Shown: in pieces, positions 1-15,433 of the stretch
Layout of the letters: the number at the start of each line of letters is the position of its first letter
Position numbering within the stretch: position 1 is the first letter of the stretch
IMG/VR virus record: IMGVR_UViG_3300014970_000025
Source of the DNA: a virus
Taxonomy: Duplodnaviria; Heunggongvirae; Uroviricota; Caudoviricetes
Length of the DNA stretch: 15,433 nt
Reading direction: 5' to 3' (one strand)
The notes under the pieces: model-generated
What the model saw: only the letters and a program-made list of their open reading frames with translations
Told to the model about the DNA's origin: nothing
Databases searched by the model: none
Translations under genes and position numbers: made by a program

Positions 1-831
1 ACTCAGTAATATCCATTTTGCAATATCTATGAATTATTTGTGAGACGTATATTAATGAACATTGCAAGGGCTCACAAGCAGTAGTGTTGAGAAAACCATC
101 GGGGAAATGAGGCTAAGCCTTTGAATTTACAAGTACAAAAAAGATACTTTTCCTCATAATGTGAATTAATTTTATGTTTCGTTTGATGATTGGACCGGTC
201 TCGAAAACCGGAGTAGGGGCAACTCTACCGGGGGGGCAAATCCCCCTCTCTCCGCCACTTTATCAATGACTTATCTCCCGACTTCCCGCCTTGCTTTTCC
301 TAAACAGAACAATCGTAGAATATTCTTGAAGGGTTAGATCGTCACTGTTTTCTGTTCGATACTGTGACATTCAGCACTTGATTCGCTATGGATCTGACAG
401 GAAGGTTTCGAGCGAAAATCTGCAGTTATTCAGTCGTTTTCTTATCGGTCACCATTATTCTTTTAGACATTGATCCTACAAAGCTGCCGCAAAGTTGGTG
501 GTGGGAACTGAAGTTGCGTAGAGAAGGGGTCAATACCCGGAGGCAAACATGGGCTGGCAAAAGTGTAGCGGTATTAGGCGCAGCTATTTAGCCTAGTTAT
601 GTTTTATGAAAACTTGATATCATATAAGTGTCTTACTTATTGGCTGTAAATAAGGTTTTCTAAGGAATTGTTTCTTTAGTATCATTTGTAACTGTAACGG
701 AATTTATAATCCTTTGCTTTATTTTTACGGTATTTTTTATCACACCCTATTTTTTGTGTGGTTTTTTATACTGAAGTTTGGCAAAGTGAACTTTATATGC
801 ATATACTTCATCCTGGTTTCAGTTAAATTGG

Positions 832-1584
832 GTGGATGATATGGCAACTACATGTTCAGTTATATTGATTTTGGAGTCCTTTGATGTTTATTTCGGAAAA
901 GAGAGAGTGTTTCTGGATAGAGGTTTATCTGTACTTGTCGACTCTAGCTATAGAGATTTTTTCCTGACATATCCTGAAAGAGTGATAGTGGCGGATTTTG
1001 GCGCTGAGTTTATTAGTCGCTATTTGAAAGCTAATAACTTAAGGGATATTTCTGATTGTAGGGAATATCCATCTTATTTAAAAATAAACTTTGCTGACTT
1101 CAGTTTAATTAAAGGATTAATTAGTTGGGCTAATCACTGTGCTGAATATATAGAAATTTTTGATGAGTCTATTGCTTTTACATGTCTCTCTGCATTTTCT
1201 TCTGAAAAACAATTTGGAGTATTTCTGTTTGGATGTTTGAAAAGCACAGGGGCTAAAGTTAAAACGATTATTCATACGGATTTATCTGCACCATGGCATC
1301 TTAAGGATATATCATCAAGATTATATCTCAGCGAAAGTTTACTAAAGAGGAAATTGAAAGAAGAGGGGGTATCATTCAGTAAGATCATACTTGATGAGAG
1401 GATGCAAATGGCTGAATATTTACTCAGCACTCGTTGTTATCCTGTTAGTAAAGTAGCTAAGGTCTGTGGTTATGCCAGTGTCTCATACTTTACTTATGTA
1501 TTTAGACGTTATTTTGGTGTTTCTCCAAGTCAATACTCTCAGAGGAGTTCAGAAAGTAAAATTCTTACTCACCAGGGAATCTGA
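832..1584 (+). CDS. AraC-family transcriptional regulator, AppY/EnvY/AdiY-like (250 aa)
   Basis: Intact 250-aa ORF. C-terminal double HTH region (WHLKDISSRLYLSESLLKRKLKEEGVSFSKI...VAKVCGYASVSYFTYVFRRYFGVSPSQY) matches the AraC/XylS signature and resembles, from memory, E. coli AppY ([22 protein letters not shown]...QKCGYNSTSYF). Preceded by a very AT-rich upstream region (600-830), typical of horizontally acquired AraC regulators. Start may be 832 or 841. Confidence 0.85.
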   Translation: MDDMATTCSVILILESFDVYFGKERVFLDRGLSVLVDSSYRDFFLTYPERVIVADFGAEFISRYLKANNLRDISDCREYPSYLKINFADFSLIKGLISWANHCAEYIEIFDESIAFTCLSAFSSEKQFGVFLFGCLKSTGAKVKTIIHTDLSAPWHLKDISSRLYLSESLLKRKLKEEGVSFSKIILDERMQMAEYLLSTRCYPVSKVAKVCGYASVSYFTYVFRRYFGVSPSQYSQRSSESKILTHQGI

Positions 1585-1625
1585 TCATTGTTCTTGCCCC
1601 CTTATTTCCAGACAGGGGGTGTATC

Positions 1626-2062
1626 TTAAGTTAACGTTACCCGCTGACGTCGATATTCTCGCGGAGAGCGATAACCCAACGCACTGTGCGGATGGTTTTC
1701 ATTGTAATGTTCGATCGCCACTGCAAGATTATGCAATGCCGTTCTTACATTCGGTTTCGGCATGAACGCGATGTAGTCTTCCTTCATCGTTTTCACGAAC
1801 CTTTCTGCAATTCCATTACTCTGAGGACTGCTGATTGCCGTTGTGCAGGGCTCCAGATTCAACTCTCTGGCGAACTGCCGTGTTTCATGCGCTCTATACG
1901 CTGAACCGTTATCTGTCAGCCACTGGATGGACTGTTCCGGTACTTTATCGCCAAAGCGTTTTTCTATCGCTCCTAACATGACATCCTGCACTGTCGCTTT
2001 ATCGTAACCTCCCGTGCTTGCGGCCCAGTCTATGGCTTCACGATCGCAACAGTCCAGGGCGA
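1626..2062 (-). pseudogene. IS3-family (IS2-like) transposase OrfB, C-terminal fragment (rve/DDE integrase core remnant)
   Basis: Minus-strand translation ...[51 protein letters not shown]...[14 protein letters not shown] matches the C-terminal end of IS3-family OrfB and resembles IS2 InsD as recalled. The frame is open only to an in-frame stop near 2063; the N-terminal part and OrfA are absent; no inverted repeats identified. Confidence 0.8.
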
Positions 2063-2338
2063 TTCATCTGGGCCAATCCTTGCTCATAACAGGCATTCAC
2101 TTCAGTCATGGCAGAAAGGTATGCATGCTGGAGAAGTCGTGAAAGAAAAGAAGACTGCTGCGCCGTTTGTCGTCACGTTTATCTTCATTGGCTATGCAAG
2201 TCGTAATACAAGGTGGGACAAAACTGAGACACATAAGGCCTCGCAATGGCTTGCAAGGCTTTACATGTTTTGATGTGGTGGGACGTGTGAGCGCAGTGTT
2301 GATGGGGTAATGCTTTGAATTAGAAGCGGATTCTTATA

Positions 2339-2384
2339 ATTCGTAATGCGAAGGTCGTAGGTTCGACTCCTATTATCGGCACCA
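2339..2384 (+). repeat. thrW: 3' 46 nt of tRNA-Thr(CGU) gene (anticodon loop to CCA): attachment-site core / direct repeat; not a complete tRNA
   Basis: ATTCGTAATGCGAAGGTCGTAGGTTCGACTCCTATTATCGGCACCA matches, from memory, the 3' part of E. coli thrW (T-arm GGTTCGACTCC, acceptor 3' strand, CCA). The 5' half (GCCGATATAGCTCAGTTGG...) is not present upstream, so this is a partial copy, as left at junctions of tRNA-integrated elements. Confidence 0.75.
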
Positions 2385-2989
2385 TCAAGAAAATCAATAA
2401 CTTAGCTTAACTTCTCTAAGAAATTGTATCTTCTGTTATCACTTACAAACGCCTATACGTTGTTATGGGCTTTGGTAGTGTAACACGTATGGGCGAGTAG
2501 TTCCCAGGCTCAACCTCGTAACAAGTTCCTTTGAAGCTGGAAGACGTGCCACCGTCTCTAAACCTTCTACCAAAACTCTTAGCAAGATGTTCCACACCTG
2601 GCGCGGTGTCCAATGATGCTACACGTCGTGAGACGTTGCAGAGGATAAACAGGCTAAATGATGGGAAGAGTTTTAAGTGCAATAGTGGATTAAAGCCCAC
2701 CTCTTCAAAACCTAACTTGATCGGGAAAGAATCAAGCTCTAGCACGGTTTCGTCCACCGGAGTACAACGGGTGCCTGATAAGAGAAGAACTGCTAAGACT
2801 TCATAGCTTTTGTGAAAAAGCCCTTTTTAGTGGATACGCCTACGGCGCTTATTTTTTGGTATAACCATCAAAGGCGCTTTATGGCTCCTATTGTCTTGAA
2901 AATGTATCTTTACTTGTATTGTGTTTTATGCGTAGTCTCCCTGTGTAGTATGTAACTTGTTAATTTTCATATGAATACAGAGGCAAACG

Positions 2990-3148
2990 ATGAAAAACAT
3001 TGCAGCTATCAAACGTAATAACCGCAAGATTCACGCTCGTAAGTTCCTGTCTACGCCAGAAGGAAAAGCCTGGCTAGAGCGTAAACAGAGAGAGAACGAA
3101 GAAAGAAAACTCCTTAGTGAGTTGAAATGGCTTAGAGAGGATTTCTGA
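2990..3148 (+). CDS. small basic hypothetical protein (52 aa; MKNIAAIKRNNRKIHARKFLSTPEGKAWLERKQRENEERKLLSELKWLREDF)
   Basis: ATG at 2990 preceded by GAGG about 7 nt upstream; below the 60-aa cutoff of the ORF track. Lys/Arg-rich and helical in character. No recognised family. Confidence 0.4.
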   Translation: MKNIAAIKRNNRKIHARKFLSTPEGKAWLERKQRENEERKLLSELKWLREDF

Positions 3149-3309
3149 AAATCTCCAGAACGCAACAGGGCGCATTCTAACGCTGTTTTCATTGCTTGGT
3201 ATAGGGATTATAGGTGATGTGTGTTTAATGCGTCTGTGAGCTTTTTTTGTGCCTTATTTTGCATTTTCATAATGCAGGAGAGAACACGGAAAGCCTTAAA
3301 ATTAATTAT

Positions 3310-3480
3310 TGGGGTATTTAAGGCTATTTTTAGGTGATTTAAGGGTATTAAACTTGATTTAATTGGTTAAAATATAAACAGATAGTTGTGTATCTTATTG
3401 GTTTATAAGGTTATTTTTAAATAAAGGTAAATAAAAAATAAATACCCATAAATAGCTATAAATACATCTAAATACCTATA
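3310..3480. repeat. iteron-like repeat arrays in AT-rich DNA (candidate origin or regulator-binding array)
   Basis: Three ~20-21-bp spaced units (G/T)ATTTAAGG(G/C)TAT at ~3314, 3335, 3355, with a related unit at ~3401; then TAAATA at 3428, 3439, 3449 and 3459, 3469 with exact 10-bp phasing for the last four (ATAAATACCC / ATAAATAGCT / ATAAATACAT / CTAAATACCT). Confidence 0.55.
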
Positions 3481-3491
3481 TCCCCTCCCTT

Positions 3492-3875
3492 ATGGCTAGA
3501 TTGCGAGAGGTGCTTAACGCGATTTTCAGCGCCCCCCGATCTGGAAAATCCAGAATCCCCAAATATCAGCAAGGAATTTTCTTGCGTAATCAACATCGTT
3601 TTTACCTATTAAATCATTACACAGAAAGCCTTTCTGTAATGTCTCTCACTAAACTTTCACTAAACACGAGAATGATCGGTTTTATGTCGGATCAGATGCT
3701 AGAAACAGCACCACGTCTCACAAGGGCTGTAAGCGATGAAACCAGTGTTTATGCGGGTGCAGGTCAAAATATAGGCCAAAATCCATTTAACATAATAAAC
3801 GTAATATGCACTAAGGAACACATAGAACGCCTTGAGTTGATGTATCAGGGGAAAAGTGGTGGATTTTTTACGTAG
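3492..3875 (+). CDS. hypothetical protein (127 aa), doubtful
   Basis: ORF present in track but no Shine-Dalgarno (ATG preceded by CCCCTCCCTT), composition unremarkable, no recognisable domain. May be non-coding. Confidence 0.25.
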   Translation: MARLREVLNAIFSAPRSGKSRIPKYQQGIFLRNQHRFYLLNHYTESLSVMSLTKLSLNTRMIGFMSDQMLETAPRLTRAVSDETSVYAGAGQNIGQNPFNIINVICTKEHIERLELMYQGKSGGFFT

Positions 3876-3894
3876 GAGCACGAGAGGGCTTCTA

Positions 3895-3922
3895 TTGACT
3901 TTTGTATGCTATGAAATATAAT
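3895..3922 (+). promoter_or_regulatory. near-consensus sigma-70 promoter (TTGACT-N16-TATAAT)
   Basis: TTGACT at 3895-3900 and TATAAT at 3917-3922, 16-nt spacer; directs rightward transcription into an ORF-poor region. Confidence 0.5.
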
Positions 3923-4356
3923 AGAAGGTTTTTATTTTTATGTTGATAGTGATTGCACATTAAAGATTGAAAGCAAATTTAAACATAAATTTTCAACACG
4001 TGAAAGAAACTTGTTCGACAAATAATAGATTGATTTTTAATCAACAATTTCTGATAGTGCTCTGTAAGCCGCATTACACAAGGCTTTGCGAAAGTGATGT
4101 AAAAGTGAAGAAAGCTAACATTGCTCTTTTAAGCCACTTTTCATTGAATTTTTAGTATGGAATTACATAGGGATTAATCATCAATTACATTGAATTTAAG
4201 CCTGTTTTAGATAGCAAGAAACACTTTTACTGATTATAAGAAGATCATTGCACAGATGTTATGTGATGGATGTAACGGTAGGTCACTGTGAACTATCCCC
4301 TACAGAATTTTGTTACCTATTAGATCAACTATCAAACTACAATTAAATTATCTTTT

Positions 4357-4576
4357 ATAAATTCTTTTATCTTTAAAGAATAATTATAGGGATACCCGTT
4401 GGATGTAACGATGGGTTACATCGGCAGATGACCGGGGGGGTCGGTCACGATGACCGGGGGGGGTCGGTCACGATGACTGACAATAAGATTACTTTAATAA
4501 TACTAATAATAAAACTAACATCTATAATACTAATAAATTCTTTTATCTTTTAAGAATAATTATAGGGATACCCGTT
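4357..4576. repeat. 44-bp direct repeat pair (43/44 identical) flanking a hairpin and tandem G-tract palindromes
   Basis: DR1 4357-4400 and DR2 4533-4576: ATAAATTCTTTTATCTTT(A/T)AAGAATAATTATAGGGATACCCGTT. Between them: hairpin GATGTAAC-gatgg-GTTACATC (4402-4422); tandem units GATGACCGGGGGGGTCGGTCAC (4427-4448) and GATGACCGGGGGGGGTCGGTCAC (4449-4471), each containing the palindrome TGACCG-N7-CGGTCA; partial third unit 4472-4480. Confidence 0.8.
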
Positions 4577-4581
4577 AGGGG

Positions 4582-4655
4582 AGTCTAACGACTATCCCTT
4601 AATCTATTGGCATTCGCCAGAACCTTGCACAAGTTAGAGTGTTAGTCGTTAGACT
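4582..4655. repeat. 12-bp perfect inverted repeat AGTCTAACGACT / AGTCGTTAGACT separated by 50 bp
   Basis: Arms at 4582-4593 and 4644-4655. The core CTAACG recurs at 4823-4830 (TCTAACGA) and in a bulged hairpin GCGTTACCCC-ttt-GGGGatgcTAACGC at ~4889-4914. Confidence 0.7.
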
Positions 4656-5183
4656 GCTTGTCATAACACATAGTTTTTGTTTGTTGATGTTAGTTAGTAG
4701 ATCTATGTTCGCTAATGCCGCTCACAACGAATATGTAATCTACTATGTGCAAATAGCCTACGGCTTGCGTAAGGCTAAATAGTCTTGCGCTGTGCGCAGA
4801 ACGATAATTAACTAACTACCATCTAACGATCATCAATCATCTAAAATAAATTTCTTGTGCAATGTTCTTGCGAATGCAATTAGGGTAGCGTTACCCCTTT
4901 GGGGATGCTAACGCATAACTATAGATCAACCATCAAACAGACAAAAAAGAAAAATATGGTTTAAAGATGTTAGGTAGTAGATGAGTTTCTACCGCTTAAA
5001 TCAAGCCGTAGGCGAGCAAAACAACCTCTACATAAGGGAATGTATTGTTTTTATCAAAATCTCGTCAGAATGCGTTTTAGAGCGTTTTAGCGGATAATGA
5101 AGAATAGCACCACACAGGAGAGCACGAATTGATAAGAAAAAATGTAAGCGCATGAAAAAGATCAGGTTTTTTATGAAAAGGTA

Positions 5184-5212
5184 TTGACAAATGTTTCTTT
5201 ATATGTAATAAT
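5184..5212 (+). promoter_or_regulatory. sigma-70-like promoter (TTGACA-N17-AATAAT with upstream TG)
   Basis: TTGACA 5184-5189, TGT then AATAAT 5207-5212; sits ~120 bp upstream of the first gene of a + strand gene cluster. Confidence 0.5.
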
Positions 5213-5330
5213 AGGTATTAAAGGGACAGGAAAATATTCTTATCCTCTAAGTAATTAAACCAATGCACCGCACTTTGAAGCCCAAGGCTTGCAAGGTGTC
5301 TATTTCTTTTAACTGAATAAGGAGTTTTTT

Positions 5331-5513
5331 ATGAAATGGTTTACATCGGAACGCGTCGTAGAGGCATTTAAAAAAGGTGAGCTAACACGACATCAAATAG
5401 TAATGAATCGTAATATGGCAAGGAGTCGAGGTTATCCAGAGCGTGAAAAATGCTTTGACGATGCACTAAAAATTATTGATGAACTGCGTAAGGCAGAGGC
5501 AGAGAAAGAATAA
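5331..5513 (+). CDS. small hypothetical protein (60 aa)
   Basis: Strong SD (AAGGAG, 6-nt spacing) before ATG 5331; product MKWFTSERVVEAFKKGELTRHQIVMNRNMARSRGY..., no family recognised. Confidence 0.55.
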   Translation: MKWFTSERVVEAFKKGELTRHQIVMNRNMARSRGYPEREKCFDDALKIIDELRKAEAEKE

Positions 5514-5534
5514 TAACAAGAGAAGGAGAAAACT

Positions 5535-5705
5535 ATGAGCGAAACTACAGAAAAGAAAAGACAACCACGCACTTGCTTTCATATTCCTGATGAAGTATTT
5601 CAGGTGTTATTTAAAGAAGCAAGAAGTAAACGTATCACTGTTACAGATTACATTCTTGATATGTTGAAAAGAGAGGCTGAAACACTCTCAAATAAAAGCA
5701 AGTGA
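5535..5705 (+). CDS. Arc-like ribbon-helix-helix (RHH) DNA-binding protein (56 aa)
   Basis: SD AGGAG before ATG 5535; below ORF-track cutoff. CFHIPDEVFQVLFKEARSKRITVTDYILDMLKRE aligns by eye with P22 Arc (FNLRWPREVLDLVRKVAEENGRSVNSEIYQRVMESF): beta-strand followed by two helices, RHH pattern. Confidence 0.65.
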   Translation: MSETTEKKRQPRTCFHIPDEVFQVLFKEARSKRITVTDYILDMLKREAETLSNKSK

Positions 5706-5759
5706 TTTTTATCACCATAGTAGCGCCGTAGAGCGTGATTACATACAGGAGATTTTTTA

Positions 5760-6386
5760 ATGATTAACCAACCAACTTTTACAAAACACTATGACACGTT
5801 CGATAACATCTCGAAGATTTACTCTGATAAATTGCCTCAAGGAAAAGATTTAGAGCTATTACACATTGTGCTTTATTTTCGATTTCTTAGTTATCAGGAG
5901 AACAATCTTAATTGTTACGAAAGTCACGAGACATTAGCTAAGATTTTTAAGGCTTCGGTATCAACGATTCAACGTAAGATTAAAGATCTTAAGGAGATGG
6001 GGTTATTAGATACATCCCCGCACTCTGATCCTAACATTACATCCCTTGTTTATACTGCTCTCCCTCTCACAGATGCACACATTACACCACCGGAAGACGT
6101 GAAATTCGCTGTAAACGTAGAACGGGCTGCACCTGAATATCAGGAAACATTAGAAGCGACACACTCTATTGAGCAGGAAACACAGGAATCAGCGTTCCCT
6201 GAGCGGCCCGAAATTTTTACTTGGCTTCTTTCCCTTGATAAGAAGAAACCACCACACGAAGAAACAGAAGATTTTGTAAAACGAGCATTAGATTCAAAGA
6301 ATATCTATCTTTGTGAAAATGATTTTGACTCTTTGATAATTGATCTCAAAAGTGAGAGCACAATATATGATTCACTACCCTTCTAA
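5760..6386 (+). CDS. winged-HTH DNA-binding protein, replication-initiator/organizer-like N-terminal domain (208 aa)
   Basis: SD AGGAG before ATG 5760. N-terminal LLHIVLYFRFLSYQENNLNCYESHETLAKIFKASVSTIQRKIKDLKEMGLLD follows the pattern of phage/plasmid Rep-type winged-helix domains; C-terminal half acidic and unassigned. Confidence 0.7.
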   Translation: MINQPTFTKHYDTFDNISKIYSDKLPQGKDLELLHIVLYFRFLSYQENNLNCYESHETLAKIFKASVSTIQRKIKDLKEMGLLDTSPHSDPNITSLVYTALPLTDAHITPPEDVKFAVNVERAAPEYQETLEATHSIEQETQESAFPERPEIFTWLLSLDKKKPPHEETEDFVKRALDSKNIYLCENDFDSLIIDLKSESTIYDSLPF

Positions 6387-6521
6387 GGAGAATAAATGAC
6401 TTATAACATCACAAACAATCAATAACAACAGATCGGGCAATACATATGGCAAATGCATTTATGGCGATATTCATCGTAACAATGGCATTCAGTTTTTATA
6501 ATCCACATAAAAAGAGGGAAA

Positions 6522-6905
6522 ATGGGAAGAAAGAAGAAGAACAACTTAAAACGTATTGAAAAAAACAGTAACTTCAATTCAACAAGACAACGTCCACCGA
6601 CACACACCAATAACGAAATTCCAGGGGAAGAGATAATATTTATTCTTGAAACAGAATCCCCTGAATTAAGCGATGAAGAATTAGAAATAATCCAGTCAAT
6701 GCCAGGCGTTTACTTTCGCCCAAGAACAAGAAAACAAACTATCATTTCTGATGGCACTCTGAAACGTTGGCAGCTTTTAGGGTTTAGCTCCTATCATCAT
6801 TTTTTGGGATTTAACGCTTTCAATAATTGTGTAGGTGGTGCATCGGAAGTCGATCTGATGGCTCATTTAGAAGATACATTAGCTTCTAACAAACGTTCTA
6901 ACTAA
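6522..6905 (+). CDS. hypothetical protein (127 aa), basic N-terminus and acidic middle
   Basis: SD GAGGG before ATG 6522; no family recognised. Confidence 0.5.
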   Translation: MGRKKKNNLKRIEKNSNFNSTRQRPPTHTNNEIPGEEIIFILETESPELSDEELEIIQSMPGVYFRPRTRKQTIISDGTLKRWQLLGFSSYHHFLGFNAFNNCVGGASEVDLMAHLEDTLASNKRSN

Positions 6906-6920
6906 TAAAATGATGGGCGT

Positions 6921-7166
6921 ATGTATAAGCGCCCAATGAAAATATTCAAAAAAGGAAAAATAATGATTGGCTATATTCAAGAAACACAATTATTTCAGAT
7001 GATCCTGTCTGATGCAAAAAACTATGCTGAGTTAATCCGACTGGCAAAAGAAACAGAAGACTACGAAGCATTAGAGCGTTATCGTGATGAAGTGCTGACG
7101 CTCAAGACACCTTTTAACATCGTATTGAATATGATTAATGATGCATTACAAGGAGAAGCCGCATAA
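6921..7166 (+). CDS. small hypothetical helical protein (81 aa; alternative start 6963 gives 67 aa)
   Basis: Internal ATG 6963 has the better SD (AAGGAAAAATAATG). Stop overlaps the next start (TAATG at 7164-7168), suggesting translational coupling. Confidence 0.45.
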   Translation: MYKRPMKIFKKGKIMIGYIQETQLFQMILSDAKNYAELIRLAKETEDYEALERYRDEVLTLKTPFNIVLNMINDALQGEAA

Positions 7167-7474
7167 TGGAAGAAGATATTAGCAATGCAATGGAACAACT
7201 TTTAGATCTGACTATCTCACTACAAACAAGAATAAATCAAGCCTATTCAGATTTATGTGATTACACGCTCTCTCAATGCGTTATTAGCTTAATGAAGGTG
7301 AATGTAAGCCTTGACGATTTTATCTCTCTGGTGAGCGATTTAGAGCTATCAGAGGACGATGCAAAACAGTGTAATCAAATCATCACAGACATCGCCACCA
7401 CGTTAAAGGTTGCAAGTGAAGAGATTCAGCAATTAGTAGATGATTTAGCAAAAAGTGCTATTTTCTCTAAATGA
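7166..7474 (+). CDS. acidic helical hypothetical protein (102 aa)
   Basis: Start overlaps the upstream stop; product rich in D/E/L/I; no family recognised. Confidence 0.55.
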   Translation: MEEDISNAMEQLLDLTISLQTRINQAYSDLCDYTLSQCVISLMKVNVSLDDFISLVSDLELSEDDAKQCNQIITDIATTLKVASEEIQQLVDDLAKSAIFSK

Positions 7475-7487
7475 TAATGAAAATTAT

Positions 7488-7516
7488 TTGCATTTATAAT
7501 GATTTTGTTATATAAT
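7488..7516 (+). promoter_or_regulatory. near-consensus sigma-70 promoter (TTGCAT-N17-TATAAT)
   Basis: TTGCAT 7488-7493, TATAAT 7511-7516, plus a second TATAAT at 7495-7500; followed by ~0.9 kb without any + strand ORF above ~25 codons. Confidence 0.5.
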
Positions 7517-8401
7517 AATTTTAGGGGTAGATAAAAAGATTTTAGTTGGTGTTAATCCTTCTACTGTCATAAATCCCTGCATATGGAAGGTGATAGCCTC
7601 AAAGGTTGAGTGGCATTAACCTCTAACAAATATTACCTTCCATCTCTCAAGAAGTTTTAGAATAATCATAACTCCCTCTTTGATTGTTGATTGTTTCTAC
7701 GTTGTGTTGATGAATGTTGTTAGGCATTGTGCTTAATTTTGATAAAAGCGGGTAGGTGTTATCTCCTTGCCCTTCCCGCTCTTATTTTTCATCTATGCTT
7801 ATCCTAAAGCTCCTTATTTTGTCCGAAAACATTAAAGAGCCTTACACTGATAGTTATATTTTATAACTATTTACTAACATCATTAAACTCTTATTTAATG
7901 ACGGAAGTTAGTAACAGAATAATCTATTAAGTTGTTGTCAAAAAACTATCATCTGCATAGCGTTAGCCGCAAGTAGAGAGAGTTTAGCTAAGAATGGTGC
8001 AATAAACTTTGGAAATATTGATAGCAAAACGGGTTTTATAGAATGCGGATCTATAAGCTTTGGTTGTAAAAACGATTTTCTGAAACGGTAGATTACTGTT
8101 GGTGTAGTTAATCCTATTAAAATTTGATCTGTGAGTAGATTAGAATTGGAATAGTGATTCCTTAAAGCCTTACTTTGTTGCATCCACAGCAAAAACAGGC
8201 AGCGGTTTAGCCCCCGCATCGAATAGCAGGATCGTAGATTCCAAAGGGTTGGCCCCTCCTAAGAGCCAATTTCTCCTGCGGTCCTGTTATTCACCCTTAA
8301 CATATCTCTAAGCGTATTTATAAAAGTATTCTTAGAGATAACGTTAAACCTCCTCAAAGTTGACTTATCACAATATGTATTTTGCCCGATACAAAATAAA
8401 T

Positions 8402-8452
8402 AAGCCCCTTGCTATTGTTGATTGAACCTCTTATAGCCTGGGGCTTTTTATT
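8402..8452 (+). terminator. stem-loop followed by T-run (possible intrinsic terminator or RNA 3' structure)
   Basis: AAGCCCC (8402-8408) pairs with GGGGCTT (8440-8446), followed by TTTTATT; loop is long (31 nt) so classification is tentative. Confidence 0.3.
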
Positions 8453-8480
8453 ACTCGGAACATAACGGAATCGTTATTTT

Positions 8481-8690
8481 ATGAAACAAGAAATTATCCT
8501 GAAATATGGCAATGAAAAGTTAACACTAACTGAGGATGTGTTGAATGCTACAGCCTACGCGCTTGGCATCACTCCTACAGAATTAAAGAAACAGTGTGAA
8601 CGTCTTTATAAGGCTGACAGCAATAAACCATCTCACCAAGATTTGATTAATGCTAAAGCTCAACAAATCAAACAATCTAAGGAAAAATAA
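8481..8690 (+). CDS. small hypothetical protein (69 aa), possible HTH-like segment
   Basis: Stop overlaps the start of the next gene (TAATG at 8688-8692). Segment ATAYALGITPTELKKQ is HTH-like. No family assigned. Confidence 0.5.
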   Translation: MKQEIILKYGNEKLTLTEDVLNATAYALGITPTELKKQCERLYKADSNKPSHQDLINAKAQQIKQSKEK

Positions 8691-9064
8691 TGGCTATTTT
8701 AAAATTAAGCGATGTTTTCCCACATCGTAAAAGCATCACTGACGTAGTGAGCTATGCAACCGACCCTTACGCGGCTGTAGAAAGCAAAAAATTTGCAGCA
8801 CTTGCACAAGATGTAACGTGCGGCGACCTCATTGATTCATCCGGCGCTAAATATGTTAGCGGCGCTGATGTTCTTGTCGTTGTGTCTGACTTCGTAACTG
8901 CTGATTCAAATAAAACAGTTAACGTGCTTCGTGCTAATGCCGGACTCGTTTGCATCAAAGCTGATGCCCTGAATGCCGAAGGCGCTGTAAAAGAAGCTGC
9001 TATTGCAGCTCTCGCTGCTAAAGGCTTCCAGCTTGAAGGCTTCCACTCTGTTTTCACATCTTAA
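8690..9064 (+). CDS. putative head decoration protein (lambda gpD/SHP-like position and size, 124 aa)
   Basis: SD AAGGA; lies immediately upstream of an E-like major capsid gene, as D does in lambdoid head modules; size typical; Ala/Val/Gly-rich. Assignment rests mainly on synteny and composition. Confidence 0.45.
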   Translation: MAILKLSDVFPHRKSITDVVSYATDPYAAVESKKFAALAQDVTCGDLIDSSGAKYVSGADVLVVVSDFVTADSNKTVNVLRANAGLVCIKADALNAEGAVKEAAIAALAAKGFQLEGFHSVFTS

Positions 9065-9080
9065 GAAGGAATAAATAATA

Positions 9081-10109
9081 ATGATTATCGGAAATGAAGT
9101 GGTTGATCTTGCTCCACTGTTTGAATTAAACGATACCCGTAACTATCTGCTGTCTACTCTGGATTTTACTGATCCTGTGCCTGTAGAAAGTCACAAAGTG
9201 GCTGTTTCCCAGCTTATCGAGAGCAATGAATCTCTGTTCAACCATCCTACAAGCCGTTTTAGCTCTGAGCATAACGTTACTAAACGTGAAAACGCGGAAG
9301 AGTGGCTGATTGAAATTCCTTATTTCCTGCGTGAAGACCTGATCACACCGCAGGACGTGCAAGGCAAACGAAAAGCCGGAAGCTCTATTGAAGAAACACT
9401 GCCGGATCTGTATGCGGAATATATCGCTAAACACAATGTTGCATTCCAGCGCACTAAAGAAAGCATCCTCGCGGCTTCTCTGTTCTCTGGCAAGACGCAT
9501 ACCCCGAAAACTGACGATGTTCTGATCGACTACAGCACTCTGTTCGGTGTGTCTCCAATGACTGCAACCGTTGACGCATCCAGCACCAACACAATGACTG
9601 TGTTCAAACAGTTTGACCAGATGCATACGGATATGATTGCTAAAGCACAAAGCCAGGCTGCAACCATTGAGCGTGTTGTTGTGTTCTGTAAGCCTGCGGC
9701 ATTCAACGCTATTCGTTACAGCGTTGGCATGGTTAATGCGTTCCAATATGCAAGCCCTGTAGACGATGCAAACGTGGTGTTTAATGTGCGCTCTCTGCTG
9801 CCTGGTGTAACTACTTTCACCATTCCAGGAACTAACATTGATCTGATCAAAGTGACTGATCCGCTGCTGCTGGCACATATGACCGCAGACGCTGTAGCTG
9901 TTCCTAAATTCGCTAAAGGTGCAGGTGTTTACCAATCTATTTATGGCGCTCCTTCCAGTTCCTTCGATCTGCTGTCTCAAGGCGCTAAAGAGTATTACAG
10001 CTATGCTTTCGAATCGAATCGCGGCGACGCAGTGCACGTAGTGACCGAGAATAGCTCGCTTGTGGTTAACCACGGTGTTGGCTTCTCTGTGCAGATCACA
10101 GTAGCGTAA
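9081..10109 (+). CDS. phage major capsid protein, lambda gpE-like family (342 aa)
   Basis: SD AAGGAA; length nearly identical to lambda gpE (341 aa); C-terminus ...VVNHGVGFSVQITVA resembles gpE ...DPDEFVSVQLA and internal ERVVVFCKPAAFNAIRYS resembles gpE NIIVFDPKGWALFRSF (by recall). Confidence 0.8.
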   Translation: MIIGNEVVDLAPLFELNDTRNYLLSTLDFTDPVPVESHKVAVSQLIESNESLFNHPTSRFSSEHNVTKRENAEEWLIEIPYFLREDLITPQDVQGKRKAGSSIEETLPDLYAEYIAKHNVAFQRTKESILAASLFSGKTHTPKTDDVLIDYSTLFGVSPMTATVDASSTNTMTVFKQFDQMHTDMIAKAQSQAATIERVVVFCKPAAFNAIRYSVGMVNAFQYASPVDDANVVFNVRSLLPGVTTFTIPGTNIDLIKVTDPLLLAHMTADAVAVPKFAKGAGVYQSIYGAPSSSFDLLSQGAKEYYSYAFESNRGDAVHVVTENSSLVVNHGVGFSVQITVA

Positions 10110-10273
10110 AAAGTGTTAAAGACGTTCCCCTACGTCTGGAAATAATCGGGGGGCAATAAGGGTAAGGAGATTAACTAACCTGTAGGCGCAAATACAGTAA
10201 CGAATCTCTTTGCCCTTTTTGTTTTTCTACTGTCTACAAATCCAAATAAAAATATATATGTGAGAGAAAACCA

Positions 10274-10471
10274 ATGAACACAGAAAATTCACAGGCATTA
10301 ATTCTTAAATCTGTAAAAGAACTGGCAGCTATTAGCGATGACTCAATAATCAATGTCAGTGCCTTATGCAGAATGCTTTCAATTGATGCAAATAATGTGC
10401 GGCAGCGTGTGTTTCAGACCGGGTGCAGCACTTTCGAAGCAATCCAATATTATTGTTCTAAAAAACAATAA
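10274..10471 (+). CDS. small hypothetical protein (65 aa)
   Basis: Weak SD; segment VSALCRMLSIDANNVRQR is HTH-like; uncertain. Confidence 0.35.
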   Translation: MNTENSQALILKSVKELAAISDDSIINVSALCRMLSIDANNVRQRVFQTGCSTFEAIQYYCSKKQ

Positions 10472-10505
10472 CAAACAACAATCATAATACAGGGAAACAA
10501 TCAGT

Positions 10506-12347
10506 ATGTTAGAACTAAACGTGGCACGCCTCTCGAACGTTGTCACCTTCGAAGTTAACCGACCATCATTAGAGAAAGCAAAAGCAGAAGTAGAAAAACT
10601 TCGTAAACAAATGGCGGCGGTGAAAGATATAGAATTGCGTGTTAAGACACATAAACAATCAACCGCTAAAGCAAAAAAAGACGTAGACGATATTGCTAAA
10701 AAGCAAGCACAGGCAGATAAAGCCAATGCTAAAGCACAATTAGCCGCTCAACGTGTAGTTGCAAGAGAACAAAAAGCCCTGGCAGCACGGAAAGAGAAGG
10801 CTGAATTAAAGCTTTTAGACGTTGGAGCAAGCATTAGCGCATTGCACCGTCTTTCTGTAGCGGAACAATATAAAGCTATTGCACAGGCTAGAGAAATTGC
10901 CCTCCAATATGAAAGAGGCGCTATTAGTCTGGCACGTATGAATAGCCAAATGAAACGCCTACAACAGCAACAACGTAAGATTAATGGCAATCGTAACGCT
11001 CACGCTAAAGCCTATGCACCTGTTAAGGGTAGCGGGAGTATTGGCGGCGGTGCTGCGGCTGTTATGCTGGGTGGCTTAGGCGCTGGCGCTGCATATATGG
11101 CTATGAGCAAAGCTTCTGAATTTGTTACTAACAGCTTTGCGAATGCTGAAACGCTGGGAGAATTGTATAGCCGTGCGAAGCTGGGCGGTGTAGACGTTAA
11201 CCAGATGAACAATATTGAGCAATGGGCGTATAAAAACGGCGTTGATTCAATGATGGGGGATCAAGGTAAACGTAAGTATCTCGATCAGATGAAAGATGTG
11301 CGTGAGCGTGCAACCAAAAGCTATGATGAGGCTGAATATGTAGTCGATAAAAAAACAGGCAAAGGTGAATGGAAGGGCGGCGATAGCGGCATCAACGTTC
11401 TCATGAACGAAGGATTCTTAACTAAGAAAGATTTGAAAGACTTTGCTGATAATCCTGCTGGCCTGGTTAGTAAAGCAGTTCAGGGAATGGTAGCTAAAGG
11501 CTATTCAGATGCACAAATCGGTAGTCGTCTTGAAGACTTGGGCGATGATTTGATGCTCACCTCTAAATACTGGACACGCTCCGCTAAAGAAGTGGAACAA
11601 TCAGCACGAGAACAACGAGAATCAGGGCGCTGGGTAACACAGGCACAACAGGAAAGCGTTATTAAATTCCGTGAACTGAATAATGCACTTAGTGGGCTTT
11701 CTGACTCACAAGGGATCGCCTTTGTTGATGGCTTTATGAAATCTCTTGATCCGAAAGTGATTGAAGAGTTTAAAAAGAGCATGGTTGCAATGCTGCCAAT
11801 GTTTACCAAATTAGGCGAGGCTATCGGCGGATTGGTTAACGCTGTAATGAAAGCAATCAACTGGCTGATGAAAAACGACGAGAAGACGGCAGCTATTCAG
11901 AAGAATTTAGGTGATGCACCGCCACTATCTAACGAAGGAATGAAGCAGAATCTTTCTAATCTCACTCCTGATCAATATAAAGGCGCTGGCACCGGAACAA
12001 CTAAGCCAGATAACAGCAATTCCCTGGTTAACACTATTAAAAGCTGGTTTATGCCAGAAGAAACGGTAGGTGGGGCGCAGGCTGTAAATCAATACAGTCT
12101 CGAAGGACAAAACATTGCAAATCTGAAACAGAGTGCAGCACAACAAGCTTTCAAGGCTCCTTCTTACACCTTTGCACCTGTTATTAACTTCAATCCAGAA
12201 TTACAAGTAAATGCAGAAGTGCCGCTAACTATCGAATCAGACACCGGACGATTGAGCGAATTTATCGACTTCAAATCAAAGGCATCCTCCGCTGAGTTTA
12301 GCAAGCTATTAACGCTGGGTGTTATGTCAGGCGGGTCAACCTATTAA
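10506..12347 (+). CDS. tape-measure-like protein: long Lys/Ala/Gln coiled-coil N-terminus, Gly-rich hydrophobic segment, large C-terminal region (613 aa)
   Basis: Residues ~20-170 are heptad-like charged helix (EKAKAEVEKLRKQ...KAQLAAQRVVAREQKALAARKEKAELK), followed by GSGSIGGGAAAVMLGGLGAGAAYMAMS (membrane-like). This architecture is typical of phage tail tape-measure or ejection proteins. No enzymatic motif seen. Confidence 0.5.
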   Translation: MLELNVARLSNVVTFEVNRPSLEKAKAEVEKLRKQMAAVKDIELRVKTHKQSTAKAKKDVDDIAKKQAQADKANAKAQLAAQRVVAREQKALAARKEKAELKLLDVGASISALHRLSVAEQYKAIAQAREIALQYERGAISLARMNSQMKRLQQQQRKINGNRNAHAKAYAPVKGSGSIGGGAAAVMLGGLGAGAAYMAMSKASEFVTNSFANAETLGELYSRAKLGGVDVNQMNNIEQWAYKNGVDSMMGDQGKRKYLDQMKDVRERATKSYDEAEYVVDKKTGKGEWKGGDSGINVLMNEGFLTKKDLKDFADNPAGLVSKAVQGMVAKGYSDAQIGSRLEDLGDDLMLTSKYWTRSAKEVEQSAREQRESGRWVTQAQQESVIKFRELNNALSGLSDSQGIAFVDGFMKSLDPKVIEEFKKSMVAMLPMFTKLGEAIGGLVNAVMKAINWLMKNDEKTAAIQKNLGDAPPLSNEGMKQNLSNLTPDQYKGAGTGTTKPDNSNSLVNTIKSWFMPEETVGGAQAVNQYSLEGQNIANLKQSAAQQAFKAPSYTFAPVINFNPELQVNAEVPLTIESDTGRLSEFIDFKSKASSAEFSKLLTLGVMSGGSTY

Positions 12348-12357
12348 TCATCACTGT

Positions 12358-12373
12358 GGGGCTGTTTAGCCCC
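12358..12373 (+). terminator. GC-rich hairpin GGGGCT-gttt-AGCCCC with weak U-tract
   Basis: Perfect 6-bp stem, 4-nt loop, 10 nt after the stop of the 613-aa gene; followed by CTTAAAT rather than a strong T-run. Confidence 0.35.
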
Positions 12374-12394
12374 CTTAAATAAGGATTACAAATT

Positions 12395-13072
12395 ATGGCA
12401 ATGGGTCCGTTAACCATTGGTCGCCCGACTGAGGCGAAAATCAACAGCACAAGCAACGATAGCAACGGTAGAACAACCAAAGGGGGTAACGGCTTTGCGA
12501 TCATTGCCTCTAACCTCGGCAGTGGTGCAAATGCTGCTTACAATGACTACCAGGCATTATCATTTGATAGCGTGGAATCGACGAAAGTTAGCAGAAATGC
12601 GGACGTTACAAGCTATGCCGTCGAATCAGGATCAGAAGTTAGTGATCATGTTCAAATACGGAATAACAAGTTCACATTACAAGGGCGTATCTCTGAAACC
12701 GTATTGAAGCTCAATCCCGATATGATTAAGAATGCGGGAATTAACGGCAATAGACGTATGCTTATGCTTGAATACCTAAATCAGTTGATGGACAGTCGCC
12801 AACCTTTCCTACTTGTCACTGAGTTAAAAAATTATGACAACGTTGTGTTAGTTGGCATGTCTTACGAAGAAGAAGCAAGCGAAAGTATATTGTTTACTCT
12901 TGATTTTGAGCAAATTCGTCTTGTCTCTAAGGCCACCACTAATGCTATTGCTGTAAAAACAGCACCAAATAAATCTGTAGGGGGACAGGTTAAAATGCAG
13001 GTAAATACAACAGAACAGAAAAATCAAAAAAGCCCAGGGCAAGACGTTGTAACACCAGTATTTAAACAATAG
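12395..13072 (+). CDS. hypothetical protein (225 aa), Ser/Thr/Asn-rich N-terminus; possible virion-associated protein
   Basis: SD AAGGA 9 nt upstream; follows the tape-measure-like gene; no family recognised. Confidence 0.6.
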   Translation: MAMGPLTIGRPTEAKINSTSNDSNGRTTKGGNGFAIIASNLGSGANAAYNDYQALSFDSVESTKVSRNADVTSYAVESGSEVSDHVQIRNNKFTLQGRISETVLKLNPDMIKNAGINGNRRMLMLEYLNQLMDSRQPFLLVTELKNYDNVVLVGMSYEEEASESILFTLDFEQIRLVSKATTNAIAVKTAPNKSVGGQVKMQVNTTEQKNQKSPGQDVVTPVFKQ

Positions 13073-13153
13073 CCTTAAACGCCTATGAAACGCTCTGTAA
13101 CGATGTAATTATAAAAGAGGCTACCAATCTATGTTGAAGCCTCCTTATTACGT

Positions 13154-14488
13154 CTATGGCGTTGTTTTACGCCTTAAATTTGATTTTTTATTGATTGATA
13201 AGCCTTTCTCTATTTCAGGGTAGCGTAAAAGCTCAATATATTTTTTAAGCTCTACTGGAGAAGCTGCATTTTTGCTATATGTGCGGAATGTTTCTGTATT
13301 GCCGCGTGTATGGCCCAGGAGAAGGGCGATCCTGTCTTCTGGAATTTGATTTCGATCAAGAAGCTGTGCTACTCCGTGTCTCAGAGAATGAAACACTTTC
13401 CTTTCTGTTCCCTTTTCCCCTAAAGCCTTTCGTTTAGCTCTTGTAAATCGTTGTGTATGCCACGTAGAGCGTTTACCGTCAGCACGTTCTGTAATGCTGG
13501 CGTGATAGAACAAAAAGCCATTGTGAGGCTTTTCACGCAGCGACAACACCAACGGAGTGATAAGGCTATGTACAGGCACAACACGTGCCGCTGCTTTCGT
13601 CTTTCCCTGTGTGATTTCAAAACACAGCACACCTTCGATCTCTTTCACATCGTCTATTGTGAGACTTGCTATCTCATTGATCCGCATACCTGTATATAAA
13701 CCGATAAGACACAAAGCCGTCATTTCTTTGTTTTCTGCTGAATTACCGGAAAATACTTGCAACACCTGCAATAGCTCTTTGTTAGAAAATGCCTCGTAGC
13801 TCTCTCTACTTTGTGCCACATCAAGCCTATGCCCTCGCCAGGGGGAGAGCGCCCTTTCTGGCGCATCGTGGTAACGTGATGAAGCTAACTCCCATAGCTG
13901 GGCCATTGGGCTGATATAATTTGCAATTGATTGTTGTGAAAGAGTTTTTTGCATGTGTTCAATCCAGCCTGTAACAGTGGTGCGGCTTACGTCTTGCAAT
14001 GCAATATCAGGCTTTTTACGGTAGGAGAGAAACATCTCTACCGCTTTTCTTGCCTTAGCTAAAGTGGCTGGCTTCTTCTTCGTGCTGTTAATTGTCAGGT
14101 AGATTTCAAGAATTTTAAGCAATGACGGACACGAAGACGCTGTATCTTGCATTCTGGTAGCTGTTTTGGCGTATTTAGCCTTACTGCGTAACAGTTCCAG
14201 CGTGTTTTCTATTGTGCTGTTTACAGGGGCAACACTCTCCCGTAAGCAATGGTATTCATCTGCAATCTGATCACGCTTTCTACGTGCAACACGAAGATTA
14301 CTTGTGTGCAGACTTCTGACAAACGTCCTTTTTCCTTCAAAAAAGGGCTGCATATACACAGGCAGCGTGATCCTTAAATAGTAGTTACCGTAAGAATCAC
14401 AGATTAAGTATTGGTTAGGCTTGTATCTCATAAAATCTCCGGCTAAAGTGTCGGAGCGTTTGTAATGTGAAAATTGATTGTGACGCAT
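13154..14488 (-). CDS. tyrosine site-specific recombinase (phage/P4-type integrase, 444 aa; alternative start at 14431)
   Basis: Catalytic-domain motifs TGMRINE (Arg), HSLRHGVAQ (His-x-x-Arg), LLGHTRGNTETFRTYSK (His, Tyr nucleophile); N-terminal YLRITLP...FFEGKRTFVRSL typical of tRNA-site integrases; lies adjacent to a tRNA-Thr-derived repeat. Confidence 0.9.
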   Translation of the reverse strand: MRHNQFSHYKRSDTLAGDFMRYKPNQYLICDSYGNYYLRITLPVYMQPFFEGKRTFVRSLHTSNLRVARRKRDQIADEYHCLRESVAPVNSTIENTLELLRSKAKYAKTATRMQDTASSCPSLLKILEIYLTINSTKKKPATLAKARKAVEMFLSYRKKPDIALQDVSRTTVTGWIEHMQKTLSQQSIANYISPMAQLWELASSRYHDAPERALSPWRGHRLDVAQSRESYEAFSNKELLQVLQVFSGNSAENKEMTALCLIGLYTGMRINEIASLTIDDVKEIEGVLCFEITQGKTKAAARVVPVHSLITPLVLSLREKPHNGFLFYHASITERADGKRSTWHTQRFTRAKRKALGEKGTERKVFHSLRHGVAQLLDRNQIPEDRIALLLGHTRGNTETFRTYSKNAASPVELKKYIELLRYPEIEKGLSINKKSNLRRKTTP

Positions 14489-14528
14489 AGAAAATGATTA
14501 TTTTTCTATAAGATTCAATCAATTAGTA

Positions 14529-14591
14529 ATGGTCGTAGGTGATGGCATTAACACGAGATTAATCGAGTGTTTTACTCCTATTATCGCACCA
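14529..14591 (+). pseudogene. degenerate tRNA-Thr 3'-end copy (ptwF-like att remnant)
   Basis: GGTCGTAGGT (14531-14540) ... ACTCCTATTATCGCACCA (14574-14591) matches the thrW 3' end except for a ~33-bp insertion replacing the T-loop and one missing G; same orientation as the 2339-2384 copy. Confidence 0.6.
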
Positions 14592-14717
14592 TTAAAATCA
14601 AAGAGTTACCCCATATTTAAATACACCACGTTTCCTCCTGTGCCGCATTTGTGCCATTGTAACCTTGGCAATTCATCAAAATACTGTTCTGACATCAGGC
14701 AGTGCAGGTGCAGCTAT

Positions 14718-15128
14718 TTAAACCAATTGCTGCCGCCATTCTTTGACGTAGTCAATCAGGGCGCGGAGCTTTGGTGCAATATTGCGACGCTGTGGGAAAT
14801 ACAGATAGAAGCCCGGAAATTGTGGAAGAAAGTCATCAAGCAGCGATACAAGCTTACCGCTTTCAATATATGGCCTGAAAGTTTCCTGAGTGGCAATTGT
14901 TATTCCTCCGCCGGCAAGAGCCAGCCTCAACATCAGACGCAGATCATTAGTCGTAATCTGCGGTTCAATCGCAAGGTCGAAAGTTCTCCCGTTTTCTTCA
15001 AATGGCCAGCGATAAGGCGCAACCTCCGGGGACTGACGCCAGCCGATACACTTATGGGTATTTCCCCCGGAGGCGAGAAAGCGCTCTCCACGCCCGGCCG
15101 CAAGGATCAGGACGACGGGGGCAGGCAT
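14718..15128 (-). pseudogene. LysR-family transcriptional regulator, C-terminal substrate-binding-domain fragment (no HTH)
   Basis: C-terminus ...LALAGGGITIATQETFRPYIESGKLVSLLDDFLPQFPGFYLYFPQRRNIAPKLRALIDYV is a typical LysR C-terminal end. The N-terminal HTH is absent because the upstream gene ends at ~15104. Consistent, from memory, with the yagP pseudogene next to ptwF in E. coli K-12. Confidence 0.65.
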
Positions 15129-15433
15129 GAATCCTCCTCCTGATGGAGACGTACAGAGGCGACTTCTGCCAGCACGGAGAGTGCCAGAGTATGCGCATCC
15201 CGGGCTTTGGGGAATATCCCGACGGGTGCCCGGATTTGCGTTGTTTCCTCCCTGGACCATCCCAGCTCGTGGAGCTTTTGCAGACGTAACGTGTGGGTTC
15301 GATAGCTGCCCAATGCGCCGAGATAAAAGGGTTTTGCTTCTCGCGCGGCCTGCAACACTGGCAGCTCCCGGTTGAGATCATGGCACAGCAAAATGACCGC
15401 CGTGTCGGTATCGATCTGAGCGCTGGCTGAGGC
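15104..15433 (-). CDS. XdhC/CoxI-family molybdenum-cofactor insertion chaperone (PaoD-like), C-terminal part; gene continues beyond window end
   Basis: Minus-strand frame is open to the window edge: ...DTDTAVILLCHDLNRELPVLQAAREAKPFYLGALGSYRTHTLRLQKLHELGWSREETTQIRAPVGIFPKARDAHTLALSVLAEV, characteristic of XdhC C-terminal domain; GC-rich, core-genome-like composition. Confidence 0.7.

What the first reader, a model, noticed from the sequence alone, without database searches (positions are those of the whole stretch)
2339..14591. ~12 kb integrase-bearing element between two tRNA-Thr 3'-end repeats, with orphan head genes and a tape-measure-like gene but no packaging machinery
A perfect 46-nt thrW 3' copy (2339-2384) and a degenerate copy (14529-14591) delimit an AT-rich element carrying an integrase, an Arc-like RHH regulator, a Rep-like winged-HTH protein, iteron arrays, D-like and E-like head genes and a tape-measure-like gene. 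No terminase, portal, protease, tail tube or lysis genes are visible, and about 30% of the element has no ORF. All genes except int are on one strand and there is no divergent repressor. This does not match the usual layout of lambdoid prophages, P4, PICI or capsid-forming PICI as I know them. It may be a decayed prophage, or a satellite-like element that supplies its own capsid and decoration protein and depends on a lambdoid helper for packaging and tails.
Basis: partly seen in the sequence, partly recalled or inferred. Interest (0 to 1): 0.75.

Follow-up and report, generated by a model that had tools for sequence, protein, structure and literature searches.

The report
Satellite island of phi92-like virulent phages
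This 12.2-kb island at the E. coli thrW tRNA gene looks like an undescribed kind of phage satellite: it carries its own capsid and tail-core genes and a copy of the genome-end sequence of large virulent phi92/phAPEC8-type phages, and about one E. coli genome in ten has a relative of it.

Summary
Window 2385-14572 is a 12.2-kb AT-rich island. It lies between an exact 46-nt thrW 3' fragment and a split, degenerate copy. It encodes an integrase, a wHTH Rep-like protein next to repeats, a gpD-like cement protein, an E-family capsid protein and a tape measure. No terminase, portal or protease gene was found.

It is not a decayed prophage. The same reduced gene set occurs in E. coli, Klebsiella, Citrobacter, Kluyvera, Buttiauxella and other genera. 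It sits at different tRNA genes with different integrases, and dN/dS is 0.05-0.27.

The proposed helper is not lambdoid. The capsid protein, tape measure and tube initiator are homologues of phi92 gp124, gp134 and gp135 (Stephanstirmvirinae, virulent ~150-kb myoviruses).

The key result is in the ORF-free left part. It holds a ~55-nt site whose 40-nt core is identical to the sequence spanning the inner boundary of phi92's 343-bp direct terminal repeat. Each of 29 element loci that match a two-anchor pattern for this site has exactly one copy. Two E. coli alleles match two different phage clades.

Best reading (confidence about 0.65): a new family of satellites that phi92/phAPEC8-like phages package. 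No description was found in the searchable literature. Particle formation is untested.

The parts
2339..2384 (+). Displaced 3' 46 nt of thrW. It serves as attL of the island (19-nt core at 2366-2384) and also as attR of the upstream prophage.
   Evidence: Identical to thrW 8001-8046 of L001. No full tRNA in the window. The upstream prophage context is shown.
2990..3148 (+). Small conserved ORF (52 aa) of unknown function.
   Evidence: 96-100% identical in E. coli relatives and 78% in Kluyvera. No family hit.
3438..3480 (+). Tandem repeat of the 10-nt unit ATAAATACCT, 4.3 copies, just left of the pac-like site.
3501..3567 (+). Copy of the helper's terminal-repeat boundary, a candidate packaging or cleavage site. 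The 40-mer 3501-3540 is identical to phi92 nt 357-318. The position equivalent to the phi92 terminal-repeat boundary is 3514|3515. The AAATATC anchor is at 3561-3567.
   Evidence: identity and position of the phi92 repeat, 1-343. (the cut motif occurs at both phage repeat boundaries). (one copy per matching element; 0.01 expected by chance). (allele B matches a different phage clade).
4250..4900 (.). Repeat-rich, AT-rich region; putative replication origin.
   Evidence: 44-nt repeats at 4357 and 4533, a 23-nt tandem repeat at 4427-4477, and TGGATGTAACG repeats. This is the most variable segment between relatives, together with the Rep-like gene.
5331..5513 (+). 60-aa protein conserved across genera; possible regulator or excision factor, function unknown. 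A sigma-70-like promoter lies upstream at 5184-5212.
   Evidence: Only a weak NCBIfam hit.
5535..5705 (+). 56-aa protein. The sequence pattern resembles a ribbon-helix-helix, but this is unconfirmed.
   Evidence: No HMM hit. Based on reading the sequence only.
5760..6386 (+). wHTH Rep-like initiator (208 aa).
   Evidence: HTH_36 at 3.7e-7 and several PHROG replication-initiator families at about 1e-6. 29% identical to a Phapecoctavirus double-wHTH protein, with 88% identity over the 50 nt upstream.
6522..7474 (+). Three small genes (127, 81 and 102 aa) of unknown function. The 127-aa gene is conserved in all lineages examined.
   Evidence: The AF2 model of the 127-aa protein is unreliable (pLDDT 55).
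7475..8480 (+). ORF-free spacer with two terminator hairpins (7747-7790 and 8402-8452); possible gate for the structural operon.
   Evidence: Fold z-scores of -3.5 and -3.6. Sequence. The antisense ORF 7938-8219 is not conserved as protein.
8481..8690 (+). 69-aa protein at the head of the structural operon; function unknown.
8690..9064 (+). Capsid cement/decoration protein (gpD-like, counterpart of phi92 gp123).
9081..10109 (+). Major capsid protein (HK97 fold, lambda E family; homologue of phi92 gp124).
   Evidence: PF03864 at 9e-19. Profile hit to Phi92_gp124 at 2.9e-18. dN/dS 0.07-0.16.
10274..10471 (+). 65-aa protein upstream of the tape measure; conserved, function unknown.
   Evidence: No similarity to phi92 gp133.
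10506..12347 (+). Tape measure protein (613 aa; homologue of phi92 gp134).
   Evidence: phrog_16051 at 3.7e-32. Full-length alignment to the phiWec188 tape measure. PDB Phi92_gp134 at 1.9e-21.
12395..13072 (+). Tail tube initiator (homologue of phi92 gp135).
   Evidence: PF21821 at 1.4e-27. 54% identical to Phapecoctavirus proteins. PDB Phi92_gp135 at 6e-55. DNA patches 82-87% identical to the phAPEC8 clade.
13154..14488 (-). Tyrosine integrase.
   Evidence: PF00589, DUF6538 and SAM-like domains. Unrelated to K-12 IntF, which sits at the same position.
14529..14591 (+). attR: a split, degenerate copy of the thrW 3' end (core 14573-14590, with a 1-nt deletion).

Best explanation
The island is an integrative phage satellite whose helpers are virulent ~150-kb myoviruses of the subfamily Stephanstirmvirinae (phi92 and phAPEC8 types). 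Proposed life cycle, with shown and inferred steps marked:

1. It resides at a tRNA gene, here thrW, through its tyrosine integrase. The gene, the att repeats and the tRNA targets are shown. Integrase activity is inferred.
2. On helper infection it excises and replicates from the repeat-rich origin using its wHTH Rep-like protein. This step is inferred.
3. It expresses a late operon that lies behind a promoter-terminator gate. The hairpins are shown. The gating is inferred.
4. Its own capsid protein and gpD-like cement protein assemble on helper portal and scaffold into a shell sized for about 12 kb, as P4 does with a T=4 shell. This step is inferred.
5. The helper terminase recognises the island's copy of the sequence that spans the helper's terminal-repeat boundary, and packages island DNA. 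The sequence identity, the position and the allele-to-clade match are shown. The function is inferred.
6. Its tape measure and tube initiator are built into helper-made tails. Homology is shown. The purpose is unknown.
For: Mobile, selected unit:
- About 556 of 5426 complete E. coli genomes carry DNA related to the tape-measure/tube-initiator segment.
- Capsid-protein relatives occur in Klebsiella, Citrobacter, Enterobacter, Cronobacter, Serratia and others.
- The gene order is the same in these genera, but the islands sit at tRNA-Thr, tRNA-Gly or tRNA-Leu with integrases only 34-55% identical.
- dN/dS is 0.05-0.27 with no stop codons.

Helper identity:
- The nearest phage homologues are all Stephanstirmvirinae: tube initiator 54%, tape measure 26-31%, capsid protein 24%.
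- The phage order, cement-capsid ... tape measure-tube initiator, is kept.

Cis site:
- The 40-nt perfect match to phi92 sits among unrelated flanks.
- The annotated phi92 repeat boundary (343|344) falls inside the match. A relative has a 342-bp repeat by PhageTerm (PMC12210895).
- In two of the three phages compared, both repeat boundaries are cut just 5' of AGCACCTyCTC.
- The pattern TTAACG-N35-50-AAATATC occurs once, on the same strand, in each of the 29 element loci that match it. It also occurs once in each of 4 phage end regions. Chance expectation is 0.01 per window.
- E. coli islands have two alleles whose variable spacers match two separate sets of about 65 phage genomes each.

No packaging, portal or lysis genes and no known defence genes were found.
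Against: - There is no direct evidence of excision, induction, particles or transfer.
- No circular or end-defined free forms were found in IMG/VR or in metagenome contigs.
- The island has only one boundary-like site, whereas the phages use two. How the ends would be regenerated is unexplained.
- The capsid protein is only 24% identical to the helper's, so compatibility with helper portal and scaffold is an assumption.
- No precedent or rationale is established for a satellite tape measure.
- The tube initiator is absent from several lineages.
- This particular copy has a 1-nt deletion in the attR core and a prophage inserted between it and thrW, so it may be impaired.
Confidence: 0.65

Rival explanations
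1. Decayed prophage: the eroded middle of a once complete temperate phage.
For: Only a few structural genes remain, and 32% of the island is ORF-free. This copy has a damaged attR core.
Against: - The same minimal gene set recurs across genera with dN/dS of 0.05-0.27 and no pseudogenes.
- No related locus examined carries the 'missing' genes.
- The structural relatives are virulent phages, which do not lysogenise.
- Integrases and tRNA targets differ between lineages, which indicates active mobility.
Confidence: 0.04
2. A satellite that depends on a lambdoid or other temperate helper.
For: The capsid protein belongs to the lambda E Pfam family, and the cement protein has the gpD fold.
Against: - These folds are shared by phi92 gp124 and gp123.
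- The nearest phage hits for the tape measure, the tube initiator and the capsid protein are Stephanstirmvirinae and other large (~150-kb) myoviruses. No lambdoid phage appears among the records listed.
- The cis site equals a Stephanstirmvirinae genome end.
- A tube initiator and this type of tape measure belong to contractile tails.
Confidence: 0.04
3. A defence island that works by decoy or poisoning. The divergent capsid, tape-measure and tube-initiator proteins co-assemble with those of the infecting phage and spoil its particles, and the boundary-site copy titrates terminase. The island itself is not transferred in particles.
For: - The genes are homologues of exactly the interacting pairs: capsid with cement, and tape measure with tube initiator.
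- Head-module alleles are swapped between otherwise 98% identical islands, as expected in an arms race.
- About 10% of E. coli genomes carry a relative.
Against: - There are no hits to known defence families.
- An integrase, an origin-like region, a Rep-like protein and a genome-end copy together are the satellite tool kit.
- Known satellites both interfere with the helper and spread, so this rival overlaps with the main model rather than excluding it.
Confidence: 0.17
4. The shared ~55-nt site is a transcription or regulatory element of the phage early region that the island copied for timing. It is not a packaging signal. The island is still helper-linked.
For: - In the phages the site lies downstream of a promoter-like block inside the terminal repeat and upstream of the first early gene.
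- The Buttiauxella and Citrobacter islands also copy that promoter-like block in the same order.
Against: - The segment shared by all phages and islands (GYGTTAAGCAC) is centred on the mapped terminus.
- The motif just 3' of the cut recurs at the other repeat boundary in two of the three phages compared.
- The RNA fold of the site is no better than shuffled sequence (z about -0.9).
Confidence: 0.1

Closest known systems
P4 (satellite of P2) and P4-like elements
   Same: About 11-12 kb; integrates at a tRNA gene with a tyrosine integrase; carries the helper's packaging site; encodes a capsid decoration protein (Psu); is packaged in a small capsid.
   Different: P4 has no capsid protein, tape measure or tube initiator. 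It re-sizes the P2 capsid with Sid. It has a large primase-helicase and cos ends. Its helper is temperate. None of the P4 marker genes was detected here.
Capsid-forming PICIs (cfPICI)
   Same: A chromosomal island that supplies its own HK97-fold capsid protein and takes the rest from a helper.
   Different: cfPICIs encode a full head and packaging module (portal, protease, head-tail adaptors, TerS, HNH) and take only tails. This island has only the capsid and cement proteins from the head module, no packaging genes, and two tail-core genes.
PLE of Vibrio cholerae (helper ICP1) and PICMI of Vibrionaceae
   Same: Satellites of virulent phages. They rely on the helper terminase and on helper structural proteins.
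   Different: PLE remodels the helper coat protein with a scaffold (TcaP) rather than bringing its own coat protein. PICMIs carry no structural genes. They occur in different hosts, and no homologous genes were detected.
Stephanstirmvirinae phages (phi92, phAPEC8, phiWec188)
   Same: Homologous capsid protein (gp124), cement fold (gp123), tape measure (gp134) and tube initiator (gp135); an identical or near-identical terminal-repeat boundary sequence.
   Different: These are 145-155-kb virulent phages with about 250-350 annotated genes. The island has about 15 genes, an integrase and att sites. It shares only about 50-80 nt of non-coding DNA plus patches of the tube-initiator gene.

Membership tests
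Phage satellite (general) | Integrative element of about 7-20 kb with an integrase and att repeats, lacking a complete set of virion and packaging genes | tested here: met
   12.2 kb with an integrase and thrW att repeats. No terminase, portal, protease, sheath, tube or lysis hits.
Phage satellite (general) | Carries the helper's packaging signal or redirects helper packaging | tested here: inconclusive
   An exact 40-nt copy of the phi92 terminal-repeat boundary is present. It is conserved across the family, and its alleles match phage clades. Function was not tested.
Phage satellite (general) | Helper-dependent induction, packaging and transfer | not testable with these tools
   This needs infection experiments. 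No free forms were seen in public contigs.
P4-like satellites | Alpha primase-helicase, Sid, Psu, delta and epsilon genes, and the P2 cos site | tested here: not met
   No matching Pfam or PHROG families in any ORF scanned. The Rep-like protein is a 208-aa wHTH protein.
cfPICI | Own capsid protein plus portal, prohead protease, head-tail connectors, TerS and HNH | tested here: not met
   Only the capsid and cement proteins are present.
PICI (Gram-negative type) | int, alpA, pri-rep, and a packaging-redirection gene (rpp or terS) | tested here: not met
   No AlpA, primase or TerS-like hits.
Lambdoid prophage remnant | Synteny and homology with lambdoid head, tail and immunity genes; fuller relatives exist | tested here: not met
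   The best phage relatives are Stephanstirmvirinae and other large myoviruses. The related loci examined have the same minimal content.
Stephanstirmvirinae structural protein families | Sequence homology to phi92 gp124, gp134 and gp135 | tested here: met
   PDB chains Phi92_gp124 (2.9e-18, profile search), Phi92_gp134 (1.9e-21) and Phi92_gp135 (6e-55).

The most novel reading that the evidence does not exclude
This is the founding example of an undescribed, widespread family of Enterobacteriaceae satellites that parasitise large virulent myoviruses (phi92/phAPEC8/rV5-type, which are used in phage therapy). The strategy is new. The island copies the helper's terminal-repeat boundary so that it is cut and packaged. 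It replaces both the capsid shell (capsid and cement proteins) and the tail core (tape measure, with or without tube initiator) with its own versions. The site alleles and head modules are exchanged to track different helper clades.
Probability: 0.5. Interest if true: 0.85.

Novelty: new variant of a known kind. Interest (0 to 1): 0.8.

Why it matters
- If confirmed, this would be, to my knowledge, the first satellite family of virulent phages in E. coli and its relatives, and the first satellite known to bring its own tape measure and tube initiator.
- It would give a defined 40-55-nt candidate for the so far uncharacterised packaging and cleavage signal of Stephanstirmvirinae.
- About one complete E. 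coli genome in ten, including O104:H4 and ExPEC/APEC strains, carries a relative. phi92/phAPEC8-like phages are candidates for phage therapy. The island could therefore lower therapy efficacy, create transducing particles and move adjacent virulence islands such as the vat island.
- The model is directly testable with existing strains and phages.

Tried and rejected
- Rfam scan of the window: only two sub-threshold hits, treated as chance.
- 127-aa conserved protein (6522-6905): the AF2 model has pLDDT 55 and pTM 0.29, too poor for a fold search.
- Cement protein against phi92 gp123 by hhalign: not significant (probability 1.8%), although both end in VFTS. The assignment rests on fold.
- 65-aa protein against phi92 gp133: no similarity.
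- Second, left-boundary-type cut site in the island: none found.
- ORF-free spacer 7475-8480: conserved among the non-E. coli lineages but not alignable to this window.
- Free or circular forms: IMG/VR hits are integrated proviruses. Gut-metagenome contigs of 11.5-14.6 kb mostly break at the att repeats and have no terminal overlap. One contig starts 32 nt into the 40-mer, which is best explained as a k=33 assembly break.
- K-12 CP4-6 IntF: unrelated to this integrase. Only the right flank is shared.
- PADLOC: no defence families.
- Ten literature searches (satellite with Phapecoctavirus, Stephanstirmvirinae, phi92, rV5, thrW, tape measure and others) found no description of this element. Subscription-only papers were not searchable.

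Full report
**Observation**

ARAGORN finds no complete tRNA in the window. Positions 2339-2384 are identical to the last 46 nt of tRNA-Thr(CGU) thrW as found in E. coli genomes.

The right-hand copy (14529-14591) is a split version. It reads TAGTAATG-GTCGTAGGT, then a 33-nt insertion, then the 19-nt 3' core ACTCCTATTATCGGCACCA. The core has lost one G in this window and is intact in relatives.

Comparison with K-12 shows that host sequence resumes at 14574. The core is therefore the real crossover region, and the island spans about 2385-14572, or 12.2 kb. The island is 39.8% GC and the right flank 53%.

**Context**

The 2.3 kb to the left of the island is the distal end of a different thrW prophage. 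It holds an AraC regulator, an IS3 fragment and a GIY-YIG gene. The 46-nt fragment is the thrW 3' end that this prophage displaced.

In other E. coli genomes the same island lies directly after intact thrW, in the order proA-thrW-island-int-yagP'/pao or the vat island. A human-gut metagenome contig is 100% identical to window 23-14628.

**Gene content**

All genes are on the plus strand except int:
- A 52-aa ORF (2990).
- A long ORF-free stretch holding the site described below and a repeat-rich, origin-like region.
- A 60-aa and a 56-aa protein.
- A 208-aa wHTH Rep-like protein (HTH_36, and PHROG replication initiators).
- Three small unknown genes.
- A 1-kb ORF-free spacer with two strong terminator hairpins.
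- An operon of 69 aa, cement protein, capsid protein, 65 aa, tape measure and tube initiator.

Evidence for the four structural assignments:
- The capsid protein matches PF03864.
- The tape measure matches phrog_16051.
- The last gene matches PF21821, and Phi92_gp135 in the PDB at 6e-55. A 2026 structure paper identifies gp135 as the hexameric tube initiator, gp134 as the tape measure, gp124 as the T=13 capsid protein and gp123 as the beta-tulip cement protein (PMC13450770).

No terminase, portal, protease, sheath, tube, lysis or known defence family was hit.

**It is not a remnant**

- About 556 of 5426 complete E. coli genomes hold DNA related to the 10274-13072 segment (65-aa ORF, tape measure and tube initiator). 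Of these, 182 hold at least 80% of it.
- Capsid-protein relatives at 39-80% identity occur in Klebsiella, Citrobacter, Enterobacter, Cronobacter, Kluyvera, Buttiauxella, Serratia and others, all on chromosomal contigs.
- Those loci keep the same order: small regulators, a Rep module, a 127-aa homologue, a spacer, cement, capsid, a small ORF, tape measure, then int.
- They sit at tRNA-Thr, tRNA-Gly(CCC) or tRNA-Leu(CAA), with integrases only 34-55% identical and with different Rep modules.
- dN/dS for the cement, capsid, tape-measure, tube-initiator and 127-aa genes is 0.05-0.27, with no stop codons.
- Modules are exchanged. O104:H4-type islands have tape-measure, tube-initiator and integrase genes 98% identical to this one, but a cement-capsid pair only 27% and 20% identical.

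**Helper identity**

Against 50,697 phage genomes, the best hits of the tape measure (26-31%, full length) and the tube initiator (54%) are Stephanstirmvirinae. The capsid protein's best hits (24-26%) include Stephanstirmvirinae among other large myoviruses. Patches of the tube-initiator gene reach 82-87% DNA identity to the phAPEC8 clade. These are virulent ~150-kb myoviruses, so the island cannot be their prophage.

**The cis site**

A blastn search of the non-coding left half against all phages returned short hits in 66 records, almost all Stephanstirmvirinae-type (~145-155 kb) genomes. For most of them the hit is this one site.
- Window 3501-3540 is identical to phi92 nt 357-318, and the flanks are unrelated.
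- The phi92 terminal repeat is annotated as 1-343, so the boundary falls inside the match, equivalent to window 3514|3515. A relative has a 342-bp repeat by PhageTerm.
- Aligning three phage ends shows that the repeat's left end begins with AGCACCTTCTC in two of them (diverged in phi92). In all three, the sequence just past its right end begins with AGCACCTCTC. In those two phages both termini therefore lie 5' of the same motif.
- The two-anchor pattern TTAACG-N35-50-AAATATC occurs exactly once, on the plus strand, in each of the 29 element loci that match it. These cover all lineages except some truncated or diverged ones. It also occurs once in each of four phage end regions, with 0.01 expected by chance per window.
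- E. coli islands carry two alleles. Allele A shares its variable part with phi92-type phages (most of the 66 records). Allele B shares its spacer with a different set of 65 records (phAPEC8, ESCO13 and WPEC types), where it again lies about 270-360 nt from a genome end. One island is an A/B recombinant.
- The Buttiauxella and Citrobacter islands also copy a second block from inside the phage repeat, in the same order.

I read this site as the helper's terminus-generation or packaging signal. A purely regulatory role is the main alternative.

**Model and its gaps**

The proposed mechanism is in the Best explanation section. Site-specific cutting of a 12.2-kb replicon would give molecules far too small for a T=13 head. 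That offers a rationale for a private capsid and cement pair that could build a small shell. This is an inference by analogy with P4.

Open points:
- There is only one boundary-like site per island.
- The purpose of the tape measure and tube initiator is unknown.
- The 127-aa protein is unassigned.
- The spacer has an unexplained promoter-terminator arrangement.
- There is no direct sign of free or packaged forms in public data.
- This copy has a 1-nt deletion in attR and is separated from thrW by a prophage.

**Comparison and novelty**

The island works like a satellite but fails the marker tests for P4-like, PICI, cfPICI, PLE and PICMI families (membership table). Ten full-text searches found no description of it. 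I rate it a new variant of a known kind (a new satellite family and strategy), with interest 0.8.

Noticed in passing
window 1-2338: The left flank is the distal end of a different thrW-integrated myovirus-type prophage. It holds an AraC regulator (832-1584), an IS3-family integrase-core fragment (1626-1991, minus strand) and part of a GIY-YIG gene. Two elements therefore sit in tandem at thrW.
   Followed up: partly
window 14718-15260 (-): Truncated LysR-family gene (yagP-like), followed by paoD. This is the conserved host flank, shared even with K-12, where CP4-6 and the unrelated IntF occupy the site.
   Followed up: partly
L005 10215-11644 (O104:H4-type island): The cement and capsid genes are replaced by homologues only 27% and 20% identical. 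The replacement capsid protein has no Pfam or phage-database hit. The tape-measure, tube-initiator and integrase genes stay 98% identical, so the head module has been swapped.
   Followed up: partly
window 5718-5767: The 50 nt upstream of the Rep-like gene are 88% identical to an intergenic stretch of Phapecoctavirus Mt1B1_P17. That stretch lies upstream of a 328-aa double-wHTH protein that is 29% identical to the Rep-like protein.
   Followed up: partly
L036 ~4130-4200: An island whose terminal-repeat-like site is a recombinant: the left half is allele B and the right half allele A.
   Followed up: no
L012 4501-4548 and L015 4969-5004: The Buttiauxella and Citrobacter islands also carry a copy of a promoter-like palindromic block (TTTGGCA...TGCCAAA) found inside the phage terminal repeat.
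   Followed up: partly
L131 (65.8-kb gut metagenome contig): The contig starts at the position equivalent to window 3509, which is 32 nt into the shared 40-mer. This is most likely a k=33 assembly break caused by the repeat, not a physical end.
   Followed up: partly
L002 22876-27655: In ExPEC strain SF-088 the island lies next to a vat autotransporter island, with a second integrase remnant. Several islands have therefore accreted in tandem at thrW.
   Followed up: no
window 203-254 (-): Sub-threshold Rfam hit to a plastid 3'UTR family (31.8 bits against a gathering score of 68); regarded as chance.
   Followed up: no
L020 2968-5083 (K. pneumoniae island): The Klebsiella lineage carries an extra short integrase-like gene (205 aa) and a Dam methylase in the left arm, and it lacks the tube initiator.
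   Followed up: no

What the first reader, a model, noticed from the sequence alone, without database searches (positions are those of the whole stretch)
3895..5184. Strong promoter reading into 1.25 kb of ORF-free, motif-dense DNA: candidate structured ncRNA, origin or packaging region
A TTGACT-N16-TATAAT promoter (3895-3922) faces a region with no + strand ORF carrying a Shine-Dalgarno. Downstream are recurring short motifs: AGGGATA in both orientations at ~4170, 4295, 4388, 4564 and 4593; GGATGTAACG at 4267 and 4401; the palindrome TTGATT-ttt-AATCAA at ~4033; plus the direct repeats and hairpins reported separately. Such density of ordered repeats is not expected from decayed coding sequence. 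It suggests a processed RNA (for example P4-type RNA immunity) or a protein-binding origin or pac/cos region.
Basis: seen in the sequence. Interest (0 to 1): 0.7.

Follow-up and report, generated by a model that had tools for sequence, protein, structure and literature searches.

The report
Replication origin of a phage satellite
The gene-free, repeat-dense stretch is most likely the replication origin of a small phage-satellite-like island of E. coli: repeats matched to the island's own initiator protein, an easily melted AT-rich tract and a hairpin-rich flank, which is a known kind of element rather than a new RNA.

Summary
Window 3895-5330 has no credible ORF, a near-consensus promoter at 3895-3922, and motifs commoner than chance. 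The region occurs in 733 of 5426 complete E. coli genomes, inside a ~12 kb integrase-bearing, satellite-like island.

The promoter-to-ncRNA reading is not supported. The promoter sits in a swappable 420-bp module, about half of the loci lack it, no Rfam family matches, and covariation is negligible.

The "origin" alternative is supported. Every homologous locus has 2-5 tandem 22-24 bp units, each with a dyad, abutting a conserved ACAATAAGA junction and an ~85 bp AT-rich tract (13% GC). At least eight repeat types exist. In all 45 loci read, each type travels with one N-terminal winged-helix allele of the island's O-like protein (window 5760-6386). The ~1.3 kb between them recombines freely. 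The rule predicted the repeats in five further loci.

In the window the cognate dyads are GGTCACGATGACC at 4443-4455 and 4466-4478.

The ~350 nt after the AT tract are unusually hairpin-rich in three unrelated sequence versions. Their role is unresolved. Verdict: new member of a known kind.

The parts
3895..3922 (+). Promoter P1 (TTGACT-16-TATAAT). It lies inside the exchangeable module 3568-3987.
   Evidence: 11 of 12 matches. The module is present in 334 of 5426 E. coli genomes at 95-99% identity. It is absent or replaced by a Ser or Tyr recombinase gene in other loci. A role in transcriptional activation of the origin is inference only.
4003..4267 (.). Block A: conserved noncoding DNA without predicted structure. 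It carries ATTRCACA motifs. Function unassigned.
   Evidence: Conserved at 74-94% in nearly all loci, and partly (3987-4174) in type II loci. Folding z-scores run from about -0.6 to +1.7. TGTGYAAT is enriched. A 1-nt indel in L001 rules out coding.
4268..4317 (.). Patch of single units of other iteron types: c-type half (GGATGTAACG, 4268-4277), d-type unit (GGTAGGTCACTGTGAACTA, 4277-4295) and b-type unit (CCCCTACAGAATTTTGTTACC, 4297-4317).
   Evidence: These sequences match the tandem units of loci L004 (c), L006 (d) and L001 (b). The d-type dyad at 4281-4293 resembles the window's own a-type dyad in 10 of 13 positions.
4318..4400 (.). First AT-rich copy (13% GC), including the first copy of the 44-nt repeat (4357-4400).
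   Evidence: family D1, 98% identical to 4533-4576. (GC 0.133 at 4330-4389).
4401..4423 (.). Single c-type unit (dyad GTAACGATGGGTTAC at 4405-4419).
   Evidence: The same unit forms 5-unit arrays in c-type loci such as L004.
4427..4478 (.). Cognate (a-type) iterons: two 23-bp tandem units, GATGACCGGGGGGG(G)TCGGTCAC. The dyads GGTCACGATGACC / GGTCACGATGACT lie at 4443-4455 and 4466-4478.
   Evidence: 68% GC. The same units appear in 1-3 copies in L085 and L086, whose initiator shares the window's N-terminal domain but has a different C-terminal domain.
4479..4563 (.). Conserved junction ACAATAAGA (4480-4488) and AT-rich tract. Candidate DNA-unwinding element.
   Evidence: GC 0.13-0.20. The junction motif follows the last iteron in most loci (ACAATACTA in e/f-type loci, TATAAGAAT in L083), and in L082, whose initiator is only 36% identical.
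4564..4599 (.). 36-nt palindrome/hairpin (AGGGATA...TATCCCT) directly after the AT tract.
   Evidence: -17.8 kcal/mol, z -2.8. L037 carries changes that make the palindrome perfect.
4600..4925 (.). Hairpin-rich module (blocks C and D) closed by the 30-nt inverted repeat 4604-4633 / 4854-4883. Function unresolved: single-strand priming or loading sites, a pac site, or an RNA.
   Evidence: z -6.3 (+) and -7.3 (-) as RNA, -7.3 as DNA. Control windows give -2.6 to +1.5. The matching segments of unrelated sequence in L051 and L082 give z -5.5 and -4.2. Cassette mosaicism is seen. 86-98% identical across E. coli.
4992..5183 (.). Block F upstream part: control region of the early operon, with the direct repeat GCGTTTTAG x2 (5072-5080, 5082-5090).
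   Evidence: Read from the sequence. A 10-nt indel removes one copy in some loci. ~75-90% identity.
5184..5212 (+). Promoter P2 (TTGACA-17-AATAAT with TG) of the operon that encodes the initiator.
   Evidence: TTGACA is invariant, while the spacer has at least 5 alleles.
5270..5311 (+). Leader hairpin plus U-tract (intrinsic-terminator-like) between P2 and the first ORF (ATG at 5331).
   Evidence: 13-bp stem, z -2.5. Conserved in 12 leader variants, with a paired deletion on both sides of the stem.
5760..6386 (+). O-like winged-helix protein (208 aa). Proposed initiator that reads the iterons.
   Evidence: Pfam HTH_36. PHROG replication-initiator, O-like and DnaD-like families only, for all five N-terminal alleles tested. 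N-terminal allele and iteron type are associated.

Best explanation
The core of the region (about 4268-4600) is an iteron-type replication origin of the island. The steps below are marked as shown (read from sequences) or inferred.

1. Shown: 2-5 tandem 22-24 bp units, each with a dyad, sit directly against a conserved ACAATAAGA junction, an ~85-bp AT-rich tract and a palindrome.
2. Shown: the repeat type co-varies one-to-one with the N-terminal winged-helix allele of the O-like protein encoded 1.3 kb downstream.
3. Inferred: dimers of that protein bind the dyads (window 4443-4455 and 4466-4478, perhaps also 4281-4293) and melt the AT tract, as lambda O does at ori-lambda.
4. Inferred: the conserved C-terminal half, which ends in an SSB-tail-like ...D-x-(I/L)-P-F tip, recruits host or helper replisome components.
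5. Inferred, weakly: the adjoining hairpin-rich 350 nt act once single-stranded, as priming or loading signals.
6. Inferred: where it is present, promoter P1 reads through the origin and may activate it transcriptionally, as pR does for lambda.

For: (1) Tandem dyad repeats lie next to the AT tract in all 52 loci scanned, shown in sequence.

(2) Among the 39 loci with a readable protein, the association is exclusive:
- b-type with MINEEQ, 16 of 16
- c-type with MSKIKL, 6 of 6
- e-type with MIKNIK, 5 of 5
- f-type with MNQNTK, 8 of 8
- a- and d-types with two MINQPT subtypes that differ in the recognition helix
The e and f dyads differ by a single base (CCTAGG against CCCAGG).

(3) The DNA between the repeats and the gene assorts freely. 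Within b-type loci alone there are 5 P2 alleles, 7 ORF1 variants, D and D', with and without E, and units A, AB and B. The RHH alleles each pair with two iteron types, so simple physical linkage does not explain the coupling.

(4) Prospective tests were passed:
- L051, with a different middle and a different C-terminal domain, has d-type x2.
- L085 and L086, with the window's N-terminal domain and a different C-terminal domain, have a-type x1-3.
- L087, with a variant helix, has the new dyad GGTCATGGTGACC x2.
- L082, with a 36%-identical protein, has 4-5 copies of AGTGGACATTTTGTCCGG, then ACAATAAGA and an AT tract.
- L083 has 2 copies of ATGTAACCTTTTTACTCA followed by an AT tract.

(5) All N-terminal alleles hit only PHROG replication-initiator, O-like and DnaD-like families (E down to 2.6e-9) and never repressor families.

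(6) GC is 13% in the AT tracts against 68% in the iterons.

(7) The window's dyad occurs nowhere near P2.

(8) Precedents exist. Lambda ori is iterons plus an AT tract, two iterons plus the AT tract suffice for unwinding, and the origin needs transcriptional activation (PMC7466680). The PLE satellite carries its ori in a large noncoding region, with semi-palindromic iterons and cognate RepA/ori modules (PMC7145576, PMC8263062).

(9) Xer-like Tyr or Ser recombinase genes flank the region in many loci. This fits a plasmid-like replicon with a multimer-resolution function.
Against: - Nothing here is experimental.
- Tandem dyads at a ~23-bp period also describe repressor operators (lambda OL/OR), and repressor-operator pairs co-vary too.
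- The predicted fold is a generic winged helix. Foldseek ranks MarR-type regulators and RepA_N initiators equally, and no hit reaches E <= 0.001 (the model's mean pLDDT is only 59.5).
- The island encodes no helicase, primase or loader.
- The window has only two cognate units.
- L018-type loci carry an extra a-type cassette without the a-type protein.
- There are no DnaA boxes, which is neutral for a lambda-type origin.
- Block A and the hairpin-rich module are not explained by iteron binding.
- A strong promoter plus strong folding is also what an RNA gene would show.
Confidence: 0.62

Rival explanations
1. Operator array. The winged-helix protein is the island's repressor or regulator, and the tandem dyads are its operators. 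They would control a local promoter, for example the - strand TAGACT-17-TATAAT at 4587-4559 or the weak + strand sites at 4473-4504. The co-variation would then reflect immunity specificity.
For: Dyad sites at a ~23-bp period and protein/site co-variation fit lambdoid operators equally well. RefSeq names the protein a transcriptional regulator. MarR-type regulators top the fold search. No obvious repressor gene is seen elsewhere in the island.
Against: No promoter overlapping the repeats is conserved across repeat types. The sites lie 700-1000 bp from the only conserved promoter, P2, and none lies near it. An AT-rich tract with a conserved junction always follows the last unit. PHROG matches are to replication initiators only. 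The two-domain build with an acidic linker and an SSB-tail-like tip is unusual for a repressor.
Confidence: 0.15
2. Structured noncoding RNA. P1, or an unrecognised promoter, produces a long leader that is processed into a regulatory RNA (P4 CI / P1 c4 style). Alternatively, 4560-4925 is a new ~350-nt structured RNA.
For: Strong promoter P1. Very strong folding at 4560-4925 (z -6.3 and -7.3). The matching segments of L051 and L082 are also structured. Sense and antisense boxes (GATGTTAG... / ...CTAACATC) occur on one strand. The P2 leader ends in a terminator, so the operon needs antitermination. One U-A to U-G change in the long helix favours the + strand.
Against: P1 is absent from about half of the loci, and no inward promoter replaces it. 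No terminator lies inside the region. No Rfam family matches, with the best E-value 0.11. The covariation term is -1.6 kcal/mol, and the few double changes reflect allele swaps. The two strands fold equally well, and the DNA fold is as significant as the RNA fold. The 12-nt complementarity 4756-4767 / 5002-5013 does not co-vary. Block A, directly after P1, is unstructured.
Confidence: 0.1
3. Packaging signal. The conserved hairpin-rich module 4600-4925, or block A, is the pac/cos site through which a helper phage's terminase packages the island. The island encodes no terminase of its own.
For: The island has capsid, tape-measure-like and Dit-like genes but no terminase or portal, so a cis packaging site must exist somewhere. 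Block C is 86-98% conserved regardless of initiator type, as expected for a site read by a shared outside factor.
Against: No similarity to any of 50,697 phage records, even at E <= 10, whereas satellite cos/pac sites usually copy the helper's. Type II loci replace the module with unrelated sequence. The second noncoding region, 7474-8481, next to the capsid genes, is an equally good candidate.
Confidence: 0.08
4. Recombination substrate. The inverted and direct repeats are res, inversion or cassette-exchange sites for the small Ser or Tyr recombinases encoded next to the region in many loci.
For: A divergent recombinase gene abuts the region in L047, L051, L074-L077, L079, L082, L083 and L085-L087. 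Mosaic cassettes are bounded by short repeats such as ATCTAACGAT and CTTAAAT..GGCGAGCTAAAC. GTCTAAC...GTTAGAC resembles integron core sites (own knowledge).
Against: The window has no such gene. No segment is found inverted among 46 loci. The cassette boundaries are long enough for ordinary homologous recombination. A res site would explain ~100-150 bp at most.
Confidence: 0.04
5. Decayed coding sequence or chance.
For: None beyond short ORFs.
Against: The gene-free state is kept in all loci, including ones unrelated in sequence and 1.4-2.3 kb long. The repeats are ordered and the folding z-scores are extreme.
Confidence: 0.01

Closest known systems
ori-lambda and the O initiator of lambdoid phages
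   Same: Tandem iterons with internal dyads. An adjacent AT-rich tract followed by a palindrome. Two iterons next to the AT tract are enough for unwinding. The N-terminal domain of the initiator sets iteron specificity and varies between relatives, while the C-terminal part is shared. Transcription through or near the origin activates it (PMC7466680, plus own knowledge of lambdoid O/ori types). PHROG 'O-like' families match the protein.
   Different: Here the origin lies in noncoding DNA ~1.3 kb upstream of the initiator gene, not inside it. There is no P-like helicase loader. The match to O-like families is weak and confined to the winged helix. The C-terminal tips resemble the SSB tail.
Noncoding-region origin and RepA (RepA_N family) of the Vibrio cholerae satellite PLE
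   Same: A phage satellite with a kilobase-scale gene-free region that carries the ori. Semi-palindromic iterons. An initiator with a DNA-binding N-terminal domain resembling the DnaD N-terminal domain and a variable C-terminal domain, and no helicase or primase. RepA variants work only with their cognate origins, as exchangeable modules (PMC7145576, PMC8263062, PMC7567579).
   Different: No detectable sequence relationship: Pfam HTH_36, not RepA_N. The fold search puts RepA_N structures (4pql, 4pt7) only level with MarR regulators. At least eight specificity types against two in PLE. A different host and presumably a different helper.
IncQ (RSF1010) oriV: iterons, AT-rich tract, then ssiA/ssiB hairpins (own knowledge)
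   Same: The same order of parts: iterons, AT-rich tract, then a large inverted repeat whose two strands form hairpins used as single-strand initiation signals.
   Different: The RSF1010 hairpins are read by the plasmid's own primase, RepB'. This island encodes no primase. The role of the hairpins here is untested.
P4 immunity (CI RNA with seqA/seqB/seqC) and the P1/P7 c4 RNA
   Same: A satellite with a promoter-proximal untranslated leader ahead of its early operon, repeated complementary boxes, and a terminator before the first gene.
   Different: No C4/CI-like RNA is detected. The boxes do not co-vary. The upstream promoter is not conserved. The repeats that do co-vary do so with a protein, not with an RNA target.

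Membership tests
Iteron-type theta origin (lambda ori / plasmid / PLE type) | Two or more direct repeats of ~17-30 bp at a helical-repeat spacing | tested here: met
   Units of 22-24 bp in 2-5 tandem copies in all 52 loci scanned, plus L082, L083 and L085-L087. The window has two units at 4427-4478.
Iteron-type theta origin (lambda ori / plasmid / PLE type) | AT-rich unwinding tract directly beside the repeats | tested here: met
   GC 0.13-0.20 at 4479-4563. A conserved or closely similar junction and an AT tract follow the last unit in every locus shown.
Iteron-type theta origin (lambda ori / plasmid / PLE type) | Cognate initiator encoded by the same element, with specificity matched to the repeats | tested here: met
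   One-to-one association of repeat type with N-terminal allele in 45 loci, despite free recombination between them. This is co-variation, not binding.
Iteron-type theta origin (lambda ori / plasmid / PLE type) | Initiator belongs to a recognised replication-initiator family | tested here: inconclusive
   Only initiator, O-like and DnaD-like PHROGs match, with E from 1e-5 to 2.6e-9 over the winged helix. Pfam gives only HTH_36. PDB sequence search gives nothing. The fold search is ambiguous.
Iteron-type theta origin (lambda ori / plasmid / PLE type) | The protein binds the repeats and the fragment supports replication | not testable with these tools
   Needs EMSA or footprinting and origin-plasmid assays.
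P4 CI / P1 c4-type RNA immunity | A CI/c4-like RNA (Rfam family C4) in the leader | tested here: not met
   No Rfam hit at gathering score. At E <= 10 there are only Yfr8 (E 0.11) and RsaOG (E 7.1), both far below threshold.
P4 CI / P1 c4-type RNA immunity | Constitutive promoter reading through the leader, conserved with it | tested here: not met
   P1 lies in an exchangeable module. It is absent from most fetched loci, and no inward promoter is found in L051 or L074.
P4 CI / P1 c4-type RNA immunity | Complementary boxes that co-vary between the RNA and its target sites | tested here: not met
   Box pairs exist, but alleles change one partner without the other.
Any described RNA family (Rfam 15) | Covariance-model match at gathering score | tested here: not met
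   0 matches in the whole window.
Satellite cos/pac site copied from a helper phage | Sequence shared with a phage genome | tested here: not met
   No match at E <= 1e-5, and only chance-level non-coliphage hits at E <= 10, in 50,697 phage records. The helper may simply be unsequenced.
Invertible DNA switch / shufflon | The segment between inverted repeats is found in both orientations among isolates | tested here: not met
   No inverted segment among 46 loci. The only minus-strand matches are the repeat arm itself.

The most novel reading that the evidence does not exclude
The origin works without DnaA or any dedicated helicase loader. The initiator's SSB-tail-like tip (...YDSLPF, ...DDFDIPF) recruits clients of the SSB tail such as PriA, DnaG or the chi subunit. 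The hairpin-rich 350 nt next to the melted AT tract are the primosome-assembly or priming sites. The eight or more interchangeable iteron/winged-helix modules result from an arms race, or from incompatibility between co-resident satellites, as with the phage nuclease Odn against PLE origins. An alternative novel reading is that 4560-4925 is a new large structured RNA that shares the locus with the origin.
Probability: 0.2. Interest if true: 0.7.

Novelty: new member of a known kind. Interest (0 to 1): 0.45.

Why it matters
The result turns an unannotated 1.4 kb gap, present in about one E. coli genome in eight, into a testable replicon. It gives defined binding sites, a named initiator and a set of natural specificity swaps. 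It also flags an apparently uncharacterised E. coli satellite-like island family: integrase, gpE-like capsid, tape-measure-like and Dit-like genes, but no terminase. That family's replication module evolves like the PLE and lambdoid modules. If the SSB-tail mimicry and the hairpin module prove functional, they would show a loader-free way of starting replication. The main benefit for annotation is to stop calling this region a candidate ncRNA.

Tried and rejected
- Rfam at gathering and permissive thresholds: nothing. No tRNA or tmRNA.
- BLAST against phages: nothing. The one plasmid hit was the whole island inserted in an IncF plasmid, not a leading-region single-strand promoter as I first suspected.
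- Invertible switch: no inversions among 46 loci.
- Small conserved peptide in block A: broken by a 1-nt indel in L001.
- T7-like promoter (TATAGGGA): the specificity region does not match and the island has no RNA polymerase gene. Dropped as chance.
- Integron attC reading of GTCTAAC...GTTAGAC: no integron integrase, and the motif is better explained as part of c-type dyads and palindromes.
- DnaA boxes: none in the region.
- RNAalifold on 24 sequences: covariation term -1.6 kcal/mol, so uninformative. The sequences are too similar and the alleles swap as blocks.
- The genome-contig scan with the initiator returned only 2 loci.
- A search with the C-terminal 62 aa returned only 3 proteins.
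- AlphaFold model of the initiator: mean pLDDT 59.5. Foldseek against PDB: no hit at E <= 0.001, with MarR regulators and RepA_N initiators interleaved, so it cannot separate initiator from regulator.
- Literature searches found no description of this island family.
Full report
CONTEXT. The window carries a ~12 kb integrative island. A P4-type tyrosine integrase lies at 13154-14488 (-), next to LysR'/paoD, the site that islands inserted at thrW occupy in E. coli. The island also encodes a lambda gpE-family capsid protein (9081-10109), a tape-measure-like protein (10506-12347), a Dit-like protein (12395-13072) and a 208-aa winged-helix protein (5760-6386). It has no terminase, portal, helicase or primase, so it looks like a phage satellite. 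DNA similar to 3800-5400 occurs in 733 of 5426 complete E. coli genomes. It occurs in no phage record. It occurs once on a plasmid, as a whole-island insertion. Metagenome locus L029 is identical to the window.

THE OBSERVATION. The promoter TTGACT-16-TATAAT at 3895-3922 is real, with 11 of 12 matches. The stretch up to the first gene (ATG at 5331) has no credible ORF, and homologues carry frame-breaking indels. Some quoted motif positions are only near-matches, and AGGGATA alone is weakly significant. GGATGTAACG, TAACG and TGTGYAAT are clearly enriched. The region also contains a 23-bp tandem repeat, a 44-nt duplication and a 30-nt long-range inverted repeat.

ANATOMY FROM COMPARISON. I fetched 88 loci and read the region in those that are homologous. 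The region is a mosaic:
- Module 3568-3987, which carries P1. It is present in 334 genomes. Elsewhere it is replaced by a small serine recombinase or a Xer-like tyrosine recombinase gene transcribed away from the region.
- Block A (4003-4315). It is conserved almost everywhere but has no predicted structure.
- A variable cassette (4315-4533).
- Block C (4533-4830). It is 86-98% identical across E. coli.
- Block D (4830-5022), with two or three alleles.
- An optional ~145-175-nt cassette.
- Block F (4992-5330), with a second promoter, P2.
A second sequence type of the middle part, unrelated in sequence but still gene-free, exists in L051, L057, L060, L064 and L072. Distant relatives also keep a 1.4-1.9 kb gene-free gap in the same place.

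THE KEY RESULT. In every locus the variable cassette ends in 2-5 tandem units of 22-24 bp, each with an internal dyad. They sit 0-10 bp from a junction motif (ACAATAAGA or a close variant) and an AT-rich tract. I found at least eight unit types:
- a: GGTCACGATGACC (the window)
- d: GGTCACTGTGAGC
- d': GGTCATGGTGACC
- b: ACAGAAnnnTGTTA
- c: GTAACGAnnnGTTAC
- e: CCTAGGAAATGAGTTCC
- f: CCCAGGAAATGAGTTCC
- plus the types of L082 and L083
The unit type matches the N-terminal allele of the winged-helix protein without exception in the 39 loci where both could be read. The C-terminal half of the protein is shared, or swapped independently. Everything between the repeats and the gene assorts freely, including block C/D alleles, the optional cassettes, the P2 spacer and ORF1. 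The RHH alleles each go with two repeat types. Physical linkage therefore does not explain the coupling.

PROSPECTIVE TESTS. I then used the rule to make predictions.
- A protein with the window's N-terminal domain but another C-terminal domain (P0093) should have a-type units, and it does, in 1-3 copies.
- A protein with a variant recognition helix (P0095) has a variant dyad.
- L051, with a different middle region and a different C-terminal domain, has d-type units and the MINQLT N-terminus.
- A 36%-identical relative (P0138, locus L082) has 4-5 new 22-bp dyad units, then ACAATAAGA and an AT tract.
- P0143 (locus L083) has two new units and an AT tract.

INTERPRETATION. All five N-terminal alleles tested match only PHROG families annotated as replication initiation, O-like or DnaD-like. 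The tract after the repeats is 13-20% GC, against 68% in the repeats. This is the architecture of ori-lambda: iterons, an AT tract and a palindrome, where two iterons plus the AT tract suffice for unwinding and pR transcription activates the origin (PMC7466680). It is also the architecture of the PLE satellite, whose large noncoding region carries semi-palindromic iterons that work only with the cognate RepA variant (PMC7145576, PMC8263062). I therefore read 4268-4600 as the island's replication origin. The cognate dyads lie at 4443-4455 and 4466-4478. GGATGTAACG, and the units at 4277-4295 and 4297-4317, are single units of other iteron types left by recombination between origin cassettes. 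Two of the three exact AGGGATA copies come from the 44-nt duplication, and the third is the second arm of the palindrome at 4564-4599.

WHAT IS NOT EXPLAINED. The ~350 nt after the AT tract fold far better than shuffled sequence on both strands. As RNA, z is -6.3 and -7.3. As DNA, z is -7.3. Control windows give -2.6 to +1.5. The matching segments of two unrelated sequence versions are structured too, with z -5.5 in L051 and -4.2 in L082. A property kept without sequence conservation suggests a function in single-stranded form. With the evidence in hand I cannot tell ssDNA priming or loading signals (as ssiA/ssiB beside the RSF1010 iterons, own knowledge) from an RNA or a packaging site. Covariation is uninformative. 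Block A is also unassigned.

AGAINST THE ncRNA HEADLINE. P1 is optional. P1-less loci have no inward promoter, and they hold fewer promoter-like sites than shuffles do. No terminator lies inside the region. No Rfam family matches. The complementary boxes do not co-vary.

MAIN RIVAL. The main rival is that the dyads are operators of a repressor. It cannot be excluded, because the fold is a generic winged helix and the fold search is ambiguous. Against it stand the AT tract, the distance from P2, the absence of dyads at P2 and the initiator-only family matches.

VERDICT. The region is a new member of a known kind, an iteron origin with modular initiator specificity in a phage satellite. Confidence in the origin reading is about 0.6. 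The role of the hairpin module is open.

Noticed in passing
window 5184-5330: Promoter P2 (TTGACA-17-AATAAT with TG) is followed about 50 nt later by a conserved 13-bp hairpin plus U-tract (5270-5311), just before the ribosome-binding site of the first ORF. The early operon therefore seems to need antitermination, like lambda pR'/6S RNA or P4. A paired deletion on both sides of the stem in some alleles supports the hairpin.
   Followed up: partly
window 5760-6386, and proteins P0093-P0143: The initiator family has at least 6 N-terminal alleles and at least 4 unrelated C-terminal domains. Yet nearly all members end in an acidic ...(I/L)PF tip (YDSLPF, DDFDIPF, DDFEIPF, FEIPF) resembling the E. 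coli SSB C-terminal tail DFDDDIPF (own knowledge). The tip is disordered in the AlphaFold model.
   Followed up: partly
window 7474-8481: A second ~1 kb gene-poor region lies ahead of the capsid module. The segment 8064-8429 folds with z -5.6, the only other strongly structured 366-nt window in the sequence. It is a candidate pac site or RNA, and has no Rfam match.
   Followed up: no
window 5331-14488: The island encodes a gpE-like capsid protein, a tape-measure-like protein and a Dit-like protein, but no terminase, portal, protease, helicase or primase. This gene set fits none of the satellite families I know (P4-like, PICI, cf-PICI, PLE, PICMI). Three literature searches found no description. 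The initiator family has only 37 representatives among 1.8 billion clustered proteins.
   Followed up: partly
L047, L051, L074-L077, L079, L082, L083, L085-L087 (left edge of the noncoding region); window 3568-3987: Many loci carry a small serine recombinase (179-183 aa) or a catalytic-domain-only Xer-like tyrosine recombinase (187-192 aa), transcribed away from the origin region. The window has the P1 module in the same place. This may be a multimer-resolution function of the replicon.
   Followed up: partly
L018, L036, L042, L043, L076, L077: These loci carry two origin cassettes in tandem: a-type iterons with AT tract and palindrome, then f-type iterons with AT tract. They encode only the f-type initiator, so the a-type iterons are orphans.
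   Followed up: no
window 5072-5090: The direct repeat GCGTTTTAG x2 lies upstream of P2, and one copy is removed by a 10-nt deletion in several loci. It may be an operator for the RHH or the 60-aa protein.
   Followed up: no
window 5331-5513: The first ORF (60 aa) has a weak, sub-threshold match to NCBIfam NF058537, 'RNA-binding regulator' (E 0.005). This is of interest given the terminator in the leader.
   Followed up: no
window 832-1991: Left of the island lie an AraC-type regulator ORF (832-1584) and an IS3-family transposase fragment (1626-1991, - strand). The left flank therefore differs from the tRNA-Thr flank seen in E. coli locus L001.
   Followed up: no

What the first reader, a model, noticed from the sequence alone, without database searches (positions are those of the whole stretch)
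4357..4576. 44-bp near-perfect direct repeats bracketing tandem TGACCG-G7-CGGTCA palindromes
Two 44-bp repeats (43/44 identical) lie 176 bp apart. The DNA between them carries an 8-bp-stem hairpin and two tandem 22-23-bp units, each an inverted repeat around a poly-G tract. This looks like a tandem operator pair, a G-rich RNA hairpin array, or the footprint of a small inserted cassette with duplicated flanks. It is not CRISPR-like, since there is a single 132-bp interval and the repeats are AT-rich.
Basis: seen in the sequence. Interest (0 to 1): 0.6.

Follow-up and report, generated by a model that had tools for sequence, protein, structure and literature searches.

The report
Tandem replication origins in satellite island
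The two 44-bp repeats mark two side-by-side copies of the likely replication-origin module of a 12-kb E. coli phage-satellite-like island; the G-tract palindromes are binding sites matched to the island's own initiator protein, and some lytic coliphages carry nucleases built from the same DNA-binding domains, which suggests an arms race over these sites.

Summary
In detail: a 43/44 direct repeat at 4357-4400 and 4533-4576, an 8-bp hairpin, and two 22/23-bp G-tract units. The region lies in an ORF-free stretch of a 12.25-kb island integrated at tRNA-Thr. The island carries an integrase, capsid and tail-like genes, and an O-like winged-helix initiator ("Rep").

Across about 60 related loci, the 44-mer ends a recurring module. 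Each module has 1-5 dyad-symmetric units at a 22-24 bp period, then about 88 bp of 84% A+T, then a palindrome. This is the layout of the lambda origin.

At least five unit types exist. In 39 of 40 loci the type nearest rep matches the variable N-terminal domain of Rep, although flanks and Rep C-domains recombine freely. The window-type Rep domain occurs with the G-tract units (1-4 copies) in independent contigs.

The window therefore holds a decayed old module followed by an intact module cognate to its Rep, which looks like a replicon swap caught midway.

Unexpectedly, Stephanstirmvirinae phages encode proteins that fuse two island Rep N-domains (87-99% identical) to a T5orf172-like nuclease. 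This parallels ICP1 Odn, which cuts PLE origins. Replication itself has not been tested.

The parts
2339..2385 (+). attL: the 3' part of tRNA-Thr (thrW) at the left end of the island. The attR core repeat CTCCTATTATCG recurs at 14575-14586, so the island spans about 2339-14592.
   Evidence: Sequence. The 12-mer occurs exactly twice. Related loci lie next to proA and tRNA-Thr.
4267..4399 (.). Module 1, a vestigial origin module. It contains a gamma-like dyad AGGTCA-CTG-TGAACT (4280-4294), a single alpha unit CCCCTACAGAATTTTGTTA (4297-4315), an AT-rich stretch, and 44-mer copy 1. It lacks the right arm of the palindrome.
   Evidence: Alpha-type relatives have 4-5 alpha units at this position. 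4309-4388 is 83.8% A+T.
4357..4400 (.). 44-mer copy 1. It is the distal part of the AT-rich region plus the left palindrome arm, truncated at the junction CCCGTT|GGATGTAAC.
   Evidence: The same junction occurs in L044, L047 and L053-L055.
4400..4576 (.). Module 2, the intact beta-type origin module that is cognate to the resident Rep.
4402..4422 (.). Epsilon-like dyad or hairpin GATGTAAC-GATGG-GTTACATC. It resembles the GTAACG-ATn-CGTTAC units of epsilon-type islands and is probably a relic unit.
   Evidence: fold. (L016-L018, L022, L023).
4442..4456 (.). Beta iteron 1: dyad CGGTCA-CGA-TGACCG, preceded by a G7 spacer at 4434-4440. A degenerate copy, CGGCA-GA-TGACCG, lies at 4422-4434.
4465..4479 (.). 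Beta iteron 2: dyad CGGTCA-CGA-TGACTG, preceded by a G8 spacer at 4456-4463. Its centre is 23 bp from that of iteron 1.
4480..4566 (.). AT-rich tract, the presumed DNA-unwinding element. 4479-4566 is 84.1% A+T, and 4485-4564 (87.5% A+T) is the most AT-rich 80-bp stretch of the whole 15.4-kb window.
4533..4576 (.). 44-mer copy 2.
4555..4608 (.). Imperfect palindrome with core 4564-4599: AGGGATAcccGTTAG-GGGAGT-CTAACgacTATCCCT. Its left arm is the end of the 44-mer.
   Evidence: I3. (-10.8 kcal/mol, z = -3.5); a compensatory A4568G/T4595C change in L053-L057, perfect 14-bp arms in L032, L039 and L042, and an inverted loop in L039 and L045.
5184..5212 (+). Sigma-70-like promoter TTGACA-17-AATAAT (extended -10) upstream of two small ORFs and rep.
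5760..6386 (+). rep, 208 aa. It has a variable winged-helix N-domain (about aa 1-105, 5760-6074), a disordered acidic linker, a small helical C-domain, and an SSB-tip-like tail YDSLPF (6366-6383).

Best explanation
The finding is two tandem copies of the replication-origin module of an integrative, satellite-like E. coli island.

A module consists of:
- iterons: dyad-symmetric sites at a 22-24 bp period, separated by G- or C-runs;
- an AT-rich tract of about 88 bp;
- a palindrome.

The island's initiator, Rep, is an O-like winged-helix protein. It would bind the iterons through its variable N-terminal domain, most likely as dimers given the dyad symmetry, and open the adjacent AT-rich tract. 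It would probably recruit host replication proteins through its conserved C-terminal SSB-tip-like (I/L)PF tail.

Module 2 (4400-4576 plus the palindrome to 4608) carries two beta iterons that match the resident Rep allele and is the working origin. Module 1 (4267-4399) is the remnant of an earlier alpha-type origin. It has been reduced from 4-5 iterons to one and lacks the right palindrome arm.

The 44-bp direct repeat exists because each module ends with the same AT-rich and left-arm sequence. It is recombinogenic and can delete a module.

Shown: the architecture, the co-variation of cassette and Rep N-domain, modular gain and loss, and the phage chimeric proteins. Inferred: protein binding, unwinding, replication, partner recruitment and nuclease targeting.
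For: (1) Architecture. There are two dyads 23 bp apart, then 84% A+T over 88 bp that includes the most AT-rich 80 bp of the window, then a palindrome. The lambda origin has four 19-bp imperfect-inverted-repeat iterons next to an AT-rich tract, and two iterons plus that tract suffice for unwinding (PMC7466680).

(2) Cassette types. At least five types (alpha, beta, gamma, delta, epsilon) occupy the same position in about 60 loci.

(3) Co-variation with Rep. The cassette nearest rep matches the Rep N-domain type in 39 of 40 loci. Permutation gives a mean of 9.2 and a maximum of 22 in 100,000 trials.

(4) Linkage alone does not explain this. Flanks are shared across types at 98-100%. Rep C-domain alleles C1 and C2 occur with every N-type that was seen in several loci.

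(5) The window-type N-domain (recognition region KASVSTIQRKIKDL; P0001, P0005, P0093) is found with beta units next to the conserved downstream region in independent contigs: L039-L045, L047, L049-L050 and L053-L057. Copy number is 1-4 and the G-run is 6-10.

(6) Rep annotation. Rep hits Pfam HTH_36, and 10 of its 12 PHROG hits are replication-initiator, O-like or DnaD-like families, the best at E about 1e-6. Remote relatives hit DnaD_N. No other replication gene was recognised in the island.

(7) Rep tail. 105 of 120 homologues, across at least four unrelated C-domains, end in acidic-(I/L)PF, for example EEDDFDIPF. The SSB C-terminal tip is DDDIPF and binds replication partners (PMC5872125).

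(8) Palindrome. It shows one compensatory double change and a flip-flop loop.

(9) Phage proteins reuse these N-domains fused to a nuclease, as ICP1 Odn does against PLE origin iterons (PMC8263062).
Against: - No replication, binding or unwinding data exist for this element.
- Rep's similarity to known initiators is weak. It does not reach the Pfam Phage_rep_O or RepA_N models, and the AF2 model is poor (pLDDT 55).
- A transcription factor with operator arrays would give the same co-variation.
- The origin would sit about 1.2 kb upstream of rep, not inside it as in lambda. No DnaA box lies in the region.
- L048 carries the window-type Rep with only a delta module.
- Islands at tRNA-Gly carry a beta module without a beta-type Rep.
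- Loci are not phylogenetically independent, so the permutation figure overstates significance.
Confidence: 0.74

Rival explanations
1. The units are operator arrays for a transcription regulator. On this reading the 'Rep' protein is a repressor or activator, and each module is a regulated promoter, for instance one driving a non-coding transcript through 4577-5180 or a leftward transcript. The two modules would then be two differently regulated promoters.
For: The units are dyad-symmetric and co-vary with a winged-helix protein. NCBI annotators name the protein 'transcriptional regulator'. A minus-strand match TAGACT-17-TATAAT overlaps 44-mer copy 2 at 4587-4559.
Against: Promoter-like matches in 3400-5800 are no more frequent than in shuffles (9 found, 9.0 expected). 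The -35 of the minus-strand match falls in the palindrome centre, which varies between loci. An 88-bp tract of 84-87% A+T beside the sites, the SSB-tip-like tail, the PHROG initiator hits and the absence of any other initiator fit an origin better.
Confidence: 0.14
2. The region encodes structured RNA. The hairpins (8-bp stem, G-tract hairpins, palindrome) would act in a transcript, for example as an antisense or copy-control RNA, a leader, or a primer RNA.
For: The single-strand folds are more stable than shuffles (z = -5.2 for 4400-4482 and -3.5 for 4550-4612). A strong promoter-like site at 3895-3922 (11/12) points into the ORF-free stretch. One compensatory change occurs in the palindrome.
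Against: There is no Rfam match, even at E <= 5. Single-unit variants cannot form the hairpin across the G-tract. The gamma units and the second beta unit carry uncompensated mismatches. Unit number (1-5) and G-run length (6-10) vary freely. Symmetric changes are also expected for sites bound by a dimer.
Confidence: 0.05
3. The insert is a small mobile insertion (a MITE-like cassette with a target duplication) or a packaging (cos/pac) site, unrelated to replication.
For: The 132-nt insert is present or absent between relatives and is bracketed by direct repeats. The island must be packaged somehow, and no terminase gene was recognised.
Against: There are no terminal inverted repeats. The 44-bp 'duplication' is part of the neighbouring module, not a target-site duplication. 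The insert sequence matched 11 of 5426 E. coli genomes, one place each, and the loci inspected put it at the same relative position in related islands. The cassette type tracks the Rep N-domain.
Confidence: 0.04

Closest known systems
Lambdoid phage origin (ori-lambda) and initiator O
   Same: Both have tandem iterons that are imperfect inverted repeats, directly followed by an AT-rich tract. Both have an initiator built from a type-specific N-terminal DNA-binding domain and a separate C-terminal domain. In lambda, two iterons plus the AT-rich tract suffice for unwinding (PMC7466680). Different lambdoid phages have different ori/O specificities (my own knowledge).
   Different: Here the origin lies about 1.2 kb upstream of rep, not inside it. 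Rep does not reach the Pfam Phage_rep_O model. There is no P-like helicase loader gene, and Rep ends in an SSB-tip-like tail instead. Heterologous origin modules occur in tandem.
Vibrio cholerae PLE replicon (RepA with ori iterons) and the ICP1 origin-directed nuclease Odn
   Same: Both are satellites whose origin iterons lie in a non-coding region and are matched to the initiator's N-domain. In both, N-domain and origin are swapped together between elements while C-domains cross-cluster. In both, a lytic phage carries a chimeric protein that fuses an initiator-like DNA-binding domain to a T5orf172 nuclease (PMC8263062; here).
   Different: The initiator family differs (HTH_36 winged helix, not RepA_N), as do host and phage family. 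The coliphage proteins carry two different island N-domains in tandem. Tandem retention of old and new origins is seen here. Nothing has been tested experimentally.
SaPI replication origins (Rep with iterons flanking an AT-rich region)
   Different: SaPI Rep is a helicase-type initiator and its ori lies just downstream of rep. There is no sequence relationship.
Iteron plasmids (P1, F, R6K, pSC101, RK2)
   Same: Repeats of about 17-22 bp at a period of about 22 bp next to an AT-rich region, bound by a winged-helix Rep. Extra iteron sets can act in control (my own knowledge; PMC5397158 was listed but not read).
   Different: Plasmid iterons are direct repeats bound by Rep monomers and usually come with DnaA boxes. 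Here each unit is a dyad, and no DnaA box was found in 3900-5330.

Membership tests
Lambda-type iteron origin | Tandem iterons, each an imperfect inverted repeat | tested here: met
   Dyads at 4442-4456 and 4465-4479, 23 bp apart. Relatives have 1-5 units.
Lambda-type iteron origin | AT-rich tract directly adjacent to the iterons | tested here: met
   4479-4566 is 84.1% A+T. 4485-4564 (87.5%) is the most AT-rich 80 bp of the window.
Lambda-type iteron origin | Origin located inside the initiator gene | tested here: not met
   The modules lie 1.2 kb upstream of rep (5760-6386) in ORF-free DNA.
Lambda-type iteron origin | Initiator homologous to lambda O (Pfam Phage_rep_O) | tested here: not met
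   Pfam gives only HTH_36 and generic HTH hits. The 'replication initiation O-like' PHROG families match only at E of 4e-6 to 6e-5.
Lambda-type iteron origin | Iteron specificity resides in the initiator N-domain | tested here: met
   This is by co-variation only: 39 of 40 loci are concordant, while flanks and C-domains assort freely.
Lambda-type iteron origin | Initiator-dependent unwinding and replication from the site | not testable with these tools
   This needs EMSA or footprinting, KMnO4 probing and plasmid replication assays.
PLE-type satellite replicon targeted by a phage origin-directed nuclease | Origin and initiator N-domain are exchanged as one module between elements | tested here: met
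   the same N-domain occurs with at least four C-domains, and the same C-domain with every N-type seen in several loci.
PLE-type satellite replicon targeted by a phage origin-directed nuclease | Initiator belongs to the RepA_N family | tested here: not met
   No RepA_N hit in Pfam.
PLE-type satellite replicon targeted by a phage origin-directed nuclease | A lytic phage encodes an initiator-like DNA-binding domain fused to a T5orf172 nuclease | tested here: met
   inny_184 has epsilon (87-88%) and delta (89%) domains. Mt1B1_P17 QNJ49226 has alpha (99%) and delta (88%) domains. muut_154 has a new type plus delta (89%). The C-terminus hits PHROG 681 endonuclease at E = 4e-18 and Pfam MUG113 at its cut-off; the T5orf172 hit is weak.
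PLE-type satellite replicon targeted by a phage origin-directed nuclease | The nuclease cuts the satellite origin at the iterons | not testable with these tools
   The only indirect evidence is that no phage record contains any of the five cassettes (blastn).
MITE / small non-autonomous transposon | Terminal inverted repeats, target-site duplication, dispersed copies | tested here: not met
   No terminal inverted repeats at the ends of the insert. The insert sequence matched 11 of 5426 genomes, one place each, and the loci inspected are islands of this family.
CRISPR array | At least 3 regularly spaced repeats with unique spacers | tested here: not met
   There are two to three 44-mer copies at most. 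The intervals hold recognisable cassette types shared between loci.
Any Rfam RNA family | Covariance-model match | tested here: not met
   No match at gathering score over the whole window. No relevant match at E <= 5 in 3300-5800.

The most novel reading that the evidence does not exclude
The window is a member of an undescribed E. coli counterpart of the PLE-ICP1 system. On this reading, a family of about 12-kb satellites of phi92/rV5-like (Stephanstirmvirinae) phages has origins that are cut by phage-encoded chimeric 'origin-directed' nucleases, built from captured satellite Rep N-domains (alpha, delta, epsilon and one further type).

This pressure would drive joint swapping of iteron cassettes and Rep N-domains. 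The tandem arrangement in the window would then record such a swap to a beta-type specificity, which no phage in the collection currently carries, with the old alpha origin decaying.

In addition, the initiator would fire the origin without a helicase or primase of its own, by displaying an SSB C-terminal tip mimic that recruits host SSB-interacting proteins such as PriA, DnaG or the chi subunit.
Probability: 0.45. Interest if true: 0.88.

Novelty: new variant of a known kind. Interest (0 to 1): 0.72.

Why it matters
If correct, the repeat is a snapshot of how a mobile element changes its replication specificity. A new origin cassette is inserted next to the old one, the matching initiator domain is swapped in, and the old origin decays or is deleted through the shared 44-mer.

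It also opens a testable system in E. coli, where genetics is easy:
- a family of satellite-like islands present in roughly one E. coli genome in seven (733 of 5426);
- at least five interchangeable iteron/initiator specificities, which make a natural set for studying how winged-helix proteins evolve new DNA targets;
- an initiator with an SSB-tip-like tail, suggesting an unusual route to replisome loading;
- therapeutic-type lytic coliphages (Phapecoctavirus, Justusliebigvirus) that appear to carry counter-weapons aimed at these origins.

That last point would make origin-directed nucleases a general phage strategy rather than a peculiarity of ICP1. It would also bear on phage-therapy host range.

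Tried and rejected
- Rfam at gathering score and at E <= 5 found nothing relevant.
- ARAGORN found no tRNA. The tRNA-Thr at attL is only a 3' fragment.
- The sigma-70 and terminator scan found no enrichment (9 promoter-like sites against 9.0 expected). The only match inside the 44-mer has a non-conserved -35.
- No DnaA box (up to 1 mismatch) lies in 3900-5330, and there is only one IHF-consensus match, at 4035.
- A PDB sequence search with Rep gave nothing meaningful. NCBIfam gave nothing above cut-off.
- The AlphaFold2 model of Rep from a 17-sequence alignment had mean pLDDT 55 and pTM 0.31, so I ran no fold search.
- The exhaustive representative search found only 37 clusters, so the family is narrow and no annotated initiator was reached.
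- No contig ended in a terminal overlap, so there is no sign of a circular or excised form.
- The genome-contig scan found the 22-mer in only two records: E. coli and one MAG labelled Bacillota that is probably contaminated.
- Literature searches found no paper describing this island family, a satellite of Stephanstirmvirinae phages, or an Odn analogue outside ICP1. The library omits most subscription journals, so absence is weak evidence.
- T7-like promoter idea. TATAGGGATACC resembles the T7 promoter's initiation region, but the motif occurs only in the 44-mers plus one unrelated site, and the upstream part does not match. I dropped it.

Full report
**1. The observation**

A 44-nt direct repeat lies at 4357-4400 and 4533-4576, with 43/44 identity, 176 nt start to start. 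Between the copies are an 8-bp hairpin at 4402-4422 and a tandem array at 4427-4477 with period 23 and 2.3 copies. A 22-mer from the repeat, allowing up to 3 mismatches, occurs twice in the window and in none of 200 shuffles.

Two refinements follow from relatives.

- The repeated entity is a whole module. 4267-4399 and 4400-4575 both start TGGATGTAAC and both end with the 44-mer.
- The conserved dyad is CGGTCA-CGA-TGACyG (4442-4456 and 4465-4479). Single-unit relatives keep only 'G-run + this dyad'. The G-run is therefore a spacer, and the 'palindrome around poly-G' is a side effect of the tandem arrangement.

**2. Context**

The window is an island of about 12.25 kb.

- It is bounded by a 3' fragment of tRNA-Thr (2339-2385) and a repeat of its core at 14575-14586.
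- Related islands sit next to proA and thrW in E. coli, and a sister family sits at tRNA-Gly near actS.
- The ORF-free region that contains the finding matches 733 of 5426 complete E. coli genomes at 80-95% identity, with indels.
- Recognisable genes are a tyrosine integrase (13154-14488, minus strand), a gpE-like major capsid protein (9081-10109), a tape-measure-like protein (10506-12347), a Dit-like protein (12395-13072) and a 208-aa HTH_36 protein (5760-6386). Ten of that protein's 12 PHROG hits are replication-initiator, O-like or DnaD-like families, the best at E about 1e-6.
- No helicase, primase or other initiator was recognised.

The finding lies in ORF-free DNA (about 3900-5330), upstream of a strong promoter-like site (5184-5212) that precedes two small ORFs and this gene, which I call rep.

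**3. What relatives show**

I collected about 60 related loci from E. coli genomes, IMG/VR, metagenomes and contigs encoding Rep homologues. In nearly all of them the 44-mer is the end of a recurring module. A diverged subfamily (L058-L060) lacks the 44-mer but keeps the same layout. The module has three parts.

- A cassette of 1-5 dyad-symmetric units at a 22-24 bp period.
- An AT-rich tract. In the window it is 88 bp at 84% A+T and holds the most AT-rich 80 bp of the whole window.
- An imperfect palindrome, whose left arm is the end of the 44-mer (4555-4608).

At least five cassette types occur:

| Type | Unit |
|---|---|
| alpha | C-run + ACAG-N4-CTGT-type |
| beta | G6-10 + CGGTCA-CGA-TGACyG |
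| gamma | G5 + AGGTCA-CTG-TGAGCT |
| delta | GGAA-ATGAG-TTCC |
| epsilon | GTAACG-ATn-CGTTAC |

Gain, loss and copy number vary between loci.

- L001 and L002 have one 44-mer and no 132-nt insert.
- L006 has three modules.
- L048 is exactly L047 minus the beta module, that is, a deletion between the two 44-mers.
- Beta unit number ranges from 1 to 4 and G-run length from 6 to 10.

**4. The link to Rep**

Rep proteins are modular. They have a variable N-domain of about 105 aa, an acidic linker that is disordered in the low-confidence AF2 model, and a C-domain that comes in several unrelated versions.

The cassette type of the module nearest rep matches the Rep N-domain type in 39 of 40 loci. 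Permutation gives a mean of 9.2 concordant loci, a maximum of 22, and none of 100,000 trials reaching 39. The loci are not independent, so this is an upper bound on significance.

Physical linkage alone does not explain the match.

- The left flank of delta-type L012 is identical to that of epsilon-type L022.
- The left flank of gamma-type L008 is identical to that of epsilon-type L018.
- Right flanks are 98-99% identical across types.
- C-domain alleles C1 and C2 occur with alpha, gamma, delta and epsilon N-types.

The window's own N-domain (recognition region KASVSTIQRKIKDL) is absent at 90% identity or above from the 5426 complete genomes. It occurs in other assemblies (P0001, P0005, P0093), fused to different C-domains. 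There it is accompanied by beta units in the module next to the conserved downstream sequence (L039-L045, L047, L049-L050, L053-L057). L048 is the single exception.

Gamma and beta are close relatives on both sides. The N-domains are 73-87% identical, and the dyads are AGGTCA-N3-TGAnCT against CGGTCA-CGA-TGACCG. An intermediate allele (P0095) sits with AGGTCA-TGG-TGACCT.

**5. Mechanism proposed**

Dyad iterons followed by an AT-rich tract is the layout of ori-lambda. That origin has four (six in Stx phages) imperfect inverted-repeat iterons of 19 bp next to an AT-rich tract, and two iterons plus the tract suffice for unwinding (PMC7466680).

I therefore read each module as an origin.

- Module 2 is the window's working origin, cognate to its Rep.
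- Module 1 is a decayed alpha-type origin. It has one alpha unit where alpha islands have 4-5, and its palindrome lacks the right arm because the 44-mer is cut at CCCGTT|GGATGTAAC.
- The same junction follows intact epsilon (L044) or delta (L047, L053-L055) modules elsewhere. The beta module therefore spreads as a cassette and is placed distal to whatever origin was already there.

A further clue comes from the Rep tail. 105 of 120 homologues end in an acidic-(I/L)PF tail (YDSLPF, YDSIPF, DFDIPF, EEDDFDIPF), across unrelated C-domains. Remote relatives often end in PF. This resembles the SSB C-terminal tip DDDIPF, which docks replication proteins (PMC5872125). The inference is that Rep recruits host factors this way. 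This step is speculative.

The palindrome shows one compensatory change (A4568G with T4595C in L053-L057), perfect 14-bp arms in some loci, and an inverted loop in L039 and L045. This suggests that it extrudes or is copied as a hairpin.

**6. Phage counterparts**

A tblastn search of Rep against 50,697 phage records gave one hit, phage inny. Follow-up showed the following.

| Phage | Protein | Island-type domains | C-terminus |
|---|---|---|---|
| inny (Justusliebigvirus) | inny_184, 367 aa | epsilon, 87-88% over 140 aa; delta, 89% over 93 aa | T5orf172/MUG113-type endonuclease |
| Mt1B1_P17 (Phapecoctavirus); a similar match in BI-EHEC was not dissected | QNJ49226 | alpha, 99% over 105 aa; delta, 88% | same nuclease |
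| muut | muut_154 | a further winged-helix type; delta, 89% | same nuclease |

The nuclease domain hits PHROG 681 endonuclease at E = 4e-18.

Other observations bear on this.

- No phage record carries a beta- or gamma-type domain.
- No phage record contains any of the five cassettes.
- The island's Dit-like protein is 54% identical to proteins of the same phage group. Its capsid protein is among the closest to theirs (24% over the full length), alongside many Pseudomonas phages.
- A 46-bp stretch (3495-3540) is 96% identical to DNA of about 50 such phages.

This matches the architecture of ICP1 Odn, a RepA_N-like domain fused to T5orf172 that cuts PLE origin iterons and is thought to drive swapping of the PLE replication module (PMC8263062). 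It suggests that these islands are satellites of Stephanstirmvirinae phages and that their iteron cassettes are under attack. All of this is inference from sequence.

**7. Rivals**

- Operator arrays for a transcription factor. The co-variation would be the same. However, promoters are not enriched, and the AT-rich tract, the tail and the initiator-family hits favour an origin.
- Structured RNA. There is no Rfam hit, single-unit variants cannot form the hairpin, and mismatches are uncompensated.
- MITE or packaging site. There are no terminal inverted repeats, the insert is found only in this island family, and it tracks Rep.

**8. Comparison and novelty**

The module works like a lambda-type iteron origin and like the PLE replicon, but it is a member of neither family. 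The origin is not inside rep, and Rep reaches neither the Phage_rep_O nor the RepA_N model.

I found no description of this island family, of a satellite of these phages, or of an Odn analogue outside ICP1. The library is incomplete, so this is weak evidence.

**Verdict**

The best explanation is tandem heterologous origin modules recording a replicon swap (confidence about 0.74). I class it as a new variant of a known kind. The wider reading, a coliphage-satellite arms race over origins, would be of high interest if confirmed.

Noticed in passing
L066:2414-3517 (phage inny MN850601.1 gene inny_184); L067:514-1500 (phage Mt1B1_P17 QNJ49226); L068:328-1326 (phage muut gene muut_154): Lytic Stephanstirmvirinae coliphages encode chimeric proteins made of two island-type Rep N-domains in tandem (epsilon+delta, alpha+delta, or a new type+delta; 87-99% identical to island Reps) fused to a T5orf172/MUG113-like endonuclease. 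This is an architectural analogue of ICP1 Odn. No phage record carries a beta- or gamma-type domain.
   Followed up: partly
window 6366-6383 (last six codons of rep): Rep ends in YDSLPF. 105 of 120 homologues, across unrelated C-domains, end in acidic-(I/L)PF (for example EEDDFDIPF), and remote relatives often end in PF. This resembles the SSB C-terminal tip DDDIPF.
   Followed up: partly
window 3495-3540: A 46-bp stretch at the start of ORF 3492-3875 is about 96% identical to DNA of about 50 phages of 145-150 kb (Justusliebigvirus and relatives). In phage Antha it lies among tiny ORFs, and in the same frame it would encode ...ARLREVLNAIFSAPR..., as in the island ORF.
   Followed up: partly
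window 12395-13072 and 9081-10109: The island's Dit-like protein is 54% identical (86% coverage) to a protein of Phapecoctavirus and Justusliebigvirus phages. The gpE-like capsid protein is among the closest to the phi92/Phapecoctavirus major head protein (24% over the full length). Both point to these phages as helpers.
   Followed up: partly
L039 and L045, the palindrome equivalent to window 4564-4599: The palindrome loop is inverted (ACTCCC instead of GGGAGT) between otherwise perfect 14-bp arms. This is a flip-flop, of the kind expected if the palindrome is copied or resolved as a hairpin.
   Followed up: partly
L048 compared with L047: L048 is L047 with the beta module precisely deleted between the two 44-mers. 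This leaves a window-type Rep with only a delta origin, so the direct repeat is recombinogenic. It is also the one exception to the cassette/Rep match.
   Followed up: yes
window 4600-5180: This ORF-free stretch is 87-99% conserved and full of hairpins and long-range inverted repeats: 4604-4633 with 4854-4883 (30 nt, 87%), and 4756-4767 with 5002-5013 (12 nt, 100%). It contains repeated blocks of about 100 nt that start (T/A)TGTGCAA and hold GCGCTGTGCGC. L001 has one more block than the window. The function is unknown; it could be single-strand initiation signals or a non-coding RNA.
   Followed up: no
window 7475-8480: This is a second ORF-poor stretch of about 1 kb inside the island. It contains an 84% A+T segment at 7468-7547, the second most AT-rich in the window.
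   Followed up: no
window 3438-3480: A tandem 10-bp repeat, ATAAATACCT, is present in 4.3 copies immediately upstream of ORF 3492-3875. A strong promoter-like site (TTGACT-16-TATAAT) at 3895-3922 points into the ORF-free region.
   Followed up: no
window 1-2338: The left flank is not the usual proA/tRNA-Thr neighbourhood. It holds an AraC-family regulator (832-1584) and transposase remnants, as in strain 401651 (L003). The tRNA-Thr is only a 3' fragment, and ARAGORN finds no tRNA.
   Followed up: no
L005, L006, L019, L031 (islands at tRNA-Gly): These islands carry a beta module upstream of one or two delta modules together with a delta-type Rep. The beta origin there is an orphan, with no cognate Rep in the same genome at 90% identity or above.
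   Followed up: partly

What the first reader, a model, noticed from the sequence alone, without database searches (positions are those of the whole stretch)
4582..4914. Recurring CTAACG-core inverted repeats
A perfect 12-bp inverted repeat pair (AGTCTAACGACT at 4582-4593, AGTCGTTAGACT at 4644-4655) is followed by TCTAACGA (4823-4830) and a bulged hairpin containing GCGTTA/TAACGC (4889-4914). Several copies of one core in alternating orientation over ~330 bp look like a multi-site binding region (operator, partition-like or recombination site) rather than chance.
Basis: seen in the sequence. Interest (0 to 1): 0.45.

Follow-up and report, generated by a model that had tools for sequence, protein, structure and literature searches.

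The report
Repeat modules beside island replication origin
The CTAACG repeats are real and non-random: they are end-pieces of duplicated, hairpin-forming ~70-bp modules in the 1.4-kb non-coding origin/control region of a small phage-like E. coli island, not a discrete operator, partition site or DNA-inversion switch, and their exact role is unproven.

Summary
The repeats exist as described, with two coordinates off by one. CTAACG occurs 5 times in 4560-4930 against 0.22 expected. CTAAC occurs 10 times against about 1.

The window is an E. coli island with a tRNA-Thr-matching left end. It carries an integrase, a capsid gene and an initiator-like HTH protein. The finding lies in an ORF-free stretch (about 3950-5330).

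That stretch holds:
- iterons (4427-4477) that match the initiator's N-terminal domain in 43 of 43 relatives;
- an AT-rich stretch;
- oppositely oriented DnaA-box-like TGTGYAAT sites;
- a "core" with only two alleles in 57 loci.

The CTAACG cores bound two copies in the window, one inverted, of a paralogous module (a third in relatives): TCTAACGA, CTTGTGCAAT, a small hairpin, then CGTTA.

The motif is enriched only in the window-type allele. Copy "a" sits in a variable hairpin loop. The GCGTTA/TAACGC hairpin keeps its pairing through compensatory changes, not its sequence.

Nothing supports inversion (0 of 353 genomes), known RNA families, or cos/oriT mimicry.

Best reading: DNA-level accessory signals of the island's replication origin (confidence 0.38). 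A structured plus-strand RNA is the main rival.

The parts
4582..4655 (-). Module M1, in inverted orientation. It is bounded by the perfect 12-bp pair AGTCTAACGACT (4582-4593, copy 'a') and AGTCGTTAGACT (4644-4655, copy 'b'). Inside it are TTGCACAAG (4625-4633, a DnaA-box-like site) and the small hairpin TGGC-ATTC-GCCA (4608-4619).
   Evidence: (I6, I1). The module alignment was made by eye from the sequences.
4565..4598 (.). Three-way hairpin junction: GGGAT / ATCCC encloses CCC-GTTA-GGG and AGTC-loop-GACT. Copy 'a' of the motif is the loop plus stem of the second hairpin. The loop varies among relatives (TAAC, CTT or TTC).
   Evidence: Two singleton relatives break the outer stem, and L010 lacks the whole junction.
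4633..4655 (+). Three tandem GTTAG units (GTTAGAGT GTTAGTC GTTAGACT). They are reduced to one unit in 5-6 of 20 unique relatives.
4697..4797 (.). Central core with three local hairpins: 4704-4711/4728-4735 (its loop holds CCGCTCACA), 4754-4777 (9 bp with a bulged A) and GCGC-TGT-GCGC (4787-4797). CCGCTCACAMCGAA and TTGCGCTGTGCGCAGAA are the only strings shared with the alternative (S) allele inside this central core; the flanks (about 4003-4180 and beyond about 4992) also align.
   Evidence: Variation falls in loops and the bulge, except that the outer stem 4697-4702/4738-4743 is broken in the L011 group.
4822..4893 (+). Module M3, in direct orientation: TCTAACGA (4822-4829, copy 'c'), CTTGTGCAAT (4854-4863), hairpin GTTC-TTGC-GAAT (4864-4875), a second TGCAAT (4875-4880), then GCGTTA (4888-4893).
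   Evidence: (D20, I1, I15)
4888..4914 (.). Bulged hairpin GCGTTA-CCCC-TTT-GGGG-ATGC-TAACGC (copies 'e' and 'd'). Four sequence variants all fold the same way. Two outer pairs and one inner pair change on both sides between segment types A and B.
4604..4883 (.). 30-nt inverted repeat (arms 4604-4633 and 4854-4883, 87% complementary). With an 8-nt indel it extends to about 50 nt per arm. These are the inverted copies M1 and M3.
   Evidence: I1. It drives the fold z-scores of -7.2 and -8.2. The 3' arm varies without compensation in the 5' arm.
4427..4477 (+). Two 22-23-bp iterons (GATGACCGGGGGGGTCGGTCAC), each holding the palindrome CGGTCA-CGA-TGACCG. This is the cognate array of the window's initiator-like protein.
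   Evidence: (D5, D11)
4480..4564 (.). AT-rich stretch with two 13-mers ATAATACTAATAA (4497-4509, 4524-4536) and the conserved 44-nt repeat D1 (4533-4576, also at 4357-4400). Candidate DNA-unwinding element.
   Evidence: (D1, D13)
4559..4587 (-). Candidate leftward sigma-70 promoter: -35 TAGACT (4587-4582, overlapping copy 'a'), 17 bp, -10 TATAAT (4564-4559). Kept in all six W-type representative loci scanned (9-10 of 12 matches) and absent from the S-type ones.
   Evidence: Consensus match only.
3953..4862 (.). DnaA-box-like sites TGTGNAA / TTNCACA: 3953, 4074, 4248 and 4625 on the minus strand; 4746 and 4856 on the plus strand. All left copies point one way and all right copies the other.
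   Evidence: Only 4746-4754 is within 1 mismatch of TTWTNCACA.
4267..4419 (.). Two GTAACG-type palindromes (4267-4286 and 4400-4419, ATGTAAC-GATGG-GTTACAT). These are non-cognate copies of the iteron family used by another initiator class.
   Evidence: (D6)
5184..5212 (+). Predicted promoter of the rightward operon (TTGACA-17-AATAAT with TG).
5760..6386 (+). 208-aa HTH_36 / replication-initiator-like protein. Its N-terminal domain tracks the iterons. Its acidic C-terminal domain tracks the core allele.

Best explanation
The CTAACG cores are conserved end subsites of paralogous ~55-75-bp modules. Each module reads TCTAACGA, 10-24 nt, CTTGTGCAA(T/G), a 4-bp hairpin with GCGAATG, then CGTTA(G/C). 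Together the modules form the window-type 'core' of a 1.4-kb non-coding replication-origin/control region of a small phage-like E. coli island whose left end matches tRNA-Thr (thrW-type).

Shown here:
- Iterons plus an AT-rich stretch lie immediately to the left, and the iterons pair with the N-terminal DNA-binding domain of the island's initiator-like protein.
- The core lies between that origin and the early promoter.
- One module is inverted relative to the others.
- The core allele travels with the initiator's C-terminal domain and the downstream genes.

Inferred: the modules act at the DNA level as accessory origin signals. They would be sites, partly hairpin-forming, presented on both strands. 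Host DnaA and a lineage-specific replication, priming or helicase-loading factor recruited by the initiator's C-terminal domain would assemble there. The nearest analogy is the inverted ssiA/ssiB hairpin signals beside the iterons and AT-rich region of IncQ oriV.
For: - The motif clustering is real.
- Origin context: tandem iterons, an AT-rich stretch and repeated 13-mers.
- The protein at 5760-6386 matches HTH_36 and phage replication-initiator PHROGs.
- The iteron family matches the N-domain cluster in 43 of 43 loci, across both core alleles.
- The core allele (W or S) co-segregates with the C-terminal domain and downstream genes, not with the iterons, N-domain, gp1 or gp2.
- The paralogous modules keep short subsites while their linkers and spacing diverge, and TGCAAT-N11-TGCAAT is kept between segment types A and B.
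- TGTGYAAT (7 of 9 matches to TTWTNCACA) occurs 4-9 times against 0.5 expected in both alleles, in opposite orientation left and right. This resembles the oppositely oriented DnaA-box arrays of oriC (PMC5716108, citing Rozgaja 2011).
- Hairpins keep pairing through compensatory changes, which ssDNA signals would require.
- No plus-strand promoter upstream of the core is shared across loci, so an RNA has no evident source.
- The core changes about 5-fold less than linked fourfold sites.
- Precedent: RSF1010 ssiA/ssiB are two 40-nt inverted, hairpin-forming repeats within oriV, with a 6-nt specific motif 5' of the hairpin (PMC8567376).
Against: - No binding or priming protein is identified. No primase or helicase family matched in the island ORFs scanned.
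- The S allele has mostly direct 17-nt repeats and no large inverted module pair, so the 'both strands' architecture is not general.
- Modules are lost or gained between short direct repeats in relatives. Copy 'b' is missing in 5-6 of 20 unique variants. L012 and L013 lack M3. L010 lacks the junction holding copy 'a'. Individual copies are therefore dispensable.
- Co-segregation with the lineage could be population structure. There are roughly 8-10 independent combinations.
- The DnaA-box likeness is only 7 of 9, with a consistent departure (AAT[G/T] instead of AWAA). No site was tested.
- The slower rate rests on non-independent comparisons to one reference.
Confidence: 0.38

Rival explanations
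1. Structured plus-strand RNA, either a long leader or an independent ncRNA of 350 nt or more. The complementary CUAAC/GUUAG segments would form alternative pairings. Segment 'b' (4637-4655) can pair with 'a' (4582-4599) or 'c' (4822-4838). This recalls seqB pairing with seqA/seqC in satellite P4's RNA-based immunity (P4 details are from my own knowledge). No protein repressor gene is evident in the island.
For: - 4555-4925 folds far better than shuffles (z = -7.2 plus strand, -8.2 minus strand).
- Two hairpins keep pairing between segment types A and B, with three double compensatory changes.
- Loop and bulge positions take most of the variation in the hairpins 4704-4735 and 4754-4777.
- G.U pairs occur only in the plus sense in 4704-4711/4728-4735 and in the L014 variant of 4888-4914.
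- The a/b/c complementarity is real (I6, I15, D20).
- The first operon protein has a very weak match to an 'RNA-binding regulator' model (E = 0.005, 17 bits against a cut-off of 100).
Against: - No Rfam family matches in either allele.
- No shared plus-strand promoter lies upstream, and no terminator lies in the region.
- Both strands fold equally well.
- Local z-scores are modest (-0.5 to -3.5).
- The 30-nt long-range helix varies in one arm without compensation, and the a-b helix is not conserved.
- Two singleton changes in 4565-4598 are wobble-compatible only on the minus strand.
- The motif occurs in both orientations, and short direct repeats with variable spacing are not explained by pairing.
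- The alifold test used a hand-registered alignment, which is biased.
Confidence: 0.25
2. Largely neutral by-product of duplication, inverted duplication and repeat-mediated deletion in a recombination-prone mosaic spacer. The motif copies are paralogous debris with no function of their own.
For: - The copies sit in longer repeats.
- Relatives differ by a 97-nt and a 145-nt module bounded by direct repeats (TCTAACGAT; CTTAAATMAGCC...GGCGAGCTAAAC), and by deletions between GCGCTGTGCGC copies.
- Individual copies are dispensable.
- Only two alleles exist, and members of each are recent relatives.
Against: - Core substitutions run at about 0.46%, against about 2.3% at linked fourfold sites.
- Short subsites are kept among paralogs whose linkers have diverged.
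- There are compensatory changes in two hairpins.
- The core allele never crosses lineages, although the modules on both sides do.
Confidence: 0.15
3. Packaging recognition site (cosB- or pac-like array of small-terminase binding sites) recognised by a helper phage or a lineage-specific island protein.
For: - Repeated short sites in alternating orientation over 200-300 bp resemble cosB R sites (my own knowledge).
- The island has lambda-E-type capsid and tail-like genes, and no terminase family matched in the ORFs scanned.
- The core allele travels with the structural-gene lineage.
Against: - No similarity to any of 50,697 phage records even at E = 10, whereas satellites normally copy the helper's site.
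- No TerS-like protein was found.
- The site sits next to the iterons and AT-rich stretch.
Confidence: 0.08
4. Invertible DNA switch or recombination site acted on by the small serine or tyrosine recombinases found upstream in relatives.
For: - A ~50-nt imperfect inverted repeat flanks 220-320 bp.
- A 183-aa serine recombinase or a 192-aa tyrosine recombinase lies upstream in many relatives.
Against: - 0 of 353 E. coli records hold the inverted configuration.
- No inversion was seen in 13 aligned loci.
- The recombinases are interchangeable cargo and are absent from the window and from L001 and L003.
Confidence: 0.02

Closest known systems
IncQ (RSF1010) oriV: RepC iterons, AT-rich region and the inverted ssiA/ssiB priming signals
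   Same: The order is the same: iterons, an AT-rich stretch, then inverted repeats that form hairpins. A short specific motif lies next to each hairpin. The signals lie on complementary strands (PMC8567376; window).
   Different: No RepB'-type primase or RepA helicase family matched in the island ORFs scanned. The modules are 55-75 nt and 170-270 bp apart rather than two adjacent 40-mers. A third, direct copy exists in relatives. There is no sequence similarity to plasmids. The alternative allele lacks the inverted pair.
Iteron origins of phage-inducible chromosomal islands and lambdoid phages, with initiator/origin specificity pairs (SaPI Rep-ori, lambda O-ori; from my own knowledge)
   Same: Tandem iterons next to an AT-rich stretch. 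The initiator has an N-terminal winged-helix domain that co-varies with the iterons (43 of 43 loci).
   Different: The origin lies about 1.3 kb upstream of the initiator gene. A two-allele core and two small genes lie between them. In lambda the origin is inside the gene and in SaPIs it is just downstream. Several loci carry extra non-cognate arrays.
E. coli oriC DnaA-oligomerisation region, with two oppositely oriented arrays of DnaA boxes (PMC5716108)
   Same: Multiple TGTGNAAT / ATTNCACA sites flank the origin in opposite orientation. The variable base is at the degenerate position 5 of the box.
   Different: The sites match only 7 of 9 positions (one matches 8 of 9). They share a consistent non-consensus end. 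DnaA binding is untested.
Satellite phage P4 immunity: CI RNA seqB pairing with seqA and seqC (from my own knowledge)
   Same: Three short segments in the order a, b, c, with b complementary to both a and c. It sits in an integrase-bearing E. coli island whose left end matches a tRNA gene, with no evident protein repressor.
   Different: No match to the C4/CI RNA family or any other Rfam model. The only strong promoter lies downstream of a, b and c. Segment a is not conserved. No match to alpha, sid, delta or psu families in the ORFs scanned.
Invertible promoter switches (fimS/FimB-FimE, hix/Hin; from my own knowledge)
   Same: Inverted repeats flank a few hundred bp upstream of an operon. Small recombinase genes lie nearby in some relatives.
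   Different: Only one orientation is seen in 353 genomes. The recombinase is absent from many carriers.

Membership tests
Iteron-type replication origin (region 4427-4564 plus flanks) | Tandem direct repeats (iterons) next to an AT-rich unwinding stretch | tested here: met
   Two 22-23-bp repeats at 4427-4477. An AT-rich stretch at 4480-4564 holds two 13-mers. Relatives carry 2-5 repeats of five families at the same place.
Iteron-type replication origin (region 4427-4564 plus flanks) | A cognate initiator whose DNA-binding domain co-varies with the iterons | tested here: met
   The N-terminal domain cluster predicts the iteron family in 43 of 43 loci, across both core alleles. The protein matches HTH_36 and replication-initiator PHROGs.
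Iteron-type replication origin (region 4427-4564 plus flanks) | Supports autonomous replication; the initiator binds the repeats | not testable with these tools
   Needs a replication assay and footprinting.
ssi-type single-strand priming signals (IncQ ssiA/ssiB-like) | Two equivalent hairpin-forming signals on complementary strands beside the origin | tested here: inconclusive
   M1 (4582-4655, inverted) and M3 (4822-4893) meet this. The S allele has no such pair, and relatives carry a third, direct copy.
ssi-type single-strand priming signals (IncQ ssiA/ssiB-like) | A dedicated primase or helicase encoded by the replicon | tested here: not met
   No primase or helicase family in the island ORFs scanned with Pfam, PHROGs and NCBIfam. 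Host or helper enzymes would be needed. The region is therefore not filed as a member, only as a working analogy.
DnaA boxes | 9-mer matching TTWTNCACA (consensus TTATNCACA, PMC5716108) | tested here: inconclusive
   One site is within 1 mismatch (4746-4754). The recurrent motif matches 7 of 9 positions. Binding was not tested.
Known structured RNA family (Rfam 15, including C4/CI antisense RNA) | Covariance-model match at or near the gathering score | tested here: not met
   No match in 3900-5400 or in the S allele at E up to 5-10 other than chance-level hits.
Structured RNA (unclassified) | Covariation supporting helices, and evidence of transcription | tested here: inconclusive
   Two hairpins show compensatory changes. 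Other helices are invariant or broken. The strand signal is contradictory. No shared promoter is predicted.
Invertible DNA switch | Both orientations present among genomes | tested here: not met
   0 of 353 records match the inverted configuration over at least 80% of the query.
cos/pac or oriT copy of a known phage or plasmid | Sequence similarity to the helper's or plasmid's site | tested here: not met
   No phage match at E up to 10. Plasmid hits are the same island only.
Partition centromere (parS/parC-like) | Adjacent ParA/ParB- or ParM/ParR-type genes | tested here: not met
   No such families among the island ORFs scanned, and the element is chromosomally integrated.

The most novel reading that the evidence does not exclude
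The two-allele 'core' (window about 4565-5000; about 900 nt in the other allele) is a previously undescribed large structured nucleic-acid element. It would be either a plus-strand regulatory RNA or an array of ssDNA priming or loading signals. It would be co-adapted with lineage-specific proteins of an uncharacterised capsid-encoding E. coli island. That island may be a satellite of large virulent myoviruses, since its capsid protein's nearest phage relatives are phi92/rV5-like at 24-26% identity.
Probability: 0.2. Interest if true: 0.65.

Novelty: new member of a known kind. Interest (0 to 1): 0.35.

Why it matters
The island family is found in about 13% of complete E. coli genomes (711 of 5426), and its genes are almost all annotated as hypothetical proteins.

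Its 1.4-kb non-coding region has a clear modular logic. Iterons pair with the initiator's N-terminal domain. A central core pairs with the C-terminal domain and the rest of the lineage. This gives a testable picture of how such islands swap replication specificity without breaking the origin.

If the core proves to be a priming or loading signal, or a regulatory RNA, it would explain how an island with no identifiable primase, helicase or repressor replicates and is controlled. It would also point to its helper.

For the narrow finding the message is more modest. The CTAACG repeats are genuine but are allele-specific pieces of larger modules. They are not a universal binding motif.

Tried and rejected
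- **Inversion.** A chimeric query with 4619-4868 inverted found 0 of 353 records covering at least 80%. No inversions appeared among 13 loci.
- **Known RNA.** Three Rfam scans, including the alternative allele, found nothing. There are no tRNA or tmRNA genes.
- **cos or oriT mimicry.** Blastn of the region against phages and plasmids gave only chance hits or the same island.
- **Coding.** No conserved small ORF exists. The 47-aa ORF at 4639-4782 is broken by 1- and 2-nt indels in relatives. The 62-aa ORF at 3967-4155 has frequent 1-nt indels and no codon-position bias.
- **Consensus host sites.** No IHF consensus, and only one DnaA box within 1 mismatch.
- **More distant relatives for covariation.** Scans of genomes, viral contigs and metagenomes returned only Escherichia-type sequences with two core alleles, so power is low.
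- **RNAalifold on the invariant core.** It gave different structures per strand and per sub-region, with equal energies.
- **T7-like promoter reading of AATTATAGGGAT.** About 14 of 23 positions match, by eye. No phage-type RNA polymerase family matched in the island ORFs scanned. Dropped.
- **Candidate binding proteins.** The lineage-specific small proteins (127 aa; 89-92 aa, winged-helix-like by eye) gave no Pfam, PDB or NCBIfam match.
- **Literature.** Searches found no description of this island or region.
Full report
**1. The observation**

The four elements exist. AGTCTAACGACT lies at 4582-4593, and its exact reverse complement AGTCGTTAGACT lies at 4644-4655. TCTAACGA lies at 4822-4829, one base left of the stated position. 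The bulged hairpin GCGTTA-CCCC-TTT-GGGG-ATGC-TAACGC lies at 4888-4914.

Over the whole window CTAACG is unremarkable: 8 copies against 5.35 expected. Five of the eight lie in 4573-4913. In 4560-4930 I counted 5 CTAACG against 0.22 expected, with 0 of 5000 dinucleotide shuffles reaching 5. I counted 10 CTAAC against 0.97 expected. Allowing for any k-mer, P = 0.027 for 6-mers and 0.005 for 5-mers.

The copies are not independent. They sit inside longer repeats, notably a 30-nt inverted repeat (4604-4633 / 4854-4883, 87%) and a 13-nt direct repeat (4584-4596 / 4822-4834).

**2. Where the finding lies**

The window is Escherichia coli DNA. From about 2339 to 14593 it matches a ~12-kb island. In strain RS571 that island sits directly after tRNA-Thr, downstream of proA, and ends with a tyrosine integrase next to yagU.

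The window's copy encodes:
- the integrase (13154-14488, minus strand);
- a lambda-E-type major capsid protein (9081-10109; Pfam Phage_cap_E, E = 9e-19);
- a tape-measure-like protein and a tail/baseplate-like protein;
- a 208-aa HTH_36 protein (5760-6386) that matches phage replication-initiator families.

The region around the finding is present in 711 of 5426 complete E. coli genomes at 74-91% identity, and no feature is annotated under it.

The finding lies in an ORF-free stretch. Small ORFs there are broken by indels in relatives. The 62-aa ORF at 3967-4155 shows frequent 1-nt indels and no codon-position bias. About 3950-5330 is therefore non-coding. The best sigma-70 match for the rightward operon is at 5184-5212, downstream of the finding.

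**3. Anatomy of the non-coding region**

Immediately left of the finding are two 22-23-bp tandem repeats (4427-4477). Next comes an AT-rich stretch with two 13-mers, then a 44-nt repeat that is nearly invariant in relatives.

I collected 57 related loci from E. coli genomes, viral contigs and metagenomes. Five unrelated repeat families occupy this position. They are GGTCAC palindromes with a G run, CCCACAGAA, CCYAGGAAATGA, GATACCCCTAT, and GTAACG-N5-GTTAC.

The family present is predicted by the cluster of the first ~105 residues of the HTH protein in 43 of 43 loci that have both parts. In 37 of these the cognate array is the only one. This is the signature of an iteron origin with its cognate initiator.

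The GTAACG palindromes at 4267-4286 and 4400-4419 of the window are non-cognate copies of one such family.

**4. The "core" that holds the finding**

Between the AT-rich stretch and the promoter lies a segment with only two alleles in all 57 loci. I call them W (window type) and S (L016 type). Inside this central core they share only CCGCTCACAMCGAA and TTGCGCTGTGCGCAGAA; the flanks (about 4003-4180 and beyond about 4992) also align.

The core allele co-segregates with the acidic C-terminal domain of the HTH protein and with the downstream genes. The iterons, the N-terminal domain and the two small first genes occur with either core. Four specificity classes are found in both lineages, always with iterons and N-domain matched, and never with the core carried across. 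This suggests co-adaptation, though only about 8-10 combinations are independent.

Within the W lineage the core differs from the window at about 0.46% of sites. The L011 group, at about 5%, is excluded from that figure. Linked fourfold-degenerate sites differ at about 2.3%. These comparisons are non-independent.

**5. What the CTAACG copies are**

Aligning the repeats by eye shows one paralogous module: TCTAACGA(T/C), 10-24 nt, CTTGTGCAA(T/G), a 4-bp hairpin overlapping GCGAATG(C), then (C/T)GTTA(G/C).
- M1 is inverted (4582-4655).
- M3 is direct (4822-4893). Its ends are TCTAACGA and GCGTTA.
- M2 is present only in relatives, as a 97-nt insert that begins with a second TCTAACGAT.

The window's single TCTAACGA at 4822 is thus the junction left by a deletion between two direct copies.

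Conservation of the motif itself is partial.
- Copy 'a' has TAAC in 6 of 20 unique W variants and CTT or TTC in the rest. It is the loop of an AGTC/GACT hairpin.
- Copy 'b' is missing in 5-6 of 20 variants.
- Copy 'c' is kept in most variants.
- GCGTTA/TAACGC is replaced in half of the loci by GTGCTA/TAGCAC.

In the S allele CTAACG is not enriched (1 against 0.44 expected). Other repeats are enriched there instead, namely GTGTAATT and TCTGTAG, as a 17-nt unit repeated three times at 51-54-nt spacing.

**6. Structure versus sequence**

The 371-nt region folds far better than shuffles on both strands (z = -7.2 and -8.2). This is driven by the long inverted repeat. The 3' arm of that repeat varies without compensation in the invariant 5' arm. 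I therefore read it as an inverted duplication, not a selected long-range helix.

Local hairpins behave differently.
- Hairpin 4888-4914 has four sequence variants with one architecture. Two outer pairs and one inner pair change on both sides between the two types of 3' segment.
- Hairpin 4864-4875 changes U-A to C-G and G.U to A-U.
- On a hand-registered alignment, RNAalifold gives -16.9 kcal/mol against -7.2 +/- 2.5 for column shuffles (z = -3.8). This test is biased towards the structure.
- In the invariant centre, the few changes fall in loops or a bulge of hairpins 4704-4735 and 4754-4777. However, the outer stem 4697-4702/4738-4743 is broken in one sub-lineage, and two singletons break 4565-4598.

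Strand signals conflict. G.U pairs favour the plus strand in two hairpins and the minus strand in one. Pairing matters for at least two hairpins, but the data do not distinguish RNA from single-stranded DNA.

Sequence-specific features also persist where pairing cannot explain them. TGCAAT-N11-TGCAAT is kept between the two 3' segment types, although the spacer diverges.

**7. A second motif**

TGTGYAAT (reverse complement ATTRCACA) occurs 4-9 times per locus against about 0.5 expected, in both alleles. All copies on the left are in one orientation and those on the right in the other. The one exception is a hairpin partner in S. In the window the sites are at 3953, 4074, 4248 and 4625 (minus strand) and at 4746 and 4856 (plus strand).

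The motif matches the DnaA-box consensus TTWTNCACA at 7 of 9 positions. The W/S difference (C or T) falls at the degenerate position. Only 4746-4754 is within one mismatch.

E. coli oriC likewise uses oppositely oriented arrays of DnaA boxes (PMC5716108). This is a lead, not a demonstration.

**8. Alternatives tested**

- Invertible switch: a query with 4619-4868 inverted was covered at 80% or more in 0 of 353 records. The small serine or tyrosine recombinases upstream in relatives are interchangeable cargo, absent from the window.
- Known RNA: no Rfam match in either allele.
- cos, pac or oriT copy: no similarity to 50,697 phage or 72,556 plasmid records apart from the island itself.
- Promoters: no plus-strand promoter upstream of the core is shared among loci. 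A leftward candidate is kept in all six W-type representative loci scanned but absent from the S-type ones. Its -10 is TATAAT (4564-4559) and its -35, TAGACT (4587-4582), overlaps copy 'a'.

**9. Most likely mechanism**

Shown:
- The finding lies in the replication-origin/control region of the island.
- Its motif copies are the ends of duplicated modules, one of them inverted.
- Some hairpins are under pairing constraint.
- The core allele is tied to the lineage, not to origin specificity.

Inferred, at 0.38: the modules are DNA-level accessory origin signals, where DnaA and/or a lineage-specific factor recruited through the initiator's C-terminal domain assembles. The inverted copies would present equivalent signals on the two strands. 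The closest precedent is RSF1010 oriV. There, two inverted 40-nt hairpin signals (ssiA and ssiB), each with a 6-nt specific motif 5' of the hairpin, lie beside the iterons and the AT-rich region (PMC8567376).

Against membership in that family: no primase or helicase family matched in the island ORFs scanned. The S allele lacks an inverted pair. Single modules are dispensable in relatives.

Rivals:
- a plus-strand structured RNA with alternative a/b/c pairings, P4-immunity-like (0.25);
- neutral duplication debris (0.15);
- a packaging site (0.08);
- an inversion site (0.02).

**10. Verdict**

The interpretation as a multi-site cis element is right in spirit. But the unit is a larger, allele-specific module in an iteron-origin region, and CTAACG is not itself a conserved recognition sequence.

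It is a new member of a known kind: accessory repeats and hairpins at a mobile-element origin. Interest is moderate (0.35). It would rise if the core proves to be a structured RNA or a priming-signal array of an uncharacterised, widespread E. coli island.

Noticed in passing
window 4427-4477 with 5760-6386; loci L001-L151: Five unrelated iteron families alternate at the same position. Each is perfectly matched to one cluster of the N-terminal domain of the HTH_36 initiator-like protein (43 of 43 loci). The two parts lie about 1.3 kb apart, with a two-allele core between them that does not travel with them.
   Followed up: yes
window 3953, 4074, 4248, 4625 (minus strand); 4746, 4856 (plus strand): DnaA-box-like motif TGTGYAAT, about 10-fold enriched in both core alleles. 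Its orientation is strictly opposite on the left and right sides of the origin and core.
   Followed up: partly
window 2339-14593: A ~12-kb island whose left end matches tRNA-Thr (thrW-type) in relatives. It has an integrase, gpD/gpE-like head genes, a tape-measure-like gene and a baseplate-like gene. No terminase, portal, primase or repressor family matched in the ORFs scanned. It is present in about 13% of complete E. coli genomes and is almost entirely annotated as hypothetical. Its capsid protein's nearest phage relatives are phi92/rV5-like myoviruses at 24-26% identity. It may be a satellite.
   Followed up: partly
L002, L004, L005, L007-L009 at about 577-1128 (minus strand); L012, L013 (minus strand); L001 8481-9032: The slot upstream of the non-coding region holds interchangeable cargo: a 183-aa serine recombinase, a 192-aa FimB-sized tyrosine recombinase, or a 183-aa hypothetical protein with a signal-like N-terminus. 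The window has none of these.
   Followed up: partly
window 7474-8481: A second ~1-kb stretch with no convincing ORF lies between the early genes and the head genes. It contains one more CGTTAG (7961-7966). It was not analysed.
   Followed up: no
window about 4821 and about 5000-5022, against L003, L008 and others: Relatives carry a 97-nt and a 145-nt extra module. Each is bounded by direct repeats (TCTAACGAT; CTTAAATMAGCC..GGCGAGCTAAAC). Other relatives have deletions between two GCGCTGTGCGC copies. This indicates repeat-mediated gain and loss of modules.
   Followed up: yes
window 5067-5095: The direct repeat GCGTTTTAGA occurs twice just upstream of the operon promoter, and three times in L027. 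It is a candidate operator.
   Followed up: no
window 5331-5513: The first operon protein (60 aa) has a very weak match to the NCBIfam 'RNA-binding regulator' model (E = 0.005, 17 bits against a cut-off of 100).
   Followed up: no
window 6386-6522, against L002, L030 and others: Many relatives have an 89-92-aa gene right after the initiator gene. By eye it looks winged-helix-like. The W and S versions are 24% identical. The window lacks it.
   Followed up: partly
window 203-254 (minus strand): A sub-threshold Rfam hit to a plastid 3'UTR family (31.8 bits against a gathering score of 68). The segment is a GC-rich double hairpin outside the island. It is probably a chance or REP-like element.
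   Followed up: no
window 832-2007: Left of the island lie an AraC-family regulator ORF and an IS3-family transposase fragment. The window's left flank therefore differs from the thrW-proximal flank seen in RS571.
   Followed up: no

What the first reader, a model, noticed from the sequence alone, without database searches (positions are those of the whole stretch)
5184..6386. Promoter-driven regulatory module: small protein, Arc-like RHH repressor and Rep-like winged-HTH protein
An Arc-type RHH protein (below the ORF-track cutoff) lies between a 60-aa ORF and a 208-aa winged-HTH protein, all behind a TTGACA-N17-AATAAT promoter. In P22 immI, Arc controls the antirepressor; here the downstream partner is a different, unassigned protein. 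Palindromic candidate operators occur upstream (TGACCG-N7-CGGTCA; AGTCTAACGACT inverted repeats). This could be the element's lysogeny or induction switch.
Basis: partly seen in the sequence, partly recalled or inferred. Interest (0 to 1): 0.5.

Follow-up and report, generated by a model that had tools for sequence, protein, structure and literature searches.

The report
Replication module of an E. coli phage satellite
The promoter and three small genes are real. They look like the copy-control and replication-initiator cassette of a 12-kb E. coli island that probably parasitises large lytic phages, and some of those phages carry nuclease genes built from the initiator's DNA-binding domain.

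Summary
Observation confirmed. A near-consensus sigma-70 promoter (5184-5212) precedes ORF60, a 56-aa ribbon-helix-helix (RHH) protein and a 208-aa winged-HTH protein. Order is conserved in the 25 related loci holding all three slots.

Interpretation partly supported. The RHH fold and the Rep-like call hold; the P22 immI-type switch does not.

- **Initiator and origin.** The ORF208 N-domain has four alleles. Each co-occurs with its own array of semi-palindromic repeats about 0.9-1.3 kb upstream, beside 14-21% GC tracts.
- **Fold.** The closest solved folds are RepA_N plasmid initiators.
- **C-terminus.** 115 of 156 family sequences end in -PF (DFDIPF, YDSLPF), like the E. coli SSB tip DDDIPF.
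- **Phage link.** Stephanstirmvirinae phages (inny, muut, Mt1B1_P17, one metagenomic contig) carry two island-type DNA-binding domains (86-100% identical), fused in the three complete genes to a T5orf172-type nuclease domain. This is the architecture of ICP1 Odn, which cuts the PLE satellite origin. Three also carry the island's RHH gene.

Replication, RHH repression, motif binding and nuclease targeting are all inferred. No paper on this island was found.

The parts
2366..2386 (+). Left attachment-site core (ACTCCTATTATCGGCACCATC). It is the 3' end of a tRNA-Thr (thrW-type) fragment and marks the left end of the island.
   Evidence: Sequence read; exact tRNA 3' match at 2360-2384. Related islands sit next to thrW in E. 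coli RM9088 and PE144.
4277..4295 (+). Single copy of the L005-type allele-1 iteron (GGTAGGTCACTGTGAACTA).
   Evidence: The same repeat is tandem in L005.
4301..4316 (+). Orphan allele-4-type iteron (TACAGAATTTTGTTAC).
   Evidence: Five copies are present in all six allele-4 loci.
4320..4400 (.). AT-rich tract (21% GC) that includes copy 1 of the 44-nt direct repeat D1 (4357-4400).
4404..4420 (+). Orphan allele-2-type iteron (TGTAACGATGGGTTACA).
   Evidence: Five copies are present in all three allele-2 loci.
4427..4471 (+). Two tandem 22/23-nt semi-palindromic iterons (GATGACCGGGGGGG(G)TCGGTCAC).
   Evidence: The core GGGT[AC]GGTCA is found in 12 of 12 allele-1 island loci that have upstream sequence, and in 0 of 13 loci with other alleles.
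4478..4560 (.). Very AT-rich tract (14.5% GC), the candidate DNA-unwinding element of the origin. It runs into copy 2 of repeat D1 (4533-4576).
4560..4900 (.). Self-complementary element between the origin and the promoter, mostly well conserved (4580-4800 is 93-100% identical in almost all relatives; 4800-4900 is variable, 64-100%). Its role is unknown.
   Evidence: MFE z-score is -7.3 on the + strand and -8.4 on the - strand. It is not allele-specific.
5184..5212 (+). Sigma-70 promoter: TTGACA, 17-nt spacer, TG-extended AATAAT.
   Evidence: The -35 is invariant and the -10 versions keep the geometry in 25 loci.
5270..5310 (+). Leader hairpin (13-bp stem, 5270-5299) followed by a U-rich run. 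It is a possible attenuator or terminator, or an RNA-stability element.
   Evidence: The stem is invariant in 10 of 12 aligned sequences and shifted by an indel in two; only the loop varies, so there is no covariation support.
5331..5513 (+). ORF60, a conserved 58-66-aa protein of unknown function.
   Evidence: dN/dS 0.15-0.22. Homologues occur only in E. coli and E. albertii and are unnamed. No family match in Pfam, PHROGs or PADLOC; the only NCBIfam hit scores 17 bits against a cut-off of 100. No significant PDB sequence match (best E = 0.1).
5535..5705 (+). ORF56, an RHH protein (type A). Proposed autoregulator or copy-control repressor of the operon.
   Evidence: Three interchangeable types (A, B, C) occupy this slot.
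5760..6386 (+). ORF208, the proposed replication initiator. Residues about 10-105 form a winged HTH. An ALPLTDAHITPP hinge follows at 100-111. Residues 115-146 are a disordered acidic linker. Residues 149-199 form a three-helix domain. The C-terminal tip is YDSLPF.
6397..6426 (+). Remnant (9 codons) of an 89-aa winged-HTH-like ORF that follows the initiator gene in relatives. A 240-nt in-frame deletion removed the rest in this window.
14574..14593 (+). Right attachment-site core (ACTCCTATTATCG-CACCATT), marking the right end of the island just beyond the integrase gene (13154-14488, - strand).

Best explanation
Window 5184-6386 is the promoter-driven replication-control operon of a roughly 12.2-kb integrative island (about 2366-14593). 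The island has the gene content of a phage satellite.

Proposed mechanism:
1. A strong sigma-70 promoter transcribes a 118-nt leader that holds a conserved hairpin with a U-rich tail. It then transcribes ORF60 (function unknown), a small RHH protein and ORF208.
2. ORF208 is a sequence-specific DNA-binding protein. Its N-terminal winged HTH recognises the semi-palindromic iterons at 4427-4471, which lie between 14-21% GC tracts. Iterons plus AT-rich DNA form the island's replication origin, and ORF208 is its initiator.
3. After a disordered linker and a small helical domain, ORF208 ends in a short acidic-hydrophobic tip (-YDSLPF here, -DFDIPF in relatives). This resembles the C-terminal tip of E. 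coli SSB. The tip is proposed to recruit host or helper replication proteins to the origin.
4. The RHH protein, encoded immediately upstream in the same operon, probably limits initiator synthesis, as CopG does for RepB in pMV158.

Shown directly: the anatomy, the conservation, the allele-iteron co-variation, the predicted folds, the C-terminal motif, and the phage chimeras.

Inferred: that the iterons are an origin, that the RHH represses, that the tip binds replication proteins, and that Stephanstirmvirinae phages are the helpers.
For: Co-variation:
- ORF208 has four N-domain alleles in 27 loci.
- K-mers specific to alleles 2, 3 and 4 fall mainly in two places: the N-domain coding region and a block about 0.9-1.2 kb upstream of ORF60. 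Allele 3 has further small clusters. Allele 1 gave no upstream cluster in this test because its iterons differ between sub-alleles.
- That block holds allele-specific iteron arrays, and the allele-1 link comes from this motif count. GGGT[AC]GGTCA is in 12 of 12 allele-1 island loci and 0 of 13 others. GTAACG-N3-5-TTAC x5 is in 3 of 3 allele-2 loci. AGGAAAT-N-TTCC is in 4 of 4 allele-3 loci. ACAGAA-N3-TGTTA x5 is in 6 of 6 allele-4 loci.
- The DNA between the two blocks (4580-4800) is shared at 93-100% identity in almost all loci, across alleles. Promoter version and RHH type assort independently of the allele.

Origin-like composition:
- The iteron block is 64% GC and is flanked by 21% and 14.5% GC tracts.

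Fold and family:
- Pfam HTH_36, E = 3.7e-7.
- The ten best PHROGs hits all belong to the DNA-metabolism category. Eight are replication-initiation families, E = 1e-6 to 2e-3.
- The AF2 N-domain has pLDDT above 90.
- The top PDB folds are RepA_N initiator N-domains 4pql, 4pt7, 4pta and 5kbj.
- In the viral structure library there are 51 hits at E <= 1e-3. Those with a functional name are replication protein, initiator, replisome organizer or RepA family.

Phage chimeras:
- Phage proteins inny_184, muut gp094 and Mt1B1_P17 gp053 each combine two island-type N-domains with a C-terminal nuclease domain. In inny_184 that domain scores above Pfam's MUG113 (PF13455) cut-off and below the T5orf172 cut-off. 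The domain is 92% identical in muut and 71% in Mt1B1_P17.
- The metagenomic Justusliebigvirus contig L011 holds the same two-domain start, but the gene is cut off by the contig end.
- Identities to island alleles: allele 2, 92-96%; allele 3, 91%; allele 4, 100%; allele 1, 86%.
- ICP1 Odn has the same design and cuts the PLE origin at its iterons (PMC8263062).

C-terminal tip:
- 115 of 156 family sequences end in -PF, despite unrelated C-domains.
- The SSB tip is DDDIPF (PMC5872125 abstract).

RHH:
- AF2 and Foldseek support the fold.
- The gene is intact in all loci, under purifying selection, and retained in three phage genomes.
Against: - No replication, binding or repression has been measured.
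- No helicase, primase or polymerase gene was found among the island ORFs searched, so replication would depend entirely on host or helper factors.
- The iterons lie about 0.7 kb from the promoter and about 1.3 kb from the initiator gene, not adjacent to it.
- ORF208 matches Pfam HTH_36, not RepA_N.
- Loci are related and the two co-varying blocks are only about 1 kb apart, so linkage contributes to the association.
- No DNA outside the RHH gene and its 40-nt 3' spacer co-varies with RHH type. The RHH operator is therefore unidentified, and autoregulation at this promoter has no direct support.
- The window's tip (YDSLPF) is less SSB-like than DFDIPF and also resembles beta-clamp-binding hexapeptides.
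- The RHH model came from a single sequence, and every Foldseek E-value is 0.086 or higher.
Confidence: 0.62

Rival explanations
1. One reading: a lysogeny or induction switch of the P22 immI type. The RHH protein represses the promoter through the upstream palindromes, and ORF208 is the regulated effector or a transcription factor.
For: The RHH fold resembles Arc. The promoter is strong, so it needs some restraint. No other repressor candidate was found in the island.
Against: The palindromes follow the ORF208 allele, not the RHH type. They lie more than 700 nt upstream of the promoter. The promoter version does not follow the RHH type or the ORF208 allele. Pfam and PHROGs searches of ten island ORFs each returned no antirepressor, and the ORF list shows no divergently transcribed gene beside the promoter. 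ORF208's named structural relatives are replication initiators.
Confidence: 0.1
2. ORF208 is a packaging-specificity factor analogous to a small terminase subunit, and the iteron block is the island's pac site. The factor would direct helper terminase to island DNA, and the C-terminal tip would contact the helper's large terminase.
For: Satellites often redirect packaging. The island has no recognisable small terminase. Small terminases combine an N-terminal HTH with a C-terminal tail that binds the large terminase (own knowledge). A phage nuclease aimed at a pac site would also be an effective counter-measure.
Against: No PHROGs or Pfam hit is to a terminase, whereas eight PHROGs hits are to replication initiators. 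The top folds are RepA_N initiators. AT-rich tracts beside iterons are typical of origins. The tip matches the SSB tip, not any known terminase motif.
Confidence: 0.1
3. The module is a transcription or partition device. ORF208 or the RHH protein would bind the repeats as a centromere-like or silencing site, without initiating replication.
For: RHH proteins such as ParG and omega bind repeat arrays (own knowledge). Winged-HTH proteins are most often transcription factors, and MarR, PadR and ArsR folds also appear among the fold hits.
Against: No partition ATPase was found. An integrated island needs no partition system. The repeats do not follow the RHH type. A conserved C-terminal -PF tip after a disordered linker is not a feature of MarR- or PadR-type regulators.
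Confidence: 0.08

Closest known systems
PLE (Vibrio cholerae satellite) RepA with its iteron origin, and the ICP1 phage origin-directed nuclease Odn (Gp88)
   Same: Both involve a satellite of a virulent myophage. In both, the initiator has an N-terminal winged-HTH DNA-binding domain and occurs as alleles that pair with cognate semi-palindromic iterons. In both, the helper phage carries a chimera of a captured initiator DNA-binding domain and a T5orf172-type nuclease domain (PMC8263062).
   Different: The host (E. coli) and the phage lineage (Stephanstirmvirinae) are unrelated to the Vibrio system. The phage chimeras here carry two tandem DNA-binding domains of different alleles and are far closer to their targets (86-100% identity against 42% for Odn). 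Three of the phages also captured the RHH gene. ORF208 is much shorter than plasmid RepA_N proteins, matches HTH_36 rather than Pfam RepA_N, and ends in an SSB-tip-like motif. The island encodes its own capsid, tape-measure-like and tail proteins. No experiments exist.
pMV158 copG-repB cassette (also pRN1 ORF56-replicase)
   Same: A roughly 50-aa RHH protein is encoded immediately upstream of the replication initiator and is transcribed from the same promoter. CopG (1b01, 1ea4) and ORF56 (2k9i, 3ft7) are among the structural matches.
   Different: RepB is a rolling-circle HUH nuclease, whereas ORF208 is an iteron-binding winged HTH. An extra gene (ORF60) precedes the RHH gene. The CopG operator overlaps its promoter (own knowledge), and no RHH-type-specific operator was found at this promoter.
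RepA_N plasmid initiators (pSK41 / pTZ2162 RepA; PDB 4pql, 4pt7, 4pta, 5kbj)
   Same: They are the best solved-structure matches to the N-domain (probability 0.96-1.0, E = 5e-3 to 8e-2). Their architecture is the same: a DNA-binding N-domain joined to a partner-recruiting C-domain (own knowledge of Schumacher et al. 2014).
   Different: There is no Pfam RepA_N match. The C-domain is a 50-residue three-helix bundle plus a linear motif. The origin lies outside the gene.
P22 immI Arc repressor
   Same: The predicted RHH fold matches: Arc entries 1myl, 1par and 1baz are among the top hits.
   Different: There is no antirepressor or Mnt partner. There is no sequence-family membership: the PHROGs Arc-like hit has E = 0.011, and no Arc or RHH family appears in Pfam. 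The genetic context is different.
E. coli SSB C-terminal tip (DDDIPF)
   Same: An acidic-hydrophobic tip ending in -IPF or -LPF at the extreme C-terminus, following a disordered linker. Relatives end in EDFDIPF or DDFDIPF, and SSB ends in DFDDDIPF.
   Different: Here the tip is attached to a double-strand DNA-binding winged HTH rather than an OB fold. The window's own tip is YDSLPF. Binding to SSB partner proteins is untested.

Membership tests
Ribbon-helix-helix (Arc/MetJ/CopG) superfamily | An N-terminal beta-strand followed by two helices. | tested here: met
   The AF2 model has pLDDT 89, with an extended segment to residue 18 and helices at 19-31 and 36-54. Most of the top 50 Foldseek PDB hits are RHH proteins, with probability up to 0.98 but E >= 0.086. 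This is a prediction from a single sequence.
Ribbon-helix-helix (Arc/MetJ/CopG) superfamily | A significant match to a curated RHH sequence family. | tested here: not met
   No RHH family matched in Pfam for types A and B. Type C matched FitA-like RHH at E = 0.22. The PHROGs Arc-like repressor hit has E = 0.011. The PDB VapB12 hit has E = 0.52.
Ribbon-helix-helix (Arc/MetJ/CopG) superfamily | Dimer that binds a specific operator through the paired beta-ribbon. | tested here: inconclusive
   A k-mer test found no DNA that follows the RHH type outside the gene and its 40-nt 3' spacer. Types A and B share two of the three predicted outward-facing strand residues (R-x-C/Y-x-H). The operator could therefore be common to both types.
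P22 immI (arc-ant-mnt) module | The RHH gene is followed by an antirepressor gene and paired with a divergent second repressor. | tested here: not met
   The downstream gene is an HTH_36 winged HTH with replication-initiator relatives. There is no divergent gene next to the promoter.
cop-rep cassette (pMV158 copG-repB type) | A small RHH gene lies directly upstream of the initiator gene and is co-transcribed with it. | tested here: met
   The gene order holds in 21 loci besides the window, with a third RHH-like ORF in the same slot in four more. Gaps are 21 and 54 nt, and one conserved promoter lies upstream. Co-transcription is inferred.
cop-rep cassette (pMV158 copG-repB type) | The initiator is a rolling-circle HUH nuclease. 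| tested here: not met
   There is no Rep_1, Rep_2 or HUH match. ORF208 is a winged-HTH protein.
Iteron-type initiators with RepA_N-like N-domain (PLE RepA, pSK41 RepA) | An N-terminal winged-HTH DNA-binding domain with the RepA_N fold. | tested here: met
   The AF2 N-domain has pLDDT above 90. The top PDB matches are 4pql, 4pt7, 4pta and 5kbj. A 'Replication initiator A family protein' is among the viral-library matches.
Iteron-type initiators with RepA_N-like N-domain (PLE RepA, pSK41 RepA) | A match to the Pfam RepA_N sequence family. | tested here: not met
   Pfam returned HTH_36 (E = 3.7e-7) and weaker HTH families, not RepA_N.
Iteron-type initiators with RepA_N-like N-domain (PLE RepA, pSK41 RepA) | Cognate iterons that change together with the DNA-binding domain. 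| tested here: met
   Four alleles pair with four iteron types, with a perfect association in 25 island loci. One locus (L008) carries a composite of all four types.
Iteron-type initiators with RepA_N-like N-domain (PLE RepA, pSK41 RepA) | Initiator- and iteron-dependent DNA replication. | not testable with these tools
   Needs copy-number assays in vivo.
Odn-like origin-directed nucleases (applies to the phage genes, not the window) | An N-terminal copy of the satellite initiator's DNA-binding domain fused to a T5orf172-type (GIY-YIG superfamily) nuclease domain. | tested here: met
   The DNA-binding domains are 86-100% identical to island alleles. In inny_184, PF13455 (MUG113) scores 25.0 bits against a cut-off of 22.3, and PF10544 (T5orf172) scores 17.6 against 20. 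Only inny_184 was scanned; the domain is 92% identical in muut and 71% in Mt1B1_P17. The C-domain also matches annotated homing endonucleases.
Odn-like origin-directed nucleases (applies to the phage genes, not the window) | Cleavage at the satellite origin. | not testable with these tools
   Needs an in vitro cleavage assay or plaque assays.
SSB C-terminal tip motif | An acidic-hydrophobic peptide ending in -[IL]PF at the free C-terminus, following a disordered linker. | tested here: met
   115 of 156 family sequences end in -PF: YDSLPF 48, YDSIPF 39, DFDIPF 21 and seven other variants. Residues 115-146 and 204-208 have pLDDT below 50.
SSB C-terminal tip motif | Binding to SSB-interacting proteins such as PriA, chi, DnaG or RecQ. 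| not testable with these tools
Needs pull-down, ITC or a multimer model.
Known satellite families (P4-like, PICI, cfPICI, PLE) | Hallmark genes: AlpA with primase-rep and a small terminase (PICI); HK97 capsid with protease, portal and adaptors (cfPICI); Sid, Psu, Delta and alpha primase (P4). | tested here: not met
   Pfam and PHROGs searches of the island ORFs returned only an integrase, a capsid-E-type major capsid protein, a tape-measure-like protein and the HTH_36 protein. Several small ORFs have no match to anything.

The most novel reading that the evidence does not exclude
The module is the replicon of an undescribed family of roughly 12-kb E. coli satellites that parasitise virulent rV5/phi92-like (Stephanstirmvirinae) myophages. 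Its minimal initiator tethers an SSB-tip mimic to origin iterons to borrow a replisome. The phages retaliate with Odn-like nucleases that each carry two initiator DNA-binding domains captured from the satellite, plus in some cases the satellite's RHH gene. This would be the second known origin-directed anti-satellite nuclease system, the first in E. coli, and a driver of diversification of initiator-iteron alleles.
Probability: 0.4. Interest if true: 0.85.

Novelty: new variant of a known kind. Interest (0 to 1): 0.72.

Why it matters
- **Scale.** Similar DNA is present in 712 of 5,426 complete E. coli genomes; 78 of them hold at least 80% of the 4300-7500 stretch. If the reading is right, an unrecognised phage-satellite family is widespread in E. 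coli.
- **Generality.** The origin-directed nuclease arms race is known from one Vibrio phage-satellite pair. A second case in the main bacterial model organism would show that it is a general outcome of phage-satellite conflict.
- **Testability.** The matched allele sets (four initiator domains, four iteron types, several phage chimeras) form a ready-made specificity system that can be tested directly.
- **Mechanism.** An initiator carrying an SSB-tip-like motif would be a compact way to recruit a replisome without encoding any enzyme.
- **Applied relevance.** rV5/phi92-like phages are used in phage therapy, so islands that interfere with them may affect treatment outcome.

Tried and rejected
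- **Rfam.** No known RNA family explains the ORF-poor stretches. The only hits were two chance-level matches.
- **AT-rich block at 3300-3480 as the origin.** It carries about 10-nt TAAATAC repeats. It is an accessory block present in only some islands, and its presence is unrelated to the ORF208 allele. Rejected.
- **Iterons inside or next to the initiator gene.** This is the arrangement in lambda O and RepA_N plasmids. No convincing repeats were found in any allele.
- **Allele-specific RHH operator at the promoter.** The promoter versions do not follow the RHH type, and no type-specific DNA lies outside the RHH gene region.
- **DnaA boxes near the iterons.** None found.
- **Toxin-antitoxin reading of ORF60 plus RHH.** No toxin-like partner exists and no PADLOC defence family matched. 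Rejected.
- **ORF60 function.** Only sub-threshold hints to RNA-binding proteins: an NCBIfam hit of 17 bits against a cut-off of 100, and PDB RRM proteins at E = 0.1. No assignment made.
- **Helper-phage SSB tail.** In the first 50 kb of phage muut, the only acidic tails ending in F are on the ribonucleotide-reductase small subunit (annotated as such) and on an unnamed 136-aa protein ending DDDSEF. Inconclusive, and the rest of the genome was not scanned.
- **Species-representative genomes.** The scan gave only two loci.
- **Literature.** Searches by protein accession, thrW, satellite and phage genus found no description of this island.
Full report
**1. The observation**

- The promoter-like site TTGACA-N17-AATAAT is at 5184-5212. 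It matches 11 of 12 consensus positions and has a TG extended -10.
- The ORFs are at 5331-5513 (60 aa), 5535-5705 (56 aa) and 5760-6386 (208 aa). Each has an AGGAG-type ribosome-binding site.

Promoter-like sites as a class are not enriched in this AT-rich DNA (20 found, 22.4 expected). The support comes from comparison instead.
- In 25 related loci the -35 TTGACA is invariant.
- The -10 occurs as TGtAATAAT, TGcAATAAT or TGgTAAAGT. All versions keep TGn and a 17-nt spacer.

The small ORFs are genes.
- ORF60 has 20 distinct DNA versions, all intact, with dN/dS 0.15-0.22.
- ORF56 has dN/dS about 0-0.21 over five pairs.
- ORF60 and the ORF208 homologue are in order in 25 loci besides the window. 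21 of them have an ORF56 homologue between. The other four have a different small ORF in the slot.

Both upstream palindromes exist.

**2. Context**

The module lies in a roughly 12.2-kb island.
- It is bounded by a 20-nt repeat: ACTCCTATTATCG(G)CACCAT at 2366-2386 and 14574-14593. The left copy is the 3' end of a tRNA-Thr fragment.
- Relatives sit at thrW beside proA. Similar DNA occurs in 712 of 5,426 complete E. coli genomes, and 78 of them hold at least 80% of the 4300-7500 query.

Apart from an integrase (13154-14488, - strand), every called gene reads rightward from the 5184 promoter.
- Three small ORFs follow the module.
- An ORF-poor kilobase comes next.
- A 124-aa protein is followed by a capsid-E-type major capsid protein (PF03864, E = 9e-19).
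- A 613-aa tape-measure-like protein is next (phrog_16051, E = 4e-32).
- The last is a 225-aa tail protein.

No terminase, portal, primase or helicase matched. This is satellite-like gene content, but it fits none of the P4, PICI, cfPICI or PLE hallmark sets.

The nearest phage relatives of its structural proteins are in Stephanstirmvirinae (rV5/phi92-like lytic myophages of about 150 kb).
- The capsid protein is 23-26% identical.
- The tape-measure-like protein is 28% identical.
- The 225-aa protein is 54% identical to the gene after the tape-measure gene in phage ukendt.

**3. The 56-aa protein**

An AF2 model from the single sequence has pLDDT 89. It shows an extended N-terminal segment and two helices. 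Most of the top 50 Foldseek PDB matches are RHH proteins: Arc, CopG, AtaR, KacA, VapB, AmrZ, PutA, NikA and pRN1 ORF56. Probabilities reach 0.98, but E-values are 0.086 or higher because the protein is so small.

No curated RHH sequence family matches above threshold. The fold call is therefore a well-supported prediction, not a family membership.

Three interchangeable versions occupy this slot.
- Type A is the window's version.
- Type B is about 43% identical to type A.
- Type C is an RHH-patterned ORF read in L016, one of the four allele-3 loci that lack an ORF56 homologue.

**4. The 208-aa protein**

- Pfam gives HTH_36 (E = 3.7e-7).
- The ten best PHROGs hits all belong to the DNA-metabolism category. 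Eight are replication-initiation families, E = 1e-6 to 2e-3.
- An exhaustive search of 1.8 billion cluster representatives found only 37 related clusters, so the family is narrow.

The AF2 model, built with 25 sequences, has mean pLDDT 75. It shows four regions.
- A confident winged HTH at residues about 10-105.
- A disordered acidic linker at 115-146.
- A three-helix domain at 149-199.
- A disordered tip at 204-208.

The best solved-structure matches are the N-domains of RepA_N plasmid initiators (4pql, 4pt7, 4pta, 5kbj). Generic MarR, PadR and ArsR regulators follow. In the viral structure library there are 51 matches at E <= 1e-3. Those with a functional name are replication protein, initiator, replisome organizer or RepA family.

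**5. The decisive result: allele-iteron co-variation**

The N-domain has four alleles in the 27 loci. The window has allele 1.

K-mers specific to alleles 2, 3 and 4 map mainly to two places. One is the N-domain coding region. The other is a block about 0.9-1.2 kb upstream of ORF60. Allele 3 has further small clusters. Allele 1 gave no upstream cluster in this test, because its iterons differ between sub-alleles.

That block holds arrays of semi-palindromic repeats that differ by allele. The allele-1 link comes from this motif count.

| Allele | Repeat | Found in |
|---|---|---|
| 1 | GGGT[AC]GGTCA | 12 of 12 allele-1 island loci with upstream sequence; 0 of 13 other loci |
| 2 | GTAACG-N3-5-TTAC, five copies | 3 of 3 |
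| 3 | AGGAAAT-N-TTCC | 4 of 4 |
| 4 | ACAGAA-N3-TGTTA, five copies | 6 of 6 |

In the window, the array is the two tandem copies of GATGACCGGGGGGG(G)TCGGTCAC at 4427-4471. An older-type copy lies at 4277-4295. Single orphan iterons of types 4 and 2 lie at 4301-4316 and 4404-4420.

The iteron block is 64% GC. It sits between tracts of 21% and 14.5% GC.

The association is not simple clonal linkage.
- The DNA between the two allele-specific blocks (4580-4800) is shared at 93-100% identity in almost all loci, across alleles.
- The promoter version and the RHH type assort independently of the allele.

Iterons beside an AT-rich tract, paired with a cognate winged-HTH protein of initiator-like fold, is the anatomy of an iteron origin and its initiator.

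**6. Independent support from phages**

tblastn of ORF208 against 50,697 phage records found one hit, in Justusliebigvirus phage inny. That protein, inny_184 (367 aa), has three parts.
- Residues 1-162 are 96% identical to an island allele-2 protein.
- A second winged HTH is 91% identical to island allele 3.
- The C-terminal domain matches MUG113 (PF13455) at 25.0 bits, above its 22.3 cut-off. It matches T5orf172 (PF10544) at 17.6 bits, below its cut-off of 20. The cited paper places T5orf172 in the GIY-YIG nuclease superfamily.

Other phages carry the same design.
- Mt1B1_P17 gp053 has a first domain 100% identical to island allele 4 over 100 residues.
- muut gp094 has a first domain of an allele that none of these island loci carries.
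- A metagenomic contig 98.6% identical to inny has a first domain 86% identical to the window's own allele 1. Its gene is cut off by the contig end.

Phages inny and muut, and that contig, also carry the island's type-B RHH gene directly upstream. Their DNA is 96-98% identical to island DNA from the RHH ribosome-binding site to the ALPLTDAHITPP hinge.

The design is that of ICP1 Gp88, or Odn. Its N-domain is 42% identical to the PLE satellite's RepA_N domain. It is fused to T5orf172 and cuts the PLE origin in an iteron-dependent way (PMC8263062).

By analogy, these phages target the island's iterons. That implies the phages and the island meet in nature, and that the iteron site is vital to the island. 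The strict iteron motifs are absent from the phage DNA examined, apart from one chance-level type-2 match in 50 kb.

**7. The C-terminal tip**

C-domains in the family are unrelated to one another. Even so, 115 of 156 sequences end in -PF. The commonest endings are YDSLPF (48), YDSIPF (39) and DFDIPF (21). Many of the exceptions are short or partial sequences.

E. coli SSB ends in DDDIPF. This tip docks many replication and repair proteins (PMC5872125 abstract).

A double-strand DNA binder that carries such a tip after a disordered linker could bring PriA, the clamp-loader chi subunit or primase to the origin. That would explain how an island with no replication enzymes could replicate. This step is inference only. 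The window's YDSLPF also resembles beta-clamp-binding hexapeptides such as QLSLPL (own knowledge).

**8. What remains open**

- **The RHH target.** Type-specific DNA is confined to the RHH gene and the 40 nt after it. Types A and B share two of the three predicted outward-facing strand residues, so they could use a common operator. The best analogy is CopG, which is encoded upstream of repB and limits its synthesis (own knowledge). The P22 immI analogy fails because there is no antirepressor and no second repressor.
- **ORF60.** It has no assignable function.
- **The leader hairpin.** The 118-nt leader contains a 13-bp hairpin followed by a U-rich run at 5270-5310. The stem is invariant in 10 of 12 aligned sequences, so there is no covariation to test it. 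It might attenuate transcription.
- **The 340-nt element.** Between origin and promoter lies a strongly self-complementary element at 4560-4900, with z-scores of -7.3 and -8.4. Its role is unexplained.

**9. Verdict**

No paper describing the island, or a satellite of these phages, was found in the searchable library. Every component class is known: an RHH regulator, an iteron initiator and an Odn-type counter-nuclease. I therefore rate it a new variant of a known kind. It has unusual features (the SSB-tip-like motif and the two-headed phage nucleases) and high experimental tractability.

Noticed in passing
window 10103-10176: A 74-nt stretch just after the capsid gene stop is about 92% identical to many Stephanstirmvirinae phage genomes. 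In phage ukendt it lies inside gp249, the gene after the tape-measure gene. The island's own gp249 homologue is elsewhere (12395-13072, 54% aa identity). The purpose of the fragment is unknown.
   Followed up: partly
window 4560-4900: A 340-nt element with very strong self-complementarity: MFE z-score -7.3 on the + strand and -8.4 on the - strand, with 30-nt arms at 4604-4633 / 4854-4883. Its 4580-4800 core is 93-100% conserved in almost all relatives and is not allele-specific. There is no Rfam match. It could be a structured RNA or a single-strand DNA site such as a primosome assembly site.
   Followed up: partly
window 7474-8481: A second ORF-poor kilobase inside the operon. Positions 7474-8100 are 95-100% conserved in relatives, and 8100-8480 is variable (71-100%). 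Folding signal is moderate (z to -5.2 on the - strand at 7700-8000). No known RNA family matches.
   Followed up: partly
window 2400-3000: This stretch is 98-100% identical across relatives, more conserved than the coding genes, and lies between the left att site and the 52-aa ORF (2990-3148). Overlapping unannotated ORFs of 104 aa (- strand) and 91 aa (+ strand) are also present in L014. There is no folding signal.
   Followed up: no
window 3150-3900: An accessory block present in only some islands. It includes a 21% GC region with about 10-nt TAAATAC repeats at 3430-3480 and inverted GGGTATTTAAGG-type repeats at 3312-3477. Its presence is unrelated to the initiator allele.
   Followed up: partly
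window 6397-6426: An 89-aa winged-HTH-like ORF that follows the initiator gene in relatives (for example L004 10604-10873) is reduced here to 9 codons by a 240-nt in-frame deletion.
   Followed up: yes
L008 (IMG/VR 2619619133_000006), about 1.27-1.79 kb upstream of ORF60: This island carries iterons of all four types (4, 3, 3 and 2 copies), giving a composite origin region. It may be a way to use several initiator alleles, or a record of serial recombination.
   Followed up: no
window 8690-13072: The island encodes its own major capsid protein, a tape-measure-like protein and a tail protein related to those of Stephanstirmvirinae phages. It has no terminase or portal. This suggests remodelling of helper virions, possibly capsid size or tail length.
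   Followed up: partly
window 1-2340: Left of the island lie an AraC-family gene (832-1584) and an IS3-family transposase fragment (1626-1991, - strand). The window contains only the 3' part of the tRNA, so the island may be the second element of a tandem array at thrW.
   Followed up: no
L031 (phage muut) 29940-30350: A 136-aa unnamed phage protein ends in an acidic tail, ...DPSRDDDSEF. It might be the phage's own single-strand DNA-binding protein. This bears on whether the island initiator's tip mimics host or helper SSB.
   Followed up: no

What the first reader, a model, noticed from the sequence alone, without database searches (positions are those of the whole stretch)
6522..7474. Three small genes of unknown function, two translationally coupled
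Three small ORFs (127, 81 and 102 aa) with no recognisable domains sit between the regulatory module and the ncRNA-like interval. The last two overlap by TAATG at 7164-7168. The acidic helical 102-aa protein could be a scaffold-like or anti-host protein. Small coupled genes in satellites are often helper-interference factors.
Basis: inference. Interest (0 to 1): 0.35.

Follow-up and report, generated by a model that had tools for sequence, protein, structure and literature searches.

The report
Small orphan genes of phage satellite
The three small ORFs are real, selected genes at the end of the early operon of an apparently undescribed E. coli phage-satellite-like island; their function is unknown, but one carries a short motif also found in the large lytic phages that the island probably parasitises.

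Summary
ORF2 most likely starts at 6963 (67 aa, not 81). A fourth 37-aa ORF (6446-6559) overlaps the ORF1 start.

All three genes show purifying selection (dN/dS about 0.1-0.5) and have good ribosome-binding sites. They keep their order in 23 related loci.

They lie in an integrase-bearing island at tRNA-Thr (thrW). Its capsid, tape-measure-like and Dit-like genes resemble those of Stephanstirmvirinae myophages (Phapecoctavirus, phi92), not lambdoid phages.

Pfam, NCBIfam, PADLOC, PDB and Foldseek give no significant match.
- ORF1 has a basic, probably disordered N-terminus. Its C-terminal 30-40 aa motif is homologous (hhalign 96-97%) to about 80-aa proteins encoded next to nrdA in Stephanstirmvirinae and Vequintavirinae phages (phrog_5488).
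- ORF3 is an acidic (pI 4.05) helical hairpin with a variable loop.
- ORF2 is an acidic, exchangeable cassette that is missing in distant lineages.

The conserved core is mini-ORF, ORF1 and an ORF3-like protein. It always sits just upstream of a conserved sigma-70 promoter, a structured leader RNA with a terminator, and the capsid operon.

Best guess, at low confidence: small helper-directed adaptor or late-switch proteins. Scaffold and toxin-antitoxin readings are unlikely. Function needs experiments.

The parts
5184..5212 (+). Sigma-70-like promoter (TTGACA, 17 nt, TG-AATAAT; 11 of 12 matches). Probable start of the early operon that runs through 5331-7474.
   Evidence: The scan found no + strand terminator-like site between here and 7474, which is only weak evidence because the scan is strict.
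6446..6559 (+). Unlisted 37-aa mini-ORF (MANAFMAIFIVTMAFSFYNPHKKRENGKKEEEQLKTY). It has a hydrophobic N-terminal helix and a basic tail, and overlaps the ORF1 start out of frame.
   Evidence: ORFs of the same architecture (31-46 aa) lie at the same place in lineages A, B and C, in Escherichia sp. E1V33 and in Klebsiella. Gene finders called it in L004, L027 and L028.
6522..6905 (+). ORF1, 127 aa. Basic, probably disordered N-terminus (first 32 aa: 9 K/R, 2 D/E). Conserved core PGEE-IFILE-SPxL-EELxIIQSM-GVYFxPRxRK. C-terminal motif WQxLGFxSxxHFxGFxxFN.
   Evidence: dN/dS 0.09-0.18. The family has 35 clusters across Enterobacterales. AlphaFold2 pLDDT 57, below 50 for residues 1-42. The C-terminal motif is homologous to phage proteins and phrog_5488.
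6914..6935 (.). Short inverted repeat (TGGGCG...CGCCCA) in the ORF1-ORF2 spacer. It is optional.
   Evidence: Read. Loci L009 and L011 have only a 17-nt spacer without it.
6963..7166 (+). ORF2, most likely 67 aa (alternative start 6921 gives 81 aa). Acidic (pI 4.3), predicted helical from its sequence pattern. An exchangeable cassette.
   Evidence: PGAP start. dN/dS 0.08-0.29. Types A and B are homologous (hhalign 93%, E 2.5e-7). Its type is shuffled relative to ORF1 and ORF3, and it is absent in lineages C, D and Klebsiella. No phage homologue.
7166..7474 (+). ORF3, 102 aa. Acidic (pI 4.05, net charge -13). Two-helix hairpin (helices 2-57 and 63-100). The loop at residues 58-62 is the site of ELS/SE insertions and deletions.
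   Evidence: AlphaFold2 pLDDT 76.5. Charge. Loop indels. Types A and B are homologous (hhalign 85%, E 6e-6). Weak colinear match to the positional analogue in lineages C and D (E 0.0016). No PDB, BFVD or phage match.
7488..7516 (+). Conserved sigma-70 promoter (TTGCAT, 17 nt, TATAAT) starting 14 nt after the ORF3 stop codon. This is context: it marks the downstream boundary of the gene set.
   Evidence: An equivalent promoter follows the ORF3-like gene in lineage C.
7523..7789 (+). Structured leader or non-coding RNA ending in an intrinsic terminator (stem 7747-7752 with 7775-7780, then a T-run to 7789). There is no terminator between ORF3 and this point, so it is also the first terminator for read-through from the ORF1-3 operon.
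   Evidence: Fold z-scores -3.6 (window) and -5.65 (type B). A long helix shows compensatory changes between types A and B. No Rfam match.

Best explanation
Shown. The three ORFs, plus a fourth overlapping 37-aa ORF, are genuine protein-coding genes. They form the distal end of the early operon of an integrative, satellite-like island at tRNA-Thr (thrW). The island's few structural genes derive from Stephanstirmvirinae-type virulent myophages. The conserved core is mini-ORF, ORF1 and an ORF3-like acidic helical protein. ORF2 is an exchangeable accessory cassette.

Inferred. These are non-enzymatic, non-structural binding proteins that act during helper-phage infection.
- ORF1 would be a two-part adaptor. 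Its C-terminal 30-40 aa motif is shared with an ~80-aa protein of helper-type phages. It would engage the same partner as that phage protein, as a mimic or competitor. Its basic, disordered N-terminus and satellite-specific core would supply the satellite's own function.
- ORF3 would be an acidic helical hairpin, co-translated with ORF2. It would act as a protein-binding partner or modulator, with its fast-evolving loop as the specificity surface.

The most likely output is the takeover step that couples helper infection to expression and use of the satellite's structural operon. That operon lies behind the promoter, structured leader and terminator immediately downstream. Which partner is bound, and whether the effect is on transcription read-through or directly on helper proteins, is not resolved.
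For: - Coding and selection.
- Synteny in 23 loci across five lineages (Escherichia, Buttiauxella, Enterobacter, Klebsiella).
- Translational coupling is kept in different forms: TAATG in the window; ATGA in L004, L012 and L015; ORF1/ORF3-like overlap in lineages C and D.
- The ORF1 family profile matches FBKp34 gp235 (hhalign 96.7%, E 4.7e-10) and an AV124 protein (95.8%, E 6.6e-9). 9 of 26 family members hit phrog_5488.
- Helper type is inferred from the Dit-like protein (54% identity), the tape-measure-like protein (31%), the capsid protein (24-26%) and a shared 50-bp 5'UTR.
- ORF1, ORF3 and the downstream RNA are always of matching type (15 A, 3 B, 5 C loci), while ORF2, which lies between them, is swapped.
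- The promoter, leader and terminator architecture directly downstream is conserved in all lineages.
- ORF3 is a helical hairpin whose variable, indel-prone loop has relaxed dN/dS.
Against: - There is no functional evidence at all.
- The phage protein carrying the shared motif is itself uncharacterised. Its position next to nrdA may point to nucleotide metabolism rather than takeover.
- The window ORF1 on its own matches the phage proteins only weakly (BLASTP E 7e-4 in a tiny database; no PHROGs hit).
- Matching of ORF1, ORF3 and RNA types can be explained by plain linkage. The ORF2 swaps may amount to only two events.
- Natural variants lack ORF1 (L013, L014) or carry a frameshifted ORF1 (L012). 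ORF1 and ORF2 are therefore dispensable for chromosomal maintenance, or else those copies are decaying.
- The ORF1 model is of low confidence.
- Homology of ORF3 to its positional analogues is marginal (E 0.0016 and 0.05).
Confidence: 0.4

Rival explanations
1. Late-switch regulators. ORF1 would bind the nascent leader RNA through its basic N-terminal tail, or bind the promoter region. With ORF3 as a partner or anti-factor, it would let RNA polymerase read through the leader terminator(s) into the capsid operon. This is analogous in layout to lambda, where Q and the N protein act on terminated leaders.
For: - The genes are the last ones before a conserved sigma-70 promoter, a structured ~270-nt RNA and an intrinsic terminator.
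- The capsid operon starts about 28 nt after a second hairpin and has no room for its own promoter.
- ORF1, ORF3 and RNA types always match.
- The ORF1 N-terminus is basic and predicted disordered.
Against: - There is no sequence or structural similarity to N, Q or other antiterminators.
- ORF1 is neutral overall, unlike N proteins.
- No nut- or qut-like element was identified.
- Type matching may be linkage.
- A helper-encoded factor could equally drive late expression.
Confidence: 0.25
2. Lysis-timing or abortive module. The 37-aa membrane peptide, together with ORF1-3, would alter the timing of cell lysis or kill the infected cell, as the membrane protein LidI does in the Vibrio PLE satellite. 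A related reading is that ORF2/ORF3 form a type II toxin-antitoxin pair.
For: - A conserved small hydrophobic, basic-tailed ORF overlaps the ORF1 start in five lineages.
- ORF2 and ORF3 are two small coupled genes.
Against: - No PADLOC, Pfam or NCBIfam hit to a toxin-antitoxin or defence family.
- ORF3 is an acidic all-helical hairpin with a single Arg and no His, so it has no HEPN-type motif.
- ORF2 is absent in three lineages that keep the ORF3-like gene, so the two are not an obligate pair.
- The mini-ORF is missing in L018.
Confidence: 0.1
3. ORF3, with or without ORF2, is a capsid scaffold or size-determination factor for the satellite's own capsid protein.
For: - ORF3 has an acidic, elongated helical hairpin shape.
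- The island has its own capsid protein but no recognisable scaffold or protease.
Against: - ORF3 is encoded in the early operon, separated from the capsid operon by a promoter, about 1 kb of leader and a terminator.
- The 124-aa gene at 8690-9064 holds the usual position just upstream of the capsid gene.
- Islands with a capsid protein only 19% identical (L008) carry an ORF3 93% identical to the window's. ORF3 therefore does not track capsid type.
Confidence: 0.07
4. ORF2 and ORF3 are acidic DNA-mimic or anti-defence proteins (Ocr- or ArdA-like in principle). They would protect the incoming or replicating element.
For: - Low pI (4.05-4.3) and net charge of -13 and -6.
- Small size and helical character.
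- A fast-evolving region in ORF3.
Against: - No hit to any anti-restriction or anti-defence family.
- Charge density is well below that of classical mimics. This comparison rests on general knowledge and was not computed here.
- No Foldseek match.
Confidence: 0.06

Closest known systems
Small early or accessory proteins of characterised phage satellites (SaPI Ppi, PtiA/B/M and CpmA/B; P4 delta, Psu and Sid; Vibrio PLE CapR, LidI and TcaP)
   Same: They are small, satellite-specific ORFs in an operon next to the morphogenesis genes of an integrase-bearing island that lacks a full virion gene set. They evolve fast, and one (ORF1) carries a segment derived from helper-type phages.
   Different: There is no sequence or fold similarity to any of them. 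The island's presumed helpers are about 140-150-kb virulent Stephanstirmvirinae or Vequintavirinae myophages, and the island carries capsid, tape-measure-like and Dit-like genes. No helper dependence has been shown.
phrog_5488, the ~76-83-aa proteins encoded upstream of nrdA in Stephanstirmvirinae and Vequintavirinae phages (FBKp34 gp235; AV124 WPK37594)
   Same: They share the 30-40 aa motif W/K-x-x-(L/R)GF-x-(S/D)-x-x-H(Y/F)-x-G(W/F)-x-x-FN, with hhalign probability 96-97%.
   Different: ORF1 has about 75 additional N-terminal residues (a basic tail plus the conserved SPxL...GVYFKPRxRK core) that the phage proteins lack. The phage proteins are uncharacterised and sit in a nucleotide-metabolism cluster.
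Lambda-type late control, in which the Q gene lies directly upstream of the PR' promoter, a short terminated RNA and the late genes
   Same: The layout matches: small gene(s), then a strong sigma-70 promoter, then a terminated leader RNA, then the structural operon.
   Different: There is no homology to the Q or N proteins. ORF3 is acidic and lacks DNA-binding features. The leader is much longer and structured. This is a resemblance of layout only.

Membership tests
Phage satellite (whole element) | Integrative element with its own integrase at a tRNA site | tested here: met
   Integrase at 13154-14488 on the - strand (Phage_integrase, E 1.5e-17). In complete genomes the island lies between tRNA-Thr (thrW) and paoD.
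Phage satellite (whole element) | Incomplete virion gene set: some helper-related structural genes, but no terminase, portal or full tail | tested here: met
   Only the capsid protein (Phage_cap_E), the Dit_like protein and a tape-measure-like protein were recognised. No terminase or portal family was hit by any ORF scanned. Not every ORF was scanned.
Phage satellite (whole element) | Induction, packaging and transfer depend on a helper phage | not testable with these tools
   This needs infection experiments.
phrog_5488-type motif (ORF1 C-terminus) | Significant profile match to family members | tested here: met
   The ORF1 family profile A4 matches the phage proteins at E 4.7e-10 and 6.6e-9. 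9 of 26 family members hit phrog_5488. The window protein alone gives no PHROGs hit, so membership rests on the profile.
Type II toxin-antitoxin pair (ORF2/ORF3) | Match to a known toxin or antitoxin family | tested here: not met
   No Pfam, NCBIfam or PADLOC hit.
Type II toxin-antitoxin pair (ORF2/ORF3) | The two genes co-occur as an obligate pair | tested here: not met
   The ORF3-like gene is present without ORF2 in lineages C, D and Klebsiella. ORF2 alleles are exchanged independently of ORF3.
Lambda N / Q antiterminators | Sequence or fold membership in the N or Q families | tested here: not met
   No Pfam, PHROGs, NCBIfam, PDB or Foldseek match.
Lambda N / Q antiterminators | A cognate nut (RNA) or qut (DNA) site at a terminated leader downstream | tested here: inconclusive
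   A promoter, a structured leader and a terminator are present and conserved. No specific binding element could be defined.
Capsid scaffold protein | Encoded in the morphogenesis operon next to, and co-varying with, the capsid protein | tested here: not met
   ORF3 is in the early operon. It is nearly unchanged (93% identical) in islands whose capsid protein is only 19% identical.
DNA-mimic anti-restriction proteins (Ocr/ArdA) | Family match or a mimic fold | tested here: not met
   No Pfam or PHROGs hit and no Foldseek match. The proteins are acidic, but that is not specific.

The most novel reading that the evidence does not exclude
ORF1 and ORF3, together with the overlapping mini-ORF, would form a new kind of late-switch module. 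It would be specific to an undescribed family of Enterobacterales satellites that parasitise virulent rV5- or phi92-like myophages. In this reading, a helper-derived peptide motif in ORF1 senses or captures a helper or host factor. The protein pair then acts on the type-matched structured leader RNA to release transcription of a satellite operon that encodes its own capsid, tape-measure and Dit proteins.
Probability: 0.15. Interest if true: 0.7.

Novelty: new variant of a known kind. Interest (0 to 1): 0.42.

Why it matters
Related islands occur in roughly 13% of complete E. coli genomes, and also in Klebsiella, Enterobacter and Buttiauxella. I found no description of them in six full-text paper searches.

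If these islands are satellites of Stephanstirmvirinae or Vequintavirinae phages, they matter for phage therapy, because those phages are common therapy candidates. The conserved mini-ORF, ORF1 and ORF3 core would then be the best entry point for learning how a chromosomal element senses and exploits a large virulent coliphage. That would be an E. coli counterpart of the Vibrio PLE-ICP1 system.

For genome annotation, the database names 'transporter' and 'ABC transporter ATPase' attached to ORF3 and ORF2 have no support.

Tried and rejected
Searches that gave nothing significant for the three window proteins:
- Pfam, PHROGs, NCBIfam and PADLOC scans.
- PDB sequence searches, single and by profile.
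- tblastn against 50,697 phage records for ORF1, ORF2, ORF3 and two ORF3-like analogues.
- Foldseek of the ORF3 model against PDB and BFVD, and of the low-confidence ORF1 model against PDB.

Other searches that led nowhere:
- Word-indexed protein searches found only Escherichia relatives.
- The search for related loci with the ORF1 alignments failed because no stretch was conserved enough.
- P0210 found nothing in viral contigs.
- RNAalifold on my first RNA alignment gave an unconvincing consensus, because the type-B sequences were cut short and misaligned.
- The T4-type late promoter motif TATAAATA is not enriched in the window.
- The O157 Sakai thrW region carries different elements, Sp1 and Sp2.
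- Six literature searches found no description of this island family.

Ideas rejected:
- The 81-aa start for ORF2.
- The minus-strand ORFs 6419-6610 and 6946-7071, which lie inside genes under selection on the + strand.
- A toxin-antitoxin pair.
- A scaffold role for ORF3.
- A lambdoid helper.
Full report
OBSERVATION. The window has + strand ORFs at 6522-6905 (127 aa), 6921-7166 (81 aa) and 7166-7474 (102 aa). The sequence TAATG at 7164-7168 makes the ORF2 stop codon and the ORF3 start codon share one base. ORF length alone is weak evidence in 35% G+C DNA, so I ran a control. None of 5000 Markov sequences of the same length and composition gave three ORFs of at least 60 aa, or 90% coverage. 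The observed coverage is 98%. P(longest ORF >= 127 aa) was 0.0004.

The stronger evidence is evolutionary. I collected related loci from complete E. coli genomes, assemblies, IMG/VR and GTDB genomes. Nei-Gojobori dN/dS is:
- ORF1: 0.09-0.18 at dS 0.6-1.4.
- ORF2: 0.08-0.29.
- ORF3: 0.13-0.30 among type-B alleles, and 0.4-0.9 among closely related type-A alleles, where substitutions are few.
Each gene has a Shine-Dalgarno sequence. All three are therefore real genes.

Three corrections apply:
1. ORF2 most likely starts at 6963 (67 aa). PGAP annotates it so in every complete genome examined. Divergent alleles begin at the equivalent Met-Ile without any upstream extension.
2. A 37-aa ORF (6446-6559), with a hydrophobic helix and a basic tail, overlaps the ORF1 start. 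An ORF of the same architecture but different sequence occupies the same place in five lineages. Gene finders called it in three loci.
3. The window lacks an 89-aa gene found upstream of ORF1 in other copies, because of a clean 240-bp deletion.

CONTEXT. The region 5200-8500 matches 710 of 5426 complete E. coli genomes. The best match is 94% identical. The 6390-7560 interval itself matches 291 genomes. In complete genomes the island lies between tRNA-Thr (thrW) and paoD.

Gene order in the window is:
- a sigma-70 promoter at 5184-5212;
- two small genes (60 aa and 56 aa);
- a 208-aa HTH_36 protein resembling replication initiators;
- the mini-ORF, ORF1, ORF2 and ORF3;
- about 1 kb of non-coding DNA;
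- 69-aa and 124-aa genes;
- a capsid protein (Phage_cap_E);
- a 65-aa gene;
- a 613-aa protein;
- a Dit_like protein;
- an integrase on the opposite strand.

The structural genes point to a particular phage group:
- The Dit-like protein is 54% identical to Phapecoctavirus proteins.
- The 613-aa protein is 31% identical, over 62% of its length, to proteins annotated as tape measures in related phages.
- The capsid protein's best phage hits, at 24-26%, are phi92/Phapecoctavirus-type and Pseudomonas myophage capsid proteins.
- The 50 bp upstream of the HTH gene are 88% identical to the 5'UTR of a related HTH gene in Phapecoctavirus Mt1B1_P17.
No terminase or portal was recognised. The element therefore looks like a phage satellite whose helper is a large virulent Stephanstirmvirinae-type myophage, not a lambdoid phage. 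Six full-text literature searches found no description of it.

THE PROTEINS. None of the three window proteins hits Pfam, PHROGs, NCBIfam or PADLOC, the PDB by sequence, or phage genomes by tblastn. Word-indexed searches of 5.8 billion proteins found only Escherichia relatives. The NCBI names 'transporter' (ORF3) and 'ABC transporter ATPase' (ORF2) have no support.

ORF1. An exhaustive HMMER profile search found 35 clusters of 95-135-aa proteins. They come from Escherichia, Klebsiella and Winslowiella, and from metagenomes. All share the same plan: a basic N-terminus, a core 'SPxL..EE..I...GVYFKPRxRK', and a C-terminal 'WQxLGF.S..HY.GW..FN'. Nine of 26 members hit phrog_5488 through that C-terminal motif. 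A distant member finds small proteins in about 140-160-kb myophages of Klebsiella, Salmonella, Cronobacter, Raoultella, Enterobacter and E. coli. The family profile matches FBKp34 gp235 (Stephanstirmvirinae) at 96.7% probability, E 4.7e-10. It matches an AV124 protein (Vequintavirinae) at 95.8%, E 6.6e-9. In both phages the gene sits between a thymidylate synthase gene and nrdA. The phage protein is uncharacterised. AlphaFold2 gives a poor model for ORF1 (pLDDT 57). Residues 1-42 score below 50, and the C-terminal helices score 70-80. Foldseek and a PDB profile search found nothing.

ORF3. AlphaFold2 predicts two long helices (2-57 and 63-100) forming a hairpin, with pLDDT 76.5. The protein has pI 4.05 and net charge -13. 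The loop at residues 58-62 is where alleles differ by ELS or SE insertions and deletions, and the neighbouring residues vary most. Foldseek found no match in PDB or BFVD.

ORF2. It is 67 aa, pI 4.3, with no match anywhere.

ALLELES AND SYNTENY. Each gene has deeply divergent alleles of equal length. Types A and B are homologous by profile comparison: ORF2 at 93% (E 2.5e-7) and ORF3 at 85% (E 6e-6). More distant lineages have no ORF2. These are lineage C (Buttiauxella, an Enterobacter and IMG/VR contigs), lineage D (Escherichia sp. E1V33) and Klebsiella. In C and D, the stop codon of ORF1 overlaps the start of a 109-113-aa acidic helical protein. That protein aligns colinearly but weakly with ORF3 (E 0.0016). 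In Klebsiella a 149-aa acidic protein holds the same place, and homology there is not shown.

Across the 23 loci that have both ORF1 and ORF3, the types of ORF1, ORF3 and the downstream RNA always match (15 A, 3 B, 5 C). ORF2, which lies between ORF1 and ORF3, is exchanged independently. This could reflect co-adaptation. It could equally reflect linkage, with perhaps only two swap events.

Deletion variants exist:
- ORF1 is reduced to a remnant in L013.
- ORF1 is frameshifted in L012.
- The regulator gene is fused to the end of ORF2 in L014.

WHAT LIES DOWNSTREAM. Fourteen nucleotides after the ORF3 stop codon there is a sigma-70 promoter (TTGCAT, 17 nt, TATAAT; 7488-7516). It is conserved in all lineages. 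It heads a ~270-nt RNA that folds better than shuffled controls, with z -3.6 in the window and -5.65 in type B. That RNA ends in an intrinsic terminator at 7747-7789. A long helix shows compensatory differences between types: ATGGAAGGT/ACCTTCCAT in type A against GAAAGCGGGG/CCTCGCTTTC in type B. Rfam has no match. The capsid operon begins at 8481, only about 28 nt after another hairpin, so it seems to have no promoter of its own. Expression of the structural genes therefore probably needs read-through of this leader.

INTERPRETATION. Four things are shown:
- The genes are real.
- They form an operon with translational coupling.
- They are satellite-specific.
- A conserved core (mini-ORF, ORF1 and an ORF3-like protein) sits in a fixed position before the leader of the structural operon.

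It is also shown, by profile comparison only, that the ORF1 C-terminal motif is shared with helper-type phages.

From this I infer that they are small binding proteins used during helper infection. ORF1 would be an adaptor or mimic that uses the helper-type motif. ORF3, with ORF2 where present, would be an acidic helical partner whose variable loop carries specificity. The output would be the takeover step leading to use of the structural operon. I give this confidence 0.4.

The more specific idea, that ORF1 and ORF3 directly relieve termination in the leader, rests on layout and type matching only (0.25). Less likely readings are:
- a lysis-timing or toxin module built around the membrane peptide (0.1);
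- a scaffold (0.07). ORF3 is in the wrong operon, and it stays 93% identical in an island whose capsid protein is only 19% identical;
- a DNA mimic (0.06).
A toxin-antitoxin pair fails both tests applied.

VERDICT. The genes themselves are orphan accessory genes, which are common in mobile elements. They gain interest from the helper-derived motif, the conserved core, and their place in an apparently undescribed and widespread satellite-like family.

Noticed in passing
window 7488-7789: A conserved sigma-70 promoter (TTGCAT, 17 nt, TATAAT) lies right after ORF3. It drives a ~270-nt structured RNA that ends in an intrinsic terminator. Fold z-scores are -3.6 and -5.65, a helix shows compensatory changes between island types, and Rfam has no match.
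   Followed up: partly
window 7790-8480: The rest of the ~1-kb non-coding leader has conserved blocks (for example TGCATCCACA and TCCTAAGAGC) and a second hairpin with a T-run at about 8433-8455. The capsid operon starts at 8481 with no room for its own promoter, so read-through or antitermination is probably needed. The minus-strand ORF 7938-8219 looks spurious.
   Followed up: partly
window 6446-6559: An unannotated 37-aa ORF with a hydrophobic helix and a basic tail overlaps the ORF1 start. ORFs of the same design occur at the same place in five lineages, including Klebsiella. It may be a small membrane protein or a coupling leader peptide.
   Followed up: partly
window 6398-6427: A clean 240-bp deletion, between short repeats, removes an 89-aa gene present in other copies (for example L001 9183-9452). 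It leaves a 9-codon remnant. Strains c1-17 and 3R share the same deletion.
   Followed up: yes
window 5718-5767: This 50-bp stretch, a 5'UTR with its ribosome-binding site and start codon, is 88% identical to Phapecoctavirus Mt1B1_P17 (20681-20729). In both it lies upstream of an HTH gene, and the two proteins are 29% identical. It suggests exchange of a regulatory or translation signal between island and helper-type phage.
   Followed up: partly
window 8481-13072: The late operon encodes a capsid protein (Phage_cap_E), a 613-aa protein related to Phapecoctavirus tape measures (31% identity) and a Dit-like protein (54% identity). No terminase, portal, tube or sheath was recognised. A satellite carrying tape-measure-like and Dit-like genes might remodel the tail as well as the head.
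   Followed up: partly
L008 11671-12702, compared with window 9081-10109: Islands that are otherwise about 90-98% identical carry a capsid protein only 19% identical in the same position. The capsid module has been swapped as a unit.
   Followed up: no
window 4250-4700: A repeat-rich non-coding stretch upstream of the early promoter. It has a 44-nt direct repeat (4357 and 4533), two tandem copies of the 21-nt unit GGGGGGGTCGGTCACGATGAC (4434-4477), and inverted repeats at 4582-4655 and 4604-4883. It could be an origin or a regulatory region.
   Followed up: no
window 1-4200: The left part is not part of the island core. It holds an AraC/YdeO-like regulator (832-1584) and an IS3-family transposase fragment on the minus strand (1626-1991). 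This looks like cargo or insertion debris between thrW and the island.
   Followed up: no
L027 9100-9170 and 9860-9945 (Klebsiella island): A ~30-nt motif (CTTTAATACAATTTTAATTGTCACTT) and CACTTGAAATA repeats occur both just after the ORF3-like gene and just before the capsid operon. They may be paired regulatory sites flanking the leader.
   Followed up: no
L012 3792-4954; L013; L014: Natural variants exist: an IS3 insertion in the leader RNA right after ORF3 together with a frameshifted ORF1 (L012), ORF1 deleted to a remnant (L013), and an HTH regulator fused to the ORF2 C-terminus (L014). Some copies are decaying.
   Followed up: partly

What the first reader, a model, noticed from the sequence alone, without database searches (positions are those of the whole stretch)
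7488..8452. ~0.9 kb ORF-free interval between a near-consensus promoter and a terminator-like stem-loop: candidate large ncRNA
TTGCAT-N17-TATAAT at 7488-7516 is followed by about 930 bp in which the longest + strand ATG ORF is ~23 codons; the only listed ORF (7938-8219, minus strand) has no Shine-Dalgarno. The interval contains a 9-bp inverted repeat ATGGAAGGT/ACCTTCCAT (7583-7643), the repeated motif ATTGTTGATTG (7681-7691 and 8412-8422) and ends in a stem plus T-run (8402-8452), just upstream of the head genes. It could be a regulatory or structural RNA, or a long 5' leader controlling head-gene expression.
Basis: seen in the sequence. Interest (0 to 1): 0.65.

Follow-up and report, generated by a model that had tools for sequence, protein, structure and literature searches.

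The report
Structured RNA leader before capsid genes
A conserved, protein-free 1-kb stretch in a phage-satellite-like island of E. coli is a promoter-driven, hairpin-rich RNA leader with two built-in terminators that most likely gates the island's capsid genes, and part of it is a structured RNA motif not found in Rfam.

Summary
Window 7475-8480 has no conserved ORF. It starts with a near-consensus sigma-70 promoter and ends in a hairpin plus T-run just before the capsid-module genes. About 5% of complete E. coli genomes carry it, and none has a CDS annotated there. Promoter to T1 defines a roughly 265-nt RNA, "module 1". Downstream lie more hairpins and a 145-nt multi-stem domain, "module 2" (8154-8298). 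Module 2 shows strong covariation: 96% of cells paired against 32-48% in slid controls, and 16 of 32 pairs changed on both sides. It has 31 G:U cells against one A·C cell, so the + strand RNA is the selected molecule. Rfam has no match. Distant relatives of the island keep the same layout with different sequence: strong promoter, structured RNA, terminators, then late genes with no promoter of their own. The best reading is a lambda PR'-tR'-like late-operon leader opened by processive antitermination, with a terminated short RNA as by-product. The antiterminator and the role of module 2 are unknown. Trans-acting sRNA or sensor roles are not excluded.

The parts
7488..7516 (+). Near-consensus sigma-70 promoter (TTGCAT-N17-TATAAT). 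The predicted start is about 7523 (AGGGGUAGAU...).
   Evidence: A near-consensus promoter sits at the same place in all island lineages: TTGACT/TATAAT in L039 and TTGACA-N17-TAATAT, TATAAG or CATAAT in groups C, D and E. The -35/-10 spacer is the most variable part of the promoter region.
7523..7789 (+). Module 1: a predicted ~265-nt RNA from the promoter to terminator T1.
   Evidence: Its fold z-score is -3.7. It is the most conserved segment among E. coli copies, with 2.1% mean pairwise difference against 5.6% in the upstream ORF.
7523..7580 (+). 5' stem-loop domain. It contains the hairpin UUAGUUGGUGUUAA (7542-7555), followed by AUCCUUCU, and is closed by AGGGG/CCCU.
   Evidence: The RNAalifold hairpin is kept through G:U-mediated one-sided changes. 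The closing stem has a different sequence in L014 (GGGGC/GCCCC) and in L039/L077 (AGAAUCG/CGAUUCU; GAAUAG/CUAUUC).
7583..7643 (+). Variable hairpin (ATGGAAGGTGATA ... TATTACCTTCCAT).
   Evidence: repeat I7. It is deleted in L014 and replaced by an unrelated hairpin (GAAAGCG...CGCTTTC) in L039.
7680..7737 (+). U/G-rich stretch with TTGATTG x2, followed by the small hairpin GGCAUUGUGCUU (about 7720-7736).
   Evidence: The copy number varies; L010 has 3 copies. The GCAUUGUGC hairpin and the UUGUUUCU..GUGU stretch are also present in group D leaders.
7744..7789 (+). Intrinsic terminator T1 (AAAAGCGGG...CCCGCUCUU plus a U-run).
   Evidence: RNAfold gives -17.9 kcal/mol. L014 and L039 have unrelated stems at this position, each followed by CUUUUU on the + strand. 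In L014 there is no T-run on the minus strand.
7848..7914 (+). Two spacer hairpins, 7850-7870 and 7871-7914. They are lineage-specific.
   Evidence: (repeats I19, I13, I2). They are not conserved in L014 or L039.
8088..8162 (+). Two further copies of the 5' motif (GUAGAU..UUGG..U(U/G)AAUCCU), at 8088-8115 and 8135-8162.
   Evidence: Direct repeats D1, D2 and D6. UCCUAUUAAAAU is conserved in L014 and L039, and as UCUUCUAUUAAUA in group D.
8154..8298 (+). Module 2, a multi-stem RNA domain. P0 is 8167-8170/8197-8200. P1 is 8174-8180/8187-8193, with its loop inside the invariant UGCAUCCACA. P2 is 8202-8205/8214-8217, with loop UAGCC. P3 is 8221-8237/8276-8292. An interior GAUUCC lies at 8237-8242. 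P4 is 8249-8253/8265-8269, with loop CCCUCCUAAGA.
   Evidence: There are 15 sequence variants with the same fold. P3 has 16-17 contiguous pairs and four unrelated arm sequences. In the count, 96.3% of cells are paired against 32-48% in slid controls, and 16 of 32 pairs changed on both sides. Covariance model R1 scores 86-172 bits in 20 loci of groups A and B. Rfam has no match.
8303..8340 (+). Two-tier hairpin H5.
   Evidence: repeat I4. The same architecture appears with different sequence in L003, L004 and L039.
8349..8355 (+). Second anti-Shine-Dalgarno-like motif (CCUCCUC).
   Evidence: CU-rich anti-SD-like motifs recur in the leaders of all groups, for example CUUCUCCUCCUUAAG in group C and CAUUCCUCCUUAAAUG in a hairpin loop in group D.
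8402..8452 (+). Intrinsic terminator T2 (AAGCCCC...GGGGCUU plus UUUUUAUU).
   Evidence: The stem is replaced in a compensatory way in other lineages: AUCCCCC/GGGGGAU, AAAGCCCC/GGGGCUUU and GCCGGAAG/CUUCCGGU. A U-rich tail on the + strand is kept in all of them.
8462..8477 (+). Small hairpin or palindrome AUAACG-GAAU-CGUUAU, 3 nt before the start codon.
   Evidence: Group D has GUAACG-CUUU-CGUUAU at the equivalent position.
8481..8690 (+). First gene of the late (capsid) module, 69 aa. It has no recognisable Shine-Dalgarno sequence, and the 28 nt after T2 leave no room for a promoter.
   Evidence: It is followed by a 124-aa ORF and a gpE-family major capsid protein at 9081-10109 (PF03864, E = 9e-19).

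Best explanation
The interval is the transcribed, untranslated control region of the island's late (capsid/tail-like) operon. It is built like the PR'-tR' late leader of lambdoid phages.

A strong sigma-70 promoter fires into a highly structured RNA. Most transcripts stop at terminator T1, giving a short RNA of about 265 nt. Any read-through meets a second terminator, T2, placed 28 nt before the first late gene. That gene has no promoter of its own.

Late genes are therefore expressed only when RNA polymerase is made termination-resistant by processive antitermination. The factor could come from a helper phage or from the island's own early operon.

The conserved RNA elements are the 5' stem-loop motif repeated before each terminator, module 2, and the hairpin-presented CU-rich loops. 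I infer that they are recognition, loading or stabilising elements of this switch.

Shown here: the absence of coding potential, the + strand RNA structure, the two terminators, the promoter consensus, and the conservation of this layout across divergent lineages. Inferred: promoter activity, termination efficiency, antitermination and the identity of the factor.
For: 1. Non-coding status. No CDS is annotated under the interval in about 270 E. coli genomes, and no ORF is conserved there.

2. RNA structure on the + strand. Module 2 is 96.3% paired against 32-48% in slid controls, and 16 of 32 pairs changed on both sides. P3 is kept as 16-17 pairs with four unrelated arm sequences, 20 G:U instances and no A·C.

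3. Terminators. T1 and T2 keep a hairpin plus a + strand U-run although the stems are entirely replaced in L014, L003, L004 and L039. In L014, T1 has no minus-strand T-run.

4. No alternative promoter. The only strong promoter is at the 5' end. The scan finds nothing convincing between T1 and the late genes, and only 28 nt separate T2 from the ATG.

5. Conserved layout. Groups B to E (58-80% identical capsid protein) show the same order: near-consensus promoter, then an AGGGU start, then structured RNA, then one or two terminators, then a small hairpin, then the first late gene. Their leaders are 330-690 nt long. In group D, 28 of 87 predicted pairs show compensatory change.

6. Precedent in lambda. 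The real lambda Q-S region has the same anatomy: PR', the 6S RNA, tR', about 300 nt of spacer, a second hairpin plus T-run, then S.

7. Precedent for by-product and RNA-based systems. The terminated PR' transcript of Stx phages is itself a regulatory sRNA, StxS (PMC7547250). RNA-based or protein-plus-RNA processive antitermination exists in HK022 put (PMC9378689) and conAn (PMC8191782).
Against: No antiterminator has been identified. None of the upstream ORFs matches a Q or N family in Pfam, PHROGs or NCBIfam.

The leader has no detectable sequence similarity to any phage in the 50,697-record collection. The conserved promoter-proximal motifs were found only in members of this island family. 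There is thus no evidence that a helper phage shares a Q-binding or pause element with it.

The -10-like element near +6 (TAGAUA) is imperfect.

A simple read-through leader would not obviously need a 145-nt domain with invariant loops.

No transcript data were available, so promoter activity and termination are predictions.
Confidence: 0.5

Rival explanations
1. The interval encodes trans-acting regulatory RNAs. Module 1 would be a stand-alone ~265-nt sRNA made constitutively. The module 2 to T2 segment would be a second RNA. They would act by base pairing on host, helper-phage or island mRNAs, for instance through the hairpin-presented anti-Shine-Dalgarno-like loops (CCUCCUAAGAG, CUCCUU) or the U/G-rich stretch. 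The roles could be helper interference or maintenance of quiescence, as with the CI RNA of satellite P4. This can coexist with the leader model.
For: Module 1 has its own near-consensus promoter and its own intrinsic terminator with a U-tail. It is more conserved than the flanking coding sequence. CU-rich loops complementary to AGGAGG are displayed on hairpins in every lineage. The StxS precedent shows that a PR' by-product RNA can be a functional sRNA (PMC7547250).
Against: No target was found. The exact complement CTTAGGAGG occurs nowhere else in the window, and near-matches are at chance level (28 found, 30.7 expected). No convincing, conserved promoter precedes module 2; the TTAAAA-N18-TAGAAT match at 8117-8146 is weak and not conserved. 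There is no match to the C4/CI antisense family or to any Rfam sRNA. In module 2 the stems vary and the loops are fixed, which is the opposite of what antisense specificity types usually show.
Confidence: 0.2
2. Module 2 is a sensor domain, riboswitch-like or binding a protein, tRNA or other RNA. Its bound state would decide whether T2 terminates. The island would then read a cellular or helper-derived signal directly in its leader RNA.
For: Module 2 shows the classical signature of such domains. Its stems covary, while its loops and junctions are invariant (UGCAUCCACA, UAGCC, GAAUA/UAUUC, GAUUCC, CCUAAGAG). It lies upstream of an intrinsic terminator and a coding operon.
Against: About 100 nt and another hairpin (H5) separate module 2 from T2. 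I found no alternative (antiterminator) pairing that is conserved across lineages: a GGCCCC/GGGGCU option exists in the window type only. Model R1 finds module 2 only in groups A and B, although groups C to E have the same terminator layout. It is therefore not essential to the switch.
Confidence: 0.12
3. The conserved features act at the DNA level, as a replication origin, a packaging (cos/pac) site or single-strand initiation hairpins, rather than as RNA.
For: The interval lies between a replication-initiator-like gene and the capsid genes, where phage cos/pac sites often sit. It contains short tandem TTGATTG repeats, many palindromes and AT-rich DNA.
Against: Helices keep pairing through G:U but not A·C (31 cells against 1). 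This is strand-specific and expected for RNA, or at most for one DNA strand. Hairpins followed by + strand U-runs are conserved. There is no lambda-type cosN in the interval. More iteron-like repeats lie elsewhere in the island, at 4427-4477.
Confidence: 0.06
4. The interval is decayed coding sequence or a mosaic junction with no function of its own.
For: Fragments of a minus-strand ORF share short peptide stretches between copies. The 3' part is mosaic and hypervariable.
Against: No frame is conserved, and no homolog appears in Pfam or PHROGs. Compensatory substitutions maintain more than 30 base pairs. Module 1 is more conserved than the neighbouring genes. A non-coding gap exists at this position in every lineage.
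Confidence: 0.03

Closest known systems
Lambdoid late-gene control region (PR', 6S RNA, tR', with Q antitermination), including the StxS sRNA of Stx phages
   Same: Both have a constitutive-looking sigma-70 promoter directly upstream of the late genes. Both have a short terminated RNA of about 200-270 nt, then a further untranslated stretch with a second hairpin plus T-run, then the first late gene. In both, the region sits just after the early or replication genes (compared). StxS shows that the terminated RNA can have a function of its own (PMC7547250).
   Different: No Q gene or Q-family domain lies upstream. There is no sequence similarity to any phage leader. No Q-binding element is recognisable. 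The leader is longer and contains a covarying multi-stem domain with no counterpart in lambda; R1 finds nothing in the lambda locus. The host element is a ~12-kb island without terminase or portal genes, not a phage.
HK022 put RNA, and the conAn bipartite system of Gram-positive conjugative elements (RNA-dependent processive antitermination)
   Same: In these systems, structured nascent RNA in the leader of a mobile element's operon makes RNA polymerase read through several downstream terminators (PMC9378689, PMC8191782). Here structured RNA elements precede each terminator.
   Different: put is a ~70-nt two-hairpin element. The fold of module 2 (P0/P1, P2 and a 17-bp P3 capped by P4) is different. 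No functional test is possible with these tools. Module 2 lies after T1, so it could only act on T2.
Lambda N / nut (boxA plus boxB) antitermination
   Same: A small protein conserved across the island family (127 aa, 6522-6905) has a Lys/Arg-rich N-terminus predicted to be disordered, and it is encoded upstream of hairpin-rich leader RNA. A boxA-like octamer, CGCTCTTA, occurs at 7776-7783.
   Different: The octamer is part of the T1 stem and is not conserved in L014 or L039. No boxB-type hairpin was identified. The protein matches no N family, and its model is of low confidence (pLDDT 54).
Immunity RNA of satellite P4 (CI RNA; Rfam C4 antisense RNA family)
   Same: Both are satellite-type elements in which the leader RNA of an operon carries the regulatory information, and termination is the output.
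   Different: No Rfam hit was found, even at E <= 10. The repeated motifs here are direct repeats with no complementary partner in the leader.
Large structured ncRNAs of phages and prophages (ROOL, GOLLD and similar)
   Same: Both are long, ORF-free, structured RNA regions within mobile elements.
   Different: No match to any of the 4,227 Rfam models. This region is a chain of local hairpins and terminators rather than one large globular fold.

Membership tests
Q-dependent lambdoid late promoter region (PR'/qut-tR') | Strong sigma-70 promoter immediately upstream of the late operon | tested here: met
   TTGCAT-N17-TATAAT lies at 7488-7516. Near-consensus promoters sit at the same position in groups B to E. 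Promoter activity itself was not measured.
Q-dependent lambdoid late promoter region (PR'/qut-tR') | Intrinsic terminator(s) downstream that truncate the transcript before the late genes | tested here: met
   T1 (7744-7789) and T2 (8402-8452) are conserved through stem replacement, with + strand U-runs kept.
Q-dependent lambdoid late promoter region (PR'/qut-tR') | Q antiterminator gene adjacent and upstream | tested here: not met
   No Q-family hit for ORFs 5331-7474 in Pfam, PHROGs or NCBIfam.
Q-dependent lambdoid late promoter region (PR'/qut-tR') | Q-binding element plus a sigma-dependent promoter-proximal pause element | tested here: inconclusive
   -10-like hexamers lie near +4 to +12: TAGATA in group A, TAGAAT in B, GATTAT in C and GAGTAT in D. 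No known Q-binding element is present, and pausing cannot be tested with these tools.
Q-dependent lambdoid late promoter region (PR'/qut-tR') | Sequence homology to phage late leaders | tested here: not met
   No blastn match in 50,697 phage records. The conserved promoter-proximal motifs recover only island copies from IMG/VR.
HK022 put-type cis-acting antiterminator RNA | About 70 nt of nascent RNA forming two adjacent stem-loops upstream of the terminators it suppresses | tested here: inconclusive
   Structured elements do precede T1 and T2, but their folds differ from the two-hairpin put layout. The function cannot be tested with these tools.
N/nut antitermination | Conserved boxA (CGCUCUUA) followed by a boxB hairpin, and an N protein with an arginine-rich motif | tested here: not met
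   The boxA-like octamer at 7776-7783 is not conserved in L014 or L039. No N-family hit was found. Only a basic N-terminus in the 127-aa protein resembles N.
C4/CI antisense RNA (P1, P7, P4); any Rfam sRNA, riboswitch, ribozyme or large ncRNA | Match to the family covariance model | tested here: not met
   There were 0 matches at gathering thresholds over the whole window. Only chance-level matches (E of 1 or more, 12-19 bits) appeared in 7400-8520.
Riboswitch-like cis-regulatory leader | Covarying stems with invariant junctions and loops, upstream of an expression platform whose alternative pairing is conserved | tested here: inconclusive
   The first part is met for module 2. I found no conserved antiterminator/terminator alternative (inspection). 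Module 2 is absent from groups C to E.
Structured non-coding RNA (generic) | Base pairs maintained by compensatory substitutions beyond controls, with strand-specific G:U tolerance | tested here: met
   The covariation score is 0.468 against 0.178 in shuffles (0 of 500 reach it) and 0.102 or less in slid controls. There are 90 cells changed on both sides. There are 31 G:U cells against 1 A·C cell.

The most novel reading that the evidence does not exclude
Module 2, together with the repeated 5' stem-loop motif, could be a new class of RNA element through which a phage-satellite-like island controls its capsid operon without a Q or N protein. One possibility is a put-like, factor-independent antiterminator RNA. 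Another is a sensor RNA that detects a helper-phage or host signal. A third is that the constitutively made, terminated RNAs carry 16S-tail-like CCUCCU loops that act in trans on translation of helper or host genes. About 5% of E. coli genomes, including ST131, O104:H4 and avian pathogenic lineages, would then carry an unrecognised RNA regulator.
Probability: 0.2. Interest if true: 0.8.

Novelty: new variant of a known kind. Interest (0 to 1): 0.6.

Why it matters
The island family is uncharacterised. It carries a gpE-like capsid protein, a tape-measure-like protein and a Dit-like protein, but no terminase or portal. It sits in about 5-6% of complete E. coli genomes, including clinically important lineages.

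If the model is right, the leader is the switch that couples the island's structural genes to a helper phage or to the island's own early genes. That would give a direct experimental handle on how this element is mobilised or interferes with phages.

Independently of mechanism, module 2 is a well-supported structured RNA motif in E. coli that matches no Rfam family. The promoter-proximal ~265-nt RNA is a candidate abundant sRNA in carrier strains, by analogy with StxS. Both predictions can be checked in existing RNA-seq data.

Tried and rejected
- **Rfam.** The gathering-threshold search of the whole window and the permissive search of the interval returned nothing usable. The tRNA/tmRNA scan found none.
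- **Hidden or frameshifted gene.** ORFs were compared across 16 copies and no frame is conserved. The 93-aa and 108-aa minus-strand ORFs have no PHROG or Pfam hit.
- **Similarity to phages.** Megablast and blastn against the phage collection found no match.
- **Search for a helper phage sharing the promoter-proximal motifs.** Two pattern scans of IMG/VR recovered only island copies and chance matches.
- **The one genome-contig scan.** It was run with the 102-aa protein and returned only E. coli.
- **lambda-type cosN.** There is none in the interval. An 11/12 match at 8818-8829 lies inside the 124-aa ORF and is not conserved.
- **Target search for the anti-SD-like loop.** Matches were at chance level.
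- **Module 2 in groups C to E or in lambda.** Model R1 found nothing there.
- **Structure of the conserved 127-aa upstream protein.** The AlphaFold2 model has pLDDT 54, too poor for a fold search, so I did not pursue it. Its homologs are all unnamed hypothetical proteins.
- **boxA-like octamer, riboswitch-type alternative pairing, and a promoter in front of module 2.** I considered each and set it aside because it is not conserved between lineages.
- **Literature searches.** Searches for the island or its proteins found nothing specific.
Full report
**Where the window comes from.** Window 7400-8500 is 100% identical to the chromosomes of E. coli SF-088 and PE144. It matches 282 of 5,426 complete E. 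coli genomes at 80-100% identity, nearly always once per genome.

The surrounding ~12-kb element sits next to different tRNA genes in different strains: thrW, glyU and leuX. One copy is on a plasmid. The element encodes, in order:
- small ORFs;
- an HTH_36 protein that resembles a replication initiator (5760-6386);
- three small unknown proteins;
- the interval under study;
- ORFs of 69 aa and 124 aa;
- a gpE-family major capsid protein (9081-10109);
- a tape-measure-like protein of 613 aa;
- a Dit-like protein;
- a tyrosine integrase on the other strand.

No terminase or portal was seen. I treat it as an uncharacterised phage-satellite-like island. Literature searches found no description of it.

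**The observation.** Consensus matches alone are no more frequent than in shuffled sequence. An ORF-free kilobase in 33% GC DNA is also not remarkable in itself. What makes the interval significant is comparative evidence:
- In about 270 genomes PGAP annotates no CDS under it.
- The only sizeable ORF (93 aa, minus strand) is broken or frame-shifted in other copies and has no family hit.
- Rfam and tRNA searches are empty.

**An internal terminator.** Reading divergent copies shows a second hairpin plus T-run at 7744-7789, which I call T1. In strain H22 (L014) and in a second lineage (L039) the stem is a completely different sequence. A strong hairpin followed by CUUUUU on the + strand remains in both. 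In L014 the minus strand has no T-run.

The terminal terminator T2 (8402-8452) behaves the same way. Its stem is AAGCCCC/GGGGCUU in the window, AUCCCCC/GGGGGAU and AAAGCCCC/GGGGCUUU in two other group A variants, and GCCGGAAG/CUUCCGGU in L039. The interval is therefore promoter, a ~265-nt RNA (module 1), T1, about 610 nt more, and then T2. It is not one unit.

**RNA structure.** Both strands fold better than shuffles (z = -3.3 to -4.6), so folding energy does not decide the strand. Covariation does.

A 145-nt segment, module 2 (8154-8298), occurs in 15 sequence variants that all fold the same way:
- a nested hairpin P0/P1 whose loop lies inside the invariant UGCAUCCACA;
- a hairpin P2 with loop UAGCC;
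- a 16-17-bp helix P3, whose base is the conserved GAAUA/UAUUC, with an interior GAUUCC;
- a small apical stem P4 presenting the loop (C)CUCCUAAGAG.

P3 exists with four unrelated arm sequences and is uninterrupted in every variant. Positions 6-16 each show two to four pair types.

I built a covariance model from five in-register sequences (R1) and aligned 20 loci to it. On that alignment 96.3% of cells are standard pairs, against 32-48% when partners are slid by one to three columns. Sixteen of 32 pairs have changes on both sides, in 90 cells. The covariation score is 0.468 against 0.178 in shuffles, and none of 500 shuffles reaches it. This alignment is fitted to the model, which favours the structure. 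A plain MAFFT alignment of P0-P2 gives the same picture (94.5% paired), as does my register-free count for P3.

Wobble pairs are all G:U on the + strand: 31 cells against a single A·C cell in one singleton variant. The selected molecule is therefore + strand RNA, co-directional with the flanking genes.

The other hairpins behave alike:
- H5 (8303-8340) keeps a two-tier architecture with different sequence in three other lineages.
- The 5' domain of module 1 keeps the hairpin UUAGYUGGYGUUAA through wobble-mediated changes. Its closing stem differs between lineages.
It is deleted in L014 and replaced in L039.

**Pattern of diversity.** Among E. coli copies module 1 is the most conserved segment, with 2.1% mean pairwise difference against 5.6% in the upstream ORF. 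The promoter spacer (11%), module 2 (18%) and H5-T2 (20%) are hypervariable yet structure-preserving. Lineages are mosaic: L014 is close to the window in module 2 but distant in module 1.

**Relatives.** Capsid-protein searches of IMG/VR and metagenomes gave about 90 loci in five groups, at 58-100% capsid identity. Every group has a CDS-poor gap at the same place. Measured from promoter to ATG, it is about 1,000 nt in group A, about 875 nt in B, about 330 nt in C and 510-690 nt in D and E.

All groups show the same order of parts:
- a near-consensus sigma-70 promoter;
- a transcript starting about AGGGU;
- hairpins;
- CU-rich motifs resembling the 3' tail of 16S rRNA, displayed in loops or single strands (for example CUUCUCCUCCUUAAG);
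- one or two hairpin plus U-run terminators;
- a small UAACG-loop-CGUUA hairpin;
- the first late gene, with no room for another promoter.

Group D leaders are themselves structured: 87 consensus pairs, 28 with compensatory change. They share short motifs with the window, namely the GCAUUGUGC hairpin, YUGGY..AAUCYUUCUAUUAA and UAGAUAA. Module 2 as modelled is confined to groups A and B.

**Mechanism.** The anatomy is that of the lambdoid late control region. I fetched the lambda Q-S region. There PR' is followed by the 6S RNA and tR', then about 300 nt of spacer, then a second hairpin plus T-run, then S.

In Stx phages the terminated PR' transcript is a functional sRNA, StxS (PMC7547250). RNA-dependent processive antitermination is known from HK022 put (PMC9378689) and from the conAn system of conjugative elements (PMC8191782).

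I therefore propose that the promoter fires constitutively, that T1 and T2 stop transcription, and that late genes are expressed only when polymerase is made termination-resistant. This step is inferred, and I could not identify the factor:
- No Q or N family is present upstream.
- No phage shares the promoter-proximal motifs.
- The one upstream protein conserved in all groups (127 aa, basic N-terminus) gave only a low-confidence model, with a disordered N-terminal 45 residues.

The role of module 2 and of the CU-rich loops is also open. The candidates are a loading site, a processing or stability element, a sensor, or a trans-acting seed. A target search in the window was at chance level.

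**Rivals.** Trans-acting sRNA roles are compatible with the data and with the StxS precedent. A riboswitch-like role for module 2 fits its conservation pattern, but it lacks a conserved alternative pairing and the domain is absent from groups C to E. DNA-level roles (ori, cos) are disfavoured by the strand-specific G:U pattern and by the conserved U-runs. No lambda-type cosN lies in the interval. Decayed coding sequence is excluded by the absence of any conserved frame together with the compensatory substitutions.

**Verdict.** The finding is real and more interesting than a chance gap. It is a conserved, structured, + strand RNA control region of about 930 nt. It contains an RNA domain that matches no Rfam family, and it belongs to a common but undescribed E. 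coli island. It is best described as a new variant of the promoter-terminator-antitermination leader known from lambdoid phages. All functional statements await transcript mapping and reporter tests.

Noticed in passing
window 4155-5331: This is a second stretch without any ORF of 50 aa or more. It contains a ~35-nt direct repeat, TTCTTTTATCTTT(T)AAGAATAATTATAGGGATACCCGTT, at about 4364-4400 and about 4539-4577; its ATAATTATAGGGAT part resembles the leader's -10/start region. It also contains a 23-nt tandem repeat, GATGACCGGGGGGGGTCGGTCAC x2.3, at 4427-4477, which is iteron-like or hairpin-like and could be an origin or a binding array. A likely early promoter, TTGACA-N17-TAATAG, lies near 5186-5214.
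   Followed up: partly
window 7527, 8088, 8135, 8234 (+); also 4697, 4738(-), 4977, 7436: The hexamer GTAGAT occurs 9 times in the window, which is not significant overall (6.5 expected). Five copies lie on the + strand within 7436-8239, four of them inside the leader. The related UAGAUAA also occurs in group D leaders. Its meaning is unknown; it could be a -10-like pause element or a binding site.
   Followed up: partly
window 6522-6905: This 127-aa ORF is conserved in all five island groups at 27-50% identity. It has a Lys/Arg-rich N-terminus (MGRKxRNxxxRIEK) and a conserved PGVFWKPRKRK...WQILGF core. It has no family hit. Its AlphaFold2 model is poor (pLDDT 54), with a disordered N-terminal 45 residues. 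It is a candidate nucleic-acid-binding regulator.
   Followed up: partly
window 5331-5513: This 60-aa ORF is conserved in the island groups. It has a weak, sub-threshold match to NCBIfam NF058537, 'RNA-binding regulator' (E = 0.005; 17 bits against a cutoff of 100).
   Followed up: no
window 8818-8829: GTGCGGCGACCT matches the lambda cohesive-end sequence GGGCGGCGACCT at 11 of 12 positions. It lies inside the 124-aa ORF. About 0.07 such matches are expected by chance in the window, but it is absent from the other island groups, so it is probably chance.
   Followed up: yes
whole window; loci L001-L003, L012, L039: The island family encodes a gpE-like capsid protein, a 124-aa protein at the gpD position, a tape-measure-like protein and a Dit-like protein. 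No terminase or portal was seen. It is integrated at thrW, glyU or leuX, once on a plasmid (pEND_Eco 19019-1), and in some strains twice or three times. The replication-initiator-like HTH gene is replaced by a LexA-family regulator in some copies (L003, L040).
   Followed up: partly
L001 5806-7034; L040 6182-7344: IS elements interrupt some copies. In SF-088, IS2 is inserted upstream of the HTH gene. In strain ET734, IS3 is inserted about 115 nt into the leader, truncating the island there.
   Followed up: no
window 14529-15433: The GC-rich right end, beyond the integrase, looks like host chromosome. It contains the C-terminus of a LysR-type regulator and overlapping spurious ORFs. The island's right boundary therefore lies near 14500.
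   Followed up: no

What the first reader, a model, noticed from the sequence alone, without database searches (positions are those of the whole stretch)
8481..10109. Lambda-like D/E head gene pair without portal, protease, scaffold or terminase
In lambdoid head modules the E-like capsid and D-like decoration genes sit inside the order terminase-portal-protease-scaffold-D-E. Here they are preceded only by a 69-aa ORF and ORF-free DNA. An E-like capsid cannot assemble or package without a portal and terminase, so the proteins are either non-functional relics or are used together with a helper phage's portal and terminase, as capsid-remodelling satellites do.
Basis: partly seen in the sequence, partly recalled or inferred. 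Interest (0 to 1): 0.6.

Follow-up and report, generated by a model that had tools for sequence, protein, structure and literature searches.

The report
Putative satellite of phi92-like phages
The capsid and decoration gene pair belongs to a compact 12-kb integrated element, found in about 7% of complete E. coli genomes and in many related bacteria. It appears to be an undescribed phage satellite that builds its own capsid shell and tail core and copies the DNA-cutting site of large virulent phi92/phAPEC8-type phages.

Summary
Window 8690-9064 encodes a protein with the gpD-type cement fold, and 9081-10109 encodes an E-family major capsid protein. A 69-aa ORF and about 1 kb of spacer precede them. 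No portal, protease, scaffold or terminase lies nearby.

The pair is not a relic. It sits in a 12.2-kb att-flanked element (2339-14592) with an integrase, an O-like replication initiator, a tape-measure protein and a tail-tube initiator. The same architecture (12.2-14.2 kb) occurs at different integration sites in at least nine genera of Enterobacterales. All core ORFs are intact, and dN/dS is 0.07-0.13.

The capsid, tape-measure and tube-initiator proteins are each closest to those of virulent ~150-kb Stephanstirmvirinae myoviruses (phi92, phAPEC8), not lambdoid phages.

The key result is a 76-nt non-coding motif (3492-3567). It copies the sequence that spans the inner boundary of the phages' 343-bp direct terminal repeat, with 44 of 46 bases matching phi92. 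Island motif variants track phage genera: phi92 type, phAPEC8 type and Klebsiella-phage type.

Best reading: an undescribed satellite family that hijacks the helper's portal, terminase and tail parts. All mechanistic steps are inferred. None has been tested experimentally.

The parts
2339..2385 (.). attL: 47-nt copy of the 3' end of tRNA-Thr thrW
   Evidence: 100% identical to both att repeats of K-12 CP4-6. Sequence read. The core ACTCCTATTATCG recurs at 14574.
2386..3491 (+). Conserved, apparently non-coding left arm. It contains only a 52-aa ORF (2990-3148) that PGAP annotates in related copies.
   Evidence: 96.7-98.7% nt identity to E. coli island lineages whose capsid genes are only about 73% identical. 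Cross-genus similarity does not keep a reading frame. Function unknown; part may be integrase arm sites.
3492..3567 (+). Copy of the helper's terminal-repeat boundary, the candidate packaging and cleavage site. Box A GTGCT|TAACG is at 3510-3519 and Box B AAATATC at 3561-3567. The 46-mer 3495-3540 matches phi92 in 44 of 46 bases.
   Evidence: The phi92 and phi1_175008 DTR boundaries fall inside Box A. Motif variants co-vary with phage genus.
4260..4700 (.). Repeat cluster and candidate replication origin. It holds 44-nt repeats at 4357-4400 and 4533-4576, and an exact tandem 21-mer at 4434-4454 and 4457-4477.
   Evidence: the repeat finder; sequence. The origin function is inferred only.
5184..5212 (+). 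Sigma-70-like promoter (TTGACA-17-TGnAATAAT) ahead of the early operon
   Evidence: 11 of 12 consensus match. Overall the scan did not exceed chance. The region 4992-5330 is 82-88% conserved among E. coli lineages.
5331..5705 (+). Two small conserved early ORFs (60 aa at 5331-5513; 56 aa at 5535-5705), function unknown
   Evidence: Homologs sit at the same position in Klebsiella, Enterobacter, Buttiauxella and Citrobacter islands. No family match.
5760..6386 (+). Replication-initiator-like HTH protein (208 aa)
   Evidence: Pfam HTH_36 (3.7e-7) and DUF6945. PHROGs replication initiation / O-like families.
6522..7474 (+). Three small ORFs of unknown function (127, 81 and 102 aa). The 127-aa family is conserved across the element family.
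   Evidence: No Pfam, PHROG or PADLOC match.
7475..8480 (.). It ends in a terminator-like hairpin with a U-run at 8395-8452.
   Evidence: Alignable only within the window's lineage. Hairpin dG -20.4 kcal/mol, z = -4.2; positionally equivalent terminator-like hairpins occur in at least two other lineages.
8481..8690 (+). 69-aa ORF. An ORF of about 66-74 aa occupies this position in all lineages. Function unknown.
   Evidence: dN/dS 0.08-0.12. No family match.
8690..9064 (+). Capsid cement/decoration protein with the gpD-type beta-tulip fold (124 aa)
9081..10109 (+). Major capsid protein, HK97 fold, E family (342 aa)
   Evidence: Pfam PF03864 9e-19. Fold matches. 19-25% identity to phi92 gp124 and about 24% to phAPEC8 gp114. 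dN/dS 0.07-0.09.
10274..10471 (+). 65-aa ORF before the tape-measure gene, function unknown
   Evidence: Positionally conserved. No similarity to phAPEC8 gp105.
10506..12347 (+). Tail tape-measure protein homolog (613 aa)
   Evidence: phrog_16051 3.7e-32. Homology to phi92 gp134 covers the extreme N-terminus (39% over 33 aa) and residues 84-612 through the C-terminus (26%). Best phage hits are all Stephanstirmvirinae. dN/dS 0.10-0.13.
12395..13072 (+). Tail-tube initiator homolog (225 aa)
   Evidence: Pfam Dit_like 1.4e-27. 51% identity to phi92 gp135 and 54% to phAPEC8 gp103. gp135 is the hexameric tube initiator in the phi92 cryo-EM structure (PMC13450770). Window 12902-12972 is 93% nt identical to phAPEC8.
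13154..14488 (-). Tyrosine integrase with a DUF6538 N-terminal domain
   Evidence: Pfam PF00589, PF20172 and PF13102. dN/dS 0.09-0.14.
14574..14592 (.). attR core ACTCCTATTATCG-CACCAT, one base shorter than in attL
   Evidence: The flank beyond it is the yagP/paoD side of the K-12 CP4-6 locus.

Best explanation
The D/E-like gene pair is the head module of a 12.2-kb integrative phage satellite (window 2339-14592). Its likely helpers are virulent ~150-kb myoviruses of the subfamily Stephanstirmvirinae (phi92/Justusliebigvirus and phAPEC8/Phapecoctavirus in E. coli, with relatives in Klebsiella).

The proposed cycle is inferred, not shown:
1. Helper infection triggers excision by the integrase and replication by the O-like initiator.
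2. The late operon makes the satellite's own capsid and cement proteins. These assemble a small shell on helper portals, using the helper's scaffold and protease. The helper's shell is T=13 for 148 kb; a 12-14 kb genome would need roughly T=3-4.
3. The helper terminase recognises and cuts the 76-nt copy of its own terminal-repeat boundary (Box A GTGCT|TAACG at 3510-3519) and packages satellite DNA.
4. Heads join tails made from helper sheath, tube, baseplate and fibres, nucleated on the satellite's own tape-measure protein and tube initiator. Alternatively, these two proteins poison helper tail assembly.

What is shown: the element's boundaries, family, conservation and purifying selection; the identity or fold of its proteins; and the sequence identity and co-variation of the motif with phage terminal-repeat boundaries.
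For: **Bounded mobile unit.**
- The element has att repeats at 2339-2385 and 14574-14592.
- Relatives are flanked by their own direct repeats at thrW, at other tRNA-like 3' ends and in other targets. Sizes are 12.2-14.2 kb.

**Conserved architecture.**
- The same gene order is found in E. coli (at least two structural-gene lineages), Klebsiella, Enterobacter, Serratia, Buttiauxella, Kluyvera, Scandinavium and Citrobacter.
- It is present in 394 of 5426 complete E. coli genomes, with up to 3 copies per genome.

**Purifying selection.**
- dN/dS is 0.07-0.09 for the capsid protein, 0.10-0.13 for the tape measure, 0.02-0.06 for the tube initiator and 0.09-0.14 for the integrase.
- All core ORFs are full length.

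**One source subfamily.**
- The three proteins that have sequence homologs in phages are each closest to the same phage subfamily.
- They keep the phage gene order: cement-capsid ... small ORF-tape measure-initiator.
- A stretch of nucleotide-level identity with phAPEC8 lies in the initiator gene.

**Missing partners.**
- Of 19 phi92 structural proteins, only the capsid protein, tape measure and tube initiator have homologs within +-10 kb in about 50 loci.

**The motif.**
- Window 3495-3540 matches phi92 nt 318-363 in 44 of 46 bases (E = 9e-12 against 2.3 Gb of phage DNA).
- The phi92 repeat is annotated as 1-343, so its boundary falls in the centre of the invariant decamer.
- The Klebsiella phage phi1_175008 has a 343-bp prefix = suffix repeat that ends inside the same decamer.
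- phage BME3 has a 342-bp repeat by PhageTerm (PMC12210895).
- nhmmer found the motif in 34 island loci, always in the same orientation, 5.1-7.3 kb upstream of the capsid gene.
- It is also in phAPEC8's gene-free gap.

**Co-variation.**
- Type-1 island motifs are 77% identical to phi92 and 63% to phAPEC8.
- Type-2 motifs are 80-82% identical to phAPEC8 and 55% to phi92.
- Klebsiella, Enterobacter and Citrobacter island motifs are 68-73% identical to the Klebsiella phage and 43-59% to the E. coli phages.
- Phage-to-phage identities are only 57-72%.
- Motif types reassort independently of structural-gene lineage.
Against: - There is no experimental evidence for induction, excision, packaging or transfer.
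- No ~12-kb copy was found among IMG/VR contigs; all hits are 19-76 kb, mostly proviral regions of isolate genomes. No GenBank phage record contains the island capsid gene; all tblastn hits are below 60% identity.
- Only one cut-type site is present. No equivalent of the repeat's start site was found, so the packaging geometry is unclear.
- The island capsid protein is only 19-25% identical to helper capsid proteins. Compatibility with helper portal, scaffold and protease is assumed.
- No scaffold, protease, small terminase, repressor or antirepressor was recognised.
- The terminal-repeat boundaries rest on database annotation and prefix = suffix analysis, not on data I could re-derive from reads.
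- Within E. coli the whole 1.2-kb left arm is highly conserved, not only the motif. The within-species conservation seen is therefore not motif-specific.
- The structural proteins are equidistant from phi92 and phAPEC8.
Confidence: 0.65

Rival explanations
1. The element is an assembly-interference defence island and not a transmissible satellite. Its diverged copies of the helper's capsid, cement, tape-measure and tube-initiator proteins co-assemble with helper parts and poison them. The cut-site copy acts as a decoy that sequesters or misdirects the helper terminase. The result protects the bacterial population without any transfer of the island.
For: The encoded proteins are exactly the nucleating, size-determining parts of head and tail. 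The initiator stays 49-78% identical to the helper's, as a poison subunit would need. No packaged form was found in the viral collections. Tail-assembly interference by mobile elements is a known strategy (PMC11364771).
Against: The narrow size range of 12.2-14.2 kb, the integrase with varied att sites, the replication initiator and the spread across at least nine genera all point to a horizontally transferred, packaged unit. A full cement and capsid pair under strong selection is more than a decoy needs. No PADLOC model matches. Interference and transfer are not mutually exclusive; known satellites do both.
Confidence: 0.15
2. The element is a satellite, but the 76-nt motif is a regulatory element rather than a packaging site. 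It could be, for example, a binding site for a helper early protein that senses infection, shared with the helper's leftmost early control region.
For: In the phages the motif lies in the gene-free region just upstream of the first early genes. The island has no recognisable repressor or antirepressor. Only one site is present per island.
Against: In two divergent phages the terminal-repeat boundary falls inside the invariant decamer. The repeat start and end sites share GTTR^AGC, GTTR^AGCAC in phi1_175008, which is what a nuclease site would look like. No promoter-like hexamers lie in the motif.
Confidence: 0.1
3. The genes are a decaying remnant of a prophage that lost its portal, protease, scaffold and terminase by deletion.
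For: The element sits in the CP4-6 cryptic-prophage locus at thrW, next to IS fragments. Some E. coli copies are interrupted by IS1 or IS3.
Against: The same reduced gene set, with intact ORFs, occurs at different sites in at least nine genera. dN/dS is 0.07-0.13. No related copy has the missing genes. The closest phages are virulent and encode no integrase of this type. K-12 CP4-6 shares only the att site and flanks.
Confidence: 0.03
4. The capsid and cement proteins form a portal-less closed shell, like an encapsulin or a domesticated nanocompartment, with a cellular function.
For: There is no portal gene. Small portal-less HK97 elements have been proposed from metagenomes (bioRxiv 10.1101/2025.06.18.659913).
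Against: The operon continues into a tape-measure gene and, in some lineages, a tube-initiator gene. The element carries a phage cut-site copy. No cargo or encapsulin-type domains were detected.
Confidence: 0.03

Closest known systems
Satellite phage P4 (helper P2)
   Same: An integrated element of about 12 kb with its own integrase and replication functions. It carries a copy of the helper's DNA-end site (P4 cos equals P2 cos) so that the helper terminase packages it. It is packaged in a smaller capsid and encodes a capsid-decorating protein (Psu).
   Different: P4 uses the helper's capsid protein and resizes it with the Sid external scaffold. This element encodes its own capsid and cement proteins, plus a tape measure and a tube initiator. 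P4's helper is temperate and has cohesive ends. Here the candidate helpers are virulent and have 343-bp direct terminal repeats. No alpha primase, sid, psu or delta homologs were found.
Capsid-forming PICIs (cf-PICI)
   Same: Chromosomal islands that encode their own HK97-fold capsid protein rather than remodelling the helper's.
   Different: cf-PICIs also encode a portal, protease, head-tail connectors and a small terminase, and take only tails from temperate helpers (definition as used in PMC13612085). This element lacks all of these and instead carries two tail-core genes.
PLE of Vibrio cholerae (helper ICP1)
   Same: A chromosomal satellite of a virulent ~125-kb myovirus with its own replication initiator. 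It produces small capsids and blocks the helper. The ICP1 coat protein is among the closest structural matches to the island capsid protein (8g1r).
   Different: PLE hijacks the ICP1 coat protein with the TcaP scaffold and has no capsid gene of its own. The gene content is unrelated, PLE uses a serine recombinase, and it is known only in V. cholerae.
PICMI (Vibrionaceae)
   Same: A small island mobilised by virulent phages.
   Different: PICMIs have minimal gene content, no structural genes and no capsid remodelling (PMC10803314 abstract).
Lambda gpD/gpE head genes and the phi92 gp123/gp124 shell
   Same: The gene order is cement then capsid. The shell is an E-family HK97 capsid protein stabilised by a trimeric beta-tulip cement protein.
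   Different: These are autonomous phages in which the pair follows terminase, portal, protease and scaffold genes. Here the pair follows regulatory and replication genes. The island cement protein has no detectable sequence similarity to gpD (no Pfam match) or to the phAPEC8 homolog of gp123.

Membership tests
Lambda-type D/E head shell (E-family capsid protein plus gpD-type cement) | Capsid protein belongs to Pfam Phage_cap_E with an HK97 fold | tested here: met
   PF03864 E = 9e-19 over residues 15-341. Foldseek hits include lambda gpE.
Lambda-type D/E head shell (E-family capsid protein plus gpD-type cement) | The upstream small protein has the gpD-like trimeric cement fold | tested here: met
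Lambda-type D/E head shell (E-family capsid protein plus gpD-type cement) | Embedded in the order terminase-portal-protease-scaffold-D-E | tested here: not met
   None of these genes is in the element or in about 50 related loci.
Phage satellite (general definition) | A discrete integrative element that lacks the full set of virion and packaging genes | tested here: met
   att-flanked, 12.2-14.2 kb, with integrase and replication initiator. No portal, terminase, sheath, tube or baseplate genes.
Phage satellite (general definition) | A specific link to a helper phage, such as shared packaging signals or homologous parts | tested here: met
   Terminal-repeat-boundary copy that co-varies with phage genus. 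Capsid, tape-measure and initiator proteins are closest to the same subfamily.
Phage satellite (general definition) | Helper-dependent induction, packaging and transfer | not testable with these tools
   This needs infection experiments. No packaged form was seen in the viral collections.
cf-PICI | Own capsid protein together with portal, protease, head-tail connector and small terminase | tested here: not met
   Only the capsid (and cement) proteins are present.
Classical Gram-negative PICI | int, AlpA-type regulator, primase/rep, and a packaging-redirection gene (ppi, rpp or terS) | tested here: not met
   An integrase is present. There is no AlpA, primase or terS match. The initiator is HTH_36 / O-like.
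P4-like satellites | alpha primase-helicase, sid, psu, delta, and a P2-type cos | tested here: not met
   No matches in Pfam or PHROGs.
PLE | Large serine recombinase, RepA_N initiator, TcaP and related genes, in V. cholerae with ICP1 | tested here: not met
   The element has a tyrosine integrase and no such families were detected. The hosts are Enterobacterales.

The most novel reading that the evidence does not exclude
A previously unrecognised family of phage satellites is present in about 7-8% of complete E. coli genomes and across Enterobacterales. It parasitises virulent ~150-kb Stephanstirmvirinae myoviruses, a group often isolated as candidate therapeutic phages. It supplies its own capsid shell (capsid plus cement protein) and tail core (tape measure, with or without tube initiator). 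It steals the portal, terminase, sheath, tube and baseplate. It is packaged through a copy of the helper's direct-terminal-repeat cut site, and helper choice (phi92-type or phAPEC8-type) is switched by swapping that 76-nt module.
Probability: 0.6. Interest if true: 0.85.

Novelty: new variant of a known kind. Interest (0 to 1): 0.8.

Why it matters
If correct, this would be the first satellite family proposed for virulent phages in E. coli and its relatives. As of a September 2026 survey, PLE, one of the four families SatelliteFinder screens and a satellite of the virulent phage ICP1, had been described only in V. cholerae (PMC13612085).

It would also be the first known satellite with this division of labour. 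It brings its own shell and tail core and takes everything else from the helper.

The candidate helpers, phi92- and phAPEC8-like phages, are broad-host-range phages that are often isolated as candidates for therapy and biocontrol. A resident element in about 7% of complete E. coli genomes, including APEC O1 and other human and animal isolates, could reduce their yield and spread island DNA during treatment.

The 76-nt motif also gives a concrete, testable candidate for the unknown packaging site of Stephanstirmvirinae. It could serve as a simple marker for predicting which helper genus an island follows.

Tried and rejected
- **Sequence tests of 'D-like'.** Pfam, PHROGs, a PDB profile search and hhalign against phAPEC8 gp115 all gave nothing. 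Only the fold comparison resolved it.
- **The 65-aa ORF against phAPEC8 gp105.** No similarity.
- **The phage 'CDS0002' overlapping the motif in phi1_175008.** No protein similarity to the overlapping window ORF. The shared segment is better read as non-coding.
- **Rfam on the whole window.** One sub-threshold chance hit outside the element.
- **PADLOC defence models.** No system; only weak HTH matches.
- **K-12 CP4-6.** It shares the att site and right flank but none of the element's genes.
- **IMG/VR search for a free ~12-kb packaged form.** Only 19-76 kb contigs, mostly proviral regions of isolate genomes.
- **The 12,344-bp Logan contig L021.** It looked like an excised circle, but its ends are exactly what a k=31 assembly graph gives at a 52-bp att repeat.
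- **Search for a second, start-type cut site or more of the phi92 terminal repeat in the island.** None found.
- **Promoter and terminator consensus scan.** Not above shuffled expectation.
- **Whether structural-protein similarity tracks motif type.** It does not; the proteins are equidistant from phi92 and phAPEC8.
- **Nine literature searches.** No description of this element family and no satellite of Stephanstirmvirinae. Subscription literature was not searchable.
Full report
**1. Observation**

The 342-aa protein matches Pfam Phage_cap_E over its full length (E = 9e-19). Its AF2 model (pLDDT 74) is closest to the capsid proteins of PhiTE, Bas63, ICP1, Sf14, YSD1, Chi and lambda gpE.

The roughly 1 kb upstream (7475-8480) has no sizeable + strand ORF. 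It is specific to the window's lineage.

**2. Context: a bounded element**

The window is the thrW / CP4-6 locus of E. coli.
- A 47-nt copy of the thrW 3' end lies at 2339-2385. Its core recurs at 14574-14592, next to a tyrosine integrase at 13154-14488 on the minus strand. The element is therefore 12.2 kb.
- Window 1-2338 is a remnant of a different island.
- K-12 CP4-6 shares only the att site and the flank.

Gene order, left to right:
- attL, then a conserved non-coding arm.
- A repeat cluster, then a promoter-like site.
- Two small ORFs, then an O-like replication initiator (HTH_36).
- Three small ORFs, then the spacer with a terminator-like hairpin.
- The 69-aa ORF, the cement protein and the capsid protein.
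- A 65-aa ORF, then a 613-aa tape-measure homolog (phrog_16051, 3.7e-32).
- A 225-aa Dit-like protein (Pfam, 1.4e-27), the integrase and attR.

**3. A conserved family under selection**

- **Distribution.** Capsid homologs of 342-345 aa at 39-80% identity occur in E. coli, Cronobacter, Citrobacter, Klebsiella, Enterobacter, Dryocola and Serratia.
- **Architecture.** Loci from Serratia, Klebsiella, Enterobacter, Buttiauxella, Kluyvera, Scandinavium and Citrobacter, and from at least two E. coli structural-gene lineages, show the same architecture.
- **Boundaries.** Each is flanked by its own direct repeats, at thrW, at other tRNA-like 3' ends or in other targets. Sizes are 12.2-14.2 kb.
- **Prevalence.** 394 of 5426 complete E. 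coli genomes carry the pair, with up to three copies per genome.
- **Intact genes.** All core ORFs are intact in every complete related copy.
- **Selection.** Nei-Gojobori dN/dS on unsaturated pairs is 0.07-0.09 for the capsid protein, 0.10-0.13 for the tape measure, 0.02-0.06 for the Dit-like protein and 0.09-0.14 for the integrase. The 'relic' reading is refuted.
- **Distant relative.** L056 keeps only the initiator, the capsid gene and the same integrase type, with no tape measure.

**4. Where the structural genes come from**

The best phage matches for the capsid protein (~24%), the tape measure (~26-31%) and the Dit-like protein (51-54%, and up to 78% in other islands) all fall in one subfamily of virulent ~150-kb myoviruses. 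That subfamily is Stephanstirmvirinae: phi92/Justusliebigvirus, phAPEC8/Phapecoctavirus and their relatives.

The phi92 cryo-EM study (PMC13450770) assigns the following roles:
- gp124 is the T=13 capsid protein.
- gp123 is a beta-tulip cement trimer.
- gp134 is the tape measure.
- gp135 is the hexameric tube initiator.

The island thus encodes the shell (cement plus capsid) and the tail core (tape measure plus tube initiator), in the phage's own gene order.

tblastn with 19 phi92 structural proteins against about 50 island loci (+-10 kb) found only these three. It found no terminase, portal, scaffold, adaptor, stopper, terminator, sheath, tube, chaperone, plug or hub.

**5. The decisive lead: a copy of the helper's terminal-repeat boundary**

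A 46-mer in the ORF-poor left arm (3495-3540) matches phi92 nt 318-363 in 44 of 46 bases, and matches about 46 phi92-like genomes.
- phi92's left direct terminal repeat is annotated as 1-343. The boundary therefore falls exactly in the middle of the decamer GTGCT|TAACG (window 3510-3519).
- In the divergent Klebsiella phage phi1_175008, prefix = suffix analysis gives a 343-bp repeat that ends inside the same decamer.
- A third phage of the phi92 group, BME3, has a 342-bp repeat by PhageTerm (PMC12210895).
- phAPEC8 has the motif in its only long gene-free gap within the 82 kb of its genome examined.
- The start and end sites of the repeat share GTTR^AGC, GTTR^AGCAC in phi1_175008.

The full motif is about 76 nt: Box A, then about 41 nt, then Box B AAATATC. 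It aligns between islands of several genera and the phages, while the flanks do not align. nhmmer finds it in 34 island loci, always in the same orientation, 5.1-7.3 kb upstream of the capsid gene. It occurs in 427 of 5426 E. coli genomes.

**6. Co-variation with phage genus**

E. coli islands have two motif types.
- Type 1 (this window and L020) is 77% identical to phi92 and 63% to phAPEC8.
- Type 2 (L008, L010, L029, L030, L034) is 80-82% identical to phAPEC8 and 55% to phi92.
- Islands of Klebsiella, Enterobacter and Citrobacter are closest to the Klebsiella phage (68-73%).
- The phages are only 57-72% identical to each other.

The types reassort independently of structural lineage. L008 has a capsid protein 97% identical to the window's but a type-2 motif. 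L038 is a hybrid. This is the pattern expected of a helper-specific cis site.

**7. Mechanism**

This section is inferred. The element is best read as a satellite of Stephanstirmvirinae. It excises and replicates on helper infection. It builds a small shell from its own capsid and cement proteins on helper portals. It is cut and packaged by the helper terminase at the copied site. It then receives a helper-built tail nucleated on its own tape measure and tube initiator.

Scaling the interior volume from T=13 for 148.6 kb suggests T of about 3-4 for 12-14 kb. This is my estimate. The island tape measure is 46 aa shorter than gp134.

The following points remain unknown:
- The trigger for induction.
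- The source of the scaffold and protease.
- How a single cut site yields the DNA ends.
- Whether the two tail proteins build satellite tails or sabotage helper tails.

**8. Rivals**

- Interference-only defence island (0.15).
- The motif is a regulatory sensor rather than a packaging site (0.10).
- Decayed prophage (0.03).
- Portal-less nanocompartment (0.03).

**9. Comparison and novelty**

The element works like P4 (end-site copy, small head, decoration) and like PLE (virulent myovirus helper). It meets the defining gene sets of none of P4-like satellites, PICI, cf-PICI or PLE.

Nine literature searches found no description. A September 2026 Enterobacter survey that used SatelliteFinder recognises only P4-like, PICI and cf-PICI elements (PMC13612085).

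I rate it a new variant (family) of a known kind, with interest 0.8. The caveats are that every mechanistic step is inference and that subscription literature could not be searched.

Noticed in passing
window 1-2338: This is a remnant of a different island upstream of the element: an AraC-family regulator (832-1584) and an IS3-family transposase fragment (1626-1991, minus strand). The thrW-derived att copy at 2339 follows it, but no intact tRNA is in the window. thrW therefore carries a tandem array of islands here.
   Followed up: partly
window 2386-3568: The non-coding left arm is 96.7-98.7% identical between E. coli island lineages whose capsid genes are only about 73% identical. The high-identity block with the L020 lineage ends at 3568, one base after the cut-site motif ends at 3567. 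This suggests a mosaic structure, or a functional 1.2-kb cis module. The only annotated gene in it is a 52-aa ORF (2990-3148).
   Followed up: partly
window 4260-4700: A dense repeat cluster holds an exact tandem 21-mer, GGGGGGGTCGGTCACGATGAC twice (4434-4477), flanked by 44-nt direct repeats (4357-4400 and 4533-4576). It may be the replication origin or another cis site.
   Followed up: no
window 8395-8452; L020 9320-9349; L017 9317-9345: A terminator-like hairpin with a U-run lies 30-90 nt upstream of the first ORF of the structural operon in three lineages, with only a U-run at the same position in a fourth (L003). The sequences are unrelated. This hints that late expression is controlled by antitermination, or that an upstream transcript ends there.
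   Followed up: partly
window 12599-12975: Segments inside the tube-initiator gene are 82-93% identical at the nucleotide level to Phapecoctavirus phages (12902-12972 is 93% identical to phAPEC8). The rest of the element has no nucleotide similarity to these phages apart from the motif. This suggests recent recombination with a phage.
   Followed up: partly
L056 (IMGVR_UViG_2869437394_000005) 734-6701: A distant, more minimal relative has a DUF6945/HTH_36 initiator, four small ORFs, an E-family capsid protein (29% identity), two small ORFs and a DUF6538 integrase. It has no tape-measure gene. It may represent a sister family of capsid-only elements.
   Followed up: partly
L017 2311-4726, L003 2968-5083, L020 4321-4860: The segment between attL and the early operon is a variable cargo region. 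It holds an HNH protein and a short 186-205-aa integrase-like protein (Enterobacter, Klebsiella, Serratia), a Dam methylase (Klebsiella) and a resolvase (the second E. coli lineage). The window's copy has no such genes.
   Followed up: no
L020 3054-3105 and 15390-15441: An island whose integrase is 95% identical to the window's sits at a different site, flanked by a 52-bp direct repeat. A LysR-family gene is split across it, with the HTH_1 part on the left and the substrate-binding part on the right. The window's right flank is also a LysR fragment (yagP).
   Followed up: no
window 7938-8219 (minus strand): A 93-aa minus-strand ORF lies inside the 'ORF-free' spacer. It has no family match, and the spacer is lineage-specific. 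It may be spurious or a small cargo gene.
   Followed up: partly
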